From Pirellulales bacterium (GTDB lineage: Bacteria > Planctomycetota > Planctomycetia > Pirellulales > JBFWUW01): DNA of 64,000 nucleotides. The translations under genes were made by a program, and so were the position numbers. The stretch is taken from assembly GCA_050247075.1 (NCBI GenBank), contig JBFWUW010000037.1:1-64000 (forward strand). Direction: 5' to 3'. How positions within the stretch are numbered: position 1 is the first letter of the stretch; each line of letters starts with the position of its first letter. The notes under the pieces were generated by a model. The model made no database searches, had not been told where the DNA came from, and saw only the letters and a list, made by a program, of their open reading frames with translations. Shown piece after piece: positions 1 to 64,000 of the stretch.

Positions 1-2
1 TC

Positions 3-110
3 ACCATGCTCAAGCGTCATCCCATCAAAGACAGCCTCCGCGGCAAGATGATCGGTTGTATGCTCAACACCAAGCTTCTTACGGAAGTTCTTGCCCTGCA
101 ACAAGATTGA
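3..110 (+). CDS. 3' end of an ORF truncated by the window edge (product unknown)
   Basis: Frame 3 reads ...TMLKRHPIKDSLRGKMIGCMLNTKLLTEVLALQQD and stops at TGA 108-110. There is no start inside the window and no family was recognised. Confidence 0.2.
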   Translation, partial: TMLKRHPIKDSLRGKMIGCMLNTKLLTEVLALQQD

Positions 111-864
111 TATGCGCTGACCGTGCCCTGCCGTCTACACGCACTCGGCAGAACGGCAAAGCATTGACGATTTCCAATAGTGAGACTCGAGATACACATA
201 TCGGTTCAGAAAGAATCTCTGATGAGGAGCTTAGCCGTGTGCCAGGATCGCGAGAACGCGGCTTTCGCGAGGCAAACAGCGCTAGCGGTTTCTTGGAGTA
301 CTGTTTGACAGCCGTAGCAGCGCTGTGGCCTAAGTTGCTTGAGTGGTTTCAATTGTTTCCAACGGCTACCACCTTTCCACGGCTGCGGCCAGTCTCTCCC
401 ATTGGCGGTCTCTATCCCTTCGACATTCCGAAAGGGGCCGGCGCGCATCATTCGGCGAATACATGACGACATCGCGCGCCAAGAAGCTGGTTCTGACAAT
501 CGCTGGCCATCGCGGGTATGTGTCTGGCCCACTGGCGGTGCCGGGCAGAATGAATCGAACATTCGATTTGCCCTTACCAGACAGCGCGGTCTGATTGGCG
601 GCTATTCGCTGGGTGTTGACCTTGAAACGATCGGTCGAATCGTGCGAGATGCCGCAGGCAGTGGCTGGTTCAGGGGGCCAAGCTTCGCTGGCGGCTTGAA
701 AGTCGTCTACCGCTTGCCGTGACTATCTGGCCAAACCTGACTATTACCCGACGCTGATCGCTAGAATCGTGGCGCTGCTGGCACGCACGCCACTTTGGCC
801 CTCGGGGCAATTTTCGCCAACGGCATGCTAACCACTAACTGCGACACTTCCGCAGGGCGTTCGA

Positions 865-1310
865 GTGAGTTACCGGTACCGCGCCAAGTGCTTCCGCAAA
901 AGGGGATACTTGGCCAACTGTCGAAGAACAACGGTACTAGCATTGGATGGGGGGGCGACCGCCACGCCGATTTGCCTCTTGGTTGCCTGCTGTTCGAAAC
1001 GGTGGAAGCAATCCTGGCTCACAAAGAGACTTGGCCCGACGAATCGCCCGTGGATGGAACCATTGGCTACGAAAGCTTGAATTCCGACAAGGGGCTGTTT
1101 GTCGATTCCTCCAGCCAACGAGCGTTCTGCGCCCGCTTTGTCGGCGAGCCGCTCGATCTCAAGGAAATTGCCCACCAAAGCAAACGGCTCGCTGGCCACA
1201 TGAACATGGCCAGCGAGCAGAGTCTATTGGGTCTGGTTATCTTGATCTCATGTGGCCCGTGGGCCGAACAGTTGGACAGTGGCGGAACTGGCTTGCGGGT
1301 GAGCTGCTAG
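865..1310 (+). pseudogene. treY-like (malto-oligosyltrehalose synthase) internal fragment, frameshifted and truncated
   Basis: The 795-1310 frame encodes ...LFETVEAILAHKETWPDESPVDGTIGYESLN...IAHQSKRLAGH, which resembles the conserved VVEKILEHGE..WPVDGTTGYD...SKRL block of TreY. The preceding GYLANCRRTT piece, which matches the TreY PGAYLRRLRAAA block, lies in the 865-1080 frame. The frame switch coincides with a run of about 7 G at ~946-956. The flanking ~350 aa and ~400 aa of a full TreY are absent. Confidence 0.35.
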
Positions 1311-2365
1311 CGGACGATGATATCATCGACCACTTGCGTGTCTCCTTCGCGGATCACAAAGAACTGCACCTTCTTCTTCTTGCCTTCGACCAACACCAAC
1401 TTGCGAGCGCTGGCTGGCTTGGCCTCATGCACGGTGGCGTCTTCCAGCGCTTCTTTGAGCTTTTCCAGGCCTTTTGCATCGTTATCGCCCAACTTGATCG
1501 CGGCAGCCAAGCCCTTGGCCCTTCTACTCGTCAAGTCGCTGACCGTGCTGATGTCGCCCGCCAAAACGGCCTCGACCACGCGCTGCACCACAAACTCGGG
1601 CGACTCTTCGTCAAACTTCTTGCCATTGGCCGTCTTGACACTAGATCCGCCTGAAGCTGTCGCTGCACCGCCGGCTGCGGGAGCGCCACCAGGAGCAGCA
1701 GCCGGTGCAGCACCAGGAGCAGCGCCCGGAGCGGCGACCGGGGGAGCACCCGGTACATCACCCGCAGGAGCGCCTGCTACGGCACCCGGAGCAGCCCCAG
1801 CGGGAGCGCCCGCAACAGCACCCGGTGGAGTGCCAGCAACAGCGCCGGGTACCGCGCCGGCGGGAGTACCGGGTACATCGCCCGGAGGAGTGCCTGGTAC
1901 AGCGCCCGGTACCGCACCTGCGGGAGCGCCCGGAATGGCACCCGGTGGAGTGCCAGGAACAGCGCCCGGAACGGTACCTGCGGGAGCACCGGGGATTGAA
2001 CCCGGAACAGCGCCTGGTGCGGCGCCTGCGGGAGCTCCTGGGATTGAACCTGGAGCAGCACCCGCGGGAGCGCCTGGGACTGAGCCCGGAACAGCGCCAG
2101 GTGCGGCACCCGCGGGAGCGCCTGGGATTGAGCCGGGAGCCGCGCCCGGTGCCGTACTGGCTGGCGCGGCCGCGGGAGCCGACGCACTGCCAGCCGCCGG
2201 CTGAGTGCTGCTTGGTGCCGCGGCGGGAGCCGAGGAAGGGGCATTCTGCGCCACGGTGGCGGGGCTGTCTGATGAAGCAGCGGGCGGGCTGCTATCGGAG
2301 CCGCCGCAACCAGACATCGAGCATACAGCCAGCAGGCAGGCACAGGTCCAAACGGTTCGCGACAT
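1307..2365 (-). CDS. secreted lipoprotein with long Pro/Ala/Gly tandem-repeat region and a C-terminal globular domain
   Basis: An internal ATG at 2365 gives the N-terminus MSRTVWTCACLLAVCSMSGCGG, a signal peptide plus lipobox-like SGC. It is followed by ~170 aa of (A/V/I)PG(A/S)xPG repeats. The 5' extension in the track is unlikely to be real. Confidence 0.6.
   Translation of the reverse strand: MSRTVWTCACLLAVCSMSGCGGSDSSPPAASSDSPATVAQNAPSSAPAAAPSSTQPAAGSASAPAAAPASTAPGAAPGSIPGAPAGAAPGAVPGSVPGAPAGAAPGSIPGAPAGAAPGAVPGSIPGAPAGTVPGAVPGTPPGAIPGAPAGAVPGAVPGTPPGDVPGTPAGAVPGAVAGTPPGAVAGAPAGAAPGAVAGAPAGDVPGAPPVAAPGAAPGAAPAAAPGGAPAAGGAATASGGSSVKTANGKKFDEESPEFVVQRVVEAVLAGDISTVSDLTSRRAKGLAAAIKLGDNDAKGLEKLKEALEDATVHEAKPASARKLVLVEGKKKKVQFFVIREGDTQVVDDIIVR
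1630..2152 (-). repeat. imperfect in-frame tandem repeats (~36-48 nt units) encoding APGAAPGAVPGS(I/V)PG-type repeats
   Basis: Reiterated GCGCCCGGNGC / GGAGC(G/A)CCTGG blocks are visible at the nucleotide level. The same periodicity appears in the antisense shadow ORF 1317..2204. Confidence 0.7.
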
Positions 2366-2603
2366 GATCAACTCCAGTGGTAAGTAACTAGTCGCCGGCA
2401 ACTCTTGGGTTGCACTCGCATCTAGAATTAGCAGCGCGGCGGGAAGGTCGTCCACGCATTTTGCCCGTTCGAGGCCATTTTCACAAGCGAAATCACGGTA
2501 ACACGCCCGCTTTTAGCCCCTTGAGTCCCAGCCGCGAAAGCCCTAATTTAACGCTTCGCAACACCTTTTTCCCGGCCAGTCCGAAAACCAAAAGTCTCTG
2601 CCC

Positions 2604-3725
2604 ATGCCTGCTTCCAGCCGAAAACCGCCCATCCGCATTGCCATCATCGGAGCTGGCGCGGTCAGCGACTACCACCATGTGCCCGGCATCCGGCTCGATC
2701 CGCGGGCCACCTTGGCGGCCGTTTGCGACACCAACCCCGCTTTGCTGGCGCAGCGCCGGCAAGACTGGCAAATCGATAAGGCCTTTGCCGATCCGTTGGC
2801 CTGCGCGGTCGATCCCGACATCGACGCCGTCATCATCGCCACGCCCAACTTTACGCATCACCCCATTGCCGTGGCCGCCGCCAAGGCCGGCAAGCATGTC
2901 ATGTGCGAGAAGCCGCTGGGCCTGTCGGCCGAACAGGTCCGCCAGATGTACGTCGCCGCGCGCGACGCCGGCGTGGTCCATATGACCGCCTTCACCTATC
3001 GCTTTGCCCCCTCGATGCGTTATCTGCGGCATCTCCTCAAGGCTGGGCAGCTCGGCCAGCCCCGTCACTTTCGTTCGCAGCGTTTCTTGGACTGGCCCGA
3101 GACAAGTTGGAGCTGGCGGCAATACAAGGACACGGCCGGTGCCGGCGACCTGTTCGACATGACCATCCATCGCATCGACTTCGCCCTCGACCTGATGGGT
3201 CCCTTGAAGAGCGTATCCGGGGCGGTTGCCCAATTCGTGCCGCGCGACAAGAACCCGGACGGCACCCCTTGCAAGCCGTCGGAGGTCGACGATTGGTCGT
3301 GCCTGATTGGCGAGTTTGAATCCGGGGCGGTCGGCGTGTGGGAAGGAACAACACTGGCCAAGGGATACGGCCTGTCGGGCTTTGGCCACGAATGGGCAGA
3401 GGTCAATGGGTCGGAAGGCTCGGCCGTCTACCGCCTGCACGAGCCCAACACCATCTTGCTGGGCAAAACGGGCCAAGACCTGGCCCCGGTCGATGTCCCC
3501 AGCGAGTTCCTCAAACCGGCCGGCAGCCCGCGCGACCCCAGCCAAGGCAAACCGGCCACGGTCTTCCGCTACGACCTGGTGTGGGAATTTGTCTCAGCCA
3601 TTGTGGAAGGACGTCAGGCGGTCCCCAGCTTTTGGGATGGCCTCAACGCCCAATTGGTCGCCGACGCCGTCCTCAAGTCACACGCCGAGCGCCGCTGGAT
3701 CGACGCGCCGAACGACCCGGTATAG
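2604..3725 (+). CDS. Gfo/Idh/MocA family NAD(P)-dependent oxidoreductase
   Basis: N-terminal Rossmann motif IAIIGAGAVSDYH and EKP motif (MCEKPLGLS). Length 373 aa. Confidence 0.85.
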   Translation: MPASSRKPPIRIAIIGAGAVSDYHHVPGIRLDPRATLAAVCDTNPALLAQRRQDWQIDKAFADPLACAVDPDIDAVIIATPNFTHHPIAVAAAKAGKHVMCEKPLGLSAEQVRQMYVAARDAGVVHMTAFTYRFAPSMRYLRHLLKAGQLGQPRHFRSQRFLDWPETSWSWRQYKDTAGAGDLFDMTIHRIDFALDLMGPLKSVSGAVAQFVPRDKNPDGTPCKPSEVDDWSCLIGEFESGAVGVWEGTTLAKGYGLSGFGHEWAEVNGSEGSAVYRLHEPNTILLGKTGQDLAPVDVPSEFLKPAGSPRDPSQGKPATVFRYDLVWEFVSAIVEGRQAVPSFWDGLNAQLVADAVLKSHAERRWIDAPNDPV

Positions 3726-3744
3726 GAGAGTTGTTGGCGGTGCC

Positions 3745-6700
3745 TCAACTCCCTTTTTCCGCGGGTGGGGCAAAGCCGCGGCGCATGGTGTTTTCCGTAA
3801 TGGTGCGGGGGATGGTGAATTGCAGGAGGTAGTCGGGGCCGCCTGCCTGGCTGCCGATGCCGGACATTTTAAAGCCGCCGAACGGCTGCCGCCCGACGAG
3901 TGCGCCGGTGGTGGGGCGGTTGATGTACAGGTTGCCTACCTGGAATTCCTCGCGAACGCGGTCCAGATTGGCCGGGCTGCGCGAGAAGATGCCGCCGGTA
4001 AGCGCGTATTCGGTGCCGTTGGCAACCGCCAGGGCTTCGTCCAGGTCTTGGGCTTTGATGACGGCCAACACGGGACCAAAAATTTCCTCCTGGGCGATGC
4101 GGGCGGTCGGCGGCACATCGGCAAAAATGTGCGGGCCAATGTAGTAGCCTTGCTCGGCCAAGGGACCGGCCGAAACGGCCAGCACCTCGCGCCCTTCGCC
4201 GCGGCCGATCTCGGTGTATTTGAGAACTCGATCGTAAGATTCCTGGTCGATCACCGGGCCGACGCTGCTGGCGGGGTCTTCGGCGGGGCCAAGTTGAAGG
4301 CTCCGCGTGGCTTCGATTAGCCGTTTGAGGAACGGCTCGTAAACGCCCGCCAGCACGATACAACGGGAGCAGGCGGAACATTTTTGGCCTTGGTAGCCAA
4401 AGGCACTCTTGACCACGCCTAGCACGGCCTCGTCCAGGTCGGCGTCGTCATCGACGATGATGGCGTTTTTGCCTCCCATCTCGGCGATCACCCGCTTCAC
4501 GCCGCGATGCGACTTTTGGGAAACGACCGCCGCCTGGGCGTTGATGGCCAACCCCACGGCCCGCGACCCGGTAAAGGCAATCAGGGCCACATCGGGATGA
4601 TCGACCAGCGCCGCGCCGACGACCTCGCCCCGGCCCGGCAAATAGTTTAGCACGCCAGGGGGCAGGCCAACCTGCCGAAAGATATCCATCAGTTGGTTGG
4701 CTACCACGGGCGATTGCTCGGCGGGCTTCATCACGACGGTATTACCTGTCACCAGGGCGGCGGTCGTCATCCCCGTCAGGATGGCCAGTGGAAAATTCCA
4801 GGGGGCAATGACCGCCGCCACGCCGCGCGGGCGGTAGAGCATGCGGTTTTCCTCGCCTGGCACGTCAACCTGGCGCCCCTGCAAATGACAGGCGGCGGCC
4901 GCGTAATACTCGCAGAAGTCGATGGCCTCGCAGACATCGCCATCGGCCTCGCGCCAAGTCTTGCCGCATTCCACGACTTGCCAGGCCGCCAGCTCAAAGC
5001 GTTGCTGGCGCATGGCTGCCGCCGCCTGACGCAAGAATTCGGCCCGCTCTTCCACCGGTCGGGTTGCCCAGGCCGGCCAGGCGTTACTGGCGGCGGCCAC
5101 GGCTTGCTCGACATGGGGCAACTCGGCCGACGCGGCGGTCCCCACGCGCTGCGCCTTGTAGGATGGATTGTGCGAGGCCAGCCGCTGGTCGGTGTCGATC
5201 TCTTGGCCGTCAATAAAAAGCGGGCAAAACTCATCGATACTGCCCATGACTTCCACGATCGCCGCCGCCATGCCCCGGCGGTTTTCCTCCTGGGAAAAAT
5301 CCAACGGCGGCTCGTTAGAAAACGCCGCCACATCTTGAATAGTGCCTGCGGTGTCATTCGTCATTGGACCATCCTCATTCGGCGTTTCCCCTTCCTCCGG
5401 CTTCCGCAACAAAACTTCCGTGTCAACTTGGTCGGCAAAGCTGGCGCGCAAGAAGGAGTCGTTGGAGGTGTTCTCCAGCAGCCGCCGCACCAAATAGGCC
5501 ATGCCGGGAATCAATTCGCCGTAAGGCATGTAGATCCGCAGCCGGTGGCCCATCTTGACCAAGGTGTCTTTCTCGGCATCGGCCATGCCGTACAGCATTT
5601 GCAGCTCGTAGCCTGGCGGCGGCAGGCCAACTTGCCGGGCCGCGGCAATGCCATGGGCCAGCGAGCGAATGTTGTGGCTGGCCAAGGCGGGTCGCAAGTG
5701 CTGGTGATTTCGCATCAGGAAGCGAGTACAGAGCTCGTAACAGGCGTCCGATTGCCACTTCTGTTGATAGACCGGCACCGGCCAGCCAACCTGTTGCGCG
5801 TGGACCGTTTCGTAGTCCCAATAGGCTCCCTTTACGAGCCGCACCCACACCGAGTGTTTTCTCTTGGCGGCCCAGTCGCGCAGTACCAGCAGATCGCGCT
5901 GGGCATCACGCAGGTAGCATTGAATGACAATGCCAACATCTTGCCAGTCGCGGAATTCTTCCTCCAACAGCACCTGTTGAAAAATGGCTAAAGTAGTCGC
6001 CTTGGTCTTGTACGATTCCATATCGACATGCACGTAGGCCCTCTGCTGCCGCGCCGCGCGAAAGATCGGCCGCAACCGGGCCAACACGCGATTGGCCGTG
6101 CCGGCCTGGTCGATGCAGTCGAACTGGCTGTCGAGGGCTGAGAGCTTGATCGACAAGTTAAAACGTGGCAGCTCGGTGAACAGGCCGCGGTCGATCTGTG
6201 GATCCTCGGGCCAGGTGTTAACCGTGGGGGCCACGTTTTGAATCAGGTTCAGGCACTCGTCCGCGTAGCGGTCGGCCTCGCAGTCACTGGTCACCGCTTC
6301 GCCCAAGATATCGAGCGTAAAGGCCTGCCGCGCTTTTCGCACGCGCTTGACCGCCGCCAGGACTTCCTCGGTATTAGTGCCGGCGATAAAGCGCCGGGCG
6401 TGGCTCATGGCATTTCGCCGCGCGGCGATGGCCAATGCCCGACCCGCCACCGAACGGGGCGTGGCCACGGCCAGCCCAAGCCGCACGGCGGCCGGCAGAT
6501 GGCGGTCCACCTCGTGAAAATACTCGTGCAGGTGCCGCGTGACCGATTCACTGGTCGAAAGCATCGGCAGCACGTCAATAAAGCGAAACATCTGCACCTT
6601 AACCGATTCGTCCTGCATGGCCCAGGCCATGATGCGGTCGTCCCACCAACGGCGCTGCAAGATGCCAGGCTGGCGATGCCCCAAATGGTCGAAGATATAG

Positions 6701-6774
6701 CGGCCAACTTCCTGGGTTGTCCGCTCCACCGCGGCTAGTTCCCTCTCCGGCAGATCGTCGAGCAACTTGTTCAC
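3745..6774 (-). CDS. putA: bifunctional proline dehydrogenase / L-glutamate-gamma-semialdehyde (P5C) dehydrogenase PutA
   Basis: 1009 aa. A proline dehydrogenase TIM-barrel region (..FNLSIKLSALD..) is followed by an aldehyde dehydrogenase domain with FTGSRAVG, EMGGKNAIIVDDDADLDEAV and catalytic Cys in QGQKCSACSRCIV. It converges on the upstream oxidoreductase gene. Confidence 0.85.
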   Translation of the reverse strand: MNKLLDDLPERELAAVERTTQEVGRYIFDHLGHRQPGILQRRWWDDRIMAWAMQDESVKVQMFRFIDVLPMLSTSESVTRHLHEYFHEVDRHLPAAVRLGLAVATPRSVAGRALAIAARRNAMSHARRFIAGTNTEEVLAAVKRVRKARQAFTLDILGEAVTSDCEADRYADECLNLIQNVAPTVNTWPEDPQIDRGLFTELPRFNLSIKLSALDSQFDCIDQAGTANRVLARLRPIFRAARQQRAYVHVDMESYKTKATTLAIFQQVLLEEEFRDWQDVGIVIQCYLRDAQRDLLVLRDWAAKRKHSVWVRLVKGAYWDYETVHAQQVGWPVPVYQQKWQSDACYELCTRFLMRNHQHLRPALASHNIRSLAHGIAAARQVGLPPPGYELQMLYGMADAEKDTLVKMGHRLRIYMPYGELIPGMAYLVRRLLENTSNDSFLRASFADQVDTEVLLRKPEEGETPNEDGPMTNDTAGTIQDVAAFSNEPPLDFSQEENRRGMAAAIVEVMGSIDEFCPLFIDGQEIDTDQRLASHNPSYKAQRVGTAASAELPHVEQAVAAASNAWPAWATRPVEERAEFLRQAAAAMRQQRFELAAWQVVECGKTWREADGDVCEAIDFCEYYAAAACHLQGRQVDVPGEENRMLYRPRGVAAVIAPWNFPLAILTGMTTAALVTGNTVVMKPAEQSPVVANQLMDIFRQVGLPPGVLNYLPGRGEVVGAALVDHPDVALIAFTGSRAVGLAINAQAAVVSQKSHRGVKRVIAEMGGKNAIIVDDDADLDEAVLGVVKSAFGYQGQKCSACSRCIVLAGVYEPFLKRLIEATRSLQLGPAEDPASSVGPVIDQESYDRVLKYTEIGRGEGREVLAVSAGPLAEQGYYIGPHIFADVPPTARIAQEEIFGPVLAVIKAQDLDEALAVANGTEYALTGGIFSRSPANLDRVREEFQVGNLYINRPTTGALVGRQPFGGFKMSGIGSQAGGPDYLLQFTIPRTITENTMRRGFAPPAEKGS

Positions 6775-6980
6775 GGGCCACGTGCCAAGGGTGAAAAACG
6801 AGAGCTATCGCCGCACTTGCATCGTACGGCGGTGCCGGCGTACGTCAACGGCGGCTTGTAGTTTGCGGTAGGGGGGATGAGAATGGAGGAAGGAGTTTCG
6901 ATTTTGGATTTTTGATTTGCGATTGGCTGTCGATATTGGTCGGTTGATACTTTTCCCTTATTTCGCCTGATTGTTCGCCC
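6775..6980. promoter_or_regulatory. divergent promoter region between putA and the PSCyt/PSD gene, AT-rich with reiterated GATTT motifs
   Basis: The sequence ggattttggatttttgatttgcgattggctgtcgatattggtcggttgat is unusually AT-rich for this genome and lies between two divergently transcribed genes. Confidence 0.3.
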
Positions 6981-9900
6981 ATGCTTTCATTGAGACAGTA
7001 CGCTGTTGTTGGTTGGTTGATATTCCTGGTAGCGGGGAGGGTAGGCGCTGCCGAGCCGGCGAGTGAGTCGACGGAAGCGTTCGAACGGCTGGGGAAGCAG
7101 TACGATAGCGATGTTCGTCCGCTGCTCAAGCAGTTCTGCTTGGATTGCCACTCCAGCGATAAGCCCGAGGGGGAGTTGGATCTGGAAAGGTTTGCCACGC
7201 TGGCCGATGTTCGCACCGACACCAAGGTTTGGCTCAAAGCGGCCGAAATGTTAGACAACGGCGAAATGCCACCTAAGGGTTCCGCACAGCCATTGTCGCA
7301 ACAACGCCAGTCGTTGCGAAATTGGATCGCCGAGTACCTGGACGCCGAGGCCTTGGCCAGCGCCGGCGACCCGGGCCCCGTCGTGTTGCGGCGGCTGAAC
7401 AATGCCGAGTACACCTACACCGTCCGCGATTTGACCGCGGCCGAACTCTCGCCTGCCCGTGAGTTTCCCAGCGACAGCGCGGCGGGCGAAGGCTTCACCA
7501 ACACCGGCAGCGCCTTGGTCATGTCGCCAGCGCTATTGACCAAATATCTGGATGCCGGCAAGGATATCGCCAGCCATGCCGTGCTGTTGCCCGATGGCTT
7601 CCGTTTTTCCCATTCGGCCAACCGCAACGACTGGATCAACGATATTCTGGCCCAGATTCGGCAACTGTACTTTGAACAGACCGACTCCGCTGGCGGCACG
7701 CGGGTGAATCTGCAAGGGATCGTTTTTGACACCAACGGTGGCGGACGGTTGCCGGTGGCGGCTTATCTGCAAGCCACCTTGGCCGAACGTGATGCGCTGG
7801 CCGCTGGAAGCAAAACAACTGGGGATGTTGCCAAGGAACGCGGACTCAGCCCCAAATACCTGGCGGCGTTGTGGGGGATGCTCAACGAAAAGGAGGGTTC
7901 GCTGCTGTTGGACCGTGTGCGGCAACGCTGGAAGTTGGCCCGGCCGGAAGATGCCGAAGCACTGGCCGCTGAGATTGCCGTTTGGCAAAACGCCCTGACG
8001 CGGTTTCAGAGTGTAGGGCACATGAAGCCCTGGATGACACCCGCCGCGCCGCTAACGGCCCAGCAAGAGATTCGCTACAAGCTGCCGGCGGACGCCGCTG
8101 GCGATGTCGTTTTTTATCTGACAGCCCTTGAGGCAGGCGACGGTGCGGTGGGGGATGCGGCCTTGTGGCAACGCCCGCGGTTGGTGGCACCGGGCCGGCC
8201 CGATCTTTTGTTGCGCGACGTGCGGCGCTTTACCCGCCTGATGGCGTCGCGTCGCGGCCAGTTGTTTGCCGCCACCGCCAATTGCCTGAAGGCGGCGGCT
8301 GAAGCCAGCCTGGGCGACGCGGAAATCGACATCGCCGAATTGGCCCGGCGGCACAACACCGACGCCAGCTCGCTGCAATCGTGGCTCGATTTCCTCGGCA
8401 TCGGCCCCACGGCCACGCAAAAGCTCGACTTGTTTCAAGGCAAAATCGTCAACGCGTCGGGCTACGATTTCATCCGCGGCTGGGGATCGCACGATACGCC
8501 GCTGCTGTTGGCGAACTCCTCGGACCAACATGTGCGCGTCCCCGGCAACATGAAACCGCACGGAGTGACGGTCCACCCGTCGCCAACGTTGCAGGCCGCC
8601 GTGGGCTGGCGCAGCCCCGTATCCGCCCGGCTGCGGGTGGAAGGCAAGGTTTCGCATGCTCATCCCGAATGCGGCAACGGCATTGTCTGGTCGTTGGAAC
8701 TGCGGCGGGGTGCCGTCCGGCAACGATTGGCCAACGGTACGGCTGGCGGCAATCGGGATGCAGCCATTGGGCCAATCGAGTCGTTGGCGGTACGGCCGGG
8801 GGACCTGGTTTCGCTGCTGGTCGGTCCCCGCGATGGCAACCATGCGTGCGATTTGACGGATCTGGAGCTAACGCTCAAGAGCGACAAGCCCGACGGGCCG
8901 GCTTGGAGCCTGACGAGTGATGTCTCGCCCGACGTACAGGCCGGCAACCCGCACGCCGACCGATTGGGCAACAAGGATGTCTGGCACTTCTATACCGAGC
9001 CCGTTTCGGCAGCGTCCGCGGGGCCCGACATCCCCGCCGGATCGCTGCTGGCCCGCTGGCAGTTGGCGGATAAGGCAGACGAAAAGGCCAGCCTGGCGAA
9101 GGAACTACAAGCGTTGCTCTCCGGCCCGCCCCCCGCCGATGCCAATCATCCAGACGCGGCTCTATATCAACAGCTTGCCTCGCTAGGGGGCCCGCTGTTC
9201 GCGGCGGAATGGCAATCGTTGTTGAACAAGCCGGAGGATGCGGGAAATGATGGCCAATCGCCAGCATCCGAACCGGCGACCGACGAAGAAACCGCCGCGC
9301 CGCTGCCGGGCCTGGATCCGGCATTGTTCGGCAAGCTGCCGGACGGCAGGAGAATCGACGATGCCGATCTATGCTTTGCCGCCCCGGCATCGATGGAAAT
9401 TCGCCTGCCTGCCGACCTGGCGGCGGGGGCCGAGTTTGTCGCCGTGGGAACATTGGTGCAAACAAGCGAGAAACAGGGCAGCATTCAACTGCAAGCCGCG
9501 GGCGACAAGCCCGATGATTTGACTGCGCTGCGGCCCGACCTGCCGATTGTCGTCCGCGATGGCAGCGCAGCGCGGCAACGGTTTGAGAAAGCTTGCGACG
9601 ATTTCCGAAGTTGGTTTCCCGCCGCATTGTGCTACACCAAGATCGTGCCGGTCGATGAGGTCGTGACGCTGACGTTGTTTCATCGCGAGGATGAAGAGCT
9701 ATCGCGGCTGCTGCTGGACGACGAACAGCATGCCCGGCTGGACCGACTGTGGCAAGAACTGCACTTTATCAGTGGCGATGCCCTGACCTTGGTCGATGCC
9801 TTCGCCCAACTGCTGGAGTATGCCTCACAAGATAGCGACCCCAAACTGTTCGAACCCTTCCGCCAGCCGATCATGGACCGCGCCGCGGCTTTCCGCCAAA

Positions 9901-11183
9901 CATTGCTCGATGCGGAACCGCTGCACATCAACACGCTAGTCGCCTTCGCATCGCGAGCGTATCGTCGGCCGCTGACGGGCAAGGAATCTGGCGATCTGCG
10001 GGCCTTGTATCAAAGCCTGCGCGAGCAAGAACTGTCGCACGATGAAGCTTTTCGCTTTACGCTGGCCCGCCTGTTTGTGTCGCCCGCTTTCTTGTATCGG
10101 CTGGAAAAGGCCCCGCCGGGCGAACAGGCCGGCCCCGTCTCAGACTGGGAACTGGCCACGCGGTTGAGCTATTTTCTGTGGTCGTCGGCCCCGGACGATG
10201 AGCTGCGGGCGGCGGCTGCTGCGGGCCGGCTGCGCGAGCCGGAGGTGTTGGCCGCGCAGTCCAAGAGGATGCTGGCCGACGGCCGCGTGCGGAGGTTGGC
10301 GACGGAGTTTGCCTGCCAGTGGCTGCACATCTACGAGTTTGACGCCTTGGACGAAAAGAGCGAGCGGCACTTTCCCACGTTTCTCGATCTGCGGGATGAC
10401 ATGTATGAGGAGCCACGGAGGTTCTTTACCGACCTGTTCCAGCACGACGGGTCAATCTTGAGCATCTTTGACTGCGACCACACCTTCGTGAACGAGGCTT
10501 TGGCCGGGCATTACGACATGGCCGGCATCAGCGGACCCGAATGGCGGCGCGTGGCAGGTCAGAAGGAACTCGGCCGCGGCGGCATATTGGGGATGTCGGC
10601 CACGCTGGCCAAGCAGTCGGGCGCATCGCGGACCAGCCCTATTCTGCGCGGCAACTGGGTGTCGGAAGTCCTGTTGGGTGAAAAGCTGCCGCGTCCGCCC
10701 AAGGACGTGCCGCCGCTGCCCGACGACGAAACGGCCACCGCCGAACTGACCGTGCGGCAACTGGTCGAGCAACACACCAACGACGAGCGCTGCGCGTCGT
10801 GCCATCGGCGGATCGATCCTCTGGGTTTTGCCTTGGAGGGCTTCGATGCCATCGGCCGCCGCCGCGACAAAGACCTGGCCGGCCGGCCGGTGGATGAATC
10901 GAGCCAACTGGCCGACGGCACGCACATCGAAGGACTGGGCGGCTTGCGCGATTACCTGTTAACGGCCCGCCGCGATGCCGTGCTGCGGCAGTTCTGCCGC
11001 AAGCTGCTGGGATATGCCCTGGGCCGCGGAGTGCAACTCTCCGACGAGCCGCTGCTCACGGAAATGCGGCAAGCGTTGGAACAGCACGACTATCGGTTCT
11101 CTGTCGCCGTGGAGTCGATCGTCCGCAGCCCGCAATTTCGAGAAATCCGCGGTCGGGATGCAGCGATGGTGGAAGCGCAGTAG
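6981..11183 (+). CDS. Planctomycete-specific giant secreted protein with N-terminal cytochrome-c-like (PSCyt) CxxCH motif and C-terminal PSD/DUF1592-1595-1587-1588-1585-type region
   Basis: 1400 aa. It has a signal peptide (MLSLRQYAVVGWLIFLVAG), the motif CLDCHSSDKPEGELDLE (CxxCH), and a C-terminal CASCHRRIDPLGFALEGFDAIG motif typical of the DUF1585/1588 family in Rhodopirellula-like genomes. Confidence 0.75.
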   Translation: MLSLRQYAVVGWLIFLVAGRVGAAEPASESTEAFERLGKQYDSDVRPLLKQFCLDCHSSDKPEGELDLERFATLADVRTDTKVWLKAAEMLDNGEMPPKGSAQPLSQQRQSLRNWIAEYLDAEALASAGDPGPVVLRRLNNAEYTYTVRDLTAAELSPAREFPSDSAAGEGFTNTGSALVMSPALLTKYLDAGKDIASHAVLLPDGFRFSHSANRNDWINDILAQIRQLYFEQTDSAGGTRVNLQGIVFDTNGGGRLPVAAYLQATLAERDALAAGSKTTGDVAKERGLSPKYLAALWGMLNEKEGSLLLDRVRQRWKLARPEDAEALAAEIAVWQNALTRFQSVGHMKPWMTPAAPLTAQQEIRYKLPADAAGDVVFYLTALEAGDGAVGDAALWQRPRLVAPGRPDLLLRDVRRFTRLMASRRGQLFAATANCLKAAAEASLGDAEIDIAELARRHNTDASSLQSWLDFLGIGPTATQKLDLFQGKIVNASGYDFIRGWGSHDTPLLLANSSDQHVRVPGNMKPHGVTVHPSPTLQAAVGWRSPVSARLRVEGKVSHAHPECGNGIVWSLELRRGAVRQRLANGTAGGNRDAAIGPIESLAVRPGDLVSLLVGPRDGNHACDLTDLELTLKSDKPDGPAWSLTSDVSPDVQAGNPHADRLGNKDVWHFYTEPVSAASAGPDIPAGSLLARWQLADKADEKASLAKELQALLSGPPPADANHPDAALYQQLASLGGPLFAAEWQSLLNKPEDAGNDGQSPASEPATDEETAAPLPGLDPALFGKLPDGRRIDDADLCFAAPASMEIRLPADLAAGAEFVAVGTLVQTSEKQGSIQLQAAGDKPDDLTALRPDLPIVVRDGSAARQRFEKACDDFRSWFPAALCYTKIVPVDEVVTLTLFHREDEELSRLLLDDEQHARLDRLWQELHFISGDALTLVDAFAQLLEYASQDSDPKLFEPFRQPIMDRAAAFRQTLLDAEPLHINTLVAFASRAYRRPLTGKESGDLRALYQSLREQELSHDEAFRFTLARLFVSPAFLYRLEKAPPGEQAGPVSDWELATRLSYFLWSSAPDDELRAAAAAGRLREPEVLAAQSKRMLADGRVRRLATEFACQWLHIYEFDALDEKSERHFPTFLDLRDDMYEEPRRFFTDLFQHDGSILSIFDCDHTFVNEALAGHYDMAGISGPEWRRVAGQKELGRGGILGMSATLAKQSGASRTSPILRGNWVSEVLLGEKLPRPPKDVPPLPDDETATAELTVRQLVEQHTNDERCASCHRRIDPLGFALEGFDAIGRRRDKDLAGRPVDESSQLADGTHIEGLGGLRDYLLTARRDAVLRQFCRKLLGYALGRGVQLSDEPLLTEMRQALEQHDYRFSVAVESIVRSPQFREIRGRDAAMVEAQ

Positions 11184-11190
11184 GTTGCCG

Positions 11191-12681
11191 TCAATCCGGT
11201 AGCACTACAAACGCCGCAAACCCCGGCTCCGTCACGGGCAGTTCCGCATTGGGCATGCCGACTGGCGGCGGAGGCGTGATGGGTTGCATCGGCAAGCTTA
11301 CCAACTCGCCAGAGTAGATCCCCTCGGCCAACGTGGGACCATAAAAGTCCTTGACGCTGACCACGCGGAACTTTTGGCCTTGTTCCAAGACACCCGCCAA
11401 ATCGACCTCCACCTTCGGCAAGAGTTGCGGGTTGATGACTGCGATGTTGGCCCGGCCCGGTTGATAGGCATTGGGCCGCACGAAGACACGGAGCTTATCG
11501 GGCGCGCCCTTGGTAAAAGTACTCTCGCCGTCTACGTCCATTTGGCTGCGCCAATCGTCGAAGCTCATTCCGCGGCTCTTGCCGTTCTCCACGGCGGCGC
11601 AATCGCCCCAGCGGCCATCGGTAAGGTAGTAGTCGTTGTGGTCCCATTTCAGCCCGCTGAGCAACAGGTCGCCAGCCCCCTCGAGAATCGCCACATTGGA
11701 ATGGGCAACGACGGTATTCCGGCTGACCGTCGCCTGGCGAAAGTCCCGCAGCACCAAGCTACCCTCGCAGTAATTGCCGGTGCAGACGATGTCCTCGTTG
11801 GACGGTGGTCCCCAGGGATACCCCAGCCGCATGCCGTGGTTCAGAACAACGTTGTCCCGAACGGATGTTTGGGCGACCGGGCAACCACCGCCCACCATAA
11901 TGCCCTGGCCGCCATCCCCCTTGGCAAGTGCGCCGTTTTCAAAGGCGAAATTGCCATCAATCTCAAACCCCTTCAGCGAGGCTTTCTCCGAACCGTAGGC
12001 ATGGATGCCATAGCCAAATTGGTGGAACACCACGTTATCGGCAATTCGCTTGACGCCGCGAGCGTTCTGGGCGTAGATCGCGTGGCCGTGGCCGCGGTCG
12101 GGTCCCTGCCAGCCGTTGTTGTAAATCAAGCAGCCAGATACCTCTCCTCCCTCTCCCTCGGACCAAAGGCCAAACCCGCTCCCCAGATCGTGGACGACCA
12201 GATTCACCACCTTGATGCGGTCGCCGCGGACATCGATATTGCCCCGGTGAATGTCCTCGGGCCAAGAGCCAGCAATTTTGGTCTCGCGCAGCGGGTGCAG
12301 GCAAGTGACCTCAAAGTCGCGGTAGATGGTGTCTGCGCCGCCCAAGAAGAACAGGGCGTTGTCGCGGTCGTCGCGCGGCTGGGCGTCGATGATGGCCCGT
12401 TCGCCGGATGCCCCACGCACCACGATCGGCGCATCGGGCCGACCGGCCAGGCGCGAGGTGTACCCGCCTTGGTAGGTCCCCTCGTGCAGCCAAATAGTGT
12501 CGCCTGGCCGCACCACGGAAGGCGGCGAGAGGGCTGTCGCCAGGTCCCACGGTTCGGCCGCCGTGCCCGCGCCGGCGGCCGAACCCGATGGTGAGACATG
12601 AAACTCCGCCGCCGCTGCCGGCGCGGCCAACAACAAGCAGAACCAGCCACAATGCCAAACAGCCGCACGCAGAGTACACAT
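11191..12681 (-). CDS. secreted right-handed parallel beta-helix repeat protein (pectate-lyase-fold)
   Basis: Signal peptide MCTLRAAVWHCGWFCLLLAAPAAAAE. Contains repetitive NxxG/GHG beta-helix-like segments (NNGWQGPDRGHGHAIYAQNARG, VVLNHGMRLG). Catalytic type not determinable. Confidence 0.55.
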   Translation of the reverse strand: MCTLRAAVWHCGWFCLLLAAPAAAAEFHVSPSGSAAGAGTAAEPWDLATALSPPSVVRPGDTIWLHEGTYQGGYTSRLAGRPDAPIVVRGASGERAIIDAQPRDDRDNALFFLGGADTIYRDFEVTCLHPLRETKIAGSWPEDIHRGNIDVRGDRIKVVNLVVHDLGSGFGLWSEGEGGEVSGCLIYNNGWQGPDRGHGHAIYAQNARGVKRIADNVVFHQFGYGIHAYGSEKASLKGFEIDGNFAFENGALAKGDGGQGIMVGGGCPVAQTSVRDNVVLNHGMRLGYPWGPPSNEDIVCTGNYCEGSLVLRDFRQATVSRNTVVAHSNVAILEGAGDLLLSGLKWDHNDYYLTDGRWGDCAAVENGKSRGMSFDDWRSQMDVDGESTFTKGAPDKLRVFVRPNAYQPGRANIAVINPQLLPKVEVDLAGVLEQGQKFRVVSVKDFYGPTLAEGIYSGELVSLPMQPITPPPPVGMPNAELPVTEPGFAAFVVLPD

Positions 12682-12770
12682 CGCGGATTTCCCAGGAAGA
12701 ACAATCGGAATGGCTTTCCAATTAGCTCTTACATGGGAATCCGCCCAGTGCGGCGTGTCAACAGAGCGGG

Positions 12771-14855
12771 CTATTCCTCGCCACTCTCGTCGCCTTCGTC
12801 CCCGTTGTTTTCGTCCTCTTCGTCTTCCTGGGCACTTTCACCTGCTTCTTCGTCGGAGTCCTCGCCACCGTCGCGGCGTTCGGCCAGTTTTGCCCGCAGC
12901 GATTCCAACTCTTCCCGTAGTTCGTTGCGTTCGTCGGACAGCCGTTCGGCCTGTTCCGACAATTCGTTGACGCGCTCCTCCAACCGCTCGGTTCGTTCGG
13001 TCACGCGCTGGTCGAGCTCCTCCAACATTTCGTGCCAGCGGTTTTCCAATTCTCGCCAACCGCGGCGCAGCTCGCGTTCCGACTGCCGTCGTTCGCGTTC
13101 GATGGCGCGCTCCTCGCGGGCGCGTTCTTTTTCCTCCAGGTGCGAGGCCAACTCATCGAGTTCCGCCTGCAATTCATCCCGCTTACGGGCCAATTCGTCG
13201 ATGGCTTCACTCTCCTCGCGATCGTCCGCTTCCTCTTCCTCGTCGGACTCTTCGTCCATCTCCTCTTCGTCCCCTTCATCGTCGTCGGATTCATCTTCCA
13301 TTGACTCGTCGTCCTCATCGTCCGAGTCCTCATCGTCCGAGTCATCGTCGTCCGAGTCATCGTCGTCAGTCTCTTCCTCGTCGTCTTCCTCGTCGCGGTC
13401 GCCGGGATAAGCAAAGTTGGCCAATCCCAGGTTCGCATTCTCTCGCTCCGGTCCCGCCGATAACCCCCAAGCGCCGGTCAACATGATCAGCGCCAAGCCG
13501 GCCAACGTGGCCGCTCCCAAGCGCCATTGCAGACCGACGTGCCGTTCCAACACCTGTTCTCGTTCCAGCAACATGGTCATTCTCCTGTAGAATTCCGTCG
13601 AAGTCCGAAACACACCTGACACACTCAATCCCGCCTGGGCAAACCTTCCGCGGCCGACAATCAACGACACCAGCTCGCGGGCATACGTCTCTTTGTCCGA
13701 CTGGCCCGCCGCCCAGTCGTCGGCCAAAAGTTCTCGGCAAAGGCGTGCCCGGCCCCGCAACAGCCAATACAAGGGGTTCCAAAACAGCAGCGGCAGCGCG
13801 ATGTTAAACAGCGCCTGGCCCCAGGCGTCGCGCTGGCGAATATGCCCCAGTTCATGCCGCAGCACATGGGCCAATTGCGAGCGCCGCTCAACCAGGCAGC
13901 AACTTCGCGGCAGCACAATTGTCGGCCGCCACAAGCCAAATGTCACCGGACGCGGACAATGGCCGGAAACCAACAACCGGGGCCGTGCTCCCTCCCCGCA
14001 CAATTCGTACAGCAACCGCTCCAGCCAGCGCGGCGGCGTGGCGGCACGGTGTATCATGCGCCACAAAATGCATTGGCCGAATGCCAGCCAGGCCAGACAC
14101 AGTCCGGTGCCCATTGCCAGTAACATGGGAAGTTGCAACAACAAGGCATGCGGTCTCTTCACGGGAATTTCATGCTTGATCTGTTCGGCCGGAATCACGT
14201 CATGCTGGCTTGAAGGCTCGGCCAATGGCTCAACGGGCGGCGCTATGCTTTTCGCCGGTCGGGGATGAACGAAGGGGCTGGCCGCCGAACGCAACGACGG
14301 TTTGTTTTTAGGAGACCTGGTGCGGATAACCGTCGACTTCGTTCGCGCCGCGGGACGTTTATCGCCAGCCGAGGCAACCTTGCGTTCGGATCGTAGCCGC
14401 GCATGGCCCGCGCGGGCCTGTCCTTGGGAGACGCGAACTTGTCGCTGCGGCAACTTCTTGACGAGCCGCACGGTGACGTTATCCGCGCCTCGTGTTTTCG
14501 GTGCCGCGGTACCGCGGGCCACCGTTCGCGAATGTGCAACTGGCACTTCTAGAGAAGTCGGCGCGGTGGGTTCGAACTCCAACATCGTTTCGGGCATGGC
14601 ACTCTCATGTAATTCCCCAACAGTGAAATCTAAATGTTGGCTGCGAGAGGCCGCCGGCAAGTATTGCCGCCACGGCCGCGACAGGGGGAGGCAAGCCAAG
14701 GCCAGCCAGGCCAGCGATAGGCCCACCGTCAATTCCGCGCAGCGCAGTTGCCGAATTGGGCTGGAACACAGCAGCAAGCATGCTGTTCCCGCCAGTAACG
14801 CAGCGGTCGTCCCCAACGCCAGCATGGCGGCATGTTCGGCAAGGAAGGCAATCAT
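12771..14855 (-). CDS. BlaR1/MecR1-type M56 family membrane metalloprotease (sensor-transducer-like) with basic loop insertion and poly-acidic coiled-coil C-terminal tail
   Basis: HEXXH motif in the BlaR1-like context VLRHELGHIRQRDAW and four predicted TM segments. A ~150 aa K/R-rich insertion sits between TMs. The C-terminal ~250 aa are D/E-rich (DEEDDEEETDDDDSDDDDSDDEDSDDEDDE...) with heptad-like ELxxELxxL segments. The gene overlaps the blaI-like stop by 4 nt. Confidence 0.8.
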   Translation of the reverse strand: MIAFLAEHAAMLALGTTAALLAGTACLLLCSSPIRQLRCAELTVGLSLAWLALACLPLSRPWRQYLPAASRSQHLDFTVGELHESAMPETMLEFEPTAPTSLEVPVAHSRTVARGTAAPKTRGADNVTVRLVKKLPQRQVRVSQGQARAGHARLRSERKVASAGDKRPAARTKSTVIRTRSPKNKPSLRSAASPFVHPRPAKSIAPPVEPLAEPSSQHDVIPAEQIKHEIPVKRPHALLLQLPMLLAMGTGLCLAWLAFGQCILWRMIHRAATPPRWLERLLYELCGEGARPRLLVSGHCPRPVTFGLWRPTIVLPRSCCLVERRSQLAHVLRHELGHIRQRDAWGQALFNIALPLLFWNPLYWLLRGRARLCRELLADDWAAGQSDKETYARELVSLIVGRGRFAQAGLSVSGVFRTSTEFYRRMTMLLEREQVLERHVGLQWRLGAATLAGLALIMLTGAWGLSAGPERENANLGLANFAYPGDRDEEDDEEETDDDDSDDDDSDDEDSDDEDDESMEDESDDDEGDEEEMDEESDEEEEADDREESEAIDELARKRDELQAELDELASHLEEKERAREERAIERERRQSERELRRGWRELENRWHEMLEELDQRVTERTERLEERVNELSEQAERLSDERNELREELESLRAKLAERRDGGEDSDEEAGESAQEDEEDENNGDEGDESGEE

Positions 14856-15283
14856 GGCCGGCGCCCCCCGGCGCCTGGTCCCGTCTTGCGTCGGACCTTC
14901 GACAACAGCTCATCGAGCTTGCGTAGTTCCTCCACCGTCGGTTGCCGCAACGACAAGGCACTCTGCACCAATTGGTCCATCGCGCCGTCAAACAGCCGTT
15001 CCATCAGGCCCGACACCATCTGCTGACTGGTGTCGCTACGGGGCTGGGTCGGCCGATAAATAAACGACCGCCCCTCCGTGCGATGCGTAACCAGCCCTTT
15101 TTCCTCCATCGTCCGCAGAAACGCCTGTACCGTGTTTTGCACAATCGCAGCCTGGTCCCGCAAATCCTCGTACACCTCGCGAACCGTGGCTTCGCCCCGG
15201 TCCCACAAGACCTTGAGGATTTCCAGTTCGCGATCGGTCGGTTCCGTTTGAGCCATGCTCTCCTCCTGAAATTCCCGCTCCAT
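14852..15283 (-). CDS. BlaI/MecI/CopY family transcriptional repressor
   Basis: 143 aa. Winged-helix N-terminus ELEILKVLWDRGEATVREVYEDL is typical of the penicillinase repressor family. The gene is translationally coupled (ATGA overlap) to the M56 gene. Confidence 0.85.
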   Translation of the reverse strand: MEREFQEESMAQTEPTDRELEILKVLWDRGEATVREVYEDLRDQAAIVQNTVQAFLRTMEEKGLVTHRTEGRSFIYRPTQPRSDTSQQMVSGLMERLFDGAMDQLVQSALSLRQPTVEELRKLDELLSKVRRKTGPGAGGRRP

Positions 15284-15443
15284 GCCCCTGTCGCTTAATA
15301 TGGTACACTTACCAAACTAAGCTTAATCATGTCAAGGAAATTCCTGGCGAATTCTTGGAAGGGGCCGTCAGCGGAGAAGCGATCAGCCGTTAGCTTTCTT
15401 AAGGCAGACGATTCGACGTTGGAAACGCCGCCTAGGGACAGCG

Positions 15444-16958
15444 CTATGGCTGGATTTCGCGAATGGAAACCTCGGCCGTGCCGGTGTTATCGGCCAACGC
15501 CGCGGGTGAATCGTTGATGCGCAGGTAGAGCGTGCCGTCATGGGTCGGCAACAACGTGCTGAAAAGGCCCACGTTATCGTATTGCAACAGGGCGCTGGTA
15601 ACGTTCGGATCAACTTCGTCCGGACGGACGGCGGCTTGCAATATGCCCAACGGCGAACCGCGAAAATAATGGATCGACACGCCCCCTGGCTCGCTCCACC
15701 AGGCCTGGGGCTGTTGTTTTAATTGATACCGCCCGCTGGCCTCCACGCGGTAAGCCTTGTTCCGTTCCAGATGAATGCCCGTACTTTGCCAACCGGCATC
15801 GGCCGCTACTCTGACCGTTGCCCCCTTGGCGGGCAGCGGTTGGCCGGCCTCAAACCGCACCGCCATCCGCTCAAAGTCGTAGCCATAGTCAATATTGGCG
15901 ACGAACACCTGCCATTCCTCCAGCAATTCGCCCCATTCGTCGCCGTAGGCTTCTTGCAGCAATTGGTTGAAATTGGACTGGCGGGCCTGGTGGAACATCT
16001 GGCGAAAGCGGTCGCGATAACGCGGGTGCCCGTCCAAAAACGCTCCGGCCCCCCACGACCACCCGTACGACTCGTTGACCAGATGTGCCCGCGGCCCCAG
16101 CGCCAGCACCTTGGGAAACGTCAGCCCTTGCCGCGCGGCGTAGGCGTCTTTGACCAGCTTGACCCGCCCCCACAGCGGTAATTCCTCGCGCGACTTGGGA
16201 AAATACCCGGTGGTCAATTGTCCGTCGGCCCATAAATGCGTGCCAAAATATTCGGCCATCCCTTCGTTGTACCAAGGCGGGGCCACGTCGCTGACGTGGG
16301 CAAACATGAAAGCGTGCGTCCCCTCGTGCAGCATTAAATGCCGCCGATAATAGGCATTGGGCTGCTCCAGCATCCAAAACTCACGGCCCCGCGTATAACC
16401 GGAGGGAAATTCGGGCAAGTCGTCGTCCCACAGCCCGCACAGCCAAAACCGCTGTTTATCCGCCGCCAGAAAGGCGGTCGCCCGCCAACCGCTGTCTTCG
16501 GTGATCTCAAAATACTTTTGCCATTGGGGGACAGCCGCATCGAACACGGCTGGCAATTCGTCCACATCGGGACCGGCAGGCAGATCAGTGAAGAGCGTTA
16601 AATACTGGCCCTTCAATTCGCGGATGCCTTGTTCGCTCAGCCGCTCCTTGTCGATGGGCCGCGTGGCAACCTGCGGCACGGGGGGCTTGATATTCCGCGA
16701 GGAGGCGTTCGGCCCGGCTCTGTCTGGGCCGTTTCCAATGGCATCAGCCAGCGGAGAATCGGGATCGACCAACGGCTTATCGACCCTTGGCTGGCGCGGG
16801 CGGACAGGCTTCTTGGGACGCGGTGCCGCTGTATCCCCACTCGCTGGGCCAACCGCGGACGGCTGGGGAGCGACCGTGGCGGGAGGCGCGGCATCCCCAC
16901 AACCGGCCACGATCACCACCACCCAGGCAGCCAGGCACGAAAGCCCCTTGGGCATCAT
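15444..16958 (-). CDS. lipoprotein with HExxH motif (putative zinc metallopeptidase-like, DUF1570-like)
   Basis: The internal start gives MMPKGLSCLAAWVVVIVAGCGD (lipobox VAGC). The motif MLHEGTHAFMF is an HExxH variant. Secreted and about 500 aa, immediately upstream of blaI on the same strand. Confidence 0.55.
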   Translation of the reverse strand: MMPKGLSCLAAWVVVIVAGCGDAAPPATVAPQPSAVGPASGDTAAPRPKKPVRPRQPRVDKPLVDPDSPLADAIGNGPDRAGPNASSRNIKPPVPQVATRPIDKERLSEQGIRELKGQYLTLFTDLPAGPDVDELPAVFDAAVPQWQKYFEITEDSGWRATAFLAADKQRFWLCGLWDDDLPEFPSGYTRGREFWMLEQPNAYYRRHLMLHEGTHAFMFAHVSDVAPPWYNEGMAEYFGTHLWADGQLTTGYFPKSREELPLWGRVKLVKDAYAARQGLTFPKVLALGPRAHLVNESYGWSWGAGAFLDGHPRYRDRFRQMFHQARQSNFNQLLQEAYGDEWGELLEEWQVFVANIDYGYDFERMAVRFEAGQPLPAKGATVRVAADAGWQSTGIHLERNKAYRVEASGRYQLKQQPQAWWSEPGGVSIHYFRGSPLGILQAAVRPDEVDPNVTSALLQYDNVGLFSTLLPTHDGTLYLRINDSPAALADNTGTAEVSIREIQP

Positions 16959-17230
16959 TGGTCGATCAAAAAAGAACTGCCGAGCCATAAGACCGCCGCA
17001 TCGACGAATGCACCCCAACCACCAGGCCGCATGATCCTTTTCATTCTAACCAGACCGATCTTTCCTTGGCGAGCATGGCGTTAGTTGCGGAAACCCAAAG
17101 CAAACCAAAGGAGCGGCATCAGGGTCGGGTTGCTCCAGAAAGGTCTGGCCCTGTTGACCACGTTGCGCAGGCGGCCAGAAAACGGACAGGACGAGTCGCG
17201 GCGAACGATTGCATTGGCTATCTTGTGGCC

Positions 17231-17809
17231 ATGAGAGAAGTTACGGAAATTCTAAATCGGCTCCAGGCGGGGGGTAATGCGGAAGCCCGCGAGCTATTTG
17301 AACTGATCTACGACGAATTGCGCAAGCTCGCGGCGGCCCGGATCGAGCGGGAACCGGCCGGACAAACCTTGCAAGCAACTGCCCTTGTGCATGAGGCTTA
17401 CTTGCGGCTGGTCGATCAAGAGATTCCGCAATCTTGGGATTCTCGCGGGCATTTTTTCGCGGCTGCCGCCGAGGCGATGCGGAGAATCCTGGTCGAAAGC
17501 GCCCGCCGGCGAAAGAGCCTGAAACGAGGCGGCCACCTGACTCCGCGCGAATACAACGATTCACAAATCGCCGCTCCAGAAGAAGCGGGTGATGTAGAAG
17601 CCCTGCATGAGGCGCTGAATGAATTCGGCCAGGTTGATCCTCGCGCCTGCGAGTTGGTCAAGCTGCGCTGTTTTGCTGGCATGACGTTGGAACAGGCTGC
17701 CGAAGTGCTGGGCATTTCGCGCAGAACAGCCGCCCGCTTGTGGACTTATGCCCGCGCCTGGCTTCACCAGCGCCTGGGGCTTGGCTTGGGGCAAGAAGAC
17801 TTACCGTGA
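17231..17809 (+). CDS. ECF-type RNA polymerase sigma factor (TIGR02999/Sig70_X6-like, kinase-associated group)
   Basis: MREVTEILNRLQAGGNAEARELFELIYDELRKLAAARI... matches the ECF family that in Planctomycetes and Verrucomicrobia sits next to Ser/Thr kinases. The sigma-4 region AGMTLEQAAEVLGISRRTAARLW is present. ATG 17231 is preferred over the track start 17066, giving 192 aa. Confidence 0.85.
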   Translation: MREVTEILNRLQAGGNAEARELFELIYDELRKLAAARIEREPAGQTLQATALVHEAYLRLVDQEIPQSWDSRGHFFAAAAEAMRRILVESARRRKSLKRGGHLTPREYNDSQIAAPEEAGDVEALHEALNEFGQVDPRACELVKLRCFAGMTLEQAAEVLGISRRTAARLWTYARAWLHQRLGLGLGQEDLP

Positions 17810-17902
17810 AAAACCCAAAAAAAGTTTGGCACGCTTCAGCGTGAGATTTCGCATTGATGGATGGAAAAGGCGATTAAGACATGAAATACAGGAACCGCTC
17901 TG

Positions 17903-20900
17903 ATGAACGAACGGAGCATATTTTGGGCCGCTCTCGAATGTAAAACGCCACAAGCCCTGTCCGCGTACCTGGATGAGGCATGCGGCGGTAATCAGGAGTT
18001 GCGCGGTCGAGTGGAGTCGTTGATTCAGGCCCATGTCGCCGGCAGCGGACCGGTTGACGCCCTGGCGGGGGGCGATGATCCGCGGGATTCCTCTTGGGGC
18101 GCTGGGCCGGCACCGCTGAAAAGAAATCAAATGGAAGAAAAGCTTGATTTGTCGTTCTTGGATCCCAGTTCCCAAACTGGCAGCATCGGAACTCTTGGTA
18201 ACTACGAGATACTCGAAGTAATTGGCCACGGCGGCATGGGAGTCGTGCTCAAGGCGCAAGACACCAGGCTGCAGCGAATCGTCGCCATCAAGGTCTTATC
18301 GCCCAAGATTGCCGCCAACGTCGCGGCGAAACGGCGCTTCGAGCGGGAGGCTCAAGCCGCCGCCGCTGTGAGCCACGATCACATCGTCACCATCCATGCC
18401 GTGCAAGAACACCACGACTTGCCGTATATCGTGATGGAATGCGTCGTCGGCCGCTCGCTGCAGACCAAGATTGAAGAGACGGGCCCGTTAGAACTAAAGG
18501 AAATCCTGCGCATCGGCAGCCAGATCGCCTTGGGGCTGGCGGCGGCGCACAAACAAGGGTTGGTTCATCGCGATATCAAGCCCAGCAACATTTTGCTGCA
18601 GAATGGCATTCAGCGGGTCAAGATTGTCGACTTTGGACTGGCGCGCGCCGCGGACGATATCAGCATTACCCAGCCAGGACAGATCGCTGGCACGCCGTTG
18701 TACATGTCCCCCGAACAAGCGGAGGGAAAAACCGTTGACCATCGGAGCGACCTGTTTAGCTTGGGGAGCGTGCTCTACACCATGTGCGCGGGAAGGCCGG
18801 CGTTTCGGGCGGATAGCACCGTGGCGGTGCTTCGCCGTGTGTGCGATGACACGCCCCGTCCCATTCGCGAAATCAACCCCGAGTTGCCAGATTGGCTCGG
18901 GCAGATCGTTGGCAAGTTGCTCTTCAAAGCCAAGCAGGACCGTTATCAAACGGCCGCCGAATTGGCGGACCAATTGAGCTTGCACTTGGCCCGACTTCAA
19001 GAGCCGCGATCCGATTCGCATCTTGACCCAACCATAGCCCAACAAGCTCATCCCCTGGCCTCTCAATCCGGCGGCCTGGCACCGGTTTCGTCACGCCGGC
19101 GCGCGCGGTGGGCCGGCATGGGAGTAGCGCTGGGATTAGTCCTCGGAATGATTCCGCTTGCCTGGTGGTGGGGGTTGTTTGCCGTCCGTGACCCTTCGCC
19201 CGAGGGAATGTTCCATCCGGAGGCTTTAGCGCCACCATCTAGCGAGAGGCCATTGGCCGCGGCCGATAACGACCCGCGGGAAATCGTGCCTTCGGACGAT
19301 GCTCCTCCCGACAGCCCTTTATCCGAAAACCAAGATTGGCCCGGCTGGCCAGCGGATGCTCCCGCTCCGGCGATTTCCCCGTTCACCAGGGAACAGGCGC
19401 AGCGTTACCAGGAAGAGTGGGCGGCCTACCTGCAAGTGCCGGTCGAATGGGAGAATTCCATTGGCATGAAATTCCGCCTGATCCCGCCAGGAGAATTCCT
19501 GATGGGCCTGTCCGAGGCCGATGTAGCTTCGGTCGTTGCCAACAAGAGAAATGAAAACGAATGGGAAGCACAATATCCTGGCGCCATGCCTCGGCACCGC
19601 GTGCGCGTGTCGCAGCCCTACTACCTGGGTACGTTCGAAGTCGCCCAGGGGCAATTCAACCAGGTTGCCGGCGTCAACCCGTCGTTTTACTCCGCGGCGG
19701 GAGAAGGCAAGCAACAGGTTGCCAAAGAGGATACATCAACGTTTCCGGTCGATTCGGTGTCGTTCATCAAGGCCGCGGAGTTCTGCGGCAAGCTTAGCCA
19801 ACTCGAAGGACGAGAGCGCGCCTACTTCACCGGTGGCGCGACAGTCACGGTCTTGTCGGGCGGCGGTTATCGTATTCCCACCGAGGCCGAATGGGAATTT
19901 GCCTGTCGGGCCGGCACAACCTCTGGCTGGTCCGCCGCCGAACTAGAAAGCCAGTTGCCCAAGGCGGCCTGGTTCGCTGCAAACTCCGCCGGCCAAACAC
20001 ACCCGGCGGGCCAATTGCAGGCTAATCCCTTCGGACTGTACGACATGCACGGAAATGTCTCGGAATGGTGCCAAGACGTTTACAACGGGCGAACTTATCT
20101 CAATCGCCAATCGGGCATCACGACCGACCCTGTTGGCCCAGATGTCGGCAACCAGCGCGTGCTGCGCGGCGGCAGTTGGTATAGCCACTCTGGCCTGAGC
20201 CTGGCGGCCTTTCGATTGGTGCGAGATTCCACCATCCATCATCCCGACTGCGGCTTTCGGGTGGCTATCAGTGCCCAAGAGGTCCAGCAGTCGCCGATCT
20301 CCGTGGCGCCGCGGGTGGGCCTTAATCCGCAATCCATTCCAGAACACGAGCGGCTGCCGTGGCACCCTAGCGAACTCTTGGGGGTGATCGGCGCCCAACA
20401 GCGAGCCCATTGGGGCAGCGTGTCTTCCGTGGCGTTGTCGCCGGACAGCAAGCAGTTTTTGAGTTGCGGCGCGGATGGCTGCTGGTTGGAGACAGATGCC
20501 AGCCAGCCAGCCGAATGCATCACATTCGCCGAAAACCCACCCTCCTTCGCGTTGTATCACGAAGCGTTGGGCTTCCTCAGCGTCCATCGCGACGGACAGG
20601 TTCTGCGCTGGTTCACGGAACAGCCTTCGCGGCACGAAACGCTCTGGCGGGTGCCCGCCAACACCCGCGTATTGAGAATGTCTGGCGACGCCAAGACGTT
20701 AGCCGCTTGGGTGTTGCCAGAGACCGGCGGACAAACTTCCTTCGAGGGAGTGGGTGACACCGTTGTCATGGATCTGGCGGACAACGTGCCGCGAGAACGC
20801 TTCCGCGTCAGGGGGACGCGCCGACCGGCAATGACGCCCCAGAGAGACATGCTATTCGTCTATGACGAGGCGGCCAAAGAGTTACAGGTTTTCGATCTGC

Positions 20901-22294
20901 GCGAGCCAGAAGTGGTGCCCGCCAGCCGCATTAAGCCAAGTGCGCCAATCTGGCAGATGGAGTGCAAGGCAGAAGATCAACTCGTCACCCTGAACACCAA
21001 CAATATTTTGGAGTTGTGGTCGGTGGAGGCGCACGCGTTGACACTTCTCGATTCGACCGACCCAGCCTTCTCCTTCGCGGGTTGCTTGGAAATCGCGGTC
21101 TCTGGTGATGGGCGACGCGTCGCCGCGCCCCACAAGGCTGGAGCGCGTGTGGTCGATATCGTCGATCGGCGGTTTGTGCCGTACCTGAAGGGAAATTTGG
21201 ATGCCCACTACTTTTTGTCCAATTATGAAAGAGCAGCACTTTCCCAAGACGGGTCTACCTTGTTGATCGGACCCAGTGCAGCGCCAGTTCGCCGCTGGAC
21301 GTTGGAGGCTAGCCAGGCCAAGGAGGCCGAATTTCAGGGCTATACCGTGGGAACGCCGAACCTGGTAACCTCGGGAGACGGTTCTCGAGTCGCCTCCCAT
21401 AATAACTGGGGCAGCATTCGCATTTGGGGCTTGGACCAATCGCAGCCCGATTACCGGAAAAACCCGGAATGGAATCATGCGGGTGTGTTGGCCTTCAGCG
21501 ATGACGGTCTGGCCGCTTGCGTCTCGGCTGGCCATCCTGAGTTATCGCTCTTTCGCGATTCTGGTGGAACCTGGGTAACGGCCAGGCTCTTGGATCAAAA
21601 CGGCCAGGCGGCCAGCTTTTCCGGGCAGGGCCAGTTGGCGGTCGCCGCCGCGACCGGCGAAATAATACTCTACGATGTAACCAGCCGCCAACCCGACGAA
21701 ATCGCGCGTTCACCCAGTTTGGGTTCGGAGATCGCCTTTCGCCAGATTGCATTTCAGCGGCCGGAAGGCCGGCTCGTCGCCATCACCTCGCCGCCGCAAG
21801 CCGCGCGAGAATTGGTATTGCGCGTCTTTGAGATAGACGGAACGACAATCCGTGAGGCCTATTCCAAAAAGATGTCCGACGTAACCGCGGTTCTCGGCCG
21901 ATTCGGCACGCACGCGGCCGTCTCCTATCGCGATGGTTTGGTCGAGATCTTTAAGGTAGGGCCGGCCAGCCTGACCAAAGCCAAAGAGATAAGGCTTGGC
22001 GCCAATCCTGTCGCTGTCGACTTGTCGCCGACCGGTTCTCACCTGTTGGCCGTTGGTCCTCCGAGCGAGGTAGGTGTCTTTCGGTGCGAGGATGCTCTCC
22101 GTACCACCCACTGGGAGTTTCCTGGCGCGGTCTGGAACGCCGCATTTCTCGGCGATAGCGGCTGCATCGTGACGGCCAATTCCAATCGAACCGCGCTAGT
22201 GCTTCGATATGAAATGGGTGAAAGCGGAGTTCACGGGAACGCCCAACTTAGGAAGCCCCCGACGGCCGTTCCAGCGGTTACCCCTTCGCCGTGA
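17903..22294 (+). CDS. Ser/Thr protein kinase with transmembrane segment, extracytoplasmic FGE-sulfatase (SUMF1-like) domain and C-terminal beta-propeller (WD40-like) region
   Basis: Kinase motifs HRDIKPSNILL, DFGLAR and GTPLYMSPE. TM helix WAGMGVALGLVLGMIPLAWWWGLF. FGE-domain motifs RVRVSQPYYLGTFEVAQGQF and RVLRGGSWYS. About 650 aa of repetitive beta-strand-rich sequence follow. The conserved N-terminal box MNERSIFWAALECKTPQALSAYLDEACGGNQELRGRVESLIQAH is characteristic of ECF-associated kinases. Confidence 0.9.
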   Translation: MNERSIFWAALECKTPQALSAYLDEACGGNQELRGRVESLIQAHVAGSGPVDALAGGDDPRDSSWGAGPAPLKRNQMEEKLDLSFLDPSSQTGSIGTLGNYEILEVIGHGGMGVVLKAQDTRLQRIVAIKVLSPKIAANVAAKRRFEREAQAAAAVSHDHIVTIHAVQEHHDLPYIVMECVVGRSLQTKIEETGPLELKEILRIGSQIALGLAAAHKQGLVHRDIKPSNILLQNGIQRVKIVDFGLARAADDISITQPGQIAGTPLYMSPEQAEGKTVDHRSDLFSLGSVLYTMCAGRPAFRADSTVAVLRRVCDDTPRPIREINPELPDWLGQIVGKLLFKAKQDRYQTAAELADQLSLHLARLQEPRSDSHLDPTIAQQAHPLASQSGGLAPVSSRRRARWAGMGVALGLVLGMIPLAWWWGLFAVRDPSPEGMFHPEALAPPSSERPLAAADNDPREIVPSDDAPPDSPLSENQDWPGWPADAPAPAISPFTREQAQRYQEEWAAYLQVPVEWENSIGMKFRLIPPGEFLMGLSEADVASVVANKRNENEWEAQYPGAMPRHRVRVSQPYYLGTFEVAQGQFNQVAGVNPSFYSAAGEGKQQVAKEDTSTFPVDSVSFIKAAEFCGKLSQLEGRERAYFTGGATVTVLSGGGYRIPTEAEWEFACRAGTTSGWSAAELESQLPKAAWFAANSAGQTHPAGQLQANPFGLYDMHGNVSEWCQDVYNGRTYLNRQSGITTDPVGPDVGNQRVLRGGSWYSHSGLSLAAFRLVRDSTIHHPDCGFRVAISAQEVQQSPISVAPRVGLNPQSIPEHERLPWHPSELLGVIGAQQRAHWGSVSSVALSPDSKQFLSCGADGCWLETDASQPAECITFAENPPSFALYHEALGFLSVHRDGQVLRWFTEQPSRHETLWRVPANTRVLRMSGDAKTLAAWVLPETGGQTSFEGVGDTVVMDLADNVPRERFRVRGTRRPAMTPQRDMLFVYDEAAKELQVFDLREPEVVPASRIKPSAPIWQMECKAEDQLVTLNTNNILELWSVEAHALTLLDSTDPAFSFAGCLEIAVSGDGRRVAAPHKAGARVVDIVDRRFVPYLKGNLDAHYFLSNYERAALSQDGSTLLIGPSAAPVRRWTLEASQAKEAEFQGYTVGTPNLVTSGDGSRVASHNNWGSIRIWGLDQSQPDYRKNPEWNHAGVLAFSDDGLAACVSAGHPELSLFRDSGGTWVTARLLDQNGQAASFSGQGQLAVAAATGEIILYDVTSRQPDEIARSPSLGSEIAFRQIAFQRPEGRLVAITSPPQAARELVLRVFEIDGTTIREAYSKKMSDVTAVLGRFGTHAAVSYRDGLVEIFKVGPASLTKAKEIRLGANPVAVDLSPTGSHLLAVGPPSEVGVFRCEDALRTTHWEFPGAVWNAAFLGDSGCIVTANSNRTALVLRYEMGESGVHGNAQLRKPPTAVPAVTPSP

Positions 22295-22370
22295 GTCCTT
22301 GATTTCGCTGAAAGATACAGTGCGACAACAACGGCGGCGCGGCGGCCATTGTCGCGGTTGGATGCAACAA

Positions 22371-22400
22371 CCGCTGGCCGGGAACTTTCCCAGCCAGCGG
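22371..22400. terminator. GC-rich hairpin between convergent kinase and SPFH genes (putative bidirectional terminator)
   Basis: CCGCTGGC-cgggaactttccca-GCCAGCGG is a perfect 8-bp stem. It lies in the 120-bp gap between the stop at 22294 (+) and the stop at 22414 (-). Confidence 0.4.
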
Positions 22401-22413
22401 TCCTCGATCCTTC

Positions 22414-23520
22414 TCACAACAAATTCACCACCCGGTCGGCCAAGCCGCGCTCGCCCAGGACGACCTTCAGATCGGAGTGGATGGCGATCTTTTCCAACAC
22501 CTCCAGCTCCCGCAGCCGCATCAGGGTTGGGTTGTCCTGCAACAACCGGGCCGTGTTGACTTGGCTGCGCATGGCGGCCGTCTCCTCGCGGCGGACGATG
22601 AGGTTGGCCTCGGCTGCCTTTTTGGCTTCCGTGACCTTGTTCATCAGATCCTTCATTTCGCCCGGCAGGATGATGTCGCGGATGCCGACCGCGGCTACTT
22701 CCAGGCCCAATTCGGCCGCGCGGCGGCGGACTGCCTGGTGCAGTTCGTCAGCCACGGCATCCTTGTCGGCCAGGAAGGCATCCAGATCGCGCGCGCCGAT
22801 CACGGCCCGCAACGCCAACTGGGCGTCGCGGTACAATGCCTGGCGAACGTCCTCGGCCGCGGTTACGGCCTGGCGGGCGTCGGACACGCGATACGTGACG
22901 ACGGCGTTCAGGCGTAGCGTGACTTTGTCGGCCGTCATGATCTCCTGGCCGCCAACGTCCAACATTGCCTCGCGCAGATCGACCGGAACCAGCTTGATCT
23001 GGGCCATGTTCTTCCAAAAGGCGTAGCGGCCCGGCGGCAGCGTCTCGATGTACGCGCCGTCGCGGAACAATACTCCCTGGTGGCCCTGATCAACCTGGCA
23101 TACCTCCAGCAGCCGTTCGACCAAGGACGAGCGGGCAATCATCGGCAGATCGGCATGTTCAAACCGTGCGCCGCGGGCGTCGATGATTTCCACCTTCACC
23201 TCGCGTAGGTCGCTCCAGTAGGTAAACAGACCCGGCGGCAGCACATGGCTGAAACGGCCGTCGATCCAGACCAAGGCCCGCTGGTAGTCCTTCAAATCGA
23301 CCACCACGGCGCGGCCGGCGAGCTCGCCCGAGCGAACGATCACGTCCAACTTGTCGTGGACCAGCCACGGATCGCGGCGCGAGGCAATCTGTACGCGCAC
23401 CTTGCCGAATGGGTCGAACAGCCAGTGACGGCCTGCGGCCAGCAGGCCGCGGAACTCGCCATCGCGGAACAACAGGCCGCACTCGTAATTGCAAATCTTG
23501 ATGTGCTTGAACAGTAACAT
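22414..23520 (-). CDS. SPFH/band-7 (stomatin/prohibitin-like) domain protein
   Basis: The C-terminal half KVTLRLNAVVTYRVSDARQAVTAAEDVRQALYRDAQLALRAVIGARDLDAFLADKDAVADELHQAVRRRAAELGLEVAAVGIRDIILPGEMKDLM is classic band-7. Confidence 0.8.
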   Translation of the reverse strand: MLLFKHIKICNYECGLLFRDGEFRGLLAAGRHWLFDPFGKVRVQIASRRDPWLVHDKLDVIVRSGELAGRAVVVDLKDYQRALVWIDGRFSHVLPPGLFTYWSDLREVKVEIIDARGARFEHADLPMIARSSLVERLLEVCQVDQGHQGVLFRDGAYIETLPPGRYAFWKNMAQIKLVPVDLREAMLDVGGQEIMTADKVTLRLNAVVTYRVSDARQAVTAAEDVRQALYRDAQLALRAVIGARDLDAFLADKDAVADELHQAVRRRAAELGLEVAAVGIRDIILPGEMKDLMNKVTEAKKAAEANLIVRREETAAMRSQVNTARLLQDNPTLMRLRELEVLEKIAIHSDLKVVLGERGLADRVVNLL

Positions 23521-23909
23521 GGCTTGGCTTCTTTCTTGCGTTCAAGAGGGCCCTTGGGAGGCGAAACGAGTTGCCGATCACATGGTGGATTGCGGGGCTG
23601 GCTTGAGTTAAGGCCTTCCGATGCCGCCGGGCGGCCGCGCGAGTGCCGGGCCACGCGGCCCAAGGGCCGCGCTGCGCCGACAAGCCGGGACCGCCCGCGT
23701 TTCACGGGGTGGCAAAAGCGGTATCCGCCCAGCCGCAGGGCAATCTTGCATGCCGCCTTGGGGCGTGGCCGCCCACCCGCGCCTTCAACCGCAAGCGGTC
23801 GAAAAGCGAGAGAAAGGCGGTTTAGCGGTCCGCGGCCGATTGGCAAATAGCTCACCTCCCTTGGGCGTTGATGTTGGCACTTGCGTGCCGCGAGCGGTTT
23901 GTAGCCGCC

Positions 23910-23980
23910 TGATGGTGCGGGAGTCGAACCCGCGACTTCCAGTTGAAAACTGGTGCTCTACCCACTGAGCTAACCGGTCG
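23910..23980 (-). tRNA. tRNA-like gene with canonical D and T arms, but an acceptor stem that does not pair as read and a short anticodon loop (isotype unresolved; TTC/Glu if the loop is TTTTCAA)
   Basis: The reverse complement gives GACCGGT-TA-GCTC-AGTGGGTA-GAGC-A-CCAG-TTTTCAA-CTGG-AAGTC-GCGGG-TTCGACT-CCCGC-ACCATCA. The D-arm and T-arm (GGTTCGACTCC) are textbook. The 3' acceptor strand ACCATCA does not pair with the 5' strand GACCGGT; ACCGGTC would be expected. Confidence 0.5.
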
Positions 23981-24246
23981 AATGCCGCCATCGTCATAAC
24001 CCGAATCACGGAACGCCGCGAGCTAACGGGAGATAACCCGAGTTCGCTGCGCCGCCGGCCCGACGGCATCAACAGCAAAGACGCGGCGGAAGGGGAACGG
24101 GTTCGCGGGGAAGGGGGAGAAAAGGCAGAAGGATGAAGGCGGAAGGACGAAGAAGAGTGGTTGCCGTGGGGTTGTAGAAATGGGATGGAGCTTGATAATG
24201 CCGGTGGTTCATGGTCGCCGGATCTTATGCATTTAAGGAGATTGTC

Positions 24247-25149
24247 ATGCCATTGCTGGTTGTTGGTTCGGTGGCCTTGGACAGCGTTGAGACACCTATG
24301 GACAAGCGCGATGACGTGCTGGGGGGCTCGGCGGTTTTTTTCTCGTACGCGGCCAGTTACTTTACGGGCGTGCGGCTGGTGGGCGTGGTGGGGGAGGATT
24401 GGCCGGCCGAGCATTCGCAGTTGCTGCAAACGCGGGGCATTGACACGTCGGGCCTGCATGTGGTGCCGGGTGGCAAGACCTTCCGTTGGCGCGGCAAGTA
24501 CCTGCCCAACATGAACGACCGCGAGACGCTGGAAGTCCACCTCAACGTGTTTGAGACCTTCGACCCCGTACTGCCCGACGATTACCGCCGCAGCCAGTTT
24601 TTGTTCTTGGCCAATGGCTCGCCGATTGTGCAGCTTAAGGTGCTGGAACAGGTGCCGGGGGCCACGCTGGTGGTGGCCGACACGATGGACCTGTGGATTA
24701 AGATTCAACATGCCGAGTTGATGCGGCTGTTCAAACGGCTGGACGGGCTGGTGCTGAACGATTCCGAGGCCAAGCTGCTAACCGGTGACGACAACCTGGT
24801 ACGGGCGGGGCACGCCGTCCGCAAGATGGGGCCCAAGTTCGTCATCATCAAAAAGGGGGAGCACGGCGCGATGTTCTTCAGCGAGCATGAGACTTACGTC
24901 ATGCCGGCGTTTCCCACGGCGGACGTGATTGATCCAACCGGGGCGGGCGACAGCTTTGCCGGAGGCATGATGGGCTACCTGGCCGAGCAAGGCAACTTTG
25001 AGCCGCAAACGCTGAAGACGGCCATGGCCTACGGCACGCTGGTCGCCAGCTTCAATGTGGAGGACTTCAGCCTCGACCGTCTACGAAAGATTGACCGCGC
25101 GGATATCGACCGCCGCATGAAAGAATACCGGCAGATGCTGAGCTTTTGA
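24247..25149 (+). CDS. PfkB family carbohydrate/nucleoside kinase (ribokinase-like)
   Basis: DPTGAGDSFAGGMMGY anion-hole motif. SD AAGGAG lies 6 nt upstream of ATG 24247. The track start 24211 is less likely. 300 aa. Confidence 0.85.
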   Translation: MPLLVVGSVALDSVETPMDKRDDVLGGSAVFFSYAASYFTGVRLVGVVGEDWPAEHSQLLQTRGIDTSGLHVVPGGKTFRWRGKYLPNMNDRETLEVHLNVFETFDPVLPDDYRRSQFLFLANGSPIVQLKVLEQVPGATLVVADTMDLWIKIQHAELMRLFKRLDGLVLNDSEAKLLTGDDNLVRAGHAVRKMGPKFVIIKKGEHGAMFFSEHETYVMPAFPTADVIDPTGAGDSFAGGMMGYLAEQGNFEPQTLKTAMAYGTLVASFNVEDFSLDRLRKIDRADIDRRMKEYRQMLSF

Positions 25150-25163
25150 GGCGCGGAATTGAT

Positions 25164-25270
25164 CTCCCTCTCCCTCTGGGAGAGGGCCGGGGTGAGGGTT
25201 TGGTTGATGGCGGCTATTTCGGCACATCTCCCTCTCCCCAACCCTCTCCCGGAGTACCGGGAGAGGGAGC
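25164..25270. repeat. REP-like composite palindromic intergenic repeat, copy 1
   Basis: ctccctctccctctgggagaggg ... ggggtgagggtt ... aaccctctcccggagtaccgggagagggag: nested inverted repeats in the gap between convergent pfkB-like and sulfatase genes. The same element recurs at 63245-63352. Confidence 0.6.
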
Positions 25271-25337
25271 CTGAAGCAGAAGTTATTTCGGTACCCAACC
25301 ATACGATTTCAATTGTCGCCGGCATATGCGCGGGCAG

Positions 25338-26849
25338 TCATTCCGGGATGGGGGCTGACCGGCGAATGGTGGTCGCCCCTTCCCACACCGCTTCATCGGT
25401 GGCGGGGTCATACGTCAGCACGCGATGGGCGCTGCCGGCGGCGGGAGCCTCGTCGATGGTCGGCAGCCAGCGGCGATGATCGGCGATGATACGCTCGTAG
25501 GCGGCATCGTCGGCCAGATTGGTCCATTCGCGCGGGTCGGATTGCAAGTCGTACAATTCTTGGCTGCCGTCGGCGTAGTGGATATACCGCCAGCGCTGGC
25601 TGCGAACCGCATGGTTGCCACGGTTGTGCGAGGTAATGGCCGGCTTTTCGCGCGGCGCGTCGGCCTGTTGCAGTTGCGGCAGCAGGCTCTGCCCTTCCAG
25701 CCCATCGCTCGGCGGCAGATGGCTCAGTTCGACCAGCGTGGGATAAATATCGAGCAGTTCGGCGGGCTGCGTGCAGCGTCCGCCGGCTGCCACGCCCGGT
25801 CCGGCAAAGATCAATGGCACGCGGGTGGAGCGTTCCCACAGCGTGTTCTTGCCGGTAATGGCCTTCTCACCGAGGTGCCAGCCGTGGTCGCCCCACACCA
25901 CGACAATGGTGTTGTCGGCCAGTCCAGCCTGGTCGAGCGCCTCTATCAGGCGGCCGACTTGCGCATCAACAAAACTGGTGCAAGCCAGGTACGAGCGAAC
26001 GAGATTGCGCCATTGGCCGTTGTCACGAACCCACTTCAGCCGCGGTTCTGGCAGATTCCAATGCAAGTACCAGGAAAAACGGGGCGTGTCTTGGCGGTCG
26101 TTGTCCTGGATCGCTGGCAGCAGCGTATCATCATCGGGATAAAGATCGAACCATTTTTGAGTGGCATAGCACGGCACATGTGGCAGAAAAAAGCCAGCAG
26201 CCAGAAAAAACGGCTGGTCGCGCGGGGCAGCCGCAATTTGCTCGGCCGCCCAGGTGGCTACCTGGTAGTCGCCTTTGTCCTGGTCGCGGTGTGGAAAAAC
26301 GCCCCAGTCCATCAGCGGATGATTGCCCATCGGCGTGGGCGGAATGAGCTTGTCCGGCGGTTTGGCGCCAATGCCGCCGAACGGTCCCCATCCGTCAAAC
26401 TCGCTGGCTCGCTGAGCAGGGCCGCCGGCATCTCCATGATAAATCTTGCCGGTCGTTAGAGTCCGGTAGCCGTGCGCTTGGAAGTATTGTGGCAAAGTCA
26501 CCCGGTCGCTCCATCTGTCGAGCGTGCGAAACCAGGGGGCCAGGCCATAGATGCCAGTGGTGGTGGGGCGCAGTCCAAGCATCAGGCTGGTCCGCGAAGG
26601 GTTGCACAACGGGGCTTGGCAGTGGGCATTAAGAAACACCGTGCCGCCCTCGGCCAGCCGATCGAGGTGGGGCGTTTTGGCTAATGGGTGGCCGCCCAAC
26701 GCCCCGACCCAATCGTTCTGGTCGTCAATGGCAATGAACAAGATATTGGGCGGGCGCGGCGGTTCGGCGGAAATTGCCGTGGCATGAGAGTAGCACGCCA
26801 GCAGAACCAGAGAGGCCACCAGCCGTCGGCATCGAAGCAGATTACGCAC
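25338..26849 (-). CDS. sulfatase (arylsulfatase family, formylglycine-dependent)
   Basis: Signal peptide and the sulfatase signature CQAPLCNPSRTSLMLG (C-x-P-x-R FGE target), then GDHGWHLGE. 503 aa. Confidence 0.9.
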   Translation of the reverse strand: MRNLLRCRRLVASLVLLACYSHATAISAEPPRPPNILFIAIDDQNDWVGALGGHPLAKTPHLDRLAEGGTVFLNAHCQAPLCNPSRTSLMLGLRPTTTGIYGLAPWFRTLDRWSDRVTLPQYFQAHGYRTLTTGKIYHGDAGGPAQRASEFDGWGPFGGIGAKPPDKLIPPTPMGNHPLMDWGVFPHRDQDKGDYQVATWAAEQIAAAPRDQPFFLAAGFFLPHVPCYATQKWFDLYPDDDTLLPAIQDNDRQDTPRFSWYLHWNLPEPRLKWVRDNGQWRNLVRSYLACTSFVDAQVGRLIEALDQAGLADNTIVVVWGDHGWHLGEKAITGKNTLWERSTRVPLIFAGPGVAAGGRCTQPAELLDIYPTLVELSHLPPSDGLEGQSLLPQLQQADAPREKPAITSHNRGNHAVRSQRWRYIHYADGSQELYDLQSDPREWTNLADDAAYERIIADHRRWLPTIDEAPAAGSAHRVLTYDPATDEAVWEGATTIRRSAPIPE

Positions 26850-26906
26850 GGCGAAGAGCCTTGTAGATTGAGGGAGGCAATTCGATCCCGCGCTGGCGGT
26901 GCCTGC

Positions 26907-28088
26907 TTACAAGCGCTCCGGCACGTATTCGTGGTCGCGCTTGCGAAGGACCGTGGCGGAGATGACACGGTCAGGCTCCGTGGTTTTGCGGGTTTCGTCA
27001 TCCATCCGTTTCAGCTTGGCCAGCACATCCAGCCCGTCGATAATACGGCCAAACACGGTATGCTTGCCATTCAAGCCAAGCGCCGGTCGAAAACTCAGAA
27101 AGAACTGAGAGCCGCCGGTGTCCTTGCCGGCATGGGCCATGCTGATGCTGCCGCGAAAATGCTCGCGATGGTCCTCGCGGCCGCATTCACACGCGATTTT
27201 GTAGCCAGGACCGCCGGTGCTGTTGCCGAGTGGATCGCCACCTTGCGCGACGAACGATGATTCCACGCGAAAGAACGTCGTATCGTTGTAGTATTTGTCC
27301 TCCACCAGACGGACAAAGTTGGCCACGGTGTTGGGGGCCTGGTCCTCAAAGAGTTCCAGTGTCATGTCTCCCTGGGTCGTGTGGAGCAAGACTCGCGGAA
27401 GATCGCCCGCCTCGGCATCGGCCGCGCGGAACTCTAGTTCGCGCTGCCAGGCCTTGGTCACGGCGGCGGCTTGGCTCAAATCGCGCAACGCGGCTTCGCC
27501 CAAAACACTTTGCTCGGCGGGCAACTTCATCGTCTCGGCATCGCGCTTCAGTTTTTCGGCCGCCAGCTTGAGGTATTTTTCAGCCCGTTCTCCGTCGGCC
27601 AATGCAAAGGCAACCCGCCCCGCCAGCTCGTAGATTCCCTCGTCGAGCGGCTCGCGCGTCTCCAACGGTTCCAGCAGTTCCTGGGCAAGCTCGTAGTCGT
27701 CCTTGAAGGCGGCGGCAGCGGCCGAGAACATCATGAACTTGTCGAGATCATCCCGCCGACTGGCGCCATTGTGACTAAGGGCCTTGGCCGCCTCGGTCAT
27801 CTGAACGACCATTTCGTCGCCGGCGGCCAGTTTTTCATCGTACTCGCGCCGCAGCCCGTCCCGAGCAGACTCTGACGCCGTCAAGAAGGCCAACTGCAGT
27901 TGGTGCAGTTCGAGAACAAGGGACTTCCATTCGGCATACAGACGGTCGAACCGGGCCTCTTGCGCCGCGGCGGACAAACTTGCCGCGGGATCGGCTGCCT
28001 TAACCGTCAAGCCGCCCCATGCGGCGGCCAATAGCAGGCAGCCAGCCAGGGGGCACCATATCCACCGCGACTTTGTTGGTCTATGCAT
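26907..28088 (-). CDS. secreted cyclophilin-type peptidyl-prolyl cis-trans isomerase with N-terminal helical (TPR/coiled-coil-like) domain
   Basis: C-terminal cyclophilin motifs FFRVESSFVAQGGDPLGNSTGGPGYKI and SMAHAGKDTGGSQFFLSF. Signal peptide present. Confidence 0.85.
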   Translation of the reverse strand: MHRPTKSRWIWCPLAGCLLLAAAWGGLTVKAADPAASLSAAAQEARFDRLYAEWKSLVLELHQLQLAFLTASESARDGLRREYDEKLAAGDEMVVQMTEAAKALSHNGASRRDDLDKFMMFSAAAAAFKDDYELAQELLEPLETREPLDEGIYELAGRVAFALADGERAEKYLKLAAEKLKRDAETMKLPAEQSVLGEAALRDLSQAAAVTKAWQRELEFRAADAEAGDLPRVLLHTTQGDMTLELFEDQAPNTVANFVRLVEDKYYNDTTFFRVESSFVAQGGDPLGNSTGGPGYKIACECGREDHREHFRGSISMAHAGKDTGGSQFFLSFRPALGLNGKHTVFGRIIDGLDVLAKLKRMDDETRKTTEPDRVISATVLRKRDHEYVPERL

Positions 28089-28155
28089 GGCAGTTGGCGG
28101 TCAAACCGATCAGATCAAACCTTTGCGGCAGTGGGCATATGCCAAGAACGGCGAC

Positions 28156-29388
28156 TCACTCCGGCTTCTCTGCGGCTCCCTCGTCGGCAACCTTTTTCGG
28201 CACGTATTTGTGGTCGCGCTTGCGAAGCACGGTAGCCGTTTCGATGACGTCAGGCTTGGGGCCGCCAGGGAATTGAGGATTAACGCGTTGCAAGTCCTTG
28301 AGGACTTCCATGCCCTGAATAACGCGGCCAAAAGCCGTGTGCTTGCCGTCGAGGTGGCCGGTGGGGCGGAAGGTCAAGAAGAACTGCGATCCGCCGGTGT
28401 CCTTGCCGGCATGGGCCATGCTCAAGGTGCCGCGGAAGTGCTTGCGATAGTCGTCCCGGTAGCATTCACACGCAATGTGATAACCGGGGCCTCCCGTGCC
28501 GTTGCCTTCAGGGTCTCCCCCTTGAGCCATGAAGCCGGGCAGAACACGATGGAACGGCAACCCGTCGTAGAACTTCTTTTCGACGAGGTTGATAAAGTTC
28601 GCCACGCTGTTGGGTGCCTGGTTTTCAAACAGCTCGATGGTGATATCGCCCTTGCTGGTAGCCAGTTTGACGCGAGGCAGGTCATCGGCTTTGGCCTCGG
28701 CCGCTCGGATATCTTGCTCTTTTGCCCATTCCTCGCGAAACTCGGGCAGCAGGGCCAGCGTGACCTTGCCGTCTTCCTCCAGTGCCTTGAGTTCCTTGGC
28801 TTGCTTCAACTCCGATTCAGCCAGGTCCAAGTCTTCCATATTGAAAGCCGCGGCACCAATCGCCTGGTGGATCGCGGGATTCTCAAAGCCTCCCTTCACC
28901 AGCAATTGCCCCAAACGGACAGCCTCTTCGTAATCGTCCCCTTCGATCGACCGGCCAATCCTCTCCGCCAAGAACTGCTCCGCCTTTTTGTTAGCCTTGG
29001 GATCTTTGAGGTACAGCTTTTCGATCTCTGGCTGCAAGTCAACCAACAAGGCAGCCCGTTCATTGATCGCCGCGGCCAGCCCTTGGTACTTCTGGACAAT
29101 CGCCGGCCGGTCAGCCTCCTTGGCCTTGCGGAACTCGCCTTCTAGCTTGCCGATCTCGCCCGCGATCTCCAGGGCCTCGTCGTAGATTTTCTCAAAGTCG
29201 GCGATCGAAGGAGGCACCACCTCGCCCTTTGGCTTTGCAGCGGCCGGTTTGGCCGGGGCGGGTTTCTTGGCGGGCTGCTGCTCGCCTTCAGCGGCGTGGG
29301 CGGACACAAACGGGCTGAAACCAACGACATAGCACAAGCCACACGTCAAAGTAAATTTTCGAACGGCGGTCAACATAATTGCACCCAA
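28156..29388 (-). CDS. secreted cyclophilin-type PPIase paralog with Lys/Ala-rich N-terminal region
   Basis: FHRVLPGFMAQGGDPEGNGTGGPGYHI and SMAHAGKDTGGSQFFLTF. Tandem paralog of 26907..28088. Confidence 0.85.
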   Translation of the reverse strand: MGAIMLTAVRKFTLTCGLCYVVGFSPFVSAHAAEGEQQPAKKPAPAKPAAAKPKGEVVPPSIADFEKIYDEALEIAGEIGKLEGEFRKAKEADRPAIVQKYQGLAAAINERAALLVDLQPEIEKLYLKDPKANKKAEQFLAERIGRSIEGDDYEEAVRLGQLLVKGGFENPAIHQAIGAAAFNMEDLDLAESELKQAKELKALEEDGKVTLALLPEFREEWAKEQDIRAAEAKADDLPRVKLATSKGDITIELFENQAPNSVANFINLVEKKFYDGLPFHRVLPGFMAQGGDPEGNGTGGPGYHIACECYRDDYRKHFRGTLSMAHAGKDTGGSQFFLTFRPTGHLDGKHTAFGRVIQGMEVLKDLQRVNPQFPGGPKPDVIETATVLRKRDHKYVPKKVADEGAAEKPE

Positions 29389-29525
29389 GAATGGTTGGTC
29401 GAAGGACGTACTTGCATTGCAAAACAGAGTCGGACGAGCGCGGCGGGGCGCAGCCCAAGACCGAGCTTTAGCGTACCATACACCTGTTACGATTTGCAGG
29501 GGCTGTCGGTTCGCTCCTCCGTTTT

Positions 29526-29574
29526 GTCGGAGGCGTTTCCAATGCCGAAAACGTAGGAGGCGTTTCTAACGCCG
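29526..29574 (+). promoter_or_regulatory. two tandem copies of a (T/G)AGGAGG + GGCGTTTC(C/T)AA(T/C)GCC palindrome element directly upstream of the rsmD-like gene
   Basis: gtcggaggcgtttccaatgccga (29526-48) and gtaggaggcgtttctaacgccga (29552-74). They are flanked by ccgttttg...cgaaaacg complementary arms. Related copies lie at 43203 and 53416. Confidence 0.5.
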
Positions 29575-29581
29575 ATGCTTC

Positions 29582-30229
29582 ATGGTTCACCGCCCGCGCC
29601 GCCAAGGCTCCAGCACCGATCCGGCTTCCGCCGACATGGGAAGTGTGCGGATCGTCGGCGGAACGTTTCGCGGGCGGCGGCTGGAATATAGCGGTGATCT
29701 ACGCACCCGGCCGATGAAAGACCGGGTTCGCGAGTCGTTGTTCAACCTTCTGCCCGACGACTTGGGGGGGCTGGCCGCCTTCGACCTGTTCGCCGGGACG
29801 GGCGTGTTAGCCCTGGAGGCAATCAGCCGGGGGGCTGAACAGGCCATTTGCATCGAACAGCACATGCCGACCGCCGAGTTGATCCGCCGCAATGCCAGGT
29901 TGCTCGAGATTGAAGACCGCGTTTTGGTCGCGCCCGCGAATACCTTCCTGTGGATTCGCCGCTTGGCCGAGGGACGCCTGGCCGCCGCGGAACTCGCACC
30001 GCTTAAGGGACCGTGGCTGGTGTTTTGTTCACCGCCTTATGCTTTTTACGTTGAGCGGGCCGACGAGATGCAACGGATGCTGGCACGCCTTGTCGAGGCG
30101 GCCCCATCGGGCAGCCGGTTTGTCCTGGAAGCCGACGACCCAGCGCACATCATCGCCAGCCCGCTGTTGGAACCGTGGGACATTCGCACCTATCCGCCCG
30201 CCGTGCTAGCGTTTTCCAAGAAGCCGTAG
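29582..30229 (+). CDS. rsmD: RsmD-like 16S rRNA (guanine-N2)-methyltransferase (class I SAM MTase)
   Basis: RIVGGTFRGRRLEY...RPMKDRVRESLFNLL...LDLFAGTGVLALEAISRGAE is the RsmD family pattern. Alternative in-frame starts are at 29573 and 29636. Confidence 0.7.
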   Translation: MVHRPRRQGSSTDPASADMGSVRIVGGTFRGRRLEYSGDLRTRPMKDRVRESLFNLLPDDLGGLAAFDLFAGTGVLALEAISRGAEQAICIEQHMPTAELIRRNARLLEIEDRVLVAPANTFLWIRRLAEGRLAAAELAPLKGPWLVFCSPPYAFYVERADEMQRMLARLVEAAPSGSRFVLEADDPAHIIASPLLEPWDIRTYPPAVLAFSKKP

Positions 30230-30382
30230 CAACATGGCTCTCGCCATGTGTGCTTGAATAGCGTTTGATCCTCGATGCCTGGCAACCTAATCCGCGGGGG
30301 ATAGCGAAATCACCCATCGAGCCAGCACGGCGGGAGCCGTACCGGTTAGGTTTTTCACCCTGTATTACAAGGAATCCTCAAG

Positions 30383-30712
30383 ATGTCACGGTATGTGGTC
30401 GATAAAGGCGACTGTTCGCGGCATACGATTTTTCCCGGCGTCCAGATTTTCACGACTTATGGCCAGCATTCAATGCTATCGCTGGTCGAGTTCGAGCCGG
30501 GAAGCATCGTGCAAGAACACAGCCATCCCCATGAGCAACTCGGATTGCTGCTAGAGGGGGAACTGCAATTCACCATCGGCGGAGAACCGCACCGCGTATT
30601 GCCCGGCATGATGTGGCGAATTCCTGGCGGGGTAAAGCACAGTGCTGTCGCCGGATCCGCCGGAGCCAAGGCTTTGGACACGTTCTACCCGATTCGCGAG
30701 GACTACAAGTGA
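30383..30712 (+). CDS. cupin domain protein
   Basis: EHSHPHEQLGLLLEGELQFTIGGEPHRVLPGMMWRIPGGVKHS is a two-His cupin barrel signature. 109 aa. Confidence 0.75.
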   Translation: MSRYVVDKGDCSRHTIFPGVQIFTTYGQHSMLSLVEFEPGSIVQEHSHPHEQLGLLLEGELQFTIGGEPHRVLPGMMWRIPGGVKHSAVAGSAGAKALDTFYPIREDYK

Positions 30713-31533
30713 GCGCCAGCCGTGCCTGTCTCAGCCTGTTCGTTGCCTGCCTGATCGGCACGACGGGCTGCTCGACAATGAGCGCATGGCGTGCGGTCTC
30801 CTCTGAGCCAGCCGGGGCCTTCAAAAAGCTGCGAGTTACGTACCGCGCCGATAGCGAGCAGATTAAGGCGGCCTGCGCGGCCCCGCCCAGTGAAGGGCAA
30901 CTTGTTTCGTACCAAGAGCCTGCCACGCCCCTGCCGGACAACACCATTTCGACTTTGGAGATTGTCTACCCGCACCCCAACGGTGTGCCCGGGATGGCGC
31001 TGGTGCAGGTGAAGATTGAAGCCCGCGGCCAGACCGAAAACCCCGCTCAGCCTTCGAGTTCGGCGTTCAAAAGGTTTTGGAACCGCACTCGCGACGAACT
31101 GCCGGGACTCAAGGGGACCGGTTGGACCCAAGAACGATGGGTGGTGGACATGCCGCGCGAGGATGTCGAGCGTCTGGTGGCATCACTCCGTTCGCAGGGT
31201 TATTTTACGAAAGATAAAGTCGCCACCGCCACCACGTCACTAGCGGCGACGATCGACGGCACCAAAACTAATAAGCGCTGGCGGCAAACTCGAGAGTTGG
31301 ATGAACTCATCACCCACGTGCGCACCGACGGGCGGCTGGTGTCATCGGCCGTTCCACCCAAGGCTGGCTTAGGCCAAGACAATCCCACATTGGCACGGCT
31401 AAAGAAAGCCACGACGCTGCAAGCTTATCGCGATCTGCTATCGCGTGATGCGGTCCGCGGGCGGCCCGCGGACACTCCCGCTGAACCGGAAGTGGTTCGC
31501 CTGCCGGATGTGAGCGAAACGGTAAAGAGGTAG
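30709..31533 (+). CDS. hypothetical lipoprotein
   Basis: The GTG at 30709 overlaps the cupin stop and gives (M)SASRACLSLFVACLIGTTGCS (signal plus lipobox-like TGC). The upstream part of track ORF 30613.. overlaps the cupin gene and is unlikely to be real. Confidence 0.45.
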   Translation: MSASRACLSLFVACLIGTTGCSTMSAWRAVSSEPAGAFKKLRVTYRADSEQIKAACAAPPSEGQLVSYQEPATPLPDNTISTLEIVYPHPNGVPGMALVQVKIEARGQTENPAQPSSSAFKRFWNRTRDELPGLKGTGWTQERWVVDMPREDVERLVASLRSQGYFTKDKVATATTSLAATIDGTKTNKRWRQTRELDELITHVRTDGRLVSSAVPPKAGLGQDNPTLARLKKATTLQAYRDLLSRDAVRGRPADTPAEPEVVRLPDVSETVKR

Positions 31534-31563
31534 CCACACTGCTTCCGCCATGCCGGCCGACAT

Positions 31564-33210
31564 CTACCGTGAATTACTTCCTACGGGACCGGGCAGAATC
31601 AACCGCGGCTGTTGGCGGGCCGTGGCGGGCGTTTCTTCCTCCTCCGCGTCAGTCGGCTCCAAATCGAGCGGCGCGGGAACTTGGATTGTCAGCAGGCGAC
31701 CGGCTCGTTCGACCAGCACGGGCATCGGCCGCGGCTGATCGAGCAGCAAGCGGTGGAACTGGTCGCTCGTGTGAAAGGCCTTGCCGCCGACCTCATAGAC
31801 GCGATCGTTTACCAACAGGCCGGCATCGTCGGCCGGAGACCCTGGCACAACACGCGTGAGGGTGGCGGCCCCCGGCTCGGCATCGTCTAGCCGCCAAGTC
31901 ACACCCACCCGCACCGGTGCGCCGGTCGGACGGACGCGGACCGTGAGGGGTTCATCCTGGCCGCGGCGTTGCACGGCAAAGTCGAGTGGTCCCCGCGCGG
32001 CCAGCACCACGCGTCGAAACACTTCACCGTCGTGCAAATCGCGATTGCCCACGCGAAGGAGCCGGTCGCCAACCTGGATGCCGGCGATCGACGCGGCCGA
32101 TTTAGGCGTTACGCCCGTCACACGAATGCCGGGTTCTTGGCTCGGTTGCGGATCCCACTGCACGCCCATGCGGCCGGGCAACGGCCCCAAGGGGCGTTCT
32201 TGCAAGATTTGCGACTCGGGTGTTTCGTGTCGCGAGGCCGCGCGAAATTTCGGCAGACGCTCGGCATTGGCCAGTGAGCAAGTGGTTAAAAACATCAATC
32301 GCGACACGCGCTCCAAGCCGGGGATGTCCAGCTTTTCCGCATCGTCACTGGGCCGATGGTAGTCGTTATGCAATCCGGTATGCAGCATCAGCACCGGTAT
32401 GTTTTTGGCAAAGAACGAATAGTGGTCGCTGTCTTCCTTCATGGTCCAAGTGAAATCGAGCAGCAAATTGAGCTGCTCGTTCTGAAAACTGACCAATTGG
32501 CGGAAACCGGGTGCGGTGCGGCTTCCCAGAATTTCCACCCGTTCGCCACGTAGCCGGCCGATCATGTCGGCGTTTAGCATGGCCACGATGTGCGACAGCG
32601 GAATGCTGGGATGTTCCAGCCAATGTTTCGACCCTAATAAGCCCGCCTCTTCGGCATCCCAAAAGGCGAAGAGAATCGTTCTCCGCGGAGCCTCGGGAAG
32701 CTTCTTGCAAGCTTCTATGACTTCGACCAGTCCGGCGGTGCCGCTGGCGTTATCGTCCGCGCCGTTATGGATGTGGCCGATCGGCCCAAAACTGTTCTGC
32801 TGATTTCCGTATCCGACATGGTCATAGTGTGCCGAGACGACGACCACCTGCTCTTGCAGCAGCGGGTCCGAACCTTCCAATTTGGCCAGAATGTTGCGGG
32901 AGTTGCCGTTGAAGGGCTGAAAGTAGCTGCCGTCGGCGGCACCACCGGCCAGGCCCAAGCGTTGGAGCTCCTTGGCCAGGTAAACGCTGGCCGCGCGTCC
33001 GCCACGACTCCCGGCCTCGCGCCCCTCAAAGGTGTCGTTGGACAACAGCACGGCGTGGCGCTTGAGATCACCTGTCGTGATCGACTCCATGGCCGCATTG
33101 AGCACGGTGTCGCCACCGCTCGCCCGATGCGTCTGGCCAATAACCGCCAATGCAACCAACAGCAACGCCATCGGGCGGCCCGGCCGGGCCGTACGCAAAC
33201 TCAGCTTCAT
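31564..33210 (-). CDS. M28 family zinc aminopeptidase with two C-terminal PDZ domains
   Basis: VVVVSAHYDHVGYG, ADDNASGTAGLVEVIEACKKL and FAFWDAEEAGLLGSKHW are M28 metal-binding motifs. Two PDZ-like segments follow. Start at the internal ATG MKLSLRTARPGRPMALLLVALAV (signal peptide). Confidence 0.8.
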   Translation of the reverse strand: MKLSLRTARPGRPMALLLVALAVIGQTHRASGGDTVLNAAMESITTGDLKRHAVLLSNDTFEGREAGSRGGRAASVYLAKELQRLGLAGGAADGSYFQPFNGNSRNILAKLEGSDPLLQEQVVVVSAHYDHVGYGNQQNSFGPIGHIHNGADDNASGTAGLVEVIEACKKLPEAPRRTILFAFWDAEEAGLLGSKHWLEHPSIPLSHIVAMLNADMIGRLRGERVEILGSRTAPGFRQLVSFQNEQLNLLLDFTWTMKEDSDHYSFFAKNIPVLMLHTGLHNDYHRPSDDAEKLDIPGLERVSRLMFLTTCSLANAERLPKFRAASRHETPESQILQERPLGPLPGRMGVQWDPQPSQEPGIRVTGVTPKSAASIAGIQVGDRLLRVGNRDLHDGEVFRRVVLAARGPLDFAVQRRGQDEPLTVRVRPTGAPVRVGVTWRLDDAEPGAATLTRVVPGSPADDAGLLVNDRVYEVGGKAFHTSDQFHRLLLDQPRPMPVLVERAGRLLTIQVPAPLDLEPTDAEEEETPATARQQPRLILPGPVGSNSR

Positions 33211-33520
33211 GGTGGCAATTCCCAGGAAAGTTGCGAGACGAAGTTCTCGACGCCGCCCTTCCGCTGAGGCAGCCACTCTGCCGGCGTCACTGGACAGCCG
33301 GCCAGTCCCTATCTGTCATCATCATACGCGGCATACAAGGTAGTATCGATACCAACCACGCCAGACTTGCGTTGTCCTTGGCCAAACCAAGTCTGGTGAT
33401 ACCGGCTGTAACGATTGTTACGGCTAAAGTACCAAAGCACTAGCATTTACATCGGCTTATCCAGTAACATATAGGCCGGTGTTGATCGGCCACTCCGCGG
33501 TTGTGGGAGATGGAACAACG

Positions 33521-35023
33521 ATGCTTCGCATCTTGGGATCACGACGAGAACTATGTAACGGTGTTAGCCGCCGCGAAATGCTGCGCGTTGGCGGCTTGGG
33601 CCTGGCTGGCCTAGGTTTGCCCGATCTGCTGCGGTTGCAAGATGCGGCTGCTAGCGATGCAGTCAATCGCCCCGCATCGTTTGGCCGGGCCAAGTCGATC
33701 ATCTTGATTCATTTGTATGGCTCGCCCAGCCAACTGGAAACAGTCGATCCCAAGCCCGACGCTCCGGTGGAAATCCGCGGCGACTTGGGCTGTATCGACT
33801 CCAGCCTGCCGGGCATGCGCGTGGGCGAGTTGTTGCCGAATCTGGCCAAGGTCATGGATCGCACGACGATCCTTCGCTCGTTGACTCATCCTTATCCGCT
33901 GCACGGGGTGGCCTTTGCCTTGACGGGAGTGCCGGCAATTGACGTAGCGATGGAGCTCAACCCGCGTGATTCTCGGCACTGGCCCTACTTTGGATCCGTG
34001 GTCGAATACATCGACCGCGTTCAAAACCGGCCTGTTGCCAAACACCCCATTCCGCAAAACATGTTGTTGCCGTGGGCCTTTAGCACCCAACGCGTGGGCG
34101 AAGTGCCGCGGGCCGGTCCCTATGCCGCGTTCTTGGGGGCCGAATACAATCCGGTTTCGACCGAGTTCGTGGGGACGGCCACCAAAAAGCTTCGCCGCAC
34201 CTTGGCCGATAAGGTCCACGACGATAACGATCCTTATATCGGCCTTAGTCCCGACAGCCACTTTGTCGTCCCAAGTGCCACGCAGCTTTTGCCAGAGCTT
34301 ACGCTCGACCGGCTCAACGGCCGCAAGTCGCTGCTGGGCCAGTTCGAGGAAGCCCGCGCCGCGTTGAACGGAATCGCTGGCGGCGGCAAGCAAGACCGCT
34401 ACCAGCAGATGGCCTATTCGTTGCTGGAATCCGACGCTTTGCGGACTTCGCTCGACATCCGCCAGGAGCCAGAATCAACCCGTGCCCTGTACGGCTCAAC
34501 CTTGATGGGACAGTCGTGCCTTGCCGCCCGGCGTTTGGTGGAGGCAGGCGGCCGCGTGGTAAGCGTTTTTTGGGACGAGTTCGGCCTGGCCGGCAGCGGT
34601 TGGGATACGCACTGGAATCACTACCCGCGAATGAAAGAAGAACTTTGCCCCGGCCTCGATCAGGCTTGGTACGGGCTGATCACCGACTTGGACCAACGCG
34701 GGCTGTTGGACGATACGCTGGTGGTCTGTACCAGCGAACATGGCCGCACGCCGCAGATCAACCAGGCGCAAGGGGGGGGCCGCGACCACTGGTCGCGGGT
34801 TTACTCGGCCATGTTAGCGGGGGGCGGCATCGCGCGGGGTCGCGTGGTAGGTGCCTCCGACAAGCATGGCAGCGACCCGGCCGACTTGCCGCTTTCCCCC
34901 AAGGATATGCTGGCCACGATGTACCATTTGCTGGGGATCGACCACCATACCATCGTCCACGATGCCCTGACCCGGCCGCTTCCCTTGGTCGAGGGGCAAG
35001 TGATTCAGCACGCGCTGGCGTAA
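33521..35023 (+). CDS. DUF1501 family protein (sulfatase-fold, Tat-signal), orphan copy
   Basis: Tat-like N-terminus MLRILGSRRELCNGVSRREMLRVGGLGLAGLG and conserved DUF1501 blocks (DxHxxxNHYP-like ..WDTHWNHYPRMKEE.., GGGRDHW). There is no adjacent DUF1549/1553 partner. Confidence 0.85.
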   Translation: MLRILGSRRELCNGVSRREMLRVGGLGLAGLGLPDLLRLQDAAASDAVNRPASFGRAKSIILIHLYGSPSQLETVDPKPDAPVEIRGDLGCIDSSLPGMRVGELLPNLAKVMDRTTILRSLTHPYPLHGVAFALTGVPAIDVAMELNPRDSRHWPYFGSVVEYIDRVQNRPVAKHPIPQNMLLPWAFSTQRVGEVPRAGPYAAFLGAEYNPVSTEFVGTATKKLRRTLADKVHDDNDPYIGLSPDSHFVVPSATQLLPELTLDRLNGRKSLLGQFEEARAALNGIAGGGKQDRYQQMAYSLLESDALRTSLDIRQEPESTRALYGSTLMGQSCLAARRLVEAGGRVVSVFWDEFGLAGSGWDTHWNHYPRMKEELCPGLDQAWYGLITDLDQRGLLDDTLVVCTSEHGRTPQINQAQGGGRDHWSRVYSAMLAGGGIARGRVVGASDKHGSDPADLPLSPKDMLATMYHLLGIDHHTIVHDALTRPLPLVEGQVIQHALA

Positions 35024-35045
35024 GTTGGACGGATCGGCGTCAACC

Positions 35046-36203
35046 ATGCAAATCGTCGCCCGCGGCACCATCTACGATGCGACCGATGCTCCGCCTCACG
35101 AGCGGATCGCCTATTTTACGGCGCTCAGCCCTCTGCGGTCGGGTGCCATGCTCTGTTCGTTTCAATTGGGGCCGGGCAAGCATTCGCCCCACTCCACGAT
35201 TGGCCTCTGCCGCTCCGACGACCGGGGAGATTCCTGGCAGCGCCAGCCGTATGAATTCCGACGGGTGATTGACGGCGCACCTGGTTCGCTGGCCGGGGCG
35301 GAACTTGTGGAAGTCGAGCCAGGACGGTTGTTGCTGTTCGCCACCTGGTACGACCGCAGCGACCCCGACCGCCCATTGTTCGACCCGGTGACGGAAGGCA
35401 TTCTGCGCGGCAAACAGCTCTACGCGGTTTCCTCTGACGAAGGCCGCACCTGGAGCGATTGGCAAGAAATCGCCACGCCCGGCCTGACCGGCCGCGCCAC
35501 GACCGGCCCGTTGGTGCAATGGCCCGACGGCACCATCGCGTATTGTTTTGAGAGTTTTAAGGATTATGACGACCCGCGGCCCAGCCGCCACGCGGCTTGG
35601 ATGTTGGTCTCCCGCGATGGCGGACGAACTTTCTCTCAGCCACTGAGGGTGGCCAAACACCCGGACGACAAAATCTATTACTGGGACCAGCGGCTGACGC
35701 CGGGCCGACGGCCGGCGGAATTCGTGGCGCTTTTTTGGACCCACGATCTGCCGAACCAGCGGGACTTGCGCGTGCATATCGCCCGAGGAAAGGTAACGCC
35801 CGCGGCTGTGGCAGGCGTGGAAACTATGTCGATCGAGGTCGAAACACCCAGAGAAACGACGATTCCCGGCCAGATCGCCGCGCCACTGCTGCATGGCAAT
35901 CGCCTGCTGGCATTTGTCGTCGACCGGGCCCGTCCGGGTACGATGAGGCTTTGGTCGTCGTCCGACGACGGCGCAACCTGGCCGGAAGGGGGCTGTCTGA
36001 CTATTCACACCCACGAGGAACGCGCCGCGCTATCCCAAGGGCAAGAAAACATCGACTTCAAGCAGTACTGGGAAGACATGGGTAAATGGAGCTTTGGCCA
36101 CCCGGCGCTGCGGCGCTGGGACGACCAGCATGTATTGGCCGCGTGGTACGCCGGTACGCCGCAAACCATGAGCATTCACTGGGCCAGGGTGCGGGTGGAA
36201 TGA
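35046..36203 (+). CDS. BNR/Asp-box repeat protein, sialidase-like (exo-alpha-sialidase / GH33-like fold), no signal peptide
   Basis: Asp-boxes SDDRGDSWQ, SDEGRTWSDW, SRDGGRTFSQ and SSDDGATWPE. The start is set at ATG 35046 because the track start is a TTG. The N-terminus MQIVARGTIYDATD lacks a signal peptide. Confidence 0.7.
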   Translation: MQIVARGTIYDATDAPPHERIAYFTALSPLRSGAMLCSFQLGPGKHSPHSTIGLCRSDDRGDSWQRQPYEFRRVIDGAPGSLAGAELVEVEPGRLLLFATWYDRSDPDRPLFDPVTEGILRGKQLYAVSSDEGRTWSDWQEIATPGLTGRATTGPLVQWPDGTIAYCFESFKDYDDPRPSRHAAWMLVSRDGGRTFSQPLRVAKHPDDKIYYWDQRLTPGRRPAEFVALFWTHDLPNQRDLRVHIARGKVTPAAVAGVETMSIEVETPRETTIPGQIAAPLLHGNRLLAFVVDRARPGTMRLWSSSDDGATWPEGGCLTIHTHEERAALSQGQENIDFKQYWEDMGKWSFGHPALRRWDDQHVLAAWYAGTPQTMSIHWARVRVE

Positions 36204-36292
36204 CGCGCGTGCCGAGCAACACTCGCCGTGTTCAGCAAATCGACCGAGGGAAATACGGCCTTGTGTGCTATCATTGAATTGGAGGTCGATCC

Positions 36293-36880
36293 ATGTCTGT
36301 CGTCGAGAAGTCCTTTATCACGCCACAAGAGTACCTGGCGCGCGAACGCGCGGCGGCGTTTCGCAGCGAGTATTATCGCGGCGAAATGTTTGCCATGTCG
36401 GGTGCCAGTTGGGAGCACGCGCTCATCAAGGACAACCTGGCCCGCATCTTGGGCAATGAACTGGCTGGCGGGCCATGCCGGGCTGTTACCAGTGATCTGC
36501 GTGTGAAAGTTGACGAGAGCGGCCTCTATACGTATCCCGATTTGTTGGTTGTGTGCGGAGAACCGCGGTTCGAAGACAACGTGTTTGATACGCTGCTCAA
36601 CCCTCGTATCTTGATCGAAGTCCTTTCCGATTCGACCGAGAAATATGATCGTGGTGAGAAGTTTGCCCAATACCGGCGGATTGAATCGCTACAAGAGTAC
36701 GTGATGCTCTCGCAGACTCAGCCGCTGGCCGAGCGATTCGTACGGCAGCCGGATGGCTCCTGGCTGATGACCGCCGTTCCGGGGCTGGACCAGGCGTTCA
36801 CGTTCGGTACCATTGCCGTCACCGCTTTCTTGGCGGAAATTTATGCCGGCGTCCGATTTGCCGAAAGGCCGGCACGGTAG
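36293..36880 (+). CDS. Uma2 family (DUF820) PD-(D/E)XK endonuclease-like protein
   Basis: PQEYLARERAAAFRSEYYRGEMFAMSGASWEHALIKDNLARILGNEL...YPDLLVVCGEP is the Uma2 signature. SD GGAGG upstream. Confidence 0.8.
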   Translation: MSVVEKSFITPQEYLARERAAAFRSEYYRGEMFAMSGASWEHALIKDNLARILGNELAGGPCRAVTSDLRVKVDESGLYTYPDLLVVCGEPRFEDNVFDTLLNPRILIEVLSDSTEKYDRGEKFAQYRRIESLQEYVMLSQTQPLAERFVRQPDGSWLMTAVPGLDQAFTFGTIAVTAFLAEIYAGVRFAERPAR

Positions 36881-37047
36881 CCGCTTCGTCGCCGGTTTCC
36901 CTCCGGCGGACGATATTCTCTTCGGCCCGCAATTTCTTTTTTTGGCACCTTTGCGGACGGGCCTGTTTGCGTGACAATGGCCCGGTTCTTGAACCGCATT
37001 CTCCCGCCAGTCCCGACTTTGTTTGCTTCAACGAAGGAAACCCGTCC

Positions 37048-37962
37048 ATGCCCCGCTTTCCGCTTGGCATTATGTCAACCTGCGTCGTCCCCTGGGACGA
37101 GCAAGGTGAGATGATGGAGGACCTCTTCCGCCATCAGGTCCGCGAGAGCGTTCGCGGCACCAAGAACTTGTACGTCTTCGGCACGGCCTGCGAGGGCTAC
37201 GCCGTCACCGACCGGCAGTTCGACCGCGTGACAACGGTGTTTAGTGACGAAATGCGCAAGTGCGGCGCCGAGCCGATGATTGGCGTGATCGGCCTATCAC
37301 TGCTAACAATCATCGAACGCATCGCCCGCTGCCGCGAGGCGGGCGTGAAGTTGTTTCAGATCTCGCTGCCGTCGTGGGGCGCGCTGGCCGAGAGCGAGGT
37401 CTTCACGTTCTTTCGCGAGGTCTGCGGCCGTTTCCGCGACTGCCGCTTTTTGCACTACAACCTGATGCGGACCAAACGGCTGGTGACGGGGGCGGAATAT
37501 GCCCGGTTGGCGGCCGAACATCCCAACCTGGTGGCAACCAAGAACAGCACCGACAGCATCACACGCGTGCATGACCTGATGAAGCAGGCTCCCGATCTAA
37601 CGCACTTTTTAGACGAAAGCGGCTACACCTACGCCAGCCAGATCGGCGAGTGCGGGCTGCTGGCCAGCGTGCCGGTCATCAACTGGAAGTTCTGCCAGGA
37701 GTTTTTCGACGCTGGCCAACAGCGCGATACCAAACGCATGCTGGAACTGTACCAGGAAGTCTGCGACATTACCGGCGGGCTGATGCAATCGGTCAACCAC
37801 GCCTCCTTCATCGACGGCGCGTACGACAAGATGCTGTGGAAGTTCACCGACCGCCGCTTCCCGCTCCGTCTGCTTCCGCCCTACGAATACGCCAGCGAAG
37901 AGTCGTTCGGAAAGTTCGTATCGTTCGTCGAGAAGAACTACCCGCACTGGGCGGGAAAGTAG
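37048..37962 (+). CDS. DapA/NAL family class I aldolase-like protein (dihydrodipicolinate synthase / N-acetylneuraminate lyase family), divergent
   Basis: LYVFGTACEGYAVT (GTxGE-like), ..YNLMRT.., PNLVATKNST (PNIVGIKE-like). ATG 37048 is preceded by GAAGGAAA. Confidence 0.55.
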   Translation: MPRFPLGIMSTCVVPWDEQGEMMEDLFRHQVRESVRGTKNLYVFGTACEGYAVTDRQFDRVTTVFSDEMRKCGAEPMIGVIGLSLLTIIERIARCREAGVKLFQISLPSWGALAESEVFTFFREVCGRFRDCRFLHYNLMRTKRLVTGAEYARLAAEHPNLVATKNSTDSITRVHDLMKQAPDLTHFLDESGYTYASQIGECGLLASVPVINWKFCQEFFDAGQQRDTKRMLELYQEVCDITGGLMQSVNHASFIDGAYDKMLWKFTDRRFPLRLLPPYEYASEESFGKFVSFVEKNYPHWAGK

Positions 37963-37998
37963 TTTTCGGTTTTCATCCCTCATACCTCATACCTCCCA

Positions 37999-39033
37999 AT
38001 GTCCACTCTCCGCATCGGCCTCATCGGTTCCGGCTATATGGGCCGCAGCTACGCTGAGTGCATCAAGAAATATACGACGGGCGGCCAACTCGCGGCCATT
38101 ACAGGCGGCAGCCGCGGGCCCAAGTTGGCGGCCGACTATGAGGTGCCGCTGGTCGAAAGCGTGCCGGCGCTGCTGGCTCGCGACGATGTAGACGCCGTGC
38201 TGGTGGCGACACCGCACAGTGTCCACTTGGAGCAAGTCACCTTGGCTGCCGCCGCCGGCAAGCATGTGCTGGTCGAAAAGCCGATGGCACTTAACCGGAG
38301 AGAGTGCGACCAGATGATCGCCGCTTGCCAAAAGAGCGGGGCGACATTGTCGGTCATTCAGACTTGCCGTTTCCGCGGCACCGTGGCCCGCGCCAAGAAA
38401 ATGGTCGATGAAGGCCGTATCGGCAAGGTCCGCATGATCCAACTGCGGACCCTGTTTGAATGGGTGCCGATCAAGGGGCAAAGCTGGTCCGAGCAAGAAT
38501 GGGAAGGAGGCCTAATCCTCGACCAAGGGGCGCACAATTTTGACTTCATGCGGTGGTTTGCCGGCAGCGAGGCGGCCTGGGCCTTTGGCCGCGTCAAGAA
38601 CTACAGCGGTTCGACTTATCCGGCACCGACCGGCATGGCCCAAGTGGAGTTTGCCAACGGTGTCTCCGCCCAAACCTGGATGTCGTTTGAATTGCCCAAG
38701 CCGGGGATCGAGCGGACCCAATTTCGCGGGCTGATCGTCGGCGAGACGGGCATGTTGGATGTCGATGGCTATGGCCAGCTGCACGCCGCGCTGGACGGCA
38801 AGCCCTGGGAGATGGTGTGGGAGCAGCCAGCCATTGACTACGTTAACAAACCGCTGGCCCCAGAACGGCTGGAAGCGTTCTATACGCAAGTTCAAGATTT
38901 TATCGACGCCGTACGAAACAAGCGTAGGCCCGCCGTGACGGGTGAGGACGGCCGGGCCGCCATCGAACTGATCGACGCCGTGCGGCAGTCTAACGTGTCG
39001 GGCCAGGCTGTTTCCTTGCCGTTGGGAAAGTGA
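37999..39033 (+). CDS. Gfo/Idh/MocA family oxidoreductase
   Basis: IGLIGSGYMGRSYAE Rossmann motif and LVEKPMALNRREC (EKP). 344 aa. Confidence 0.85.
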   Translation: MSTLRIGLIGSGYMGRSYAECIKKYTTGGQLAAITGGSRGPKLAADYEVPLVESVPALLARDDVDAVLVATPHSVHLEQVTLAAAAGKHVLVEKPMALNRRECDQMIAACQKSGATLSVIQTCRFRGTVARAKKMVDEGRIGKVRMIQLRTLFEWVPIKGQSWSEQEWEGGLILDQGAHNFDFMRWFAGSEAAWAFGRVKNYSGSTYPAPTGMAQVEFANGVSAQTWMSFELPKPGIERTQFRGLIVGETGMLDVDGYGQLHAALDGKPWEMVWEQPAIDYVNKPLAPERLEAFYTQVQDFIDAVRNKRRPAVTGEDGRAAIELIDAVRQSNVSGQAVSLPLGK

Positions 39034-39043
39034 GCATCGTTCC

Positions 39044-40165
39044 ATGAAAATCACTTCCGTCAGCACGCACGCCCTGCGCTACCCGCTGCCCAAGACCTAT
39101 GGCGGATCGCACTACGACTACAGCCAGCGCGACTTTTTGCTGGTCAAGGTGACGGCCGACAACGGACTGGTTGGCTGGGGCGAGACGGCCCTGTTCGGCG
39201 GCGTCCGCAGTTTGATCGATGGCACGCTGGGACCGGCCGTGATCGGCCAAGATCCGCGGCGACATCGCCACCTGTGGCAAAAAATGTGGGGCTGGAATTT
39301 TGGCAACGGCATGGCTGTTGGCGGGTTGGACATTGCCCTGGAGGACTTGCGCGGCAAGGCCACCGGCATGTCGCTTTCCGACCTGCATGGGGGGCGCGTC
39401 CGCGACCGCGTGCCGGTCTATGCTTCTTCGCTGAACTACACCCAAGGCATCGACCCGCTGCAATCGTATCCGGCCGACGCCAAGGAACTTGTCGCCCGCG
39501 GTTTCAAGGCCATGAAGCTGCGGATTGGCCGGCAGCCGTTTCGGCAAGACATGAATATGGTAGCGGCGGTGCGACAGGCGGTCGGTCCCAATGTGATGCT
39601 GCTGGCCGATGGCAACGCCGGGTACACGCTGGCTTCGGCCGTGCAAGTCGGCAAAGAGCTTGAGCGGCAGGGCCTGTACTGGTTTGAGGAGCCGTTGCCC
39701 GAGGCCAACTACGCCGGTTACGAAGCGCTCCGCGAAAAGCTCGATATCGCCCTGGCTGGCGGCGAGGTACTCAACGGCCGAGGCGACGCCCGCGAGATCA
39801 TCGCCCGCCGGGCCATCGACATTATCCAGCCCGATGTCACCCTTTGCGGCGGCTTCGCCGAGTGCCTGTTCATCGCCGAAATGGCCGCGCTGTGGGGCAT
39901 CACCTGCAACCCGCATTGCTACGGCGGGCCGATTGCCGCGGTTGCCACGCTGCATTTGCTTTCCCTGCTGCCAGAACCCAACCTAAGCTACACGCCGGAA
40001 GTCCCCATGTTGGAGTTGGATGTTTCTCCCAGTCCGCTGATGGAGCGGCTGGTGCGGCAACCACTCAGTCTGGCCGACGGCCAAATGCCGGTGCCCACCG
40101 GGCCGGGACTGGGCATTGAGATTGATGAGGATGTGTTGCGTGAGTTTGAGGTAGTGAATAACTGA
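39044..40165 (+). CDS. enolase-superfamily enzyme, mandelate racemase/muconate lactonizing enzyme family (sugar-acid dehydratase-like)
   Basis: N-terminal capping domain plus TIM barrel with KLRIG, LLADGNAGYT, FEEPL and IIQPDVTLCGG metal-ligand blocks. 373 aa. Confidence 0.85.
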   Translation: MKITSVSTHALRYPLPKTYGGSHYDYSQRDFLLVKVTADNGLVGWGETALFGGVRSLIDGTLGPAVIGQDPRRHRHLWQKMWGWNFGNGMAVGGLDIALEDLRGKATGMSLSDLHGGRVRDRVPVYASSLNYTQGIDPLQSYPADAKELVARGFKAMKLRIGRQPFRQDMNMVAAVRQAVGPNVMLLADGNAGYTLASAVQVGKELERQGLYWFEEPLPEANYAGYEALREKLDIALAGGEVLNGRGDAREIIARRAIDIIQPDVTLCGGFAECLFIAEMAALWGITCNPHCYGGPIAAVATLHLLSLLPEPNLSYTPEVPMLELDVSPSPLMERLVRQPLSLADGQMPVPTGPGLGIEIDEDVLREFEVVNN

Positions 40166-40182
40166 TTCACGGGATCAACCGC

Positions 40183-41079
40183 ATGAAGACGGAAGGTTGC
40201 TGGCCGGCGTTGCTGACTCCGCTGGATGCTGATGGAGAGCCTTGCCCCGCCGCCATAGAGCGGTTGGTAGAGCTCTTCGTGCGGCAAAACCTGGGCGGGC
40301 TGTACATCATCGGCTCAACTGGCCAGTGGCCGCTGTTGCGCCTCGATCAGCGGCGCACTGTGGCCGAGCGCGTGGTGCAAGCATCGGCCGGCCGTATCCC
40401 GGTGATGGTCCATGTCGGCGCGATTGCCACGGACGACGCCGTGGCCCTGGCCGAACATGCCGCGCAGATCGGGGCCGATGCCGTCTCCTGCGTGGCACCG
40501 GTCTACTATCCCACCACGGCTGACATGACGTTCGAACACTATCGCCGCATCGGCGCGGCATCGCGGCTGCCACTGTACGTCTACCATCTCTCGATTGTCA
40601 ATCAATCCTCGCTCGATCCCCAGGATTACGTCCAGCGACTGCTGGCCCTGCCAAACATCGCCGGCATGAAGATCACCGACGGCGATATGTACCAGTTTGG
40701 GTTGCTCCATTCTTACGCCGGCAACCAGCTCAAACTATTCAGCGGCGCGGACGAGGTGCTGTGCCACGCCGCCCTCAGCGGTGCCTGTGGCGCGATCGGC
40801 ACGTTTTATAACGTGTGGGGACCGGCTTGCCAGGCAGCAAGGCAGCGGTTCGTGACGGGGGACGTGGCGCTGGGCTACCGGTTCATGCTGGCCTTTCAAC
40901 GGGCGATTTCCGAGATTATTCGCTCGAAGTCGATTTGGACATTTTTGCGGGCCGCCATGCAGCGGCGTTACCAAATCGACATTGGCCGCCCCCGCGGACC
41001 GCTAGGCTCTATGGATAAGCCGTGGGCTGATGCCGATGTCGATCGCTTGCTGGCTTCGGTGGACCAGGCGGCGTTGTAA
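40183..41079 (+). CDS. DapA/NAL family lyase (dihydrodipicolinate synthase / N-acetylneuraminate lyase family)
   Basis: LLTPLDADGE, YIIGSTGQW (GTTGE-like), PVMVHVGA, APVYYP, LYVYHLS and PNIAGMKITDGD match DapA family blocks. Confidence 0.8.
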   Translation: MKTEGCWPALLTPLDADGEPCPAAIERLVELFVRQNLGGLYIIGSTGQWPLLRLDQRRTVAERVVQASAGRIPVMVHVGAIATDDAVALAEHAAQIGADAVSCVAPVYYPTTADMTFEHYRRIGAASRLPLYVYHLSIVNQSSLDPQDYVQRLLALPNIAGMKITDGDMYQFGLLHSYAGNQLKLFSGADEVLCHAALSGACGAIGTFYNVWGPACQAARQRFVTGDVALGYRFMLAFQRAISEIIRSKSIWTFLRAAMQRRYQIDIGRPRGPLGSMDKPWADADVDRLLASVDQAAL

Positions 41080-41100
41080 ACAAGAACTCCAGGAACCCCC

Positions 41101-41889
41101 ATGCACACCAGTAAAATCAAAGCCAAGCTGGCTCAAAACAAACCCGCGTTGATCTCTGCTTTGCATCTGACCGACCCGTCGGTCTACGAGATGGCCAGCT
41201 TGCTGGGGATTGACGGCATCTGGATGGACCTGGAGCATCACGGCTACTCGGTAGAGACGGCCGGGCAGCTCATGCGCGCCGCGCGCGTGGGGGGGGCTGA
41301 TATCATGGCCCGTCCGGCCAAAGGAGAGTTCATGCGGCTGGGACGCCTGTTTGAGGCGGGGGCGACCGGCGTCCTCTACCCGCGCTGCGACAATGCCGCC
41401 GAGGCGGCCGAAGTCGTCAAATGGTCAAAGTTTGCCCCGCTGGGCCGCCGCGGCTTTGACGGCGGCAACCCCGACATGCCGTACTGCACCATGTCGATCC
41501 CCGACTATATCGCCGCCGCCAACCGCGAGACCTTTGTGGCGATACAGATTGAAGACCCCGACGCCTTGGATTGTGTCGAGGCCATCGCGGCGGTGGAAGG
41601 GGTCGATGTGTTGTTCTTTGGCCCGTCCGACTTCTCCATCATCAGCGGCATACCGGGCCAGTTCGACCATCCCACGCTGCAAGCCGCCATGAAGCGTATC
41701 GCCGCGGCCGCCAAGAAGGCCGGCATTCATTGGGGCATGCCCGTCGCCAGCGTCACCCACGCCCAGGAACTGTTGGAGCTTGGTGCCCGCTTCATCTGCC
41801 ACGGCTGCGATATCGTCATGGTCAAAGCCGGTTTGGAAGCCATCCAGCGGCAGTTTGCACCGCTGGGGTTCAGTTTTGAGAAAGGATGA
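41101..41889 (+). CDS. HpcH/HpaI family aldolase (2-keto-3-deoxy-sugar-acid aldolase-like)
   Basis: ISALHLTDPSVYEMASLLGIDGIWMDLEHHGYSVETAGQLMRAARVGGADIMARP is the HpcH/HpaI/citrate-lyase beta signature. 262 aa. Confidence 0.8.
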   Translation: MHTSKIKAKLAQNKPALISALHLTDPSVYEMASLLGIDGIWMDLEHHGYSVETAGQLMRAARVGGADIMARPAKGEFMRLGRLFEAGATGVLYPRCDNAAEAAEVVKWSKFAPLGRRGFDGGNPDMPYCTMSIPDYIAAANRETFVAIQIEDPDALDCVEAIAAVEGVDVLFFGPSDFSIISGIPGQFDHPTLQAAMKRIAAAAKKAGIHWGMPVASVTHAQELLELGARFICHGCDIVMVKAGLEAIQRQFAPLGFSFEKG

Positions 41890-42008
41890 AGGCGAAAGGC
41901 GAAAGGATGAAGTCTGATAGCCGACGGCTGACTGCTTCTCCGCTGACAGCCTTTTCCTTTTCAGTTGGCCAAGTCAGGCCGACGGGAATGCCCTGTCGTG
42001 AAGCGCGG

Positions 42009-43172
42009 CTACTTGGCTAACTCGACGATGCGCAAATTGCGAAACGACAAATTGGTGGTTGGATCGTGTCCTTGTATCGACAGTGTGCCAGCTTCCACCC
42101 GCAGCCCCTTGCGAGGGTTCGCGTCGGGTTTGCGGGTGTCGGTCCAGTCACTCACCGGAAAGCCGTTCACCCATCCGGCCATGTGCGGACCGTCGGCGAC
42201 CAGCGTCATGGCGAACCACTCGTGGTCGTTTGAGACGACCCGCCGCGCATCTTGTCGTCGATAGAACCCGCCGGTTCCGCAATCGAGCGGTTTGTTGCGG
42301 TCGCCGTCCTTGTAGCCATTTTGAATTTGAAACTCGTAACCCAGCTTGAAGTCGCCAGGAATCGAGCGAAAGAAAATTCCTGAGTTGAGATGTTCGCCAT
42401 GTGAGATGGCTTCAAGTTGCAAGACAAAATCGCCGTAACTCTCCTCGCTCTCCAGCTGGCCATCGCCGTTTTCCACATGCAGATATCCCTCGGATGTGAC
42501 CGAGTAGACACTGGCCTTGCCGGCCAGCTCCTTCCAGCCCGACAAGTCCTTGCCGTTAAAGATGCTCCGCAGCCCCAAAGGCTTGAGCTTAATGTTACGG
42601 AACTCGACCGGCCCGGCATTGTATTGCAGGCCAATATGCCCGCGGGCCAACGGGTGGGGATCGGTGTAGTCCAAGACGGTCTCGCCATCTAGCTTGACGG
42701 TGATTTGCGCCCCCTGGGCAGCAACTTCGTAGGAGTGCCATTGCGTCAGATCGTGCTGGCCGCCCGACCTTTGCCGTCCGACAAAACTGCCGGTGGGAAA
42801 AGGGCTAATGGCCGGCGCGGCAATGTTTAGCTCGTAGCAGTCCTTTGCCGGGTCGGTGGGTATCGGCGGAGTCCGCAAGAAGATACCACTGTTGGTTTCG
42901 GCCGATGCGCGAAAGTCGGCCTTAAAGACGTAATCGGCGAACTGGCTAGTGGTGTTGAGCAGCCCCTTGGTTCCTTCGCTGACGGTGATCGCGCCGTCGG
43001 CCACGTTCCAATTGGCATCGGTGGCGGCCTTCCAACCAAACGTGCTCTCGCCGTCGAATAGCAAAATCCAACCCTTGGCCATCTCGTCCGGCGTTAGCGT
43101 ATTTGGTTCCGCGGAAAACCCGCTAGCCGCCACTGAACCCAACACGGCACATATTAAAAACCGCTGCAACAT
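42009..43172 (-). CDS. secreted protein with two DUF1080 (3-keto-disaccharide hydrolase / LamG-like jellyroll) domains
   Basis: Internal start MLQRFLICAVLGSVAASGFSAEP (signal peptide). GWILLFDGESTFGWK...FADYVFKADFR is repeated as GWKELAGKASVY...YGDFVLQLE. Confidence 0.7.
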   Translation of the reverse strand: MLQRFLICAVLGSVAASGFSAEPNTLTPDEMAKGWILLFDGESTFGWKAATDANWNVADGAITVSEGTKGLLNTTSQFADYVFKADFRASAETNSGIFLRTPPIPTDPAKDCYELNIAAPAISPFPTGSFVGRQRSGGQHDLTQWHSYEVAAQGAQITVKLDGETVLDYTDPHPLARGHIGLQYNAGPVEFRNIKLKPLGLRSIFNGKDLSGWKELAGKASVYSVTSEGYLHVENGDGQLESEESYGDFVLQLEAISHGEHLNSGIFFRSIPGDFKLGYEFQIQNGYKDGDRNKPLDCGTGGFYRRQDARRVVSNDHEWFAMTLVADGPHMAGWVNGFPVSDWTDTRKPDANPRKGLRVEAGTLSIQGHDPTTNLSFRNLRIVELAK

Positions 43173-43202
43173 GCGAACCACCTGTGGTTGGTTGAACCTG
43201 AA

Positions 43203-43225
43203 TCGGCGTTGGAAACGCCTCCTAC
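43203..43225 (-). promoter_or_regulatory. copy of the GTAGGAGG + GGCGTTTCCAACGCC palindrome element, ~30-45 nt upstream of the DUF1080 gene start
   Basis: The minus strand reads gagttgtaggaggcgtttccaacgccgatt. The 15-bp palindrome is perfect here. Confidence 0.45.
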
Positions 43226-43231
43226 AACTCT

Positions 43232-43765
43232 TCATTCGACGCTCGTCACTCGACACTCGGCAGTTCCCCCCGGTTGCCATGTCGATCGGATCTCCAAGTA
43301 TACTTCCCCAATGAGGCCTCCGGGGAGTTGTTCGCGGCCATATCGGCTAGGGGCCGCCGCTCCAGGTTCCACCCGCGGTAGTTCGACCATAAAAACCAAT
43401 TCGTTGCGATCGGCTAGCAGCGGCGTGAGGTGGAACTCGGCTGGCGGGGGAAGAAAACCGGCCGTCCCCAGTGATTGGCCGTTGAGCGACACCAGGGCGG
43501 CGGGATCGACGCCGTTGATTTTCAGCCAGACTTGTTCGTGGTCTTCCAACCCGGTCGGCAAGTTGAAATGCCGGCGGAATCGCACGCGGCCGCGAAAATC
43601 GGTCCCTATCGCCGCGCCCCAATCGGCGGGCGGGCGGTACTCGGCGGCAGGTGGCAACTCGCCCGGTTCGGCCTCCACCCGACCGTCCGCGCGGCGCACC
43701 AATCTGGCCAGCGGCTCGCAGGCCCAAGGCCCACGCAAGCGAATACGGTGTGGATAGATCGGCAT
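43232..43765 (-). CDS. hypothetical protein (beta-sandwich, weakly GH2 N-terminal sugar-binding-domain-like)
   Basis: MPIYPHRIRLRGPWACEP...WLKINGVDPAALVSLNGQSLG. Coding-like codon bias. No firm family assignment. Confidence 0.35.
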   Translation of the reverse strand: MPIYPHRIRLRGPWACEPLARLVRRADGRVEAEPGELPPAAEYRPPADWGAAIGTDFRGRVRFRRHFNLPTGLEDHEQVWLKINGVDPAALVSLNGQSLGTAGFLPPPAEFHLTPLLADRNELVFMVELPRVEPGAAAPSRYGREQLPGGLIGEVYLEIRSTWQPGGTAECRVTSVE

Positions 43766-43855
43766 GGCGGGAGACTCGGCATGTGCCTCCTGGAAGTGAT
43801 AAATCAGGAAGCTAGGACGAGTGTAAGCCTTGCGAGCGCCCAACGCAATTTGCCG

Positions 43856-46444
43856 CTACTTCGCCCCCGATTCTGGCGGTTGAACTTTTTCCAGCAGCTT
43901 CAAGAAGCGTTGTTGCAGTTCTTTGCCGCCTAGTTCCGGATGCAGCACCCGCGTGCTGTTAATGACCGTGGCCGATCGCTTGTGGTCGCCCAGCCGATAC
44001 AGTACAGCGGCCAGTTGGTATCTGGCGCGCAGCCAGCGGTCTCCACCGGCGCGGCTTTTCGTTTCCACCTCGTGCCATTTGGCCAGCGCTAACTCCAGCG
44101 TTTTGCGATCTTTGGCGGCCGACAGGGCCAGGGCATATTCTTCTTGGATCTGCCCTTCGCGCGGGTATTTCTCGGCCAAAGCGGCATAGGCCGCAATCGC
44201 TTCCGTTGTCCTGCCAGCGGCGGCATGTGCTCGGGCTTGCGCCAAGTCAATCGCCCGCTGCGCCGACTTGCCGAGTTGGCCATTGCGTCCCCCGGCCAGT
44301 CGGGCCACCCGACCTTGCAGTTCGGCCAGGGGGGCCTGTTGCTGCTTGGGTAGTTTGCCGTTCAACCCGCTTAGTTCCTCCAGCAATTGCTGCATGGCTT
44401 GGGGCCTGACGGTTTCCAGCTTGTCGACCTCGTCGCGGGCTTCGTCCAAGCGCCCTTGCCTGGCCAGGGCAGCGATCAGCAGACAGCTAGCATCGGCCCT
44501 CCAAACCACGGCTTCGTCGGTTTCATCGGCACGGGTTCCGGCCAAGGCTTCGGTCACGATTCGCTCGGCCCGCGGCACCGCGCGTTCGCCGGCGGCCAGC
44601 CACAGCCTGGCGGCGGCCAGGGCTGCCGTGCGGTCAATCTGGCCCCAGCGAGCGGGCCAGCGATTGTCGGTTCCCAAAAACAGGCTTTCAAACCAGCGGG
44701 CCCCATCATTTGCCACATTGACTGCCGCTTCCTGGTCGTTTTGAAGTTGAGCCAGCCACTTGCCGTAGCCGTACACCGCGCCGTCCACGGCTTCGGCAAA
44801 CTGCTCTTGGTCCGTAGGGACACCTCGGTAGGCCGCCACGGCCGCGGGCCAATCACCGCGGCTTTCCGCCAGTTTGGCTCGCAACATCTCGATCTGGCCG
44901 GTTGTCGATCCTTTGGGCCATTGTCGCAGATGTTCATCCAACATGGCCACGTATTCCGCCAAGGGATCTTTGCCATTGGCGGCCTTTGCGTTCGTCTTCG
45001 CGGCTTGGCCGGCGTTGTAAATGGCCAGCAGATGCGCCGCGGGTGCCTGCGATTCGTCGGGCGAAGCTAGCGACAGAGCGCGGAAGCGTTCGGCGGCGGC
45101 GGCGTGCTGCTTACGTTGATGCTCGATGCTGGCCGCCGTGTAGCCCAGTTTGAACGCTTCCTCTTGCTGGCCGTCTTGCGCTGCTTGTTGCCGAGCCCGG
45201 TCATAGGCATCGAGCGAATTATCGATCTGCCCTGCGCGATACTCCGCTTCGGCAGCGCGAATCAACACCGCCAGATCGCTGCCTCCGCCCGTCTTGGCCA
45301 CGCTGCCAGCTAACAACGATTCCGCCCTGCGAGTCCAATACGGGCCATGCAGGCGCTGGATATCATCGACCAGCGCCGAGGCTTGTTGCTCGTACCTCTT
45401 GGAGGCGGCCACATCTTGTTGTTCGGCCGCGGCCCGCCAGGCTTTCAGTTGCACGCGCAGGCTGGCGAAGGCCACTTCGGGCGCAGCAGACATGTCAGCG
45501 GCGGACAATTGATCGGCCAGTTTCAGGGCTTCCGCCAGCCGGTCTTGATCGAGGGGTAACAGAATTTGTTCCGCCAAGGCACGCTGGCGGATATCGGCGG
45601 GTGGATCGGCCGATAGAAGTGACGCCAGCCGTTCGTCCGCTTCGTCATAGTCGCGGGCCAGCCGCAAGCAGTGGACCACTTCCAACCGGCTGGGCCAATA
45701 GAGTGGATCCTCGGCATCCAGTTCGGTCAGCGGCTGCAAATGTTCTGTAGCCAATGAGAGAGCATTGTGGCGGTCGGGTGTGTCGGGCGCGTAACATTCC
45801 GCTTGATTGCGCGACACGCGAGCCAACTGGTAACGCAAATTGTTGGCCAATGCGACCAACTCCGCGCGGCTCAGAAAGCCCGGCTTGTCACGGCCGGAAT
45901 CGCCCAGTTCTCGCAAGCGATCGGCGGCCAACGTCGCACAAGCCAGCAGTTCTCGCCGGGCCGTGCTGAGATATCCGCGGGCTTCCGCCAGAGTACGCTG
46001 GTCTTGGCCGCGGACTTCGGCCTGCTGTCGAATCAACTCGCCACGCGCCAACAGCACCAACGCCGCCTGCACGCGGGCTAACAGCGCGCCGGGCGCATCG
46101 GGATGGTCCCGGGCGAAATCGGCCGGGACTTCCATGGCCCGCCGCCAAAGTGGATCTGCTTTGGGGGGTGACTCTTGCCAGGCATGCTCGGCCAACGTCC
46201 GCGAGAATTCCACGACCAGAGCGGCATGTTCTTCGATCGGTAGGCCCTGCTCGGCCAACCGCTGCTGGCAGAAAGTCTCGGCCAGGCGATAAAGCTGCCT
46301 CTGTCGCAGACCCGCCAGAAAACGCTCGTCGGCGGTATCGGCCCGCGCTGGGCAGCATGTAGCAGTCCAAGCCGCGCTGCAAAACAGAACGGCCAACCAT
46401 CTGGCTGAAAGTACGCGGCGGCAAAGTGGAATGAAATCGTTCAT
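43856..46444 (-). CDS. large secreted TPR-repeat protein
   Basis: Signal peptide MNDFIPLCRRVLSARWLAVLFCSAAWTATCCPARA followed by >800 aa of Ala/Leu/Arg-rich TPR-like helical repeats. Confidence 0.6.
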   Translation of the reverse strand: MNDFIPLCRRVLSARWLAVLFCSAAWTATCCPARADTADERFLAGLRQRQLYRLAETFCQQRLAEQGLPIEEHAALVVEFSRTLAEHAWQESPPKADPLWRRAMEVPADFARDHPDAPGALLARVQAALVLLARGELIRQQAEVRGQDQRTLAEARGYLSTARRELLACATLAADRLRELGDSGRDKPGFLSRAELVALANNLRYQLARVSRNQAECYAPDTPDRHNALSLATEHLQPLTELDAEDPLYWPSRLEVVHCLRLARDYDEADERLASLLSADPPADIRQRALAEQILLPLDQDRLAEALKLADQLSAADMSAAPEVAFASLRVQLKAWRAAAEQQDVAASKRYEQQASALVDDIQRLHGPYWTRRAESLLAGSVAKTGGGSDLAVLIRAAEAEYRAGQIDNSLDAYDRARQQAAQDGQQEEAFKLGYTAASIEHQRKQHAAAAERFRALSLASPDESQAPAAHLLAIYNAGQAAKTNAKAANGKDPLAEYVAMLDEHLRQWPKGSTTGQIEMLRAKLAESRGDWPAAVAAYRGVPTDQEQFAEAVDGAVYGYGKWLAQLQNDQEAAVNVANDGARWFESLFLGTDNRWPARWGQIDRTAALAAARLWLAAGERAVPRAERIVTEALAGTRADETDEAVVWRADASCLLIAALARQGRLDEARDEVDKLETVRPQAMQQLLEELSGLNGKLPKQQQAPLAELQGRVARLAGGRNGQLGKSAQRAIDLAQARAHAAAGRTTEAIAAYAALAEKYPREGQIQEEYALALSAAKDRKTLELALAKWHEVETKSRAGGDRWLRARYQLAAVLYRLGDHKRSATVINSTRVLHPELGGKELQQRFLKLLEKVQPPESGAK

Positions 46445-46462
46445 CCGGTGGTGAGCTAAAGG

Positions 46463-47512
46463 TTATTCACGTTTGCCGCCCGGCATGGCTTGCAGCAAGT
46501 CGCGAGCCTCTCCGGCCGAGGCATCGCCGGGATAGTTGGCCACGGCCTCTCGATAGAGCCGCGCCGCTTCGGGCATCTGGTCGAGCCGTTCAAGCGCCCG
46601 GCCAGCTTCCAACAGGGCACGCGCCCCCAGCGGCCGTTCACGCGGGTAGAGAATGGGCAGTCGCAGCAGTTCCAGCGCGCCATCCTCGAACTGTTGTTGC
46701 TGGATCAACGCCCGGCCCAACAGATAGGTTGGACCCGCGGCTAGCGATTCGGGCAGCCGGTCCAGCAGATTTCGCCAGTCGGCCAGTTGTTTGTTGTTGG
46801 TGGAAGCGATCTGCCTCCGCCAAAGCTGGGCGCGGGCCAACATGGCAATGCGGGGGTCTTCGTGATCGCTCAGGTGCTGCAAGCGGTTGGCCGCGGCCGC
46901 CCCTTGCGAAGACAACAACAGATGGCTGGCACCCAGCAGCATGGCAACTGGTTGGCTGTCTTGCTCTATCCAGCGGCGGGCCTTTTGTTCTAGTTCCACT
47001 CCGGATACGCCGGGCAGCCAGGCCAGGGGGATGCAATCGAAGAAGGGCGTGTCGGCATCACTCTTGGTCAGAATAAGAAACTGCTCGCCAGCCGCGGCCT
47101 CTTGGCCCAACGACTTCAAGCTCCAAACCGTCTGAGCCACAATCCGCCGCCGGGCCCAGGTACGTTTGTCAGTATTGCGGGCTAGCTCGTACAACGCGGC
47201 AGCCTGGTCGTATCGCCCCTGGGCGAACGCCTCGTCCGCGGCGGTTTCTTCTTTTGTGTGCTGTGTTTCGATCCGGATTACTCGATTGGCAGGCAGCAGT
47301 TTTTGCCTGCCATTCGCTTGTTGCAGGGTCAGTTCGCGTCCGTTGTAGTCCAGGATCTCACCGCGAAGTATGGTTCGTCCGCGGCCATCATTGCCTGTCG
47401 CCAGATGGACGACATCGCTCTGCGCCAACAGCGGTGCCGCCATGCATAGCGACCATGCCGCCGCGACCCAGGCAGTTACGATAGCCAGGAAATTGTTGGT
47501 CGATCTTTCCAT
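46463..47512 (-). CDS. secreted TPR-repeat protein
   Basis: Internal start MERSTNNFLAIVTAWVAAAWSLCMAAPLLAQS (signal peptide) and TPR-like helices. 19-nt gap to the downstream TPR gene. Confidence 0.55.
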   Translation of the reverse strand: MERSTNNFLAIVTAWVAAAWSLCMAAPLLAQSDVVHLATGNDGRGRTILRGEILDYNGRELTLQQANGRQKLLPANRVIRIETQHTKEETAADEAFAQGRYDQAAALYELARNTDKRTWARRRIVAQTVWSLKSLGQEAAAGEQFLILTKSDADTPFFDCIPLAWLPGVSGVELEQKARRWIEQDSQPVAMLLGASHLLLSSQGAAAANRLQHLSDHEDPRIAMLARAQLWRRQIASTNNKQLADWRNLLDRLPESLAAGPTYLLGRALIQQQQFEDGALELLRLPILYPRERPLGARALLEAGRALERLDQMPEAARLYREAVANYPGDASAGEARDLLQAMPGGKRE

Positions 47513-47618
47513 GACCGTTGGTGCTAGCGGTGATAAAGCCCTTGGTTTAACTATACCGCGCTGGCCCGCATTGCAGACACCCCAAGTCCGCCAGCACACT
47601 TCCGCGAACACCGAATCG

Positions 47619-48083
47619 TCAATCGGCGATGATGTCGTCCAGACGCGTCACGCCGACCAGATCGCGGCGGTTGACCCAAGTTTGCCGTCGATTGGGTGTC
47701 ACGCCGTGCAGCCGACAGTCGAGGACGTATTTCTCGCGGCTGGTACTGGTGTCGCGCAGGTCATGGGCATCAACATCCTCTAGCACCAGGTAATCGGCTT
47801 CATCCTTGGTTAATCGGCCGATGTAAACCCAAGGGCTGGCCAGATCGAGGACCACAATCTGGCCGATCAATTCGCTAGCGGGGGTCATGGTAGCATCGCT
47901 TAAGGCTTGGTACGGCAAATCACGCACTGCAGGGCCGACAGGTTCCTCCCAGCCTAGGCACGGCCTCCGCTTCCGGCAAGCGCGGACCACGTTCCAGAGG
48001 AGAACGCCAGCAACGAAAGCAGCCTTGTTGGCCTGTGCCTGGCCGGGCCGGTTTGATACTGTCCCCCGCCCGAAGTAGCCCAA
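47619..48083 (-). CDS. small hypothetical protein (start uncertain; possibly the internal ATG at ~47888)
   Basis: ...MTPASELIGQIVVLDLASPWVYIGRLTKDEADYLVLEDVDAHDLRD... It lies upstream and co-directional with the two TPR genes. Confidence 0.3.
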   Translation of the reverse strand: MGYFGRGTVSNRPGQAQANKAAFVAGVLLWNVVRACRKRRPCLGWEEPVGPAVRDLPYQALSDATMTPASELIGQIVVLDLASPWVYIGRLTKDEADYLVLEDVDAHDLRDTSTSREKYVLDCRLHGVTPNRRQTWVNRRDLVGVTRLDDIIAD

Positions 48084-48095
48084 AAGTAAGGTGAG

Positions 48096-49718
48096 ATGAA
48101 GGAATTGGTTCCCGCCAGCCGTGGAAGGCGCTTCCTCGTACTCATCCTATCCATCGCAGTGGGATTAGAACCGATGACGCGAAGAATCCGAACGCCGATT
48201 TGCCTGTTGGCCCTGTTCATCCTGGCCGGTTGCGGCAGCGCGGCGCGCAGCCCCATGAGTGACCGCTCATCGTCGGATCGCGAGTCGGACGAACCTCAGG
48301 CATGTTCGGCCATGCCCGATGAAGAAACAGGCTCCTCGCCGACCACCATGGGCGACGGCGAAACGTCCCGGTCGATTGCCCCTGAAATGGGCGTCAAGGC
48401 GCAAGGGGCCGATCATAGTGAACCGCGCAGCGCCGCTCCGCCAGAGGATTACTCCGGTTACGACACGCGCGCCATGCCTTACACCGCGCCGCCCCCCGAG
48501 GATCATGTCGTCGTGAAGGTCTTTTACGGCACCGACCGCCGACCCATGAGCCAACCGCTGGTGACAGGTCGTACTTATGTCGAGAGGTTTCTGCCTCTGG
48601 CGCTGGCCGCCGCGCTGACCGCGCTGGCGCTGTTTCTGTCGCCGCGCTTGCTCAAGCAGCGGCTTAGCCCGCACTGGACGCTGCTGGGAGTCGCCTCGTC
48701 GGTGCTGCTCGGTTTGAGCGGGGCGTGGTCTTGTTGGAAACTGCATCTGGACTACATCCAACCTCGCAACGACTACGGCAATGGGCGCGGCGATTTGACC
48801 GTGGGTGTATGCGACGTGACCATTCCGCTGGCACACGACCCGGGCGAGTTGGAAACACCTTCGCTGCTGCGGCTGGAGTTTCGCCCCGACCCCAGCAAGC
48901 ATATCGTTCTGCACAGTGTAACCCCCCTGGATATGGACGAGTTTTACGCCCAAATGCAGTTCCAGGTGAACACTTCGTCCGGCCACGATGTACTGGTATT
49001 TGTGCATGGCTTTGACAATACCTACGAGAACGCGGTGCGGCGAACGGCGCAGATTGCCTACGATTTGAAGTTCACCGGGGCGGCCGTCTGTTACAGTTGG
49101 CCGTCGCAGGGTGGACTGTTCAAGTATTTTGTCGATGAGGCCAATGTCGAATCGACTATTCCTCATCTGCAAGCATTTTTGCGCGATATCGCCGCCAGGT
49201 CTGACGCCCAAAGAATCCACCTGATTGCCCACAGTATGGGCAATCGGGCGTTGACCGGCGCGTTGCGGGCGTTGGCCCAGGAGATCAAGCGGCCTGCTTT
49301 CAACGAAGTGATTCTTACCGCGCCCGATGTCGATGCCACGGTGTTTAAGCGCGACATCGTGCCTGCCATTGGCGTCATTGCCCAACGCACAACCTTGTAT
49401 GCCTCGTCCAATGATCGGGCGCTGTTCATCTCACGCAAGATACATGGCCAGCCGCGGGCGGGCGATTCGGGACAAGCCCTGATTGTGTTACCAGGCTTGG
49501 ACACCGTGGATGTTTCAGCGGTCGATACCAGCTTGCTGGGCCACTCGTACTATGGCAGTAACGAGTCGGTATTGGCCGACATCTACGAGTTGATCCATGC
49601 GGGCCAGGCACCCGCCAACCGGCGTTGGCTGCGGCAGGTCCAAGCGGAAACGTTGCCTTACTGGATTTTTGGAGAAGCTACGGCAATAGCCCGCCCGGAC
49701 CAGCCTATGACACGCTAG
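48096..49718 (+). CDS. alpha/beta-hydrolase of the DUF900 family, membrane-anchored/lipoprotein
   Basis: VFVHGFDNTYENAVRRTAQIAYDL...VCYSWPSQG...IAHSMGNRAL (GxSxG-like nucleophile elbow HSMGN). SD aaggtgag upstream of ATG 48096. An internal lipobox LAGC follows the alternative start 48174. Confidence 0.7.
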   Translation: MKELVPASRGRRFLVLILSIAVGLEPMTRRIRTPICLLALFILAGCGSAARSPMSDRSSSDRESDEPQACSAMPDEETGSSPTTMGDGETSRSIAPEMGVKAQGADHSEPRSAAPPEDYSGYDTRAMPYTAPPPEDHVVVKVFYGTDRRPMSQPLVTGRTYVERFLPLALAAALTALALFLSPRLLKQRLSPHWTLLGVASSVLLGLSGAWSCWKLHLDYIQPRNDYGNGRGDLTVGVCDVTIPLAHDPGELETPSLLRLEFRPDPSKHIVLHSVTPLDMDEFYAQMQFQVNTSSGHDVLVFVHGFDNTYENAVRRTAQIAYDLKFTGAAVCYSWPSQGGLFKYFVDEANVESTIPHLQAFLRDIAARSDAQRIHLIAHSMGNRALTGALRALAQEIKRPAFNEVILTAPDVDATVFKRDIVPAIGVIAQRTTLYASSNDRALFISRKIHGQPRAGDSGQALIVLPGLDTVDVSAVDTSLLGHSYYGSNESVLADIYELIHAGQAPANRRWLRQVQAETLPYWIFGEATAIARPDQPMTR

Positions 49719-49835
49719 GTCTTGGGATCTCCCAGCGTGGGTGATGAAGTCAGAAGGGTGAGACAAGCGGAATTCTATCCGACCAAACACAATCGGTTTG
49801 GCCGCAATGTTCCACCAATTGCGGTGACCCCGGCC

Positions 49836-50867
49836 TTAAAACCGGCGTGGGCCGGCTTGTTGTTCTGGTTCGGGGGCCACAATTTGCGAGGCGAACTCCG
49901 CCTTAAGCTGCTCGGTCAGCCGGTCAGGGCCGAAGGCTTCCACCTGGTTTAATTCGCCGACGGCTTGTCGCGGATAGCCCAGGTATCCGTACAGATAGGC
50001 CAGCAGCAGGCGGGCCTGGGAATCGCGCGGGTTGTCGTCTAGGTACCCTTCTAACGCGCGCAGTTCTTGCTGAAAGAGGCCGCCGTTGGGGTAGATCACG
50101 CGGAAGTTGCGCACCACCTTGCCCCACTCCTGGCTGGCCAAACCGGGCAACGTGCGGCGCAATTCAGCCACTGCTTGTTCGTAGCGTTGCAAGGCGAATA
50201 AGGCTTGCGCGCGCAACAATCCCGCGGCAGCCAATCCAGGCTGCGTGTCGTCAACGCGGTCCATCTCATCCAGCACTGCCTCGTACTGTTGGACGCGAAA
50301 CGCGGCGACGGCGTTTTCCAACTCAGCCGGAACCGCCACGCCGACGGCGGGCCGAGGCATAATCGGATCGGTCGTCGGCCCTGCGACTGGATAGTAACTG
50401 GGCGGCGGCGCGGGACCGTAGTCGGGCGGACGACGGTCGTAGGCGGGACCATAGGTGTAACTGTTGGGGCCAGTCGGCTGAATCTCGTAACCCGCGGGCT
50501 GCTCGACCGGGTTGTCGTAACGATAGCCGTAAATGACTCCTGGCCAGACTGCCCAAGGTTCAAACACGCCATCGCCGTATAGTGTCGGCCCGAGCCCGCC
50601 GGTGATGGTGGGTTGCGTGGGAGAGAATCGCCCGCCCAAACCTGGAGGATCGGCATACAACCAGCGACGATCCGCCAGACCGGCCCGATAGCGAATGTAG
50701 TCTTGTTGGCCAATTTGGCCGGCAATGGCACGCTGGCGCTGGTTTTCGCCCACCTGGGCGGCTTGTTCGCCAGCCGTGATGGAATTAAGCGGGGTTGGTC
50801 CAGGTTGTGCGTATGATTGGCCAACCCACGCCCATGCCAGCAGTGCCACAACGAGGCATCGTTTCAT
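49836..50867 (-). CDS. secreted protein with Pro/Tyr/Gly-rich low-complexity middle region and C-terminal TPR-like helical domain
   Basis: Internal start MKRCLVVALLAWAWVGQSYAQP (signal). ...GYEIQPTGPNSYTYGPAYDRRPPDYGPAPPPSYYPVAGP... C-terminal helical repeats. Confidence 0.5.
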   Translation of the reverse strand: MKRCLVVALLAWAWVGQSYAQPGPTPLNSITAGEQAAQVGENQRQRAIAGQIGQQDYIRYRAGLADRRWLYADPPGLGGRFSPTQPTITGGLGPTLYGDGVFEPWAVWPGVIYGYRYDNPVEQPAGYEIQPTGPNSYTYGPAYDRRPPDYGPAPPPSYYPVAGPTTDPIMPRPAVGVAVPAELENAVAAFRVQQYEAVLDEMDRVDDTQPGLAAAGLLRAQALFALQRYEQAVAELRRTLPGLASQEWGKVVRNFRVIYPNGGLFQQELRALEGYLDDNPRDSQARLLLAYLYGYLGYPRQAVGELNQVEAFGPDRLTEQLKAEFASQIVAPEPEQQAGPRRF

Positions 50868-51033
50868 GGCGTTCCTTCTCCTGCACAAGAATCCGCGGTC
50901 CCCCCGGCCGCTACCCGCATTATACCGCCTGCCGCCGCTGGAGCGAAGAAAATGGAATGCTAGCACCGCAGCCAGTCACTTTGGACGACTGAACTTGACG
51001 TTGGGGGCCAACCGCACGACACTCTCCGCCCGT

Positions 51034-52218
51034 ATGCGCATACTTACCCGATATGTAATCGCCGAGTACTTCAAAGCCTTTTTGCTGACGCTGACCGCGC
51101 TGACCACGTTCATGCTGCTGGTGGGCATCGTCAAACAGGCCTATGAGGAAAGCTTGGGAATTGCGCAGATCCTTCGGATCTTGCCCTTCTTCGTCCCAGA
51201 GGCCTTGCGGTTCTCCATGCCGGGATCGGCCTTGTTTGCCGCCTGCAGCATGTATGGCCGCATGTCGGGGGGCAACGAGATTGTTTCGCTCAAATCGCTG
51301 GGGATCAGCCCTTGGGTGGTGATTTGGCCGGTCTGCCTGATTAACCTCGTGCTTAGCCTGTCCACGGTCTGGCTGAATGACATGGCGGTGACATGGGGCT
51401 TTCACGGTGTACGCCGCGTGGTCTTGGAAGCGATGGACGATATCGCTTACAGCCGGCTGCGGACGCAGCGCTCGTACAGTTCGCCGCAGTTCTCCATCAA
51501 CGTTAAGCGAGTTGAGGGGCGACGGCTGATCCAGACGACGATCAGCTTTCAGGGGCACGGCAATTCGCCCGCAGGCACCATTCAGGCGGAAGAGGCCGAA
51601 TTGGATGTCAACGTGGCCCGCGGCACGTTGGCCATCCGCTGCCGAAACGCCGTAGTCGATTTCATGGGCGAGGCCACGGCACGGCTGCCGGTCATCGAAC
51701 GCGAAATCTCCCTGGTCGAAGCGCACGGCTCGAACAGTGCCGATTCCTTGCCGGCCCGCATGCCGATGAGCGAGCTTCCCGAGAAGGCCGTGGCCGCCGC
51801 CGAAGCTTTGCAAAGCCGGTTGCAACAGTCCGCGGTGAAGGCCGCCTGTATGATGCTCTCGGGAGAGAACCAAACGCTCGTCGGGCAGGAGTGGGCTACG
51901 TTGCAAACGCAGCGGGAATTTCAGTTCAGCCATCTCAGCCGTTTACGGATAGAAGCGCCCAGGCGCTGGGCCAATGGCATGAGTTGCCTGTGCTTCATGT
52001 GGATCGGAGCCCCCATGGCCATCCGGCTGCGGAACTCCGACGTATTGCAGACCATGTTCCGCTGTTTCCTGCCGATCTTGTTCGCGTTTTACCCGTTGTT
52101 GATGATGGGCGTCGACCAAGGCAAACGCGGCGCGCTTCCTCCTTATTGCGTCTGGTCGGGGAATGTGGTGCTGGCGCTGTGGGGCTGCTGGCTGCTGCGC
52201 CGCGTGATGCGGTATTAG
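51034..52218 (+). CDS. LptF/LptG family permease (YjgP/YjgQ)
   Basis: MRILTRYVIAEYFKAFLLTLTALTTFMLLVGIV... is the characteristic N-terminus, with a 6-TM topology and a periplasmic beta-jellyroll insert. Start at the internal ATG 51034. Confidence 0.8.
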   Translation: MRILTRYVIAEYFKAFLLTLTALTTFMLLVGIVKQAYEESLGIAQILRILPFFVPEALRFSMPGSALFAACSMYGRMSGGNEIVSLKSLGISPWVVIWPVCLINLVLSLSTVWLNDMAVTWGFHGVRRVVLEAMDDIAYSRLRTQRSYSSPQFSINVKRVEGRRLIQTTISFQGHGNSPAGTIQAEEAELDVNVARGTLAIRCRNAVVDFMGEATARLPVIEREISLVEAHGSNSADSLPARMPMSELPEKAVAAAEALQSRLQQSAVKAACMMLSGENQTLVGQEWATLQTQREFQFSHLSRLRIEAPRRWANGMSCLCFMWIGAPMAIRLRNSDVLQTMFRCFLPILFAFYPLLMMGVDQGKRGALPPYCVWSGNVVLALWGCWLLRRVMRY

Positions 52219-52254
52219 AAACGGCTCATTCAAGCATGGAAGGCACCGACACGA

Positions 52255-53337
52255 CTACGGTTGCGGCAGAACTTCTGCCGCGGGCTGGGCCAGGTTCTTG
52301 GCGATGCCGGCCAGGTGCGCATCGCTATCTTGCAACATACGGGCAGCTTCTTCTAGAAATGCCGCGGCACGTTGCCGCTGGCCATCGAAGTACAGCTCCA
52401 AGCCAACCAGCAAGATCAGATCACTGCTGTCGGGTTGTTTGTCGGCTGCTTCCGCCAGCGATTCCAGGTGCGACTGTTTGGCGATTTTGAGGTCGCCATA
52501 AAGTTCCGCCAGATCCAGGGCGGCCTCGGCCATGTTAGGTTCCAGCTTCAGCCCGCGTTTGAAGGCCGTGGCGGCAATGGTGTACTCACCCTGGGCGACC
52601 ATCGCCTGGCCCTGCCGAAACCAGGTTTCCGGGACGTCGGGCGCGGCCTCGGATGCGTTCTTGTAGCGCTGGTTCGCCTGGCGAAACTCTTGCTTGACGA
52701 AATACTTGTCGCCGAGATTGATCCACCGCCAGGCCCGACTGACCGACTCAGGATTCGAGACACGCACCTTGGGCCTGCCTGCCGGTTTGTCTCGCGGTAG
52801 CGCCGCTTGGGGCAGGTTGATTACATTCACCTGGGGCGGCGGCGGATTGACACCCAGCCCCTCGGGGTTCCACAACCCTTGCAGATTCGGTCCCCATAGT
52901 TCATTGGCCGAATAGATCGCCGGACGGCCAAAGTAATACGAATAATTGGAATAGCCAAAAGGATAGCCCGCGCCGATACCGTAAGGATAGCCGTAACCGT
53001 ACCCGCCGTAATACGGTACAGGTCCGATCGTTCCGAAAAAGGCCCCATAGCCAGGCCCGCCATAATAGCCCGGTCCGCTACCGTAATAGCCGGTGCCGGA
53101 CGAATAATAGCCACTGTTGCCGCCGCTGTAGTACAGGCCGCCAAACCTGCGCCCGTTATTGGGGAGAAAATCGGCGTACCGGCGGGACGACGGATCGTGA
53201 ACCTCGGCCTGGCTGTAGCCCGGCACGATCTGGTCGCCCAACGTGCGGCGTCCGCGCTGGGCGGCAGCTTCGCGCGTTATGGCACCGCTAACCGCTACCA
53301 CAAATAACGCCAACAGCAAGCGACTGGCAAGCGACAT
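52255..53337 (-). CDS. secreted protein with Gly/Tyr-rich low-complexity region and C-terminal TPR-like domain
   Basis: Start MSLASRLLLALFVVAVSGAITREAAAQ (signal). ..GGLYYSGGNSGYYSSGTGYYGSGPGYYGGPGYGAFFG..YYGGYGYGYPYGIGAGYPFGYSNYSYYFG.. C-terminal helical repeats. Confidence 0.5.
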   Translation of the reverse strand: MSLASRLLLALFVVAVSGAITREAAAQRGRRTLGDQIVPGYSQAEVHDPSSRRYADFLPNNGRRFGGLYYSGGNSGYYSSGTGYYGSGPGYYGGPGYGAFFGTIGPVPYYGGYGYGYPYGIGAGYPFGYSNYSYYFGRPAIYSANELWGPNLQGLWNPEGLGVNPPPPQVNVINLPQAALPRDKPAGRPKVRVSNPESVSRAWRWINLGDKYFVKQEFRQANQRYKNASEAAPDVPETWFRQGQAMVAQGEYTIAATAFKRGLKLEPNMAEAALDLAELYGDLKIAKQSHLESLAEAADKQPDSSDLILLVGLELYFDGQRQRAAAFLEEAARMLQDSDAHLAGIAKNLAQPAAEVLPQP

Positions 53338-53415
53338 GGCAAAACCCTCCATCTCCGGTTCCGGCCGAGAAATGCTCCAGGTCTTATTATCACCTGAATC
53401 GGGCCATCCGGCAAA

Positions 53416-53474
53416 TCTTGTAGCAGGCGATTTCTTGTAGGAGGCGATTTCTTGTAGGAGGCGATTCCATCGCC
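53416..53474 (+). repeat. three tandem 17-nt repeats tcttgtag(c/g)aggcgatt ending in the palindrome GGCGATTCCATCGCC (variant of the GTAGGAGG-palindrome element)
   Basis: atcttgtagcaggcgatt-tcttgtaggaggcgatt-tcttgtaggaggcgatt-ccatcgcc, upstream of the GY-rich protein gene but written on the opposite strand. Confidence 0.7.
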
Positions 53475-53665
53475 GACAAGCCATGTACTGCCTGGACAGC
53501 GCAATGCTCGCCTGTTGGCCGCTGTAATCGGCCCGCTGCGACTGTTGCGTGGAAATCAGGCTTACGTGGGCTGAAGCCCACGCCACGGTCGCCTTCCGCG
53601 GGCATGCCAAATAAACGCGGGAGAGCGCCATTAGCGACGCTCCCCCGCTTCATACGCCACGACTG

Positions 53666-53866
53666 CTATTGAGCGCAGGCGCACCCAACGCATGCGCATA
53701 CGTCACAGGTGCAGAACAGGCCGTTGCAATCGGGGCAGTGGCATTCCACGCAGCCGCAACAGGTACTGGCCCGCGGGGCCGATGGCGTTGGCCTGGCATA
53801 CGACAGGGCAGCCATCGACACGACAACCGCTGCCAACAGCAGCGCGAACTTCGAGAGACGCTTCAT
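53666..53866 (-). CDS. small secreted cysteine-rich peptide (66 aa; 13 Cys in a 42-aa mature part)
   Basis: MKRLSKFALLLAAVVVSMAALSYA|RPTPSAPRASTCCGCVECHCPDCNGLFCTCDVCACVGCACAQ. Signal peptide, AGGA 8 nt upstream, GC3-rich coding bias. Confidence 0.5.
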   Translation of the reverse strand: MKRLSKFALLLAAVVVSMAALSYARPTPSAPRASTCCGCVECHCPDCNGLFCTCDVCACVGCACAQ

Positions 53867-53933
53867 GGAAGAATCCTTTCAGGCAAACTGGTTGTGAAAA
53901 AATAGAAACGAAACGACGGGCAGCCCCGTGGTT

Positions 53934-54365
53934 TCATTTCAACCAGATGCAGAAAAGCGCCAGCAATTTCGGACCAGCTCGCGAAGGTCGTTCCTCGGCC
54001 CGATCGAAATACTCGGCGGAAGAGAATGCGGAAAGGCTAGCCGCCGGAAAAACAGCCCAGCCCGCCAACTGCCGTTTGACGGCGGACAAGTCGAATAGTT
54101 CTCGCACGATGGGAGCCAGCGGAGGGGTGTGCTGGCAACAACAGCAAGTCCGGTCCAACAGTGCCGCGCCCCTGGCTGGCTGTTTCTTGGCGCAACAAGC
54201 ATGTTTCGGGCGGGCAGCATCCCCGGCCATGGAATGCGAACAGCAAGCCCGCTCGGGGCCGGCCCGCCTTGCACAACAGCACGGCCTAGCCACCGCCGCG
54301 ATCGGATTGACCGCCACGGCCAGCAACGTAATAAGAGCGACGATGGATCGAAGCGCTTTCATCAC
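53934..54365 (-). CDS. small secreted cysteine-rich protein with CC/CCC/CCCC clusters (C-terminal extent uncertain)
   Basis: MMKALRSIVALITLLAVAVNPIAAVA|RPCCCARRAGPERACCSHSMAGDAARPKHACCAKKQPARGAALLDRTCCCCQH... Signal peptide and the same A|RP junction as the neighbour. Confidence 0.45.
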   Translation of the reverse strand: MMKALRSIVALITLLAVAVNPIAAVARPCCCARRAGPERACCSHSMAGDAARPKHACCAKKQPARGAALLDRTCCCCQHTPPLAPIVRELFDLSAVKRQLAGWAVFPAASLSAFSSAEYFDRAEERPSRAGPKLLALFCIWLK

Positions 54366-54560
54366 ATTTGCATCGTATGAAGTTTGGCGCGGGCAAGCAA
54401 CTTTGATTCGCCGGTACTAGACCGAAGGCGATGCTATTACCGCTTTCACAAAGGTTCATCCACTCCACGAACCTCTATAGAATTCTAGCGAGCGCCCGTC
54501 GATTCCAGATTGGCCGTTTTGACGGGGCGGCCGCGACCGAGGTCCGTGCCCGGAATTGTC

Positions 54561-56015
54561 TCAACCACGGATCTCCGGCACGATGCTGCCTTCATTCACC
54601 GTGGGACGTTCGGGCCGGCCTTGATGGTGGTAGAGCAACCGGGTGTGATCGAGGCCAAGCAAATCAAGAATCGACGCGTGCAAGTCGTGGACGTGGATGC
54701 GGTTCTCCACCGCTTTCAAGCCAAAGTCGTCGGTCGCGCCAATCACGCGGCCGCCGCGAACTCCGCCCCCGGCCAGCCACATGGTAAAACCGTAAGGGTT
54801 GTGGTCGCGGCCGTCCCCTTTTTCGGACATCGGCGTGCGGCCGAACTCGCCCCCCCAGATCACCAGGGTGGAATCAAGCAGCCCGCGGGCTTTCAGATCG
54901 GCCAGCAGAGCGGCAATCGGCCGGTCGGTGGCTTGGCAAAGTTGGCCGTGGTTTTCCTCAATTTTGCTGTGGGCATCCCAGCGGCTGCCAGATCCGCCGT
55001 AAAGTTGCACGAAGCGCACGCCGCGTTCCACTAGCCGTCTGGCCAACAGACAATTGCGGCCAAACGCGGCGGTGGCCGGTTTGTCGATGCCATAGGCCGT
55101 TTGTGTGGCGGCGGTTTCTTGGGCCAAATCGACGGTCTCCGGTGCCTCGGCCTGCATGCGAAAGGCGAGTTCGTAGGAAGCAATGCGGGCCTCTAGTTCG
55201 CTATCACCAGGACGGTCTTGCGCATGCTGTCGATTGAGATGGGCGATGAAGTCAAGCTTGCGGCGTTGTTGCGAATCGGCCACTTGTTCTGGCGGTGCCA
55301 GGTGCAAAATGGGCCGCGGACCAGCCAAAAACCTGGTCCCTTGGTAGGTGGAAGGCATAAAACCGGTGCCCCACACGCGGCTGCCGCCGGGCGGCTCGCG
55401 GTCGCCATCCAGCAGCACCACGAACGACGGCAAATTCTGGCTCTCCGACCCCAGCCCATAGGTCACCCACGATCCCAAACTGGGCCGGCCCGCCAGGATA
55501 CTGCCGGTGTTCATCTGGCAAACGCTGCCGACATGGTTCAGGCCGTTGGCCCAACAAGACCGCACCACGGCGATATCGTCGATGCAGCGCCCAACGTGCG
55601 GGTACCAGTCGGATACTTCAATCCCGCTTTGGCCGTGGCGGGTCCACGTTCGCTTCGTCGGCAAGATGGGATTTTCGGAGACACCCATCGGCGTCAACAC
55701 ACGCTCGATCGAAGCCGGCAATGGTTGGCCGGCCAGTTCGTTGACTTTGGGTTTGTGGTCGAACGTATCCAGGTGGCTTGGCCCGCCATCCATAAACAAG
55801 AAAATCACGCTCCGCGCAGTCGCCCCATGATGGCCGGCCCGCGGCGCCAAGGGAGAAGTTGCCTGGGAATCGTCGGCGGCAACAGGTGACGGCTCGACCG
55901 ACTCGGCCAACAACGCCGCCAGCGCCAAGACACCGAATCCTCCGCCGGCCCGAGTTAAGAAATCGCGGCGGTGGCTGAAAGAGGCGAGCGGCAATGGCTG
56001 ACGGTCAATCGACAT
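54561..56015 (-). CDS. DUF1501 family protein (Tat-signal, sulfatase-like fold)
   Basis: RRDFLTRAGGGFGVLALAAL Tat motif and conserved DUF1501 blocks. Overlaps the start region of the DUF1549/1553 gene, the classic pairing. Confidence 0.85.
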   Translation of the reverse strand: MSIDRQPLPLASFSHRRDFLTRAGGGFGVLALAALLAESVEPSPVAADDSQATSPLAPRAGHHGATARSVIFLFMDGGPSHLDTFDHKPKVNELAGQPLPASIERVLTPMGVSENPILPTKRTWTRHGQSGIEVSDWYPHVGRCIDDIAVVRSCWANGLNHVGSVCQMNTGSILAGRPSLGSWVTYGLGSESQNLPSFVVLLDGDREPPGGSRVWGTGFMPSTYQGTRFLAGPRPILHLAPPEQVADSQQRRKLDFIAHLNRQHAQDRPGDSELEARIASYELAFRMQAEAPETVDLAQETAATQTAYGIDKPATAAFGRNCLLARRLVERGVRFVQLYGGSGSRWDAHSKIEENHGQLCQATDRPIAALLADLKARGLLDSTLVIWGGEFGRTPMSEKGDGRDHNPYGFTMWLAGGGVRGGRVIGATDDFGLKAVENRIHVHDLHASILDLLGLDHTRLLYHHQGRPERPTVNEGSIVPEIRG

Positions 56016-58380
56016 ACAAAAACTCGTTGGAATTCATCAGGGCGTGGCAAAAATCGACCAAGGCGGCCCCTTGCGCGGGATCATAAAACTTGGGAAACGG
56101 CGTAGGCAGCAAGACATCGGCTCCTTGCGCCGTTCGGGCTGCGATAGCCGCGGTTTGATCGGACAAGAATTGGCCGCCAGCATGCTGCTCGGCCGCGGTT
56201 GCCGGTCGGCCAAACGCCAGCAGGCAGGCCTTATCCACCTGCCGCATTGGCGACAGCATGGGGTCGTCCGCCAGCAATCGACCGGCGAATGCCTGTGCAT
56301 AGCTCAACACCAGATGGCTATTGAGCAACGTCAAGGCTTGCGGCGAAGTGGTCGTCATCTGGCGGCAAGCGCAGCTTTCGTGCATGTCGGGCAGATCGAA
56401 AGCGCCTAGCAACGGATAGGGCAAATTGCGTTTGGCCAGAATATATACCGAGCGGCGGCAGCGATCGGCCAGATCGGGTGAAACCGTCCACGACTCGCGC
56501 GACGAATAGCCGGGGGGGAGTGGTGGGCAGATGCCCGGCCCATGCATCCGCGGATTGAGCAGCCCGGAGACCGCCAACAACGAATCACGCACCGACTCCG
56601 CCTCCAAACGGCGGCGCGGAAACCGCCAGTACCAGCGGTTCGTGGGATCGGCCGAATAGGTTGTGGCAATCGGCTCCTGGGTCGCGGCGCGGCTGCTTTG
56701 AAGGTAAACGCATGATGTCATGATCAGCCGATGCATGCGTTTCAGCGACCAGGGGACTGTTGCCGATTCGGCCTGCCAGGTCGGCGTGACGAGTTCCGCC
56801 GAGAGCCAGTCGAGCAGTTCGGCGTACAGCGGTTCGCCCCCTTGTACCCCCAAGTCGTTGCCGTTTTGCACCAGACCGCGGCCAAAATGCCCCTGCCACA
56901 AGCGATTGGCCATCACCCTGGCGGTGAGCGGATTGCGGGCGTCGGTGATCCAGCGGGCCAGCGCCGCGCGGCGGCCGGAACTGCCCGGCCGCAATGGCGG
57001 CGGAATCGTTGCCGCCGCGGCCGGGTCGGCGGATATCGCGGACAAGAAGCCCGGTGCCACTTCTTCCTCGGGCCATTCGTAGCTGCCGCCCGACAGCAAA
57101 TAGGTAGTGGGCGGATGGGGACCGTCGATGCCAGCCATCACGTCGGTATCACGGCCAGCCGGCCGGGCGGCCTCCATCTCTTCGATTTGAAGCAGCAATT
57201 GCTGCCTTCGCGATTGCTGCTCTGCCGACAGTTTCTTGAGCAGTTCCGCCTCGGTGATCGGAATTTGCCGCTCGGCAAAGAAGGCAAATTGTTGCTGCAA
57301 CGATGACCGCCGCGACGGATGCAGATCAATCGAAGCCAACACGGCCGAGGGAAACTTCAGCCGCCGCTCGCCGCCAATGGCGATCCGCGCCGGCAGTTCC
57401 AGTTGGCGCAGTTCCTCGCGCAAGGGATCAACGGCTGCCTTCCAGCGGTCGATTGCCGCCAATCGTGTCCGCAACTCCTCTGGCGTGCCCAACATGGCCT
57501 GATCGGCTGGCACCACCGCGGCAAAAAACGCTTGCAGCCGGTAAAAATCGCGCTGCGGCAGATCGTCGAACTTATGGTCGTGGCACTGCGCACAAGCCAG
57601 CGATTGCCCCAACAAGGCCGAACCGACCACACCCGTCAGGTCGTTCAATTGGTCTTGGCGGGCCAGCAGCACGTTCGAGGCATTGCTTTCGTCGGGCTGC
57701 AGCCGCAGAAACCCGGTCGCCACCAGTGCTGCTTCATCGTCGGGAAACAGTTCGTCGCCGGCCAGTTGCTGTTGCACGAAGCGATCGTAGGGCAGGTCGG
57801 CATTGAATGCCTGAATGACGTAATCACGATAACGGTACGCCAGCGGCCGCACGGGATCGGCGTTGTAACCCGCACTGTCGGCATAGCGGACCACGTCCAG
57901 CCAATGCCGGCCCCAACGCTCTCCATAATGGGGGCTGGCCAGCAAGCGGTCGAGCAACCGCGTGTAGGCGTCTTCCGACTGGTCGGCGGCAAACTCGTCA
58001 ATCTCGTCGGGTGTTGGCGGCAGGCCGTGGAGGTCAAACTTGGCACGCCGCAGCAATTCATACTTGCCAGCGGGCGGAGAGAGCGACAGCCCCTCTGCCG
58101 ACAAACGGCGCTGGATGAAGGCATCAATGGGATTTGCCGCGGGCCGGACGGCTTGTTCCGTGGGAATGGCGGGCCGCATGACCGGGCGATAGGCCCAATA
58201 GGTAGCGTCCGTTCGGAAAGGGTTAACCGCTGGATCAGCCTCGGCCCCGCGGATCGGCCCGACGACAACCGCCAACCATAGCCAACACCACACATTTATC
58301 CAGCCCAGCCGATATTTCGAGCGTGGACCAGCGAGTAGCGGCGGATTTCGGCCGGTTTTCAATCGCATGGAATCCATCAA
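56005..58380 (-). CDS. DUF1549 (PSCyt2) + DUF1553 (PSD1) domain protein
   Basis: LACAQCHDHKFDDLPQRDFYRLQAFF is the DUF1549 signature. The C-terminal DUF1553 part carries the MHESCACRQ motif. Signal/TM at the N-terminus. 791 aa. Confidence 0.85.
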   Translation of the reverse strand: MMDSMRLKTGRNPPLLAGPRSKYRLGWINVWCWLWLAVVVGPIRGAEADPAVNPFRTDATYWAYRPVMRPAIPTEQAVRPAANPIDAFIQRRLSAEGLSLSPPAGKYELLRRAKFDLHGLPPTPDEIDEFAADQSEDAYTRLLDRLLASPHYGERWGRHWLDVVRYADSAGYNADPVRPLAYRYRDYVIQAFNADLPYDRFVQQQLAGDELFPDDEAALVATGFLRLQPDESNASNVLLARQDQLNDLTGVVGSALLGQSLACAQCHDHKFDDLPQRDFYRLQAFFAAVVPADQAMLGTPEELRTRLAAIDRWKAAVDPLREELRQLELPARIAIGGERRLKFPSAVLASIDLHPSRRSSLQQQFAFFAERQIPITEAELLKKLSAEQQSRRQQLLLQIEEMEAARPAGRDTDVMAGIDGPHPPTTYLLSGGSYEWPEEEVAPGFLSAISADPAAAATIPPPLRPGSSGRRAALARWITDARNPLTARVMANRLWQGHFGRGLVQNGNDLGVQGGEPLYAELLDWLSAELVTPTWQAESATVPWSLKRMHRLIMTSCVYLQSSRAATQEPIATTYSADPTNRWYWRFPRRRLEAESVRDSLLAVSGLLNPRMHGPGICPPLPPGYSSRESWTVSPDLADRCRRSVYILAKRNLPYPLLGAFDLPDMHESCACRQMTTTSPQALTLLNSHLVLSYAQAFAGRLLADDPMLSPMRQVDKACLLAFGRPATAAEQHAGGQFLSDQTAAIAARTAQGADVLLPTPFPKFYDPAQGAALVDFCHALMNSNEFLYVD

Positions 58381-58599
58381 CGCGGGATGTACGAAACGCC
58401 TTCAGGCTATTTTGCACCCTCAACCGCCGACCGTCCAGTCGATTGTCTCCATCGCGGGCCGTCGTTGACTCAATCCTCAAATACATGAATCTTGAGAAGA
58501 CCGCTTGAGGCATGGCCGGCACTCTCTAGAATGGTGAATCGCCGAAGATTGCTTCGGCGTTGTTCCAGGTGATGAAAACAATGGTCAGGAGAGCAAGCC

Positions 58600-58794
58600 A
58601 TGCCCATGAGCGGTCCGATCGTGCGTTCGGGTCCAACCCCAGAATTCTCGAAGAACTGGGATAGCGTCTTTGGCGGCAAGAAGCCAGCCGCGCCCGCCAA
58701 AAAGGCCGATGCGCCCAAGGCTGCCAAAAAATCAGCCAAGAAGCCCGTCAAGAAGGCTGCTACTAAAAAGGCCGCCAAGAAAGGGAAGAAGTAA
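58600..58794 (+). CDS. small basic Lys/Ala/Pro-rich protein, histone H1-like
   Basis: MPMSGPIVRSGPTPEFSKNWDSVFGGKKPAAPAKKADAPKAAKKSAKKPVKKAATKKAAKKGKK. SD AGGAG upstream. Confidence 0.5.
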   Translation: MPMSGPIVRSGPTPEFSKNWDSVFGGKKPAAPAKKADAPKAAKKSAKKPVKKAATKKAAKKGKK

Positions 58795-58835
58795 CCGCGG
58801 CGGCAGCAAGCCGATCAAGGGGCCGACTGGCTAGA

Positions 58836-59894
58836 CTACTCCGCCGTCGATGCGGCCGAGTGGGCTTCCGCGGGCATTCCAAAACGTGGCCGCAACCGTT
58901 CCAACTGTTCGCGGCGTACCAATTCGTCGGCTAGCGGATCAAAATCCAGCGGCTCCTCGATCAGCATTGTCAACTGCCTGGCGGCTATCTGACGGGTGGC
59001 GGAATCGCTCCGATCCAACAACACAAACCATGTTTGCGGATCCCATGACATCCAAAAAGCAATCCGCTCTACGGAATCGTCGGCGATCCCCACATCGATC
59101 GAGTCGATAATGCGGCGGATGCGGATGCGCTGCTCGGCCGAGAGCTGGCGGCGGTCCAGGCTGCGAAGGTAGGGCATGACCGCCACGCCCGCCCCTCGCA
59201 ATTCGCGGTCTGCCGCTTCGCGCGCCGCGAAACGGTCGTTGGTAAGCCGCTCCACCAGTTCGCCCCAGACCTTGCGGCCCGCCGTGCGCGACTGGCCCGC
59301 CGTGGCCAGCAGGGCCGCTTCCAGCCCGCTAGCCAGATCGGCCAATTTCCAATCGGGCTGCAACATTTGCACGATCGGCAGCATTTCTTGCTGCATGATG
59401 TCCGGCTCGGCCAGCGCCAGCAGCCACAGTGAGGACGCCGTCACGGTCTTGATCTCGGCATCCTCATCCTGCTGAATGGATAGCGTCAGCGGGCCGCGCA
59501 GTGGTTGGATAAGTTCCAGCCAGGAACCGGTCCCCATGCCGCGGGGCTCGCGCTGCACGGTCAGTTCGTCGCTGCTGGTGCCATTAATCACCACACGTTC
59601 GTCTTTGGTGGCCAACTCATAGCTGAAGACAGGAATGCCGTTCGACAAGTTGATCGAAAGCTTTTCCTCGCGGCCGTTGTTCTTAGTCGATGAGGAAACC
59701 TGCCGGCCAAACAACTGGCTGCTGATGGAAAAGCGGCCCGAGACCACCCGAAATTGCAGCCACCGCAAATTATTCGACACGCCCGACCCGCGTCGTTGCC
59801 TGGCCGGCTGAGGAGGCAATTGCGCCCAGCCGTGGGTGGCCAGCGATGATAGAGTTGCGCCCAGCAGGAGCCGGCAGATCAAGCCGCGTGACAT
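58836..59894 (-). CDS. hypothetical secreted protein
   Basis: Signal peptide MSRGLICRLLLGATLSSLATHGWAQ. No recognisable domain. Lies immediately downstream of the VWA gene on the same strand. Confidence 0.45.
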   Translation of the reverse strand: MSRGLICRLLLGATLSSLATHGWAQLPPQPARQRRGSGVSNNLRWLQFRVVSGRFSISSQLFGRQVSSSTKNNGREEKLSINLSNGIPVFSYELATKDERVVINGTSSDELTVQREPRGMGTGSWLELIQPLRGPLTLSIQQDEDAEIKTVTASSLWLLALAEPDIMQQEMLPIVQMLQPDWKLADLASGLEAALLATAGQSRTAGRKVWGELVERLTNDRFAAREAADRELRGAGVAVMPYLRSLDRRQLSAEQRIRIRRIIDSIDVGIADDSVERIAFWMSWDPQTWFVLLDRSDSATRQIAARQLTMLIEEPLDFDPLADELVRREQLERLRPRFGMPAEAHSAASTAE

Positions 59895-59944
59895 CTTCGG
59901 GCCTCTTGCGGAGTGAAGTTGTCTGGAGGAGGCGGAACCGCTTT

Positions 59945-61972
59945 CTACAGTTTGGGCAGTTTGACTTGCTCTGGCTTTTTCAGCACTTGCGGTTGTTCCG
60001 TGCGCCGGGTACGGTCTGGCGCTCTTGGCGGCGGAGGAACCGGATTGGCCGGCCGAACCATCGGCTTAGGCGGCGGTGGCGGCGGATCGTAGGCCTCGTT
60101 GACCTTGAAGCCCAATGGATTCACCAGCTCTCGCTGAGCCAACATGCTCCAAGGCGTGTTCGGATTGAGCTGCACGCAACGGTTCAGCAGCCGCAGAGAC
60201 TCGGCGGCTTGCCGATCAGAGGCCGTGCCGAAATTCAACTTGGCATCGGGCACAAACTCCCAGCGGTTGGACTGCTTTTCGACGAAATCGGTCCCCTTGC
60301 CTTTCATAATGGCGCAGGCCCAGTTGTACTCGTTGCAGCGCACGCGCATGGCCAACAGCCGGCCGTAGGTCAAGTCGTACCAGGCGCGCCATCGATACGA
60401 CTTTTCTTGCTTGTAGGCATCTTCCAGCCCCTTGCTGCCAAAAGCAGCCAATGCCTCGTCCAGAATGGCCGAGTTATAGGCTACGGTTTCTTGCGCCTCG
60501 CGCATCTGCTGCTGAAAATCATTAGCCGTGGGGGCAAAACGCAATTGGGGGGTGTCCTTCAGCTTGCGCTGGAAAGTCACATCCACGGCCTTCAAAATGG
60601 CCGAACGCAACGGGCTGGCCGAGGCCCGCCGCATGTATTCGCCCGATGAGTTGTATTCCGGCAGGTAGTCTTGCATCTCCTCCAGACGGAATGGCGATGC
60701 ATCGGCCTCGTGATCCTTGATGAAATACATGCCTCCGGTGGCACCCGTCAGGCGGGCCAGGGCAAACGGGGCCAGGCCAGAATGCAATGTTTCGTGCTGC
60801 GGTCCCTTAAACCAGTACGGCAGCCGGAGGCGCTCTTGACGGATGGCGTCTGGCCCGCGGCTGACCGGCAGCATGTAGACTTGGCCATCCTCGGGATGCT
60901 TATAGGCTACCTTGCCAATCTCTTGGCCAAACATGGCCGAGGGGCCGACGGCGTAGACCATGATCGACTGCTTTTGGCACAAGGCCACCGCGTCTTCCAA
61001 TCGCGAATAGTCGTCTCCCGATTCGTCCGTCCAGATGATGAACATGATCCGGCGGCGTTCGCGCGTGTGAAAAACCTTGTAGCGTTCGGCCGAGCCATAC
61101 ACCGTTTGAAAGACATTCTCAATCCCCGACTCATCGTTGGGGATCTTCTTCATGGCCGCCACGACTTTGTCCACATCGTTGGTTGGGCCGACCATTTCGT
61201 CGGCCTTCTCCCCAAAACTAACGACCGCGCTTAGCAAGTCCTGGTGAGAGGGATTGACTTGTTCCAACTGGCTGTAAATGCGCTGCAGCCGGTCGGCCAC
61301 CTCTTGGCGGTCGGCCGCAAGGCTAAGCGAGGCATCCATCAGCCAGACAACCAACAACTTGTGTTCATCCAATTGTTCGCTGATTTCATAGGTCAGCCGG
61401 TCAACGGCCCCTTCGACATGCGCCACTTCATGCGCGCCAATCGTCCCTTCGCGCAGCAGCAGATCGTCTTGCAGCATCCCCTTGATTTCCTCGATCGACT
61501 CCAGCGTCAACATCGGAGCCTCGACAGTCACTTCCTCGATGGTAACTTGCCGGGCGTTCTCCAAGACGGCGTCGTCCGCTTGCAGCGGCGCTACCGACAT
61601 GGCCAGCGAACTCAGCAAGTCCTCTTGCGGTTCATCGTCGGGACGCAAGCTAAAGTCAGGGTCCAAGGGGACCGACTCTTCCTCGGGATCGGCTTCGGTC
61701 GCCGTCAGCAGATGCTCCATCGGTTCAATCGGCCGGATATCGGCAGCCAGGTTGGCATAAATGGCCAACACGGTGGCATGCACAACCGCACTCAATGCGG
61801 GGCTAATCAGCCACTTGGCGGAGTGCGACATCCGGGCACGGGCCAGATCCCACATCCGGTCCCAGGGAGAAATCGTATAGGGCAGATCGAAAGCAGGCCG
61901 CAGGCCCGCCTCCCACCGCATTTCCGCCAGTCGATGAACCACCGCAAACATGGCATCTCCTCGTGCTAGCAC
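59945..61972 (-). CDS. von Willebrand factor type A (VWA) domain membrane protein with Pro-rich C-terminus
   Basis: N-terminal TM, VWA MIDAS motif LLVVWLMDASLSL ... IMFIIWTDESGDD, C-terminal PPPPPPKPMVRPANPVPPPPRAP. Confidence 0.65.
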   Translation of the reverse strand: MLARGDAMFAVVHRLAEMRWEAGLRPAFDLPYTISPWDRMWDLARARMSHSAKWLISPALSAVVHATVLAIYANLAADIRPIEPMEHLLTATEADPEEESVPLDPDFSLRPDDEPQEDLLSSLAMSVAPLQADDAVLENARQVTIEEVTVEAPMLTLESIEEIKGMLQDDLLLREGTIGAHEVAHVEGAVDRLTYEISEQLDEHKLLVVWLMDASLSLAADRQEVADRLQRIYSQLEQVNPSHQDLLSAVVSFGEKADEMVGPTNDVDKVVAAMKKIPNDESGIENVFQTVYGSAERYKVFHTRERRRIMFIIWTDESGDDYSRLEDAVALCQKQSIMVYAVGPSAMFGQEIGKVAYKHPEDGQVYMLPVSRGPDAIRQERLRLPYWFKGPQHETLHSGLAPFALARLTGATGGMYFIKDHEADASPFRLEEMQDYLPEYNSSGEYMRRASASPLRSAILKAVDVTFQRKLKDTPQLRFAPTANDFQQQMREAQETVAYNSAILDEALAAFGSKGLEDAYKQEKSYRWRAWYDLTYGRLLAMRVRCNEYNWACAIMKGKGTDFVEKQSNRWEFVPDAKLNFGTASDRQAAESLRLLNRCVQLNPNTPWSMLAQRELVNPLGFKVNEAYDPPPPPPKPMVRPANPVPPPPRAPDRTRRTEQPQVLKKPEQVKLPKL

Positions 61973-62179
61973 GCAGTGTCACAAACGGCCGGACCATTTG
62001 CATGTTGGCCCAGCGGCGGCTGGCAGCCGAATTGAATCGTCCCGGTTCCCGTCTCATGGAAACCGCGGCACGCAACTGCCATCGCCGCTTGGCATTGTAT
62101 CAATTCGGCGGCCAACAACCTACTAGAATATCCAATCGTTCCGAGAACCGCCATTTATTGCCGCCGCACCACATTTACC

Positions 62180-63220
62180 TTACCCAACCACTATATTCGC
62201 CCGTTGTTCCGCCGCGCGCACCCGGGCGATAGCACCGCTGTTGAATTGCAAGGCATCGGCTTCGATGCCGTCGGAAAAGACTACACCGCCCGCGGGCATC
62301 AACGATTCCAAGATCAGTTCCTGGCCCGCATCGAGCAGACCGGCAACCAGATTGGTGTGCGAATGCTTGCTGGCAAACGGTTCGCGAACGGCCCACAGCA
62401 GCCGCCGGTCTTCCCACGGCAACTGCTGGCCGACGCTCACCGATTCTCCCTGCCAGGCGGCCACCCCCTGCACCATGTTGAACACCGAGGAGAACCAGCC
62501 GGTCGAGCCAGCCCCGGTCGAAACCAGCACGCCGCTGGACGATTGCGGCTCCTCCCGATCTTGCACCCGCAGCACATAGCGGGCCGATACATGGCTGGCC
62601 GCGCCCAAAAAGAAATCATTGAAAGCCAGCAGGCGCTGCCCGTCGTTCAGCTCGACCTCGGCCAGCGTGACCGGCCGAACCTTGGCCTTGCCCTCCAGGA
62701 CTCGGCCGACGGCCCGCCTGGCCTGGTTCGTTTTAAAGGGCAGCAACACGCCGTCAATCCGCAACGGATCGGGGTTGACCGCCACGATCGGCAGATGCCG
62801 CACGTACTTGGCGACATTGGCCACCAAACCATCTTGGCCCACCACCACGACCAATTCGCACGTTTGAAACTCAAAATTGGGCACGAAGTCGCGATCCACG
62901 AATTTGATCGGCAGGCCAAAATCGAGCTCTCGCTCCAGCGCTTCCAGCGAACCGCGATAGGCGTCATCTTCCTGCTGGTACGCGCGAATCGTGGCTTCGG
63001 CCGTTTCGTCATAGTCGGTTTCTGGCACCGCACGCGATACTTGCCGCGTGGCCGCCTTGGCGGGATTTCCGCGGCTGTCGTGTGCCGCTCGCCGCGCGCG
63101 TTCATGCACTTGGGCCTGCCCCAGCGCAAAGGCCGCCATGCTGGCGGTGGCGTACCGCTCGCGCAGCCCTTGCATGCGGGTCTTGCGCGTCACGACGGCA
63201 ATGCCGAGCTTAATTCCCAT
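62180..63220 (-). CDS. NAD kinase-like (ATP-NAD/diacylglycerol kinase superfamily) protein, divergent
   Basis: VVVGQDGLVANV (GGDG-like) and SGVLVSTGAGSTGWFSSV (DGxxxSTxxGSTAY-like). Start at internal ATG 63220. The track start would translate the REP-like repeat. Confidence 0.5.
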   Translation of the reverse strand: MGIKLGIAVVTRKTRMQGLRERYATASMAAFALGQAQVHERARRAAHDSRGNPAKAATRQVSRAVPETDYDETAEATIRAYQQEDDAYRGSLEALERELDFGLPIKFVDRDFVPNFEFQTCELVVVVGQDGLVANVAKYVRHLPIVAVNPDPLRIDGVLLPFKTNQARRAVGRVLEGKAKVRPVTLAEVELNDGQRLLAFNDFFLGAASHVSARYVLRVQDREEPQSSSGVLVSTGAGSTGWFSSVFNMVQGVAAWQGESVSVGQQLPWEDRRLLWAVREPFASKHSHTNLVAGLLDAGQELILESLMPAGGVVFSDGIEADALQFNSGAIARVRAAEQRANIVVG

Positions 63221-63244
63221 ACGAATGTCCCAACCAAAGCCCTT

Positions 63245-63352
63245 TCCAGGCTCCCTCTCCCGGTACTCCGGGAGAGGGTTGGGGTGAGGGCTATGTGGCG
63301 AAAGACCGTCCATCCACAACCCTCACTCGGCCCTTTCTCCGAGGGTGAGGGT
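63245..63352. repeat. REP-like composite palindromic intergenic repeat, copy 2 (inverted relative to copy 1)
   Basis: ctccctctcccggtactccgggagagggttggggtgaggg ... aaccctcactcggccctttctccgagggtgagggtt. It lies between the SPFH gene stop (63366) and the NADK-like start (63220). Confidence 0.6.
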
Positions 63353-63365
63353 TCGCACGCGATTT

Positions 63366-64000
63366 TCATTCGCGATTCAACAGGCTGTTCAACAGATCGG
63401 GCGAGACGTTCAGTTCGCCGATTTTGCCCGCGTTCTCGGCCAAACTCTGAAAAGCCAAGGCAATAATGGCCTTGGCGTCGGCTCCACCGCCTGCTGCCGC
63501 CATGAGGGTTTTCCAATCGACCCCCTTGAGCGGTTCCAAGATGGCCTGCAAGGCATGCGCCTTGGCGTCGGCCTCTTTCCGCTCGTTGGCCACGCGGCGA
63601 TCGACCAGTTCGGCCCGCCGTTCCTCAACGGCAATCTCGGCCGACATCTGCGTTTCACGAACCATTCGCCGTTTCTGCTCCACGGCAATCTCCGTGTTCA
63701 GTTCGTTCTCTTTGATCGTTCTTTCCAACTCCACGGCCGCGTTGCGGCGGGCATAGATGGCCTCGTCCGCCTCGCGCAACAGTTGCTCGCGGGCGGCGGC
63801 CTGCAACGCCTTGGCCATGTCGGGCGTCGGCTTGACCGACAAGATCGACAGGGCCACGATTTCCGCGCCCAACATGCCGGTCACTTCCGACGCTTTCAAC
63901 CCCGTCAAAACGTCGGCCACCAGCAAGTCGCTGCTGGTCAACAGTTCGCGTAACTTGCGCTGCTGCGTGTAGGCCCGCGTGAGGATTTGCGCGACGTGGA
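63366..64000 (-). CDS. SPFH/band-7 (flotillin/YqiK-like) domain protein, 5'-truncated by window edge
   Basis: ...TQQRKLRELLTSSDLLVADVLTGLKASEVTGMLGAEIVALSILSVKPTPDMAKALQAAAREQLLREADEAIYARRNAAVELERTIKENELNTEIAVEQKRR... The reading frame continues past position 64000. Confidence 0.7.
   Translation of the reverse strand, partial: HVAQILTRAYTQQRKLRELLTSSDLLVADVLTGLKASEVTGMLGAEIVALSILSVKPTPDMAKALQAAAREQLLREADEAIYARRNAAVELERTIKENELNTEIAVEQKRRMVRETQMSAEIAVEERRAELVDRRVANERKEADAKAHALQAILEPLKGVDWKTLMAAAGGGADAKAIIALAFQSLAENAGKIGELNVSPDLLNSLLNRE

Follow-up and report, generated by a model that had tools for sequence, protein, structure and literature searches.

A cytoplasmic sialidase-fold protein and two lyase-family genes in a putative non-phosphorylative sugar-acid gene cluster of a Pirellulales bacterium

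Introduction

Sialidase-fold genes beside genes for lyases of the N-acetylneuraminate lyase (NAL) family call to mind sialic acid catabolism. What, then, is degraded by a planctomycete gene cluster in which such genes accompany a dehydrogenase, an enolase-superfamily protein, and a second type of aldolase? We addressed this question for a cluster in the window, that is, the whole 64,000-nucleotide stretch of Pirellulales DNA analyzed here, using domain models, structural comparison, residue mapping, and the genomic contexts of orthologs.

Results

Gene content of the cluster and its surroundings

All seven genes listed in a preliminary description of this DNA were present and co-directional (Table 1), and the last five, from DapA1 to HpcH, were as tightly spaced as it had reported, with gaps of 36, 10, 17, and 21 nt. 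The BNR protein was identical to a 385-aa database protein from a Pirellulales MAG. For DapA1, a TTG start at 36967 was rejected in favor of the ATG at 37048, which matches a 304-aa database protein. Judging from gene order, the Uma2 gene appears to be an insertion separating the BNR gene from DapA1. At a related locus (L007), 18 nt separate the BNR ortholog from the DapA1 ortholog and no Uma2 gene intervenes, and at another (L091), three Uma2 genes lie near a pair of adjacent DapA2 and HpcH orthologs.

Table 1. Features of the cluster and flanking genes in the window
Feature	Position	Strand	Evidence or remark
Sulfatase	25338-26849	-	Flanking gene
M28+PDZ protein	31564-33276	-	Flanking gene
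DUF1501 protein	33479-35023	+	Pfam DUF1501 262.9 bits; twin-arginine-like N-terminus
BNR-like protein	35046-36203	+	ATG start, 385 aa; Pfam BNR_2 27.1 bits
Uma2-family putative endonuclease	36293-36880	+	Pfam Uma2 104.7 bits
DapA1, divergent DHDPS/NAL family (predicted)	37048-37962	+	Pfam DHDPS 40.2 bits
Gfo/Idh/MocA NAD(P) oxidoreductase	37999-39033	+	Pfam
Enolase-superfamily protein	39044-40165	+	Pfam MR_MLE_C 211.7 bits
DapA2, N-acetylneuraminate-lyase-like (predicted)	40183-41079	+	Pfam DHDPS 159.6 bits
HpcH/HpaI aldolase	41101-41889	+	Pfam HpcH/HpaI 91.7 bits

A gap of 22 nt separates the DUF1501 gene from the BNR gene downstream of it; the DUF1501 product is probably exported and probably lies outside the pathway. 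Among 74 loci with BNR orthologs, DUF1501 was the immediate same-strand neighbor in six, three times upstream and three times downstream. The DUF1501, M28, and sulfatase genes lay near the cluster, as the preliminary description had stated. The sulfated-glycan foraging that it read from them is a weak interpretation, because genes of the sulfatase and DUF1501 families abound in the phylum and a distance of 8 kb separates the cluster from the sulfatase gene, which is on the opposite strand. Among the scanned ORFs of the window that encode 200 aa or more, we found no MFS-, SSF-, TRAP-, or ABC-type transporter, NanK, or NanE/AGE epimerase, as previously noted, and the canonical nan operon, with NanK, the epimerase, and a sialic acid transporter beside NanA, was therefore absent from these ORFs. 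The aminotransferase, Amidohydro_2, and other amine-handling genes of related loci were likewise not found in the window, and no promoter or terminator signal exceeded chance level.

A sialidase fold with altered catalytic residues

The BNR protein is a six-bladed beta-propeller of the sialidase (GH33) fold with four Asp-box-like motifs (SDDRGDSW, SSDEGRTW, SRDGGRTF, and SSDDGATW). Its sialidase-like label rests on this fold rather than on Pfam, because the BNR_2 score (Table 1) falls below the gathering score of 31.4 bits. The first strand of the AF2 model already begins at residue 2, which leaves no room for a signal peptide and indicates a cytoplasmic protein, in line with the preliminary description.

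We compared the active-site positions by profile alignment with GH33. The nucleophile Tyr aligned to His352, which was invariant in 75/75 species, and the partner Glu aligned to position 208, which varied among His, Asn, Asp, and Gln; both assignments fall in the lower-confidence C-terminal half of the alignment, which is absent at an hhalign mact of 0.35. The blade 1 loop bearing the acid/base Asp was six residues shorter and contained K45 and H46 with no acidic residue. In the Arg triad, the RIP Arg aligned to R20 (conserved in 61 of 75 species), although the ungapped HMMER alignment placed it at Y23; Arg2 aligned to the invariant R216, and Arg3 to P297, three residues downstream of the invariant R294. 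R104 was also invariant. By this alignment, the protein appears to lack both the nucleophile pair and the acid/base residue, so that glycoside hydrolysis is not assured, and we predict that it is not a canonical sialidase; in that sense, its earlier designation as an intracellular sialidase-like enzyme is not supported.

Across 75 species with an overall identity of 53–72%, at least 12 polar or aromatic residues were invariant, and the invariant constellation included His352, His233, Glu169, Asp214, Asp240, Asp344, and Lys45. This conservation points to an enzyme. The preliminary description had named, as grounds against itself, missing sialidase catalytic residues together with homology to non-enzymatic BNR proteins; the former was borne out, whereas the invariant residues speak against the latter. 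Dfer_1899 (PDB ID: 5HX0), a structural-genomics protein without known function, was only 17–18% identical to the BNR protein. A His residue at the nucleophile position has already been studied in this fold in Aspergillus fumigatus KDNase Y358H (PDB ID: 4M4N); that His was engineered, whereas His352 is naturally invariant.

Two Schiff-base lyase-family proteins

The Schiff-base Lys and the Tyr, which the preliminary description had proposed to inspect, were present in both DapA-like proteins. The best PDB match of DapA2 was Escherichia coli NanA (7e-41), and alignment of the two showed that S47, T48, Y137, K165, T167, G189, D191, and E192 were kept and that S208 was replaced by Thr. Lys165, Tyr137, and S47/T48 were conserved in 119–120 of 120 family members; T167, G189, and D191 were invariant, E192 occurred in 114/120, and the conservative Thr at S208 in 113/120. 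The NanA score of DapA2 far exceeded its KdgD score (168.6 vs. 62.5 bits), and neither NCBIfam NanA equivalog was reached (NF003164, cut-off 281; TIGR00683, 137 against a cut-off of 382). DapA2 is accordingly best described as a predicted N-acetylneuraminate-lyase-like class I aldolase.

DapA1 belongs to the same superfamily, its Pfam DHDPS score (Table 1) lying above the cut-off of 22.1; among the NCBIfam models, it reached no subfamily model and matched KdgD weakly (31–32 bits). The equivalents of Lys165, Tyr137, and Y43 were invariant in 120/120 homologs and that of T47 in 119/120; T48 was replaced by Ala and Y110 by Trp, and position 191 carried Glu. DapA1 is predicted to be a class I (Schiff-base) enzyme, divergent within the DHDPS/NAL family.

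Dehydrogenase, enolase-superfamily member, and class II aldolase

The best NCBIfam match of the Gfo protein was inositol 2-dehydrogenase (141.5 bits; cut-off, 355), and its PDB matches, including the WlbA-like 3Q2K and 6Z3B/6Z3C, were all distant; it may act as a sugar (aldose) dehydrogenase.

The enolase-superfamily member was closest to AtGCI (PDB ID: 4GGB/4HPN; 1.2e-69; approximately 35% identity) and DauB (PDB ID: 5OLC; 1.2e-56). Mapping of the catalytic and pocket residues listed for these enzymes (PMC5698469) showed that the metal ligands D194, E220, and E246 correspond to D189, E215, and E241 and the general acid His296 to His291, and that K158 was also present. R160 stands at the position of Lys166, the predicted base of AtGCI, with the K-x-R arrangement kept in seven orthologs, and the pocket residues D87 and W298 are Gly and Tyr. 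The reaction is uncertain because of these replacements, and the protein is predicted to be of the acid-sugar dehydratase/cycloisomerase type, as had been proposed. Assignment as a dipeptide epimerase was rejected in view of its proximity to sugar-acid cycloisomerases and dehydratases.

The HpcH protein exceeded the Pfam cut-off of 25 bits (Table 1), scored approximately 126 bits with each of the HpaI and GarL models, below their cut-offs, and did not reach the YfaU cut-off. Alignment to HpaI (PDB ID: 2V5J), whose active-site residues we take to be His45, Arg70, Glu149, and Asp175, showed conserved EH, RP, QIE, and GPxD motifs, suggesting a class II (metal-dependent) 2-keto-3-deoxy-acid aldolase.

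Gene couplings in other genomes

The Gfo–enolase–DapA2–HpcH block is not conserved as a whole; only pairs of its genes and the shared family set recur. Neighborhood conservation, suggested earlier as a check, therefore failed for the entire operon and held for the link between BNR and DapA-family genes. DapA1 orthologs adjoined a BNR-fold gene at four loci (L007, L177, L178, and the P0280 locus), and DapA1 stood beside such a gene in 3/4 sampled loci. Enolase orthologs (50% identity) were found immediately upstream of BNR in six species, and HpcH orthologs (56–68%) within 10 kb of BNR in five; HpcH orthologs of 56–70% identity either adjoined the DapA2 ortholog of L091 or lay near BNR orthologs. 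The family set of Gfo, DHDPS, enolase, and BNR recurred in L021, L030, and L043, with DapA1 in the first and last of these. Outside the window, no BNR locus had a DapA2 ortholog within 10 kb, and among 45 metagenomic loci that carry the enolase and span 6 kb or more, BNR or DapA1 occurred in only 3–4 and DapA2 or HpcH orthologs in none.

The commonest operon partners of BNR were AT3 upstream (nine loci) and Amidohydro_2 downstream (11 loci, often 3–8 nt away), and SDR (15–16 loci), PhyH (10), DSD-like (8), ALDH (7), and AT4 (5) genes also recurred. At L094, the DapA2 ortholog shared an operon with SDR, AT3, PhyH, Amidohydro_2, and AT4 orthologs (61–72% identity) that flank BNR elsewhere. A symporter encoded in BNR operons was closest to the sialic acid symporter SiaT (PDB ID: 5NV9; 5e-46); the SiaT carboxylate ligands S60 and T63, as well as Q82, were conserved, whereas the ligands R135, N247, and Q250 were not.

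Discussion

The enzyme families present support the earlier proposal of non-phosphorylative cleavage of a keto-deoxy sugar acid. Our favored reading, to which we assign somewhat less than an even chance, is a "two-tier aldolase" route that would run in the cytoplasm, without phosphorylation, and degrade an acidic 2-keto-3-deoxy sugar, namely an ulosonic acid of the type represented by sialic acid, KDN, or Kdo. Through a non-sialidase catalytic constellation, with candidate Arg residues binding the carboxylate, the BNR protein would convert an ulosonic-acid derivative into the free keto-acid; this derivative might be a small glycoside taken up by the cell, or the acid in an anhydro, unsaturated, or cyclic form. 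An NAL-type lyase (DapA2 and/or the BNR-coupled DapA1) would then use its Lys Schiff base to release pyruvate and an aldose, which the Gfo/Idh/MocA enzyme would oxidize to an aldonolactone or aldonate. Dehydration of the aldonate by the enolase-superfamily enzyme would give a 2-keto-3-deoxy-aldonate, from which the metal-dependent HpcH aldolase, or DapA1, would form a second pyruvate and a short aldehyde. We infer the step order, the substrate, and the BNR chemistry on top of established folds, family memberships, genomic couplings, and conserved catalytic residues of the lyases and the aldolase. A Tat-like signal on the enolase ortholog of one lineage counts against this scheme. The aminotransferase and Amidohydro_2 genes that commonly accompany BNR are left unexplained by it.

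The cluster shares with the nan system (GH33 sialidase NanH, NanA, NanK, NanE, and NanT/SiaT) a sialidase-fold gene beside NAL-family lyase genes, the NanA catalytic and sugar-binding residues in DapA2, and, in related operons, a SiaT-like symporter. Unlike that system, it has a cytoplasmic BNR protein without the Tyr/Glu pair and acid/base Asp in profile alignment and a DapA2 below the NanA equivalog cut-off, the window contains no NanK, NanE, NagA/B, or transporter, and a dehydrogenase, an enolase-type dehydratase, and a class II aldolase replace the phosphorylative branch. The DauA–DauD pathway for 3,6-anhydro-D-galactose in Zobellia galactanivorans (PMC5698469), whose DauB ranks second among the solved relatives of the enolase-superfamily protein, follows the same logic of dehydrogenase, enolase-type enzyme, and keto-deoxy-acid aldolase. 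However, DauA is an aldehyde dehydrogenase, DauC and DauD, a kinase and a KDPGal aldolase, make that pathway phosphorylative (PMC5698469), and the enolase-superfamily protein of the cluster does not retain the pocket residues of DauB. The non-phosphorylative Entner–Doudoroff, Dahms, and L-rhamnose/L-fucose oxidative pathways likewise combine a sugar dehydrogenase, an enolase-superfamily aldonate dehydratase, and an HpcH- or DHDPS-family 2-keto-3-deoxy-aldonate aldolase, and the Amidohydro_2 lactonase, SDR, and ALDH genes of related loci add to this likeness; the cluster differs from these pathways by an additional NAL-type lyase and by its sialidase-fold protein, and the window has no lactonase.

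An enolase cycloisomerase relative, a DHDPS-family enzyme, and an HpcH aldolase are also shared with the oxidative D-galacturonate (Udh, Gci [AtGCI], and KdgD) and glucarate/galactarate (GarL) pathways, which are non-phosphorylative and proceed through keto-deoxy acids. We nevertheless consider it unlikely that the cluster encodes an oxidative uronate/aldarate pathway with BNR as an unrelated or accessory neighbor, in which Gfo would form an aldarolactone by oxidizing a uronate or a related sugar, the enolase cycloisomerase would form 5-keto-4-deoxy-glucarate as AtGCI does, and a KdgD-like DapA1 or DapA2 would dehydrate and decarboxylate this product or a GarL-like HpcH would cleave it to pyruvate and tartronate semialdehyde. 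AtGCI is indeed the nearest solved enolase relative, followed by the anhydro-galactonate cycloisomerase DauB (PMC5698469), and the similar GarL and HpaI scores and the weak DapA1–KdgD matches agree with such a pathway. Against it stand the distance from AtGCI, with Arg for the base K166 and replacement of D87 and W298, which AtGCI and DauB both keep; the preference of DapA2 for NanA over KdgD and its retained NAL sugar-binding GxDE motif, neither DapA protein being KdgD-like by score; a Gfo-family dehydrogenase instead of the SDR-type Udh; and a cluster without KGSA dehydrogenase, tartronate semialdehyde reductase, or uronate transporter. The recurring BNR–DapA1 adjacency further argues against an incidental BNR neighbor.

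The amine-related partners of BNR raise another, in our view improbable, reading, in which an amino sugar acid, an N-acyl nonulosonic acid, or a hydroxy-amino acid is degraded, the window holds only the carbon-skeleton part of the pathway, and BNR acts on an amine-bearing intermediate. Class III/IV aminotransferases, a PhyH dioxygenase, an AstE/AspA-like deacylase, a D-Ser-dehydratase-like PLP enzyme, a betaine-aldehyde-type ALDH, Amidohydro_2, and the symporter would make up the network, and legionaminic or pseudaminic acid, neuraminic acid, a glucosaminate-type acid, or a beta-hydroxy amino acid would be candidate substrates. The prominence of AT3 and Amidohydro_2 and the recurrence of SDR, PhyH, DSD-like, ALDH, and AT4 are consistent with this, as is L094, where the DapA2 ortholog lies between amine-network genes and AT4, beside PutA; however, the window contains none of the amine-handling genes, the proteins are assigned no further than to Pfam families, and no known pathway fits the gene set. 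It is very unlikely that separate catabolic enzymes were merely juxtaposed, by chance or recently, in a phylum with weak operons, leaving BNR as a non-catalytic binding or structural propeller. The unconserved block, its interruption by the Uma2 gene, the chance-level promoter and terminator signals, and the missing canonical sialidase residues would all be expected then, but five co-directional genes with gaps of 10–36 nt are unusual in this phylum, the BNR–DapA1, BNR–enolase, BNR–HpcH, and DapA2–HpcH pairs recur across genomes, and the invariant residues of BNR indicate an enzyme.

The two-tier aldolase route is additionally favored by the known occurrence in Planctomycetes of NanA without NanK or NanE (PMC2693436). 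The BNR protein, which would open this route, represents a conserved, uncharacterized family that is widespread in Planctomycetota.

Gene organization of the cluster

All seven co-directional ORFs of the cluster recognized in the preliminary description were present, each with the family that had been assigned to it. The first product, a cytoplasmic protein with a sialidase-like fold (the BNR protein), is identical to a database protein named as a Pirellulales MAG, and the stop codon of a DUF1501 gene lies 22 nt 5' of its gene. The intergenic gaps among the last five genes, from DapA1 to HpcH, were 36, 10, 17, and 21 nt. A promoter and terminator scan of the cluster gave no signal above chance. 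NanK, NanE, and a transporter, stated earlier to be missing, likewise did not turn up among the window's larger ORFs. The M28/PDZ peptidase and sulfatase genes do lie farther upstream on the opposite strand; the link to sulfated-glycan foraging proposed from them was rejected, as specific evidence in its favor was absent.

Coordinates of cluster genes and other features in the window and in loci (L) from other genomes or contigs
Location	Position	Strand	Feature	Remark
Window	35046-36203		BNR-like protein	
Window	36293-36880		Uma2	Endonuclease-like; between BNR and DapA1 genes
Window	37048-37962		DapA1, divergent DHDPS-family protein	ATG at 37048 gives the 304-aa database protein
Window	37999-39033		Gfo/Idh/MocA oxidoreductase (Gfo)	
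Window	39044-40165		Enolase-superfamily protein	
Window	40183-41079		DapA2, second DHDPS-family protein	
Window	41101-41889		HpcH/HpaI aldolase (HpcH)	
Window	42009-43280	-	Protein with two 3-keto-disaccharide hydrolase (DUF1080) domains	Convergent with cluster end, 119 nt from HpcH stop
Window	35040-36014	-	Antisense ORF, 324 aa	Over BNR gene
Window	38990-39955	-	Antisense ORF, 321 aa	Over enolase gene
Window	17066-17809		ECF sigma factor	Directly 5' of the 1463-aa protein gene
Window	17903-22294	+	1463-aa protein	Ser/Thr kinase domain, FGE-sulfatase (sulfatase-modifying-factor-like) domain, WD40 repeats
Window	24211-25149	+	ORF with partial PfkB carbohydrate-kinase match	C-terminal part only
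Window	23785-24711	-	ORF overlapping the PfkB-like ORF	
Window	3745-6774	-	PutA (proline dehydrogenase/P5C dehydrogenase)	30 kb off cluster
L094	13055-16807		Second PutA	Two genes 3' of class IV aminotransferase gene
L091	13768-15945		Three tandem Uma2 genes	Near DapA2-HpcH pair
L021	8478-9779		Enolase ortholog	Extended upstream
L068	1-12135		Long conserved BNR operon	
L085	799-12135		Long conserved BNR operon	
L038	8862-9965		Distant BNR paralog	
L083	3605-4711		Distant BNR paralog	
L032	6100-7200		Distant BNR paralog	
L178	7898-9004		Distant BNR paralog	

Other genomes showed no association of the DUF1080 gene with the cluster, apart from weak matches in L046 and L070. The two antisense ORFs are not genes: long antisense ORFs are frequent in GC-rich DNA, the window has a G+C content of ~61%, and the antisense ORF exceeded the true gene in length at several loci. 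The gene status of the PfkB-like ORF is doubtful. The occurrence of PutA genes both in the window and near the operon of L094 containing a DapA2 ortholog could be a coincidence or a tie to hydroxyproline-type metabolism.

Fold and active site of the BNR protein

A PDB sequence search with the BNR protein returned a single marginal match, 5HX0, so that a fold prediction was needed; the literature on 5HX0 (Dfer_1899) contained nothing relevant. We aligned the family profile by hhalign with a GH33 reference composed of four annotated sialidases from plasmid records and the human Neu2 sequence, a phage collection having given no GH33 match. The alignment had a probability of 98.4% (E = 8.6e-15) with the same residue map in MAC and global modes, a map by profile rather than coordinate superposition, whose C-terminal half is of low confidence; a stricter setting aligned the N-terminal half only. 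Of the Arg triad expected of a sialidase, Arg2 corresponded to the invariant R216 and the RIP Arg to R20, kept in 61 of 75 species, and Arg3 fell on P297, three residues after the invariant R294. The acid–base Asp fell within a six-residue deletion, and independent HMMER profile alignments to solved sialidases placed no acidic residue in the acid–base loop. The Glu partner of the nucleophile mapped to the variable position 208, the C-terminal Glu to Ala369, and the nucleophilic Tyr to an invariant His352 in the low-confidence half. Three defining features of GH33 appeared to be missing, namely the nucleophile pair, the acid–base Asp, and a score above the Pfam cut-off. Identity as a canonical sialidase was rejected on the absence of the first two from the profile alignment.

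Thirteen polar or aromatic residues were invariant across the 75 species (K45, R104, E169, D214, R216, H233, D240, Q276, R294, W342, D344, H352, and Y368). Given the DSSP string and what is known of the fold's topology, most of them would lie at strand starts or in B–C loops on the active-site face, where a conserved helical insert (residues 323–349) is also predicted. We conclude that the BNR protein is a sialidase-fold enzyme with a different active site, neither a canonical sialidase nor an inert BNR protein.

Active-site residues of the other cluster enzymes

DapA2 matched Escherichia coli NanA best (7e-41). Residues Y43, S47, T48, Y110, Y137, K165, T167, G189, D191, and E192 were kept family-wide and S208 was replaced by Thr; DapA2 therefore carries the residues that identify NanA, with scores below the NanA equivalog cut-offs. 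DapA1 also retained the Schiff-base Lys and Tyr137, together with S208, which bears out the earlier assignment of both proteins to the lyase family. It differed at position 48, where it has Ala, at 110, where it has Trp, and at 191, where a Glu is invariant; it reached none of the subfamily models.

The metal ligands, His291, and K158 were present in the enolase-superfamily member. An Arg replaced the predicted base Lys166 of the cycloisomerase AtGCI, and the AtGCI pocket residues Asp87 and Trp298 were missing, so that the protein matched AtGCI and DauB, a second solved cycloisomerase, in neither base nor pocket; its K-x-R motif was kept in orthologs. Model scores of 150–180 bits for acid-sugar dehydratases vs 40–64 bits for dipeptide epimerase and OSBS led us to reject the latter two, and the profile matches clearly place the protein in the acid-sugar type, as first proposed. 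In a Planctomyces-like lineage (L021, L026, L036, L037, and L043), ORFs of enolase orthologs reach upstream of the alignment with the window protein, which begins right at the barrel-capping domain. In L021 the extension contains RRDFF, resembling a twin-arginine motif, ahead of a hydrophobic stretch. An exported enolase-superfamily enzyme would be unusual. HpcH kept the active-site motifs in alignment with HpaI, and no close characterized relative of Gfo was found among model and PDB matches.

Distribution and genomic contexts of the BNR family

The search yielded 897 family matches (E ≤1e-3), the best 120 of which shared 59–70% identity, and the family is large and highly conserved. Scanning one genome per species, we found it in 211 species, nearly all Planctomycetota; the exceptions among the 80 loci kept were one each from Armatimonadota, Acidobacteriota, and Verrucomicrobia. 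Database annotations of its members at present read 'sialidase family protein' or 'exo-alpha-sialidase', and we rate it as a sizeable, mis-annotated, and uncharacterized enzyme family. In some genomes, the BNR ortholog and a distant paralog (24–30% identity) are arranged in tandem.

Neighborhoods of 75 non-redundant BNR loci were compared by tblastn and ORF clustering, with neighbor families assigned by Pfam and NCBIfam. At least one recurrent family occurred in 45 of the 74 loci with a called BNR ORF. Amidohydro_2 was found near BNR in 17–19 loci and was the next same-strand gene on the 3' side (<150 nt, often 3–8 nt) in 11, and class III aminotransferase (AT3) was found in 14, directly 5' in nine. 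Other neighbors were SDR (15–16 loci), SSF symporter (10–11), PhyH dioxygenase (10), a secreted protein with a faint BT_1020-propeller match (9–10), a D-Ser-dehydratase-like PLP enzyme (DSD-like; 8), ALDH (7), and class IV aminotransferase (AT4; 5), with HEAT_2, aldo-keto reductase, AstE/AspA-like deacylase, and GntR/FCD regulator being rarer. Long conserved operons surround the BNR orthologs of L068, L085, L044, and L053; that of L068 runs ALDH, DSD-like, 3HCDH-like, an unknown gene, HpcH, Gfo, PhyH, HEAT_2, SDR, AT3, BNR, and Amidohydro_2. Such operons suggest an uncharacterized catabolic system for an amine-bearing acid. The symporter of BNR operons had its best match in the sialic acid symporter SiaT (5NV9; 5e-46), keeping the SiaT ligands S60, T63, and Q82 and not R135, N247, and Q250. 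This pattern supports a putative carboxylated substrate, not necessarily Neu5Ac, and a claim of Neu5Ac specificity was dropped because the ligands are only partly conserved.

Coupling of the cluster genes in other genomes

Orthologs of DapA1 (52–56% identity; L001, L007, L016, L019, L021, and L043), the enolase member (50%; L021, L026, L030, L036, L037, and L043), and HpcH (56–68%; L035, L038, L047, L068, and L080) were found near BNR. The family set of Gfo, DHDPS, enolase, and BNR recurred in L021, L030, and L043, with DapA1 also present in L021 and L043. In the reverse direction, four DapA1 orthologs on long contigs were sampled, and a BNR-fold gene adjoined DapA1 in three: at the P0280 locus DapA1 lies 90 nt 3' of BNR; in L177 it is divergent from BNR and precedes genes for a distinct enolase-family protein, an esterase, a DHDPS-family protein, and a DSD-like enzyme; and in L178 it is overlapped by the distant BNR paralog, not the ortholog, with an MFS transporter gene next in the same operon. 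The fourth locus, L179, had no BNR gene. Since BNR and DapA1 are directly adjacent in L007, only 18 nt apart, the Uma2 gene of the window looks like an insertion. Uma2 genes, also present in tandem in L091, apparently insert in the vicinity of the catabolic genes.

Four DapA2 orthologs were also sampled. One (L091) was adjacent to an HpcH ortholog (70% identity), another (L094) belonged to an operon of SDR, AT3, SSF, PhyH, Amidohydro_2, a PQQ propeller, a 659-aa protein, DapA2, and, as its last gene, AT4, and the remaining two were isolated. The SDR, AT3, PhyH, Amidohydro_2, and AT4 of L094 were 61–72% identical to products of BNR-flanking genes of other loci; BNR and DapA2, adjacent to each other in the window only, therefore belong to one gene network. 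Conservation of the five-gene block as a unit did not hold, as other cluster genes were rare among 45 metagenomic loci centered on enolase orthologs.

Proposed pathway and alternatives

The best-supported reading of the cluster, which we hold tentatively and at somewhat less than an even chance, assigns it to the non-phosphorylative breakdown of an ulosonic acid by a two-tier aldolase route. The BNR enzyme would ready the ulosonic acid, an NAL-type lyase would split it into pyruvate and an aldose, Gfo would oxidize the aldose, the enolase member would dehydrate the aldonate, and HpcH (or DapA1) would release a second pyruvate. The cluster would then resemble a hybrid, in which the opening reactions of the nan system are joined to a Dahms-type or non-phosphorylative Entner–Doudoroff branch. 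The two-tier route accounts for three pyruvate lyases within one cluster, for the coupling of BNR with DapA1, and for the presence of NanA with NanK and NanE absent in Planctomycetes (PMC2693436).

An oxidative uronate or aldarate pathway of the Gci/KdgD/GarL type would employ similar families; we consider it unlikely, because the enolase residues are changed and DapA2 is NAL-like. The aminotransferase, PhyH, deacylase, and PLP-enzyme neighbors at other loci suggest that a hydroxy-amino acid or an amine-bearing sugar acid is catabolized, but these amine-handling genes are absent from the window, and we rate this reading as equally unlikely. That the genes are juxtaposed fortuitously seems very unlikely. 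None of these models accounts for the role of the AT3–BNR–Amidohydro_2 core or for the Tat-like signal that the enolase ortholog carries in a single lineage.

A wider proposal, somewhat unlikely in our estimation, is that the BNR protein founds a new class of cytoplasmic sialidase-fold enzymes, with an invariant His in place of Tyr and the helical insert 323–349 predicted at the active-site face. Such an enzyme would act on an ulosonic or nonulosonic acid that is free or minimally conjugated, instead of hydrolyzing sialoglycans, and, with DapA1 as a new dedicated DHDPS-family lyase, would open an undescribed non-phosphorylative pathway, widespread in Planctomycetota, for sugars resembling sialic acids.

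Implications for Planctomycetota

GH33-like genes are numerous in Planctomycetota, where NanA is also encoded in the absence of the remaining nan pathway (PMC2693436, PMC11929135). The locus and its relatives provide concrete, testable candidate genes for the use of sialic-acid-like sugars in this phylum: a conserved non-canonical sialidase-fold enzyme, a partner lyase, and a downstream branch that is oxidative and uses no kinase. Should the profile alignment hold, the BNR family lacks the catalytic residues and counts of sialidases in Planctomycetota are probably inflated. The new-class BNR/DapA1 route, if true, would explain why Planctomycetota possess NanA without NanK or NanE.

Follow-up and report, generated by a model that had tools for sequence, protein, structure and literature searches.

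CpoB is an exported bacterial protein in which a non-TPR N-terminal part is combined with a C-terminal TPR domain, and it stands with MamA, PilF/PilW and LapB among the TPR adaptors of bacteria. Two genes, here called A and B, lying in a stretch of 64,000 nucleotides from a Pirellulales bacterium (contig JBFWUW010000037.1; hereafter the window), encode proteins whose C-terminal 150 residues share the canonical TPR hairpins of these adaptors. The family tail nevertheless differs from that of the named adaptors: its profile of about 145 positions has an insert of its own as well as the signatures FRQGQA and LYFDGQ, and all NCBIfam equivalogs scored far under their cutoffs (MamA, 34 vs 200; PilW, 25 vs 154; LapB, 21 vs 363; YbgF, TIGR02795, 19 vs 90 bits). 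Identity with CpoB/YbgF was rejected on this last score, on the AF2 model of B, which has no coiled coil, and on the neighbourhoods examined, in which no tol-pal genes were seen. We know of no named member of the matched TPR groups that carries a charge-free Gly/Tyr region.

For the aromatic part of these proteins the nearest counterparts lie in eukaryotes, and literature matches to "GY-rich" were all eukaryotic materials. The animal high-Gly/Tyr proteins (keratin-associated HGT, mollusc shell KRMP and silk-like proteins) are like the B core in composition, but they have no TPR domain and no homology to B, and their context is an extracellular solid. In the YG domain of PEX13, uncharged YG repeats form a cohesive hydrogel-like conduit (PMC12173945). 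PEX13 and the FG-nucleoporins share with B a long, uncharged, disordered segment rich in Tyr/Gly (or Phe/Gly); there is no homology, however, and the bacterial proteins have neither membrane anchor nor SH3 domain and are predicted to be Sec-exported to the periplasm. The resemblance of the B core to eukaryotic phase-forming YG/FG sequences makes a fair analogy at the level of composition. PEX5-type receptors likewise join a disordered, aromatic-containing N-terminal half to a TPR C-terminal half; their TPR domain binds a C-terminal peptide, and many members of the present family end in a conserved dipeptide that might be a TPR ligand. Beyond generic TPR there is no homology to these receptors, which work in another compartment and belong to another domain of life, and the analogy is one of architecture only.

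Genes A and B and their products

The ORFs of A and B are confirmed at the coordinates given in the first-pass annotation and lie on the minus strand (Table 1). Products of 360 residues (B) and 343 residues (A) were the same in independent gene calls on three separately assembled contigs; that of B was 100% identical in the NCBI and Logan assemblies, and gene A, with six homologues, has an identical product in an independent assembly. Shine-Dalgarno-like purine runs lie ahead of the ATGs of gene A (50867) and gene B (53337), and GC3 of the two genes (0.67-0.70) is similar to that of the genes around them. Frames shifted relative to conserved homologues had been an early concern; the homologues keep the frames, and the three assemblies agree. 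It is true that high-GC DNA holds many long spurious ORFs and that one relative, P0039, is apparently frameshifted, but the chance that the low-complexity frames do not code, or stem from a frameshift or faulty assembly, is negligible, given a product identical on three independent assemblies, a frame that runs on into the conserved tail and N-terminal motif in dozens of homologues, a coding-typical GC3, and a core devoid of DNA tandem repeats.

Table 1. Features of genes A and B and of their surroundings (positions in the window)
Feature	Position	Strand	Basis or remark
Gene A, exported Pro/Tyr/Gly-rich protein with related TPR tail, 343 aa	49836..50867	-	ORF; = P0044
A signal peptide, residues 1-20 (MKRCLVVALLAWAWVGQSYA|Q; SYA|Q site)	50808..50867	-	by inspection
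A N-terminal region, residues 21-180, including Pro/Tyr-rich stretch 96-170	50328..50807	-	homologue alignment, composition
A TPR-like tail, residues 181-330, homologous to B tail	49878..50327	-	hhalign, HMM, tblastn, AF2
LptF/G-family gene	51034..52218	+	PF03739, 151 bits vs cutoff 27.9, E 5e-44
Gene B, exported Gly/Tyr-rich TPR-tail protein, 360 aa	52255..53337	-	ORF; = P0001
B signal peptide, residues 1-26 (...AAA|Q)	53260..53337	-	by inspection; homologues' hydrophobic N-termini and AxA sites align
B conserved N-terminal linear motif VPGxxQxxxHxPxSxxYxDxxP, residues 27-62	53152..53259	-	alignments
B Gly/Tyr core, residues 63-138 (charge-free 65-137)	52924..53151	-	composition, AF2 pLDDT
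B post-core conserved motif, residues 139-170, family consensus P..IPAE.LYGP.A...F.G	52828..52923	-	alignment, AF2
B Pro-rich linker, residues 171-194	52756..52827	-	alignment A1, pLDDT
B TPR tail, residues 195-350: two canonical TPRs, short insert, four more helices	52288..52755	-	Pfam, PDB profiles, AF2, Foldseek
Putative own promoter region of gene B: 17-bp x3 tandem repeat (53416..53466) abutting sigma70-like -35/-10 (53414..53386)	53386..53466	-	consensus match only
Strong terminator-like hairpin, 14-bp stem, 10 GC, T-rich tail	53617..53648	-	between Cys-rich peptide gene and gene B

By inspection, the N-termini of both proteins are Sec signal peptides with AxA-like cleavage sites (AAA|Q in B, SYA|Q in A). 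B has no TM anchor besides its cleavable signal peptide. In its N-terminal motif, which is also seen in alignment A1, residues P39, G40, Q43, H47, S51, D56 and P59 are invariant across the nine sequences of alignment A3. Residues 65-137 of the core comprise 73 residues with zero D/E/K/R (G25 Y20 S7 P6 F5), of which Y/F make up 34%, with an aromatic residue every 1-8 positions, about 1% His and no Cys. The biased composition first read from the letters stood up to measurement: in the best 50-residue window of B, G+Y/F/W/H make up 70%, where the 202 ORFs of the window average 27% (sd 8%), and a tandem-repeat search found no DNA repeat in the core. In the AF2 model, residues 58-138 appear as disordered (pLDDT < 50), the post-core motif (P139 invariant, the motif present in most family members) as two short helices (pLDDT about 70), and the linker, gappy and length-variable in alignment A1, has a pLDDT of 52-63. 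The AF2 alignments held 7-20 sequences, and the low-pLDDT core may yet fold, for example as amyloid or upon partner binding.

The tail of B is modelled with high confidence (residues 190-350, pLDDT > 90) and passes the Pfam cutoffs of TPR_2 (39.2 bits; cutoff 27), TPR_11 (32.3; 26.8) and TPR_14 (27.5; 23.5). It matches consensus TPR proteins in a PDB profile search, and Foldseek against the PDB returned CTPR, OGT, MamA and Tom70. The non-structural polar residues D210, Q216, R241 and Q244 are conserved at helix-A positions, which in TPRs are the contact sites for peptide ligands.

The architecture proposed for both proteins, a signal peptide, an aromatic Gly- or Pro-rich region and a TPR tail, is indeed shared, but the region of A is conserved in sequence and not of low complexity. 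The N-terminal region of A (P 16%, G 14%, Y 9%) has an AF2 pLDDT below 50 (7-sequence alignment), while residues 181-330 reach 80-94; the tail is borderline in Pfam (TPR_19, 24.9 vs cutoff 25). Whole-protein identity to the close homologues P0045-P0048 is 43-66%, N-terminal region included; the Pro/Tyr region itself is 40-66% identical in the closest homologues and contains charged residues. The more distant relatives P0049, P0050 and P0062 have Gly/Tyr/Trp/His low complexity in the N-terminal region instead. From these alignments, the Pro/Tyr region of A is to be seen as compositionally biased but sequence-conserved, and as no true low-complexity core.

The two genes had also been called paralogous, which holds for the tails and not for the whole proteins. 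BLASTP gave no match between A and B (E=4), but hhalign aligned the whole 133-column tail (98.3%, E 2e-14), and in the AF2 models both tails form 8-9 helices in stacked antiparallel hairpins, in identical order. Among all ORFs of the window the B-tail HMM matched only B (213 bits) and A (26 bits, E 9e-8), and none of the other TPR genes; tblastn with A reached the tail of the B-family member P0009 (E 3e-5). Judged by these comparisons, A represents a distant sister family relative to the B-tail family, and the kinship of A and B is limited to their tails.

The B family

An exhaustive profile search yielded 987 B-family clusters at E<=1e-30, the top 150 of which were all 210-440 aa long, and a word-indexed search found 41 B homologues. 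All named members come from MAGs of uncultured Pirellulales or Planctomycetia. An SP-like h-region is present in 154 of the 171 full-length members, and the signal peptides show no lipobox Cys and are followed by no further TM segment. The N-regions of the 171 members average 15.7% G, 10.1% Y and 13.1% P; the corresponding tail values are 7.0, 4.0 and 3.1%. In the best 50-aa window of each member, G+aromatic/His make up 60% at the median and at least 50% in 140/171 members. A [ED][ILVFMA] end is found at the C-terminus of 81/184 members (about 44%). The core region spreads over 174 alignment columns with about 44 shared per pair, while 154/164 columns of the tail are aligned (mean pairwise identity 45%); core columns being rarely shared and tail columns mostly so, composition and not sequence is under selection in the core. 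Since the core is family-wide, the idea that an ordinary TPR protein acquired it by insertion in one lineage had to be dropped, and the description of such segments as unusual in bacterial secretomes needs qualifying, given the size of the family in Pirellulales. As far as homology and composition tell, signal peptide, Gly/aromatic disordered region and TPR tail define a large uncharacterised planctomycete family, whose shared architecture is under selection and whose composition recurs in about 170 full-length representatives. We consider this descriptive part (the family, its architecture and the lack of an Lpt link, see below) very probably correct.

A region so variable in length and sequence could be an inert entropic spacer, the protein being a periplasmic TPR adaptor or chaperone of CpoB/YbgF- or PilF-like layout and the bias serving flexibility and protease resistance; in keeping with this, the tail alone is well conserved, and in a few members (the L010 homologue and the lowest-scoring members) the N-region is Q/P-rich, S-rich or weakly aromatic. 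We nonetheless regard a mere spacer as unlikely, as 10% Tyr together with zero charge does not fit the usual Pro-, Ala-, Ser-, Thr- or charge-rich spacers, aromatic enrichment extends to the 140/171 members mentioned, and conserved linear motifs stand beside the core.

His-rich or Cys-containing runs (HGHGGY, HHGGH, CGW) occur in P0002, P0006, P0007, P0026, P0027, P0050 and P0062 and hint at other chemistries. Such runs, together with the Cys-rich exported peptide genes that adjoin in the window, would suit periplasmic metal binding or buffering, in which the TPR tail passes on the Ni, Cu, Zn or Fe that His/Gly/Tyr/Cys-rich regions have captured. This is very improbable, however, with the low His and absent Cys of the B core, averages of 2.9% His and 0.7% Cys in the N-regions of the family, and no recurring metal transporters or chaperones in the neighbourhoods examined.

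A possible role in the periplasm

Our preferred reading, to which we assign a probability of roughly 0.45, is that A and B are distantly related members of a Pirellulales-restricted superfamily and act as soluble periplasmic adaptor or scaffold proteins, combining TPR docking with a self-associating aromatic region. Because they are Sec-exported and non-lipidated, both proteins are probably soluble in the periplasm. The TPR tail would be a specific docking module whose concave groove accepts a short linear peptide; candidate ligands are a partner protein or the family's own motifs, namely P..IPAE.LYGP just after the core and a C-terminal [ED][ILF]-COOH. The uncharged Tyr/Gly-rich region could make many weak aromatic contacts and thereby self-associate or stick to envelope polymers, which in the large periplasm of planctomycetes may give rise to a multivalent scaffold or meshwork. 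The conserved linear motifs on either side of the core count in favour of this proposal. One mechanism may not fit both genes, on the other hand, because B is without the C-terminal [ED][ILF] motif of many other family members and the N-region of A is not of low complexity.

Being extremely aromatic (34% Y/F over 73 residues) and uncharged, the B core is aggregation-prone, and it might instead turn into an insoluble solid. The protein would then be a functional amyloid, a matrix cross-linked through Tyr, or part of an adhesive or holdfast, with mussel adhesives and the Tyr-rich proteins of spore coats and eggshells as analogues. Planctomycetes use holdfasts for attachment, and their walls were long described as protein-rich. 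A secreted structural material is nevertheless distinctly improbable: there is no repeat unit and no predicted beta-solenoid, the neighbourhoods examined hold no amyloid-export, peroxidase or laccase genes, the proteins have no recognisable outer-membrane export signal, and a TPR tail is atypical of matrix proteins. Identity with the functional amyloids curli CsgA and Fap was rejected, with no DNA-level repeats, no beta structure predicted in the AF2 model of B and no csg- or fap-like genes near A and B in the window.

A bolder version of the scaffold proposal, and by analogy with eukaryotes a long shot, is that outside the cytoplasm, in the enlarged periplasm or at envelope pores such as the crateriform structures, the Tyr/Gly regions form a cohesive phase (hydrogel or condensate) to which the TPR tails would recruit clients via short C-terminal or linear motifs. 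What speaks for it is composition, architecture and conservation. If it is true, bacteria would have an analogue of the PEX13-YG/PEX5-TPR or FG-nucleoporin principle that operates outside the cytoplasm.

Gene order and neighbours

The gene between A and B is an LptF/G-family permease gene by its PF03739 match, although it remains well under the NCBIfam cutoffs (TIGR04407 LptF, 78 vs 230; TIGR04408 LptG, 70 vs 240). The first-pass annotation was right on the family and wrong in placing the protein in the outer membrane, as LptF/G are inner-membrane components (LptB2FG). LptF/G is oriented divergently to gene A and convergently to gene B, so that the three do not form an operon and are separate transcription units.

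This bears on the suggestion of a small envelope-assembly locus, according to which A, B, LptF/G and the Cys-rich peptides belong together in one locus dedicated to envelope/LPS assembly, with the Gly/Tyr proteins as structural partners of the Lpt machinery. The adjacency is seen in three assemblies of this organism, LapB and BamD are TPR proteins with roles in envelope biogenesis, and the tails have a generic TPR similarity to LapB in NCBIfam. Nevertheless, this reading is hardly credible and largely refuted by synteny: besides the gene orientations and the hairpin and promoter-like site between the Cys-peptide gene and B, neither LptF/G nor a Cys-peptide gene nor an A/B pairing was found within 6-7 kb in the loci examined from other organisms (12 of the B family, 2 of the A family). 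An LPS-transport accessory or LapB identity was likewise rejected, on lpt linkage (0/12 and 0/2 loci) and on the LapB score (21 bits vs 363). The adjacency of A and B to LptF/G and the Cys-rich peptide genes is fortuitous. What does recur, in 7 of the 12 other B-family loci, is a position of the family gene downstream of a ProRS and/or AP_endonuc_2 gene; these are housekeeping genes, and the neighbourhood offers no functional clue. The 17-bp tandem repeat upstream of B has a TRF score of 95, with 3 copies against 0.03 expected.

Coding status and anatomy of the gene B protein

The products of genes A and B are 100% identical to the database proteins P0044 and P0001, respectively, both of which bear the title 'MAG: tetratricopeptide repeat protein [Pirellulales bacterium]'. 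The longest open reading frames of both genes reach farther upstream than the chosen starts. Those proposed in the first-pass annotation were preferred, with GGAG-rich Shine-Dalgarno-like sequence upstream, aligned homologue N-termini, and the same starts returned by independent gene callers. In a window of about 61% G+C, the GC3 of the two genes is 0.67-0.70, matching neighbouring genes. The identical B protein recurs on three contigs from separate assemblies, namely GCA_050184935.1, another NCBI assembly and a Logan assembly of SRR27751815, with the genes always ordered DUF1501, Cys-peptide, B, LptF/G, A, DUF900. Given this coding-like GC3, together with the identical B protein and gene order in three assemblies, the low-complexity frames are neither non-coding nor mis-assembled, a doubt that the first-pass annotation had itself raised; their reading as spurious artefacts is excluded from the sequence.

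Features of the A/B region, forward-strand numbering
Feature	Position	Strand	Description
Gene A	49836..50867	-	343 aa ORF
LptF/G-family permease	51034..52218	+	PF03739, E 5e-44; between A and B
Gene B	52255..53337	-	360 aa ORF
Sigma70-like -35/-10 site	53414..53386	-	directly abuts the 17-bp repeat
Near-perfect tandem repeat, 17 bp x 3	53416..53466	-	unit AATCGCCTCCTACAAGA; 79-130 nt upstream of the B start
Terminator-like hairpin	53617..53648	-	14-bp stem, 10 GC pairs, T-rich tail
Cys-rich peptide gene	53666..53866	-	upstream of B; 66 aa, signal peptide then CCGCVECHCPDCNGLFCTCDVCACVGCACAQ
Cys-rich small exported protein	53934..54365	-	143 aa; CCC, CC and CCCC clusters

Residues 1-26 of the B protein look like a Sec signal peptide (AAA followed by Q) without a lipobox Cys, residues 27-62 carry the conserved linear motif VPGxxQxxxHxPxSxxYxDxxP, and residues 65-137 form a 73-residue core (G25, Y20, S7, P6, F5) devoid of D, E, K and R. 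The unusual composition noticed at first reading was borne out, as the best 50-residue segment contains 70% G+Y/F/W/H, compared with a mean of 27% (sd 8%) for the 202 ORFs of the window, and the core thus lies more than 5 sd above their average. Apart from a 1.9-copy 12-mer, its DNA contains no tandem repeat; the core is a compositional bias rather than a repeat array. It is followed by a family motif (P..IPAE.LYGP.A...F.G), a Pro-rich linker and a tail some 150 residues long. In an AlphaFold2 model built from a 20-sequence alignment, pLDDT is below 50 at positions 58-138, about 70 at the post-core motif, and above 90 at positions 190-350, modelled as helical hairpins. The TPR-like nature of the tail was likewise confirmed, since it scores above the Pfam thresholds for TPR_2, TPR_11 and TPR_14 and matches consensus TPRs of the PDB by both sequence and fold. 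These PDB searches returned only generic or designed TPRs and no specific functional relative. Membership of NCBIfam MamA, PrsT, PilW, LapB and YbgF was rejected, all matches being generic TPR ones below threshold.

The B family and its kinship with gene A

A word-indexed search recovered 41 homologues of gene B, while HMMER, run exhaustively against 1.84 billion cluster representatives, yielded 987 at E<=1e-30. The top 150 matches are all 210-440 aa long with scores of at least 248 bits, with the weaker ones, 77,661 at E<=1e-3, being generic TPR proteins. In a set of 171 full-length members, (i) 154 have a signal-peptide-like N-terminus, (ii) the regions preceding the tail contain 15.7% G, 10.1% Y and 13.1% P, as against 7.0, 4.0 and 3.1% in the tails, and (iii) the best 50-residue segment has a median of 60% Gly plus aromatic/His residues, reaching at least 50% in 140 members. 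The core occupies 174 alignment columns, about 44 of which are common to two sequences, and neither its length nor its sequence is conserved; for the tail, 154 of 164 columns are common, with 45% identity. With composition kept while length and sequence vary, it is on bulk composition that selection acts. In a rival reading, the region would be an inert spacer. The core comes in different flavours according to subgroup (GYG, GWG/RGY, HG-rich, and Cys-containing), and for the His-rich subgroups metal binding is conceivable as a further rival reading. No Pfam match was obtained for the N-regions of 20 family members. The build of the B family is a disordered aromatic/Gly-rich region of conserved composition, two flanking linear motifs and a family-specific TPR tail.

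All organism-named members originate from Pirellulales, Pirellulaceae or Planctomycetia MAGs, and no cultured organism was found among them. This range was taken from source names, because a search for related loci from a 9-sequence alignment recovered only 4 genome loci; the same search gave no match among metagenome contigs. One weak Acidobacteriota match (28% identity) is probably a generic TPR match. A 437-aa Pirellulales homologue (locus L010, 6269..7582) displays a Gln/Pro repeat (QQIAPQQIAPPPIAPQQIAP...) in place of much of the aromatic core and retains the tail and the FGPGAVQQFMG motif, which suggests that the disordered region can switch compositional flavour while these two elements remain unchanged. 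Another NCBI protein (P0039; 306 aa, on a 19-kb contig) has a recognisable Gly/Tyr core (GGLYFSGGNGGYFFSG...YSYYFGRPAIYSANELWG) between a scrambled N-terminus and a scrambled tail. This pattern resembles that of a frameshifted gene call, whether because the gene is a pseudogene or because the sequence of this related MAG contains an error.

The protein encoded by gene A starts with a textbook signal peptide (MKRCLVVALLAWAWVGQSYA followed by Q) and a region containing 16% Pro, 14% Gly and 9% Tyr, behind which lies a helical tail. Its 'Pro/Tyr core' had been described as low complexity, a description that we abandon, since charged residues are present and the region is kept in the alignment of four close homologues (P0045-P0048; 43-66% identity overall); it is rather a conserved sequence. 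BLASTP found no similarity between A and B, so that profile methods were required for their comparison. Profile-profile alignment of the two families joined the tails over their whole length (133 columns, 98.3% probability, E 2e-14). With a B-tail HMM, B scored 213 bits and A 26 bits (E 9e-8), and no further ORF of the window was matched, not even the remaining two TPR genes, at 43.8-47.6 kb. A tblastn search with A also hit the tail of a B-family member, P0009 (E 3e-5), and the AlphaFold2 models of both tails have the same helix order, namely two TPRs, a short insert, a long helix and three helices. The earlier designation of A and B as paralogs is therefore right for the tail and the overall architecture and wrong for the cores. 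In three distant A-like proteins (P0049, P0050 and P0062), Gly/Tyr/Trp/His low complexity stands in place of the Pro/Tyr sequence of A.

Possible role and eukaryotic analogues

The A- and B-type proteins look exported and non-lipidated, and beyond the signal peptide they contain no membrane segment. A lipoprotein was rejected because a lipobox Cys is missing, an outer-membrane beta-barrel because no beta structure is predicted, and PEP-CTERM-type sorting because a C-terminal TM helix is absent. In the B tail, G209, F213, A221, Y225, A228 and P233, all TPR structural consensus positions, are invariant or nearly so, as are the polar side chains of D210, Q216, R241 and Q244 at helix-A positions. 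Such helix-A positions usually line the peptide-binding groove of TPR domains, and from this structural knowledge we infer that these four residues are groove-lining.

Of 184 B-family members, 81 end in a conserved [ED][ILVFMA]-COOH motif, frequently in the form -G[AVT][ED][IL], ...S.G[AT][ED]I or ...PGVEL (P0023, P0028, P0032, P0033, P0035 and P0041 are examples). The motif could be a TPR or PDZ ligand, or a sorting or proteolysis signal. Gene B of the window, which ends in -LPQP, does not carry it, and the A family (P0044-P0048) ends in -GPR[RKE]F.

From the conserved flanking motifs, the helix-A polar residues, the C-terminal motif and the disordered region, we infer that these proteins would act as periplasmic adaptors or scaffolds. 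The TPR tail would dock a short linear motif, either its own (resulting in autoinhibition or head-to-tail assembly) or that of a partner, while the charge-free Tyr/Gly region would provide multivalent weak aromatic contacts leading to self-association or adhesion to envelope polymers. The same region may instead build a solid structural matrix, amyloid or cross-linked. Eukaryotic pores, condensates and biomaterials supply the best-known examples of cohesive disordered domains of the Tyr/Gly or Phe/Gly type, and the bacterial condensate-forming proteins described so far are, to our knowledge, cytoplasmic. We regard a cohesive Tyr/Gly phase outside the cytoplasm, in the planctomycetal periplasm, as a long shot. 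A composition of this type is conserved here in a large, clade-specific exported family, beside a TPR domain that by analogy would dock peptides. The family would offer a testable entry point to the organisation of the unusually large periplasm of Planctomycetes, and would allow asking whether phase-like assemblies occur outside the bacterial cytoplasm.

Searches of the full-text literature turned up no account of TPR proteins rich in Gly/Tyr and exported by bacteria, PEX13/PEX5 being the sole useful analogue. In PEX13, the YG domain, rich in Tyr and Gly, makes a selective phase akin to a hydrogel; PEX5 combines a disordered N-terminal half bearing aromatic motifs with a TPR domain in its C-terminal half, the ligand of which is a C-terminal peptide (PMC12173945). 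The B family resembles the former in composition and the latter in layout, with homology to neither; these eukaryotic proteins would be the nearest mechanistic analogues of A and B in those two respects only. There is nothing unusual in the TPR domain itself, and existing annotation names the proteins 'tetratricopeptide repeat protein'. What appears to be undescribed is the large clade-restricted family set by its specific tail, the family-wide Gly/aromatic disordered region in exported bacterial proteins, and the flanking and C-terminal motifs. The profile and motifs now allow the family to be annotated beyond that uninformative name.

Gene neighbourhood and transcription units

The first-pass annotation had viewed A, B, the Cys-rich peptide genes and an outer-membrane LptF/G permease gene as one envelope-assembly locus. 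LptF and LptG are inner-membrane components of LptB2FG, and the placement in the outer membrane has to be corrected. Against the NCBIfam equivalogs the permease scores 78 for LptF (cutoff 230) and 70 for LptG (cutoff 240), and no adjoining partner permease or LptB gene was found. Gene A and the permease gene are divergent (166-bp gap), B and the permease gene are convergent (stop codons 36 bp apart), and the terminator-like hairpin, 18 nt past the Cys-rich peptide stop, separates that gene from B. Together with the repeat and promoter-like site upstream of B, this arrangement indicates at least 4 transcription units. The 17-bp unit occurs in only these three copies in the window, compared with 0.03 expected; an Rfam scan of 47-56 kb gave no match, so the repeat is not a known RNA, and it may be a regulator binding site. 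The two Cys-rich proteins, which have no Pfam or NCBIfam match and no homologue near other family loci, may be metal-binding or RiPP-like peptides.

LptF/G, Cys-rich peptide homologues and A-type genes were absent from the 6-8 kb flanks of all 12 B-family loci of other organisms, and B-type and LptF/G genes from two A-family loci of other organisms. Gene orientation, the number of transcription units and this lack of recurrence leave the envelope-assembly locus unsupported. A role of A and B as Lpt partners, suggested by adjacency in the window, is largely excluded on these genomic grounds, and a false lead towards LPS transport is thereby removed.

At 7 of the 12 B-family loci (L002, L005, L007, L010, L015, L016 and L020), the gene lies directly downstream of prolyl-tRNA synthetase (ProRS) and/or AP_endonuc_2, a 273-aa xylose-isomerase-like TIM barrel; UbiA, UbiX, UbiE or UbiD genes are often found farther upstream. 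Between loci, these neighbours are 64-78% identical, compared with only 30-45% for the family protein. The arrangement looks less like a functional operon than like old housekeeping synteny in which one gene, that of the family, evolves fast, and was set aside as a functional clue. No ProRS or AP_endonuc_2 homologue was found in the window, so that its B copy has other surroundings. The window (54561..56015, minus strand) and both other A-family loci (L008, 1084..2310; L009, 8310..9647) have a DUF1501 gene no more than a few kb from the A-type gene; as DUF1501 is very abundant in Planctomycetes, this proximity is possibly due to chance.

Follow-up and report, generated by a model that had tools for sequence, protein, structure and literature searches.

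Two tandem minus-strand ORFs of a Pirellulales bacterium, here called A and B, encode exported, extremely cysteine-rich proteins that are most likely a pair of hitherto undescribed metal binders in the cell envelope and not wall-building peptides. They lie within a 64-kb stretch of DNA, the window of this analysis, and had been pointed out in an earlier note. A and B probably act together as a periplasmic, thiolate-based buffering pair for soft metals, with Cu(I) as the most likely ligand. Metal binding is proposed because the pair recurs in related bacteria next to genes for resistance to copper and heavy metals.

Two tandem genes for exported cysteine-rich proteins

Both ORF lengths given in the earlier note (66 aa and up to 143 aa) were confirmed on the minus strand, and the cysteine strings that it quoted are exact. 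Its central claim, real tandem genes for exported and extremely Cys-rich products, is upheld by homologues, synteny and the layout of the export signals. A and B are genuine genes (Table 1).

Table 1. Coordinates of genes, protein segments and predicted RNA elements at the A-B locus.
Feature	Position	Strand	Details
Putative sigma-70-like promoter of A-B	54372..54400	-	TTGCTT 54400-54395, 17-nt spacer, TACGAT 54377-54372
Gene A	53934..54362	-	142 aa from ATG at 54362
A Cys-cluster region	about 54135-54284	-	PCCC, CC, CC, CCCC
A C-terminal motif GPKLLALFCIWLK	53937-53975	-	invariant
Intercistronic RNA element, predicted	53889..53945	-	5' of B Shine-Dalgarno AAGGA (53878-53874)
Gene B	53666..53866	-	66 aa; called gene in GCA_050184935.1
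12-Cys metallothionein-like module of B	53675-53764	-	residues 35-64
Intrinsic terminator-like hairpin	53607..53648	-	17 nt past B stop; 14-bp stem, 4-nt loop

The ORF of A extends to a GTG (53934..54365, minus strand, 143 aa). The start was placed at the ATG one codon further inside because of the homologues and the conserved putative promoter. A is not called in GCA_050184935.1, the NCBI assembly carrying the locus, and at three or more of the loci studied here, gene callers missed or mis-called it. A codon-usage score calculated from the window only gives no support to A (-0.15 bits/codon; the GC profile is flat); such scoring does not separate coding from non-coding DNA for compositions as atypical as these. 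A is taken as a gene because of the comparative evidence. In 18/18 related loci whose sequence extends upstream of B, tblastn detected an A homologue (130-148 aa) immediately before B, with E-values between 1e-63 and 4e-6. Differences between loci are most frequent at the third codon position in the frames of both A (0.48/0.40/0.63) and B (0.32/0.30/0.56), and the codons for GPxLLALYC in A vary synonymously. Homologues and synteny are thus conserved. The 242-aa ORF on the opposite strand (53692..54420, plus), which the earlier note had named as a rival, is specific to the window; its frame and length are not conserved elsewhere, and it was therefore rejected as the real gene.

The signal peptides noted earlier stand as well. 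Both N-termini are of the Sec type (MKR, hydrophobic core, AxA) with an n/h/c layout and an A-x-A before Arg-Pro that is conserved across homologues. As read from the sequence, the signal peptide would comprise residues 1-25 in A (MKALRSIVALITLLAVAVNPIAAVA) and residues 1-24 in B, where the last residues are SYA, followed by RP. Neither protein has a lipobox or a twin arginine, so that a lipoprotein and a Tat substrate were both ruled out. The Sec-type N-termini together with the absence of maturases, no family of which occurs among the called neighbours in any surveyed locus, also rule out a RiPP precursor.

The neighbours named in the earlier note were confirmed: genes for PSCyt2/PSD1 (DUF1549/1553) and DUF1501 proteins upstream, and for a Gly/Tyr-rich TPR protein downstream. 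No metal-related gene is located within about 10 kb on either side of A-B in the window, nor within the L021 and L023 sequence examined. The closest homologues of the DUF1501 protein (73-79% identity) are not syntenic and yielded no orthologous loci. A contig scan anchored on the Gly/Tyr-rich TPR neighbour gave a single, spurious match in Flavobacteriales. PADLOC found no match, and Rfam returned only noise over 53300-54700.

The B family

B consists of a signal peptide, MKRLSKFALLLAAVVVSMAALSYA, and a mature part of about 42 residues, RPTPSAPRASTCCGCVECHCPDCNGLFCTCDVCACVGCACAQ, in which a short Pro/Ser/Ala linker precedes the cysteine module. Word-indexed homologue searches with A and B were empty. 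The B family was recovered only by exhaustive HMMER against 1.84 billion representatives, which gave 58 cluster representatives at E<=1e-3 and 17 at E<=1e-10. We regard 57 of the 58 as credible members and P0167, an 1118-aa low-complexity repeat protein, as spurious. Family members (59-181 aa including the signal peptide) carry a Sec-type signal peptide and one to three copies of a module of about 30 residues, C-x-C-x2-C-x-C-P-x-C-x-G-x2-C-x-C-x2-C-x-C-x2-C-x-C. In the alignment, eleven Cys columns with CxC/CxxC spacing and the P and G columns are invariant or nearly so. The module has been duplicated in tandem within the family, and CC occurs in the linkers between modules. From the first module to the C-terminus, Cys accounts for 26%, F+Y+W for 1.7% and His for 0.7% of the residues. 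A 'LLQMAELI' motif in over-extended B N-termini was considered as a separate regulatory element and rejected, since it is the C-terminus of A read out of frame.

The number of cysteines is odd in 33/52 family members, and single-module forms typically have 11. The other module positions are variable and small or charged/hydrophilic, with no hydrophobic core. AF2 with 21 sequences predicted no secondary structure for the module (pLDDT 48-57). Odd cysteine counts and the lack of a confident fold are more readily explained by folding around metal than by a disulfide knot.

The earlier note recognised no characterised family, and searches of Pfam, NCBIfam and PDB sequences with both proteins were indeed empty; the best PDB match of B is meaningless (E = 1). 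Its statement that the peptides are not classical metallothioneins holds in one respect only. No metallothionein family model was matched: PF00131, PF02069 (bacterial SmtA/BmtA) and PF12749 all stayed below threshold for B, and there is no PDB relative. By contrast, composition and CxC/CxxC spacing are metallothionein-like, and 11/28 B members weakly match PF12749 (Metallothio_Euk), all sub-threshold, with a best E of 0.02. B is small, Cys-rich and poor in aromatic residues and His, and thus agrees in size and composition with the operational class of metallothioneins.

Gene A and its homologues

In the A family, PCCC, CC, CC and CCC clusters occur at conserved positions, followed by a poorly conserved middle stretch of about 55 residues and an invariant C-terminus, GPxLLALYCxWLK. 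Residues P27, C28, C30, C40, C41, C56, C73, C75, P131, L136, C138 and W140 are invariant in the alignment. AF2 on the single A sequence (pLDDT 52) predicted only N- and C-terminal helices. A is not an integral membrane transporter, and no thioredoxin-like fold was predicted for it. CopL-, CusF-, CopC- and PcoE-type models (NCBIfam/Pfam) gave only noise at E<=10 when searched against 10 A homologues, an A-like paralogue and a third Cys-rich protein.

Transcription unit and predicted RNA elements

The putative -10 element ends 9 nt before the start codon of A, and A has no Shine-Dalgarno sequence. Both point to a leaderless or near-leaderless A mRNA. By eye, TTGC[CT][CT]-N17/18-TAnnnT can be found 7-11 nt before the ATG of A in L011, L021, L022, L023 and L013. 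A strict consensus scan did not pick up the putative A-B promoter, and no recognisable metal-regulator operator was found in the window copy with its 17-nt spacer. Downstream of B, the terminator-like hairpin has 10 G-C pairs in its stem and is followed by GTTTATTTGG. This hairpin makes A-B a self-contained transcription unit.

Between the two genes, a stem is predicted whose 5' arm comprises the last codons of A, UGG UUG AAA, and the stop codon, and whose 3' arm ends with UUC..AACCA. It encloses an inner hairpin, ACGGG-GCUG-CCCGU (53929-53916). The MFE of this region in the window is -23.3 kcal/mol (z = -4.15), and an analogous closing stem was obtained in 10/10 loci folded, with z from -1.3 to -5.2. 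TGG TTG AAA is almost invariant in nucleotides, whereas other Leu codons vary. An ungapped 8-mer pairing test on the intercistronic region was not significant per locus, and RNAalifold on its MAFFT alignment returned no structure. Taken together, the intercistronic pairing is moderately supported.

Genomic context in related loci

The most frequent direct neighbours of A-B are Csp homologues (PF03860/TIGR04401), located within 2.5 kb in 10/15 informative distinct loci. In L006/L008, L009, L010, L011/12, L022, L025 and L026, csp is the next gene after B and shares its strand. The Csp copies of L006/L008 and L011 bear what reads as a Tat-type signal. The Csp model is not matched by A or B, and AF2 predicted no helices in the B module; Csp is encoded next to A-B but is not homologous to either protein.

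In L014, A-B is preceded by genes for a CopA-type P1B ATPase (YHS + HMBD), a multicopper oxidase, a DUF326 protein and an outer-membrane efflux protein, and followed by those for an RND pump (CusA/CzcA) and an adaptor resembling CusB. An A-like paralogue opens the L014 cusBA operon, in the place held by cusF in E. coli. In L025 and L026, the order is a MerR-family heavy-metal regulator, a MauE membrane protein, A, B and Csp; the MauE protein of L026 has an N-terminal HMA-like domain as read from its sequence. MacB-type ABC genes lie near L008 and L025 but are not a conserved part of the neighbourhood. The periplasmic Cu/Zn/Cd sponge that the earlier note had listed as a second option thus gains support from Csp, P1B ATPases, a multicopper oxidase, CusBA-type efflux and MerR-type regulators.

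A and B as a proposed soft-metal binding pair

We infer metal binding, the identity of the metal, the division of labour between A and B and their expression ratio along the following lines. B would be exported unfolded via Sec, and its 11-12-Cys module would take up several soft metal ions as metal-thiolate clusters in the periplasm. Cu(I) is the most likely ligand, with Zn/Cd in some lineages. B could thus serve as a high-capacity buffer or 'sponge', comparable to cytosolic metallothioneins. A, also exported, combines vicinal-Cys clusters (CCC/CC/CC/CCC) in a presumably disordered region with a conserved, predicted C-terminal hydrophobic helix. Its role is a conjecture: as a companion of lower abundance, A might capture the metal and hand it to B and, where these are present, to Csp1 storage proteins or efflux pumps. 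As to their expression ratio, a Shine-Dalgarno sequence precedes B, whereas A seems to be leaderless.

Some points count against the thiolate reading. In the normally oxidising periplasm, free thiolates would have to be protected or quickly loaded with metal. The surroundings of the window copy lack metal genes, its promoter has no recognisable metal-regulator operator, and the mauE-type neighbour in two loci could indicate disulfides.

Metallothioneins (eukaryotic MT, SmtA/BmtA of PF02069 and MymT) are the closest comparison for B. They share with it small size, about 26-39% Cys, CxC/CxxC/CC arrangements, few aromatic residues and His, modular duplication of the Cys domain and the absence of a predicted fold without metal. 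In contrast to them, B has a Sec signal peptide and is always co-encoded with a second Cys-cluster protein, and binding of several metals in thiolate clusters is only proposed for it. SmtA and MymT have no export signal (PMC7558416).

Csp1 is the precedent for exported, thiolate-rich Cu(I) storage (PMC7558416; PMC10155185) and resembles in its high capacity the function proposed for B. Csp1 is, however, a pre-folded four-helix bundle with a Cys-lined core and uses Tat export, whereas B is a short Sec peptide with no predicted secondary structure. The two share no sequence similarity, and the window has no Csp near A-B.

The periplasmic 'metal sponges' PcoE/SilE and the chaperones CusF/CopC are small proteins of Cu/Ag clusters with a proposed role in first-line sequestration and hand-over (PMC7558416). 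The position of the A-like paralogue at the head of cusBA recalls CusF. The ligands of PcoE, SilE, CusF and CopC are Met/His (and Trp), which suit an oxidising periplasm. A and B, by contrast, offer cysteine only and have no sequence relationship to these proteins.

MerT/MerF with their CC pairs and CopG with CxCC are vicinal-cysteine metal-transfer proteins. Their adjacent envelope cysteines, encoded in metal-resistance operons, resemble the CCC/CC/CC/CCC clusters of A and the CC in B linkers; homology is not detectable.

A more far-reaching version, which we consider rather doubtful, is a dedicated periplasmic Cu(I) relay composed of A, B and an exported Csp1-type protein. Here, A would capture Cu(I) by its vicinal-Cys clusters and load both B and the Csp1 four-helix bundle or, in the opposite direction, unload B and Csp1 toward efflux pumps. 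The conserved stem at the A stop codon would set the A:B ratio via translational coupling or mRNA processing. The route by which Csp proteins are loaded with copper is stated to be unknown (PMC7558416; PMC10155185). If such a relay existed, exported bacterial copper stores would for the first time have an identified loading system, and B would be the first exported bacterial metallothionein; the literature searched contains no description of either an exported bacterial metallothionein or Csp1 partner proteins.

Independently of a relay, B is a concrete candidate for periplasmic Cu(I) buffering or hand-over, a field in which no exported thiolate-rich copper store other than Csp1 is known. Such a modular, metallothionein-like peptide, exported via Sec, always co-encoded with A and usually found beside Csp, is cheaply testable; mature B, with 42 residues, could be made by chemical synthesis. 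Two protein families, A and B, would join the metal-resistance determinants used in metagenome annotation.

Alternative explanations

It is unlikely that A and B mainly bind a divalent thiophilic metal (Zn, Cd, Pb or Hg) instead of Cu(I). A ZntA/CadA-type (P1B-2) ATPase gene lies beside the pair in L013 and L024 (518-523 bits to TIGR01512 and about 397 to the Cu model), and the MerR regulators match the CueR, MerR and ZntR models equally well, each time below the cutoff. The typical 11 Cys per B module equal the count of the M4S11 cluster in the mammalian MT alpha-domain, and vicinal Cys pairs serve Hg(II) transfer in MerT/MerF. Against this, most loci provide Cu(I)-specific partners, namely Csp in 10/15 and the CopA-type ATPase, multicopper oxidase and CusB of L014. 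Furthermore, the MerR-type regulators seem to be without the additional N-terminal Cys that characterises divalent-metal sensors. The identity of the metal is ambiguous: neighbours of the Cu type prevail, but two loci have Zn/Cd-type ATPases.

An improbable alternative is that B is a disulfide-rich secreted peptide (antimicrobial, signalling or structural/cross-linking, including a wall protein) with A as partner or precursor; its cysteines would then become oxidised in the periplasm instead of holding metal. The Sec signals would deliver both proteins to an oxidising compartment, and the window copy is located amid extracytoplasmic genes with no metal link. The MauE family is tied to disulfide formation in a Cys-rich periplasmic subunit, that of methylamine dehydrogenase, and the mauE-type gene preceding A in L025 and L026 could point to disulfides and not thiolates. 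However, the odd cysteine counts, the variable positions without a hydrophobic core and the lack of a confident AF2 fold speak against disulfides, and so do the recurring neighbours, which are metal-homeostasis genes. A recurring immunity gene, dedicated exporter or maturase was not found beside A-B in the surveyed loci. The first choice of the earlier note, envelope cross-linking or structural peptides related to YTV proteins, found no support: Pfam scans of A, B and their homologues matched neither YTV nor any other wall-protein domain, no YTV motif is visible in either sequence, and the B family is small and rare, unlike a general envelope component. Under the disulfide alternative, the B family would represent a novel kind of secreted Cys-knot peptide in Planctomycetota.

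It is quite improbable that A and B serve as a thiol redox buffer of the periplasm or scavenge oxidants, electrophiles or hypochlorite, their metal neighbours being explained by the overlap of copper and oxidative stress. Such a role could account for the very high thiol density, and radical scavenging is also credited to metallothioneins and CueP. In L023, thioredoxin/AhpC-type genes lie within a few kb. However, no reductase or thioredoxin-like partner is consistently linked, CxC/CxxC spacing is kept far more strictly than a sacrificial thiol pool requires, and the tight Csp linkage points to metal.

It is highly improbable that A is mainly a regulatory upstream ORF, in which translation of the Cys-codon clusters and termination within the intercistronic stem would adjust the expression of B to the supply of cysteine or the metal status: the apparently leaderless start, the poorly conserved middle and the nearly nucleotide-invariant last three codons and stop, placed in the predicted stem before the B ribosome-binding site, are compatible with it, but A is far longer than attenuator leader peptides, its Cys clusters are >200 nt away from the stem, the signal peptide, four positioned Cys clusters and a synonymously varying C-terminal motif are constraints at the protein level, and A-like paralogues occur without B, e.g. 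at 15782-16177 in L014.

Two tandem genes for exported Cys-rich proteins

The two minus-strand ORFs A and B are real genes. A homologue of A lies immediately upstream of B in all 18 loci with upstream sequence (tblastn E 1e-63 to 4e-6), separated from it by 62-159 nt, mostly 66-67. Divergence between loci is highest at codon position 3 (B 0.32/0.30/0.56, A 0.48/0.40/0.63), and the codons for GPxLLALYC of A vary synonymously. A rival proposed in the earlier note, a 242-aa antisense ORF, is found in the window only: Antisense open stretches elsewhere differ in frame and length, which counts for A and B. Homologues, synteny and codon-position-3 divergence all agree. Codon-usage scoring trained on the long genes of the window found no coding-like frame between 53934 and 54420; the low score of B is due to Cys codons, which are rare in ordinary genes. 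A word-indexed protein search with A and with B returned no homologues. The start of A at an ATG is fixed by its homologues. The Cys strings quoted in the earlier note match the window sequence exactly, and its description of the flanking genes holds.

Features of the A-B locus in the window and in related loci (L numbers: DNA loci fetched around B-family members)
Feature	Locus	Coordinates	Strand	Remark
Gene B	window	53666..53866	-	66 aa
Gene A	window	53934..54362	-	142 aa from ATG at 54362; ORF as first read 53934..54365
Promoter-like TTGCTT-N17-TACGAT	window	54372-54400	-	ends 9 nt before A ATG
Intercistronic element	window	53889-53945	-	predicted fold between A and B
Intercistronic element elsewhere	L006, L009, L011, L013, L014, L018, L021, L022, L023	1291-1348, 472-530, 1817-1874, 4094-4152, 7872-7988, 429-528, 9922-9981, 9516-9568, 9492-9564		in order of loci
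Upstream flank of A-B	window			PSCyt2/PSD1 protein, DUF1501 protein
Downstream flank of A-B	window			Gly/Tyr-rich TPR protein
Csp (copper storage protein) gene	L006/L008, L009, L010, L011/12, L022, L025, L026		same	directly downstream of B
Csp3-like gene without signal	L017/18, L020		opposite	
Csp gene	L014			2 kb upstream
Copper island	L014			CopA-type ATPase (YHS + HMBD), multicopper oxidase, DUF326, outer-membrane efflux protein, A and B, His-rich lipoprotein, CusA/CzcA RND pump, CusB-like adaptor
Gene order	L025, L026			MerR-family heavy-metal regulator, MauE membrane protein, A, B, Csp
MerR regulator and MauE	L025, L026	6015-7329, 6190-7364		in order of loci
ZntA/CadA-type ATPase	L013, L024			beside A-B

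The B family

An exhaustive HMMER search with B among 1.84 billion cluster representatives yielded 58 proteins at E<=1e-3, 17 of them at E<=1e-10. One, the 1118-aa low-complexity repeat protein P0167, was judged spurious. The other 57 have a single common architecture: an MKR-type signal peptide and one to three modules C-x-C-x2-C-x-C-P-x-C-x-G-x2-C-x-C-x2-C-x-C-x2-C-x-C, in which eleven Cys, the Pro and the Gly are invariant or near-invariant. Multi-module members and 80-aa single-module forms have a conserved CC in linker or tail. Counted from the first module through to the C-terminus, the family contains 26% Cys, 1.7% aromatic residues and 0.7% His. Just one database member is named, as a 'hypothetical protein' from a Planctomycetales MAG.

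Pfam and NCBIfam scans gave no match for A or B of the window, and a PDB sequence search with B found no relative. Eleven of 28 B members have sub-threshold matches to PF12749 (eukaryotic metallothionein) and nothing else meaningful. In an AF2 model of B from a 21-sequence alignment, the signal-peptide helix alone is confident; for the module, pLDDT is 48-57 and no secondary structure is predicted.

Single-module B proteins, including that of the window, look as if they arose by recombination between tandem modules. P0131 (L024 4545-4745) reads like the two-module B of L013 (4173-4547) minus its interior, and the window module resembles second modules, with CCGC at its start and CxCVGCACA at its end. 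In L021, the adjacent DUF1501 gene (7896-9306) is broken into three pieces and is apparently a pseudogene, and B (10001-10549) carries a 60-residue non-homologous C-terminal extension suggestive of a frameshift or a decaying copy.

The A family

In an alignment of ten distinct A proteins, the N-terminus is a signal peptide. The clusters P-C-C-C, CC, CC and CCC follow, then roughly 55 residues of low conservation, and the C-terminus GPxLLAL[YFH]Cx-W-L-K is invariant. Single-sequence AF2 predicts N- and C-terminal helices with disorder across the Cys clusters. Searches of Pfam, NCBIfam and PDB with A found no relatives beyond the A family. Small proteins laid out like A, in which a signal peptide precedes CCC/CGCC clusters and the C-terminus is hydrophobic (...SLLCVWRI or ...QQSFLC), are encoded at L014 15782-16177 (-), L008 9292-9777 (+) and L006 2636-3100 (+), and have no Pfam or NCBIfam match. 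One comes after a Csp gene and ahead of MacB-type ABC/HlyD genes; the cusBA operon of L014 begins with the A-like paralogue (...SLLCVWRI).

Transcription unit and intercistronic element

Five other loci have a promoter-like sequence of the same layout, placed 7-11 nt ahead of the start of A, and no Shine-Dalgarno sequence precedes A in the window. This suggests that the A mRNA is leaderless or near-leaderless. B is preceded by a Shine-Dalgarno sequence (AAGGA/AGGAG), and its stop codon is followed by a 14-bp G+C-rich hairpin and a T tract.

Between A and B, a closing stem is predicted in every folded locus. It pairs the last codons and stop of A (UGG UUG AAA UGA) with UUCAAYYA, located 12-23 nt upstream of the B ATG just 5' of the ribosome-binding site, and encloses variable hairpins. 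Fold z-scores range from -1.3 to -5.2. TGG TTG AAA is near-invariant at the nucleotide level, while other Leu codons drift. Simple tests of pairing did not reach significance in single loci, and RNAalifold returned no structure from a sequence alignment of the intercistronic regions. The element is conserved, and its predicted structure is only moderately supported. Processing, attenuation or translational coupling are possible roles.

Neighbours in related loci

Collapsing near-identical contigs left 16 distinct loci, 15 with informative flanks. In 10 of these 15, a Csp homologue (PF03860; TIGR04401 'Csp1 family') is encoded within 2.5 kb of A-B, and reading the copies of L006/L008 and L011 showed a Tat-type signal (M..RREFG...). 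In L014, A and B are surrounded by a textbook copper island. The L025 and L026 regulators contain a CueR-like C-x8-C-P-I; CueR, MerR and ZntR scores are about equal, all below cutoff. The MauE protein of L026 has an N-terminal HMA-like (CGSC) domain; MauE might serve in managing thiols or disulfides. Several loci are flanked by genes that are hallmarks of planctomycetes (PSCyt, DUF1501, SBP_bac_10). No metal genes were found near A-B in the window, L021 and L023. Adjoining A-B in L014, a lipoprotein-like protein of 127 aa (8471-8854 (-)) combines a His-rich DDHGHAGHEH with a C-terminal, possibly TRASH/YHS-like CPV..G...CC..C; it has no Pfam match.

Putative function

A and B probably constitute an extracytoplasmic, thiolate-based pair for handling soft metals. 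B would be a metallothionein-like high-capacity metal binder, accompanied by A as a Cys-cluster protein that may act as chaperone or loader. The metal is most probably Cu(I), in view of the Csp, CopA, multicopper oxidase and Cus neighbours. Zn/Cd-type ATPases adjoin the pair in two loci and leave some room for other metals; specificity for a divalent metal is unlikely. A disulfide-rich secreted or structural peptide is rather improbable: 33 of 52 B members have an odd Cys number (11 in the typical single-module form), and the wall cross-linking imagined in the earlier note gained no positive evidence. That the pair is a thiol redox scavenger is very doubtful, and A as a regulatory upstream ORF is highly unlikely. 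The window copy of the putative metal-handling pair is a stand-alone unit, with neither metal neighbours nor a recognisable metal-responsive operator.

In size, Cys content and spacing, paucity of aromatics and lack of an autonomous fold, B resembles metallothioneins in every feature tested, although it belongs to no defined metallothionein family. The earlier verdict 'not classical metallothionein' is thus correct for family membership and fails for character. Unlike SmtA and MymT, B has an export signal. B as a Csp, RiPP precursor, YTV protein, lipoprotein or Tat substrate was ruled out. Csp1 is a precedent for exported thiolate-rich Cu(I) storage, and Csp loading is stated as not understood (PMC7558416; PMC10155185). 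Full-text literature searches found no earlier description of the pair, which would belong among metal-thiolate sequestration proteins. For specialists in bacterial metal homeostasis it would be a moderate surprise, and with a synthetic 42-mer the loading of periplasmic copper stores becomes directly testable.

Annotation of A and of the downstream gene

The same locus is present on contig JBFWZW010000018 of GCA_050184935.1 (Pirellulales MAG), where B is called and the 695-nt interval containing A has no gene call. A is often missed or mis-called by automated annotation, and is likewise uncalled in L023 (9072-9503) and L025 (7416-7841); gene callers may miss it because its message is leaderless or near-leaderless. 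In several database entries (noted for P0122, the L022 B protein), A is fused out of frame as a false N-terminal extension of B. The motif 'LLQMAELI' common to over-extended B N-termini is the C-terminus of A in the wrong frame.

For the Gly/Tyr-rich TPR protein, the mechanical 458-aa ORF (52255-53631 (-)) is over-extended as well. As called, the gene starts at 53337 and encodes 360 aa with a signal peptide of their own; the 98 additional codons lack coding signal (0.02 bits/codon) and overlap a 17-nt tandem repeat. Its perfect unit (TCTTGTAGGAGGCGATT, + strand) occurs in three copies at 53416-53466, in the interval that separates the A-B terminator from the start of the TPR gene.
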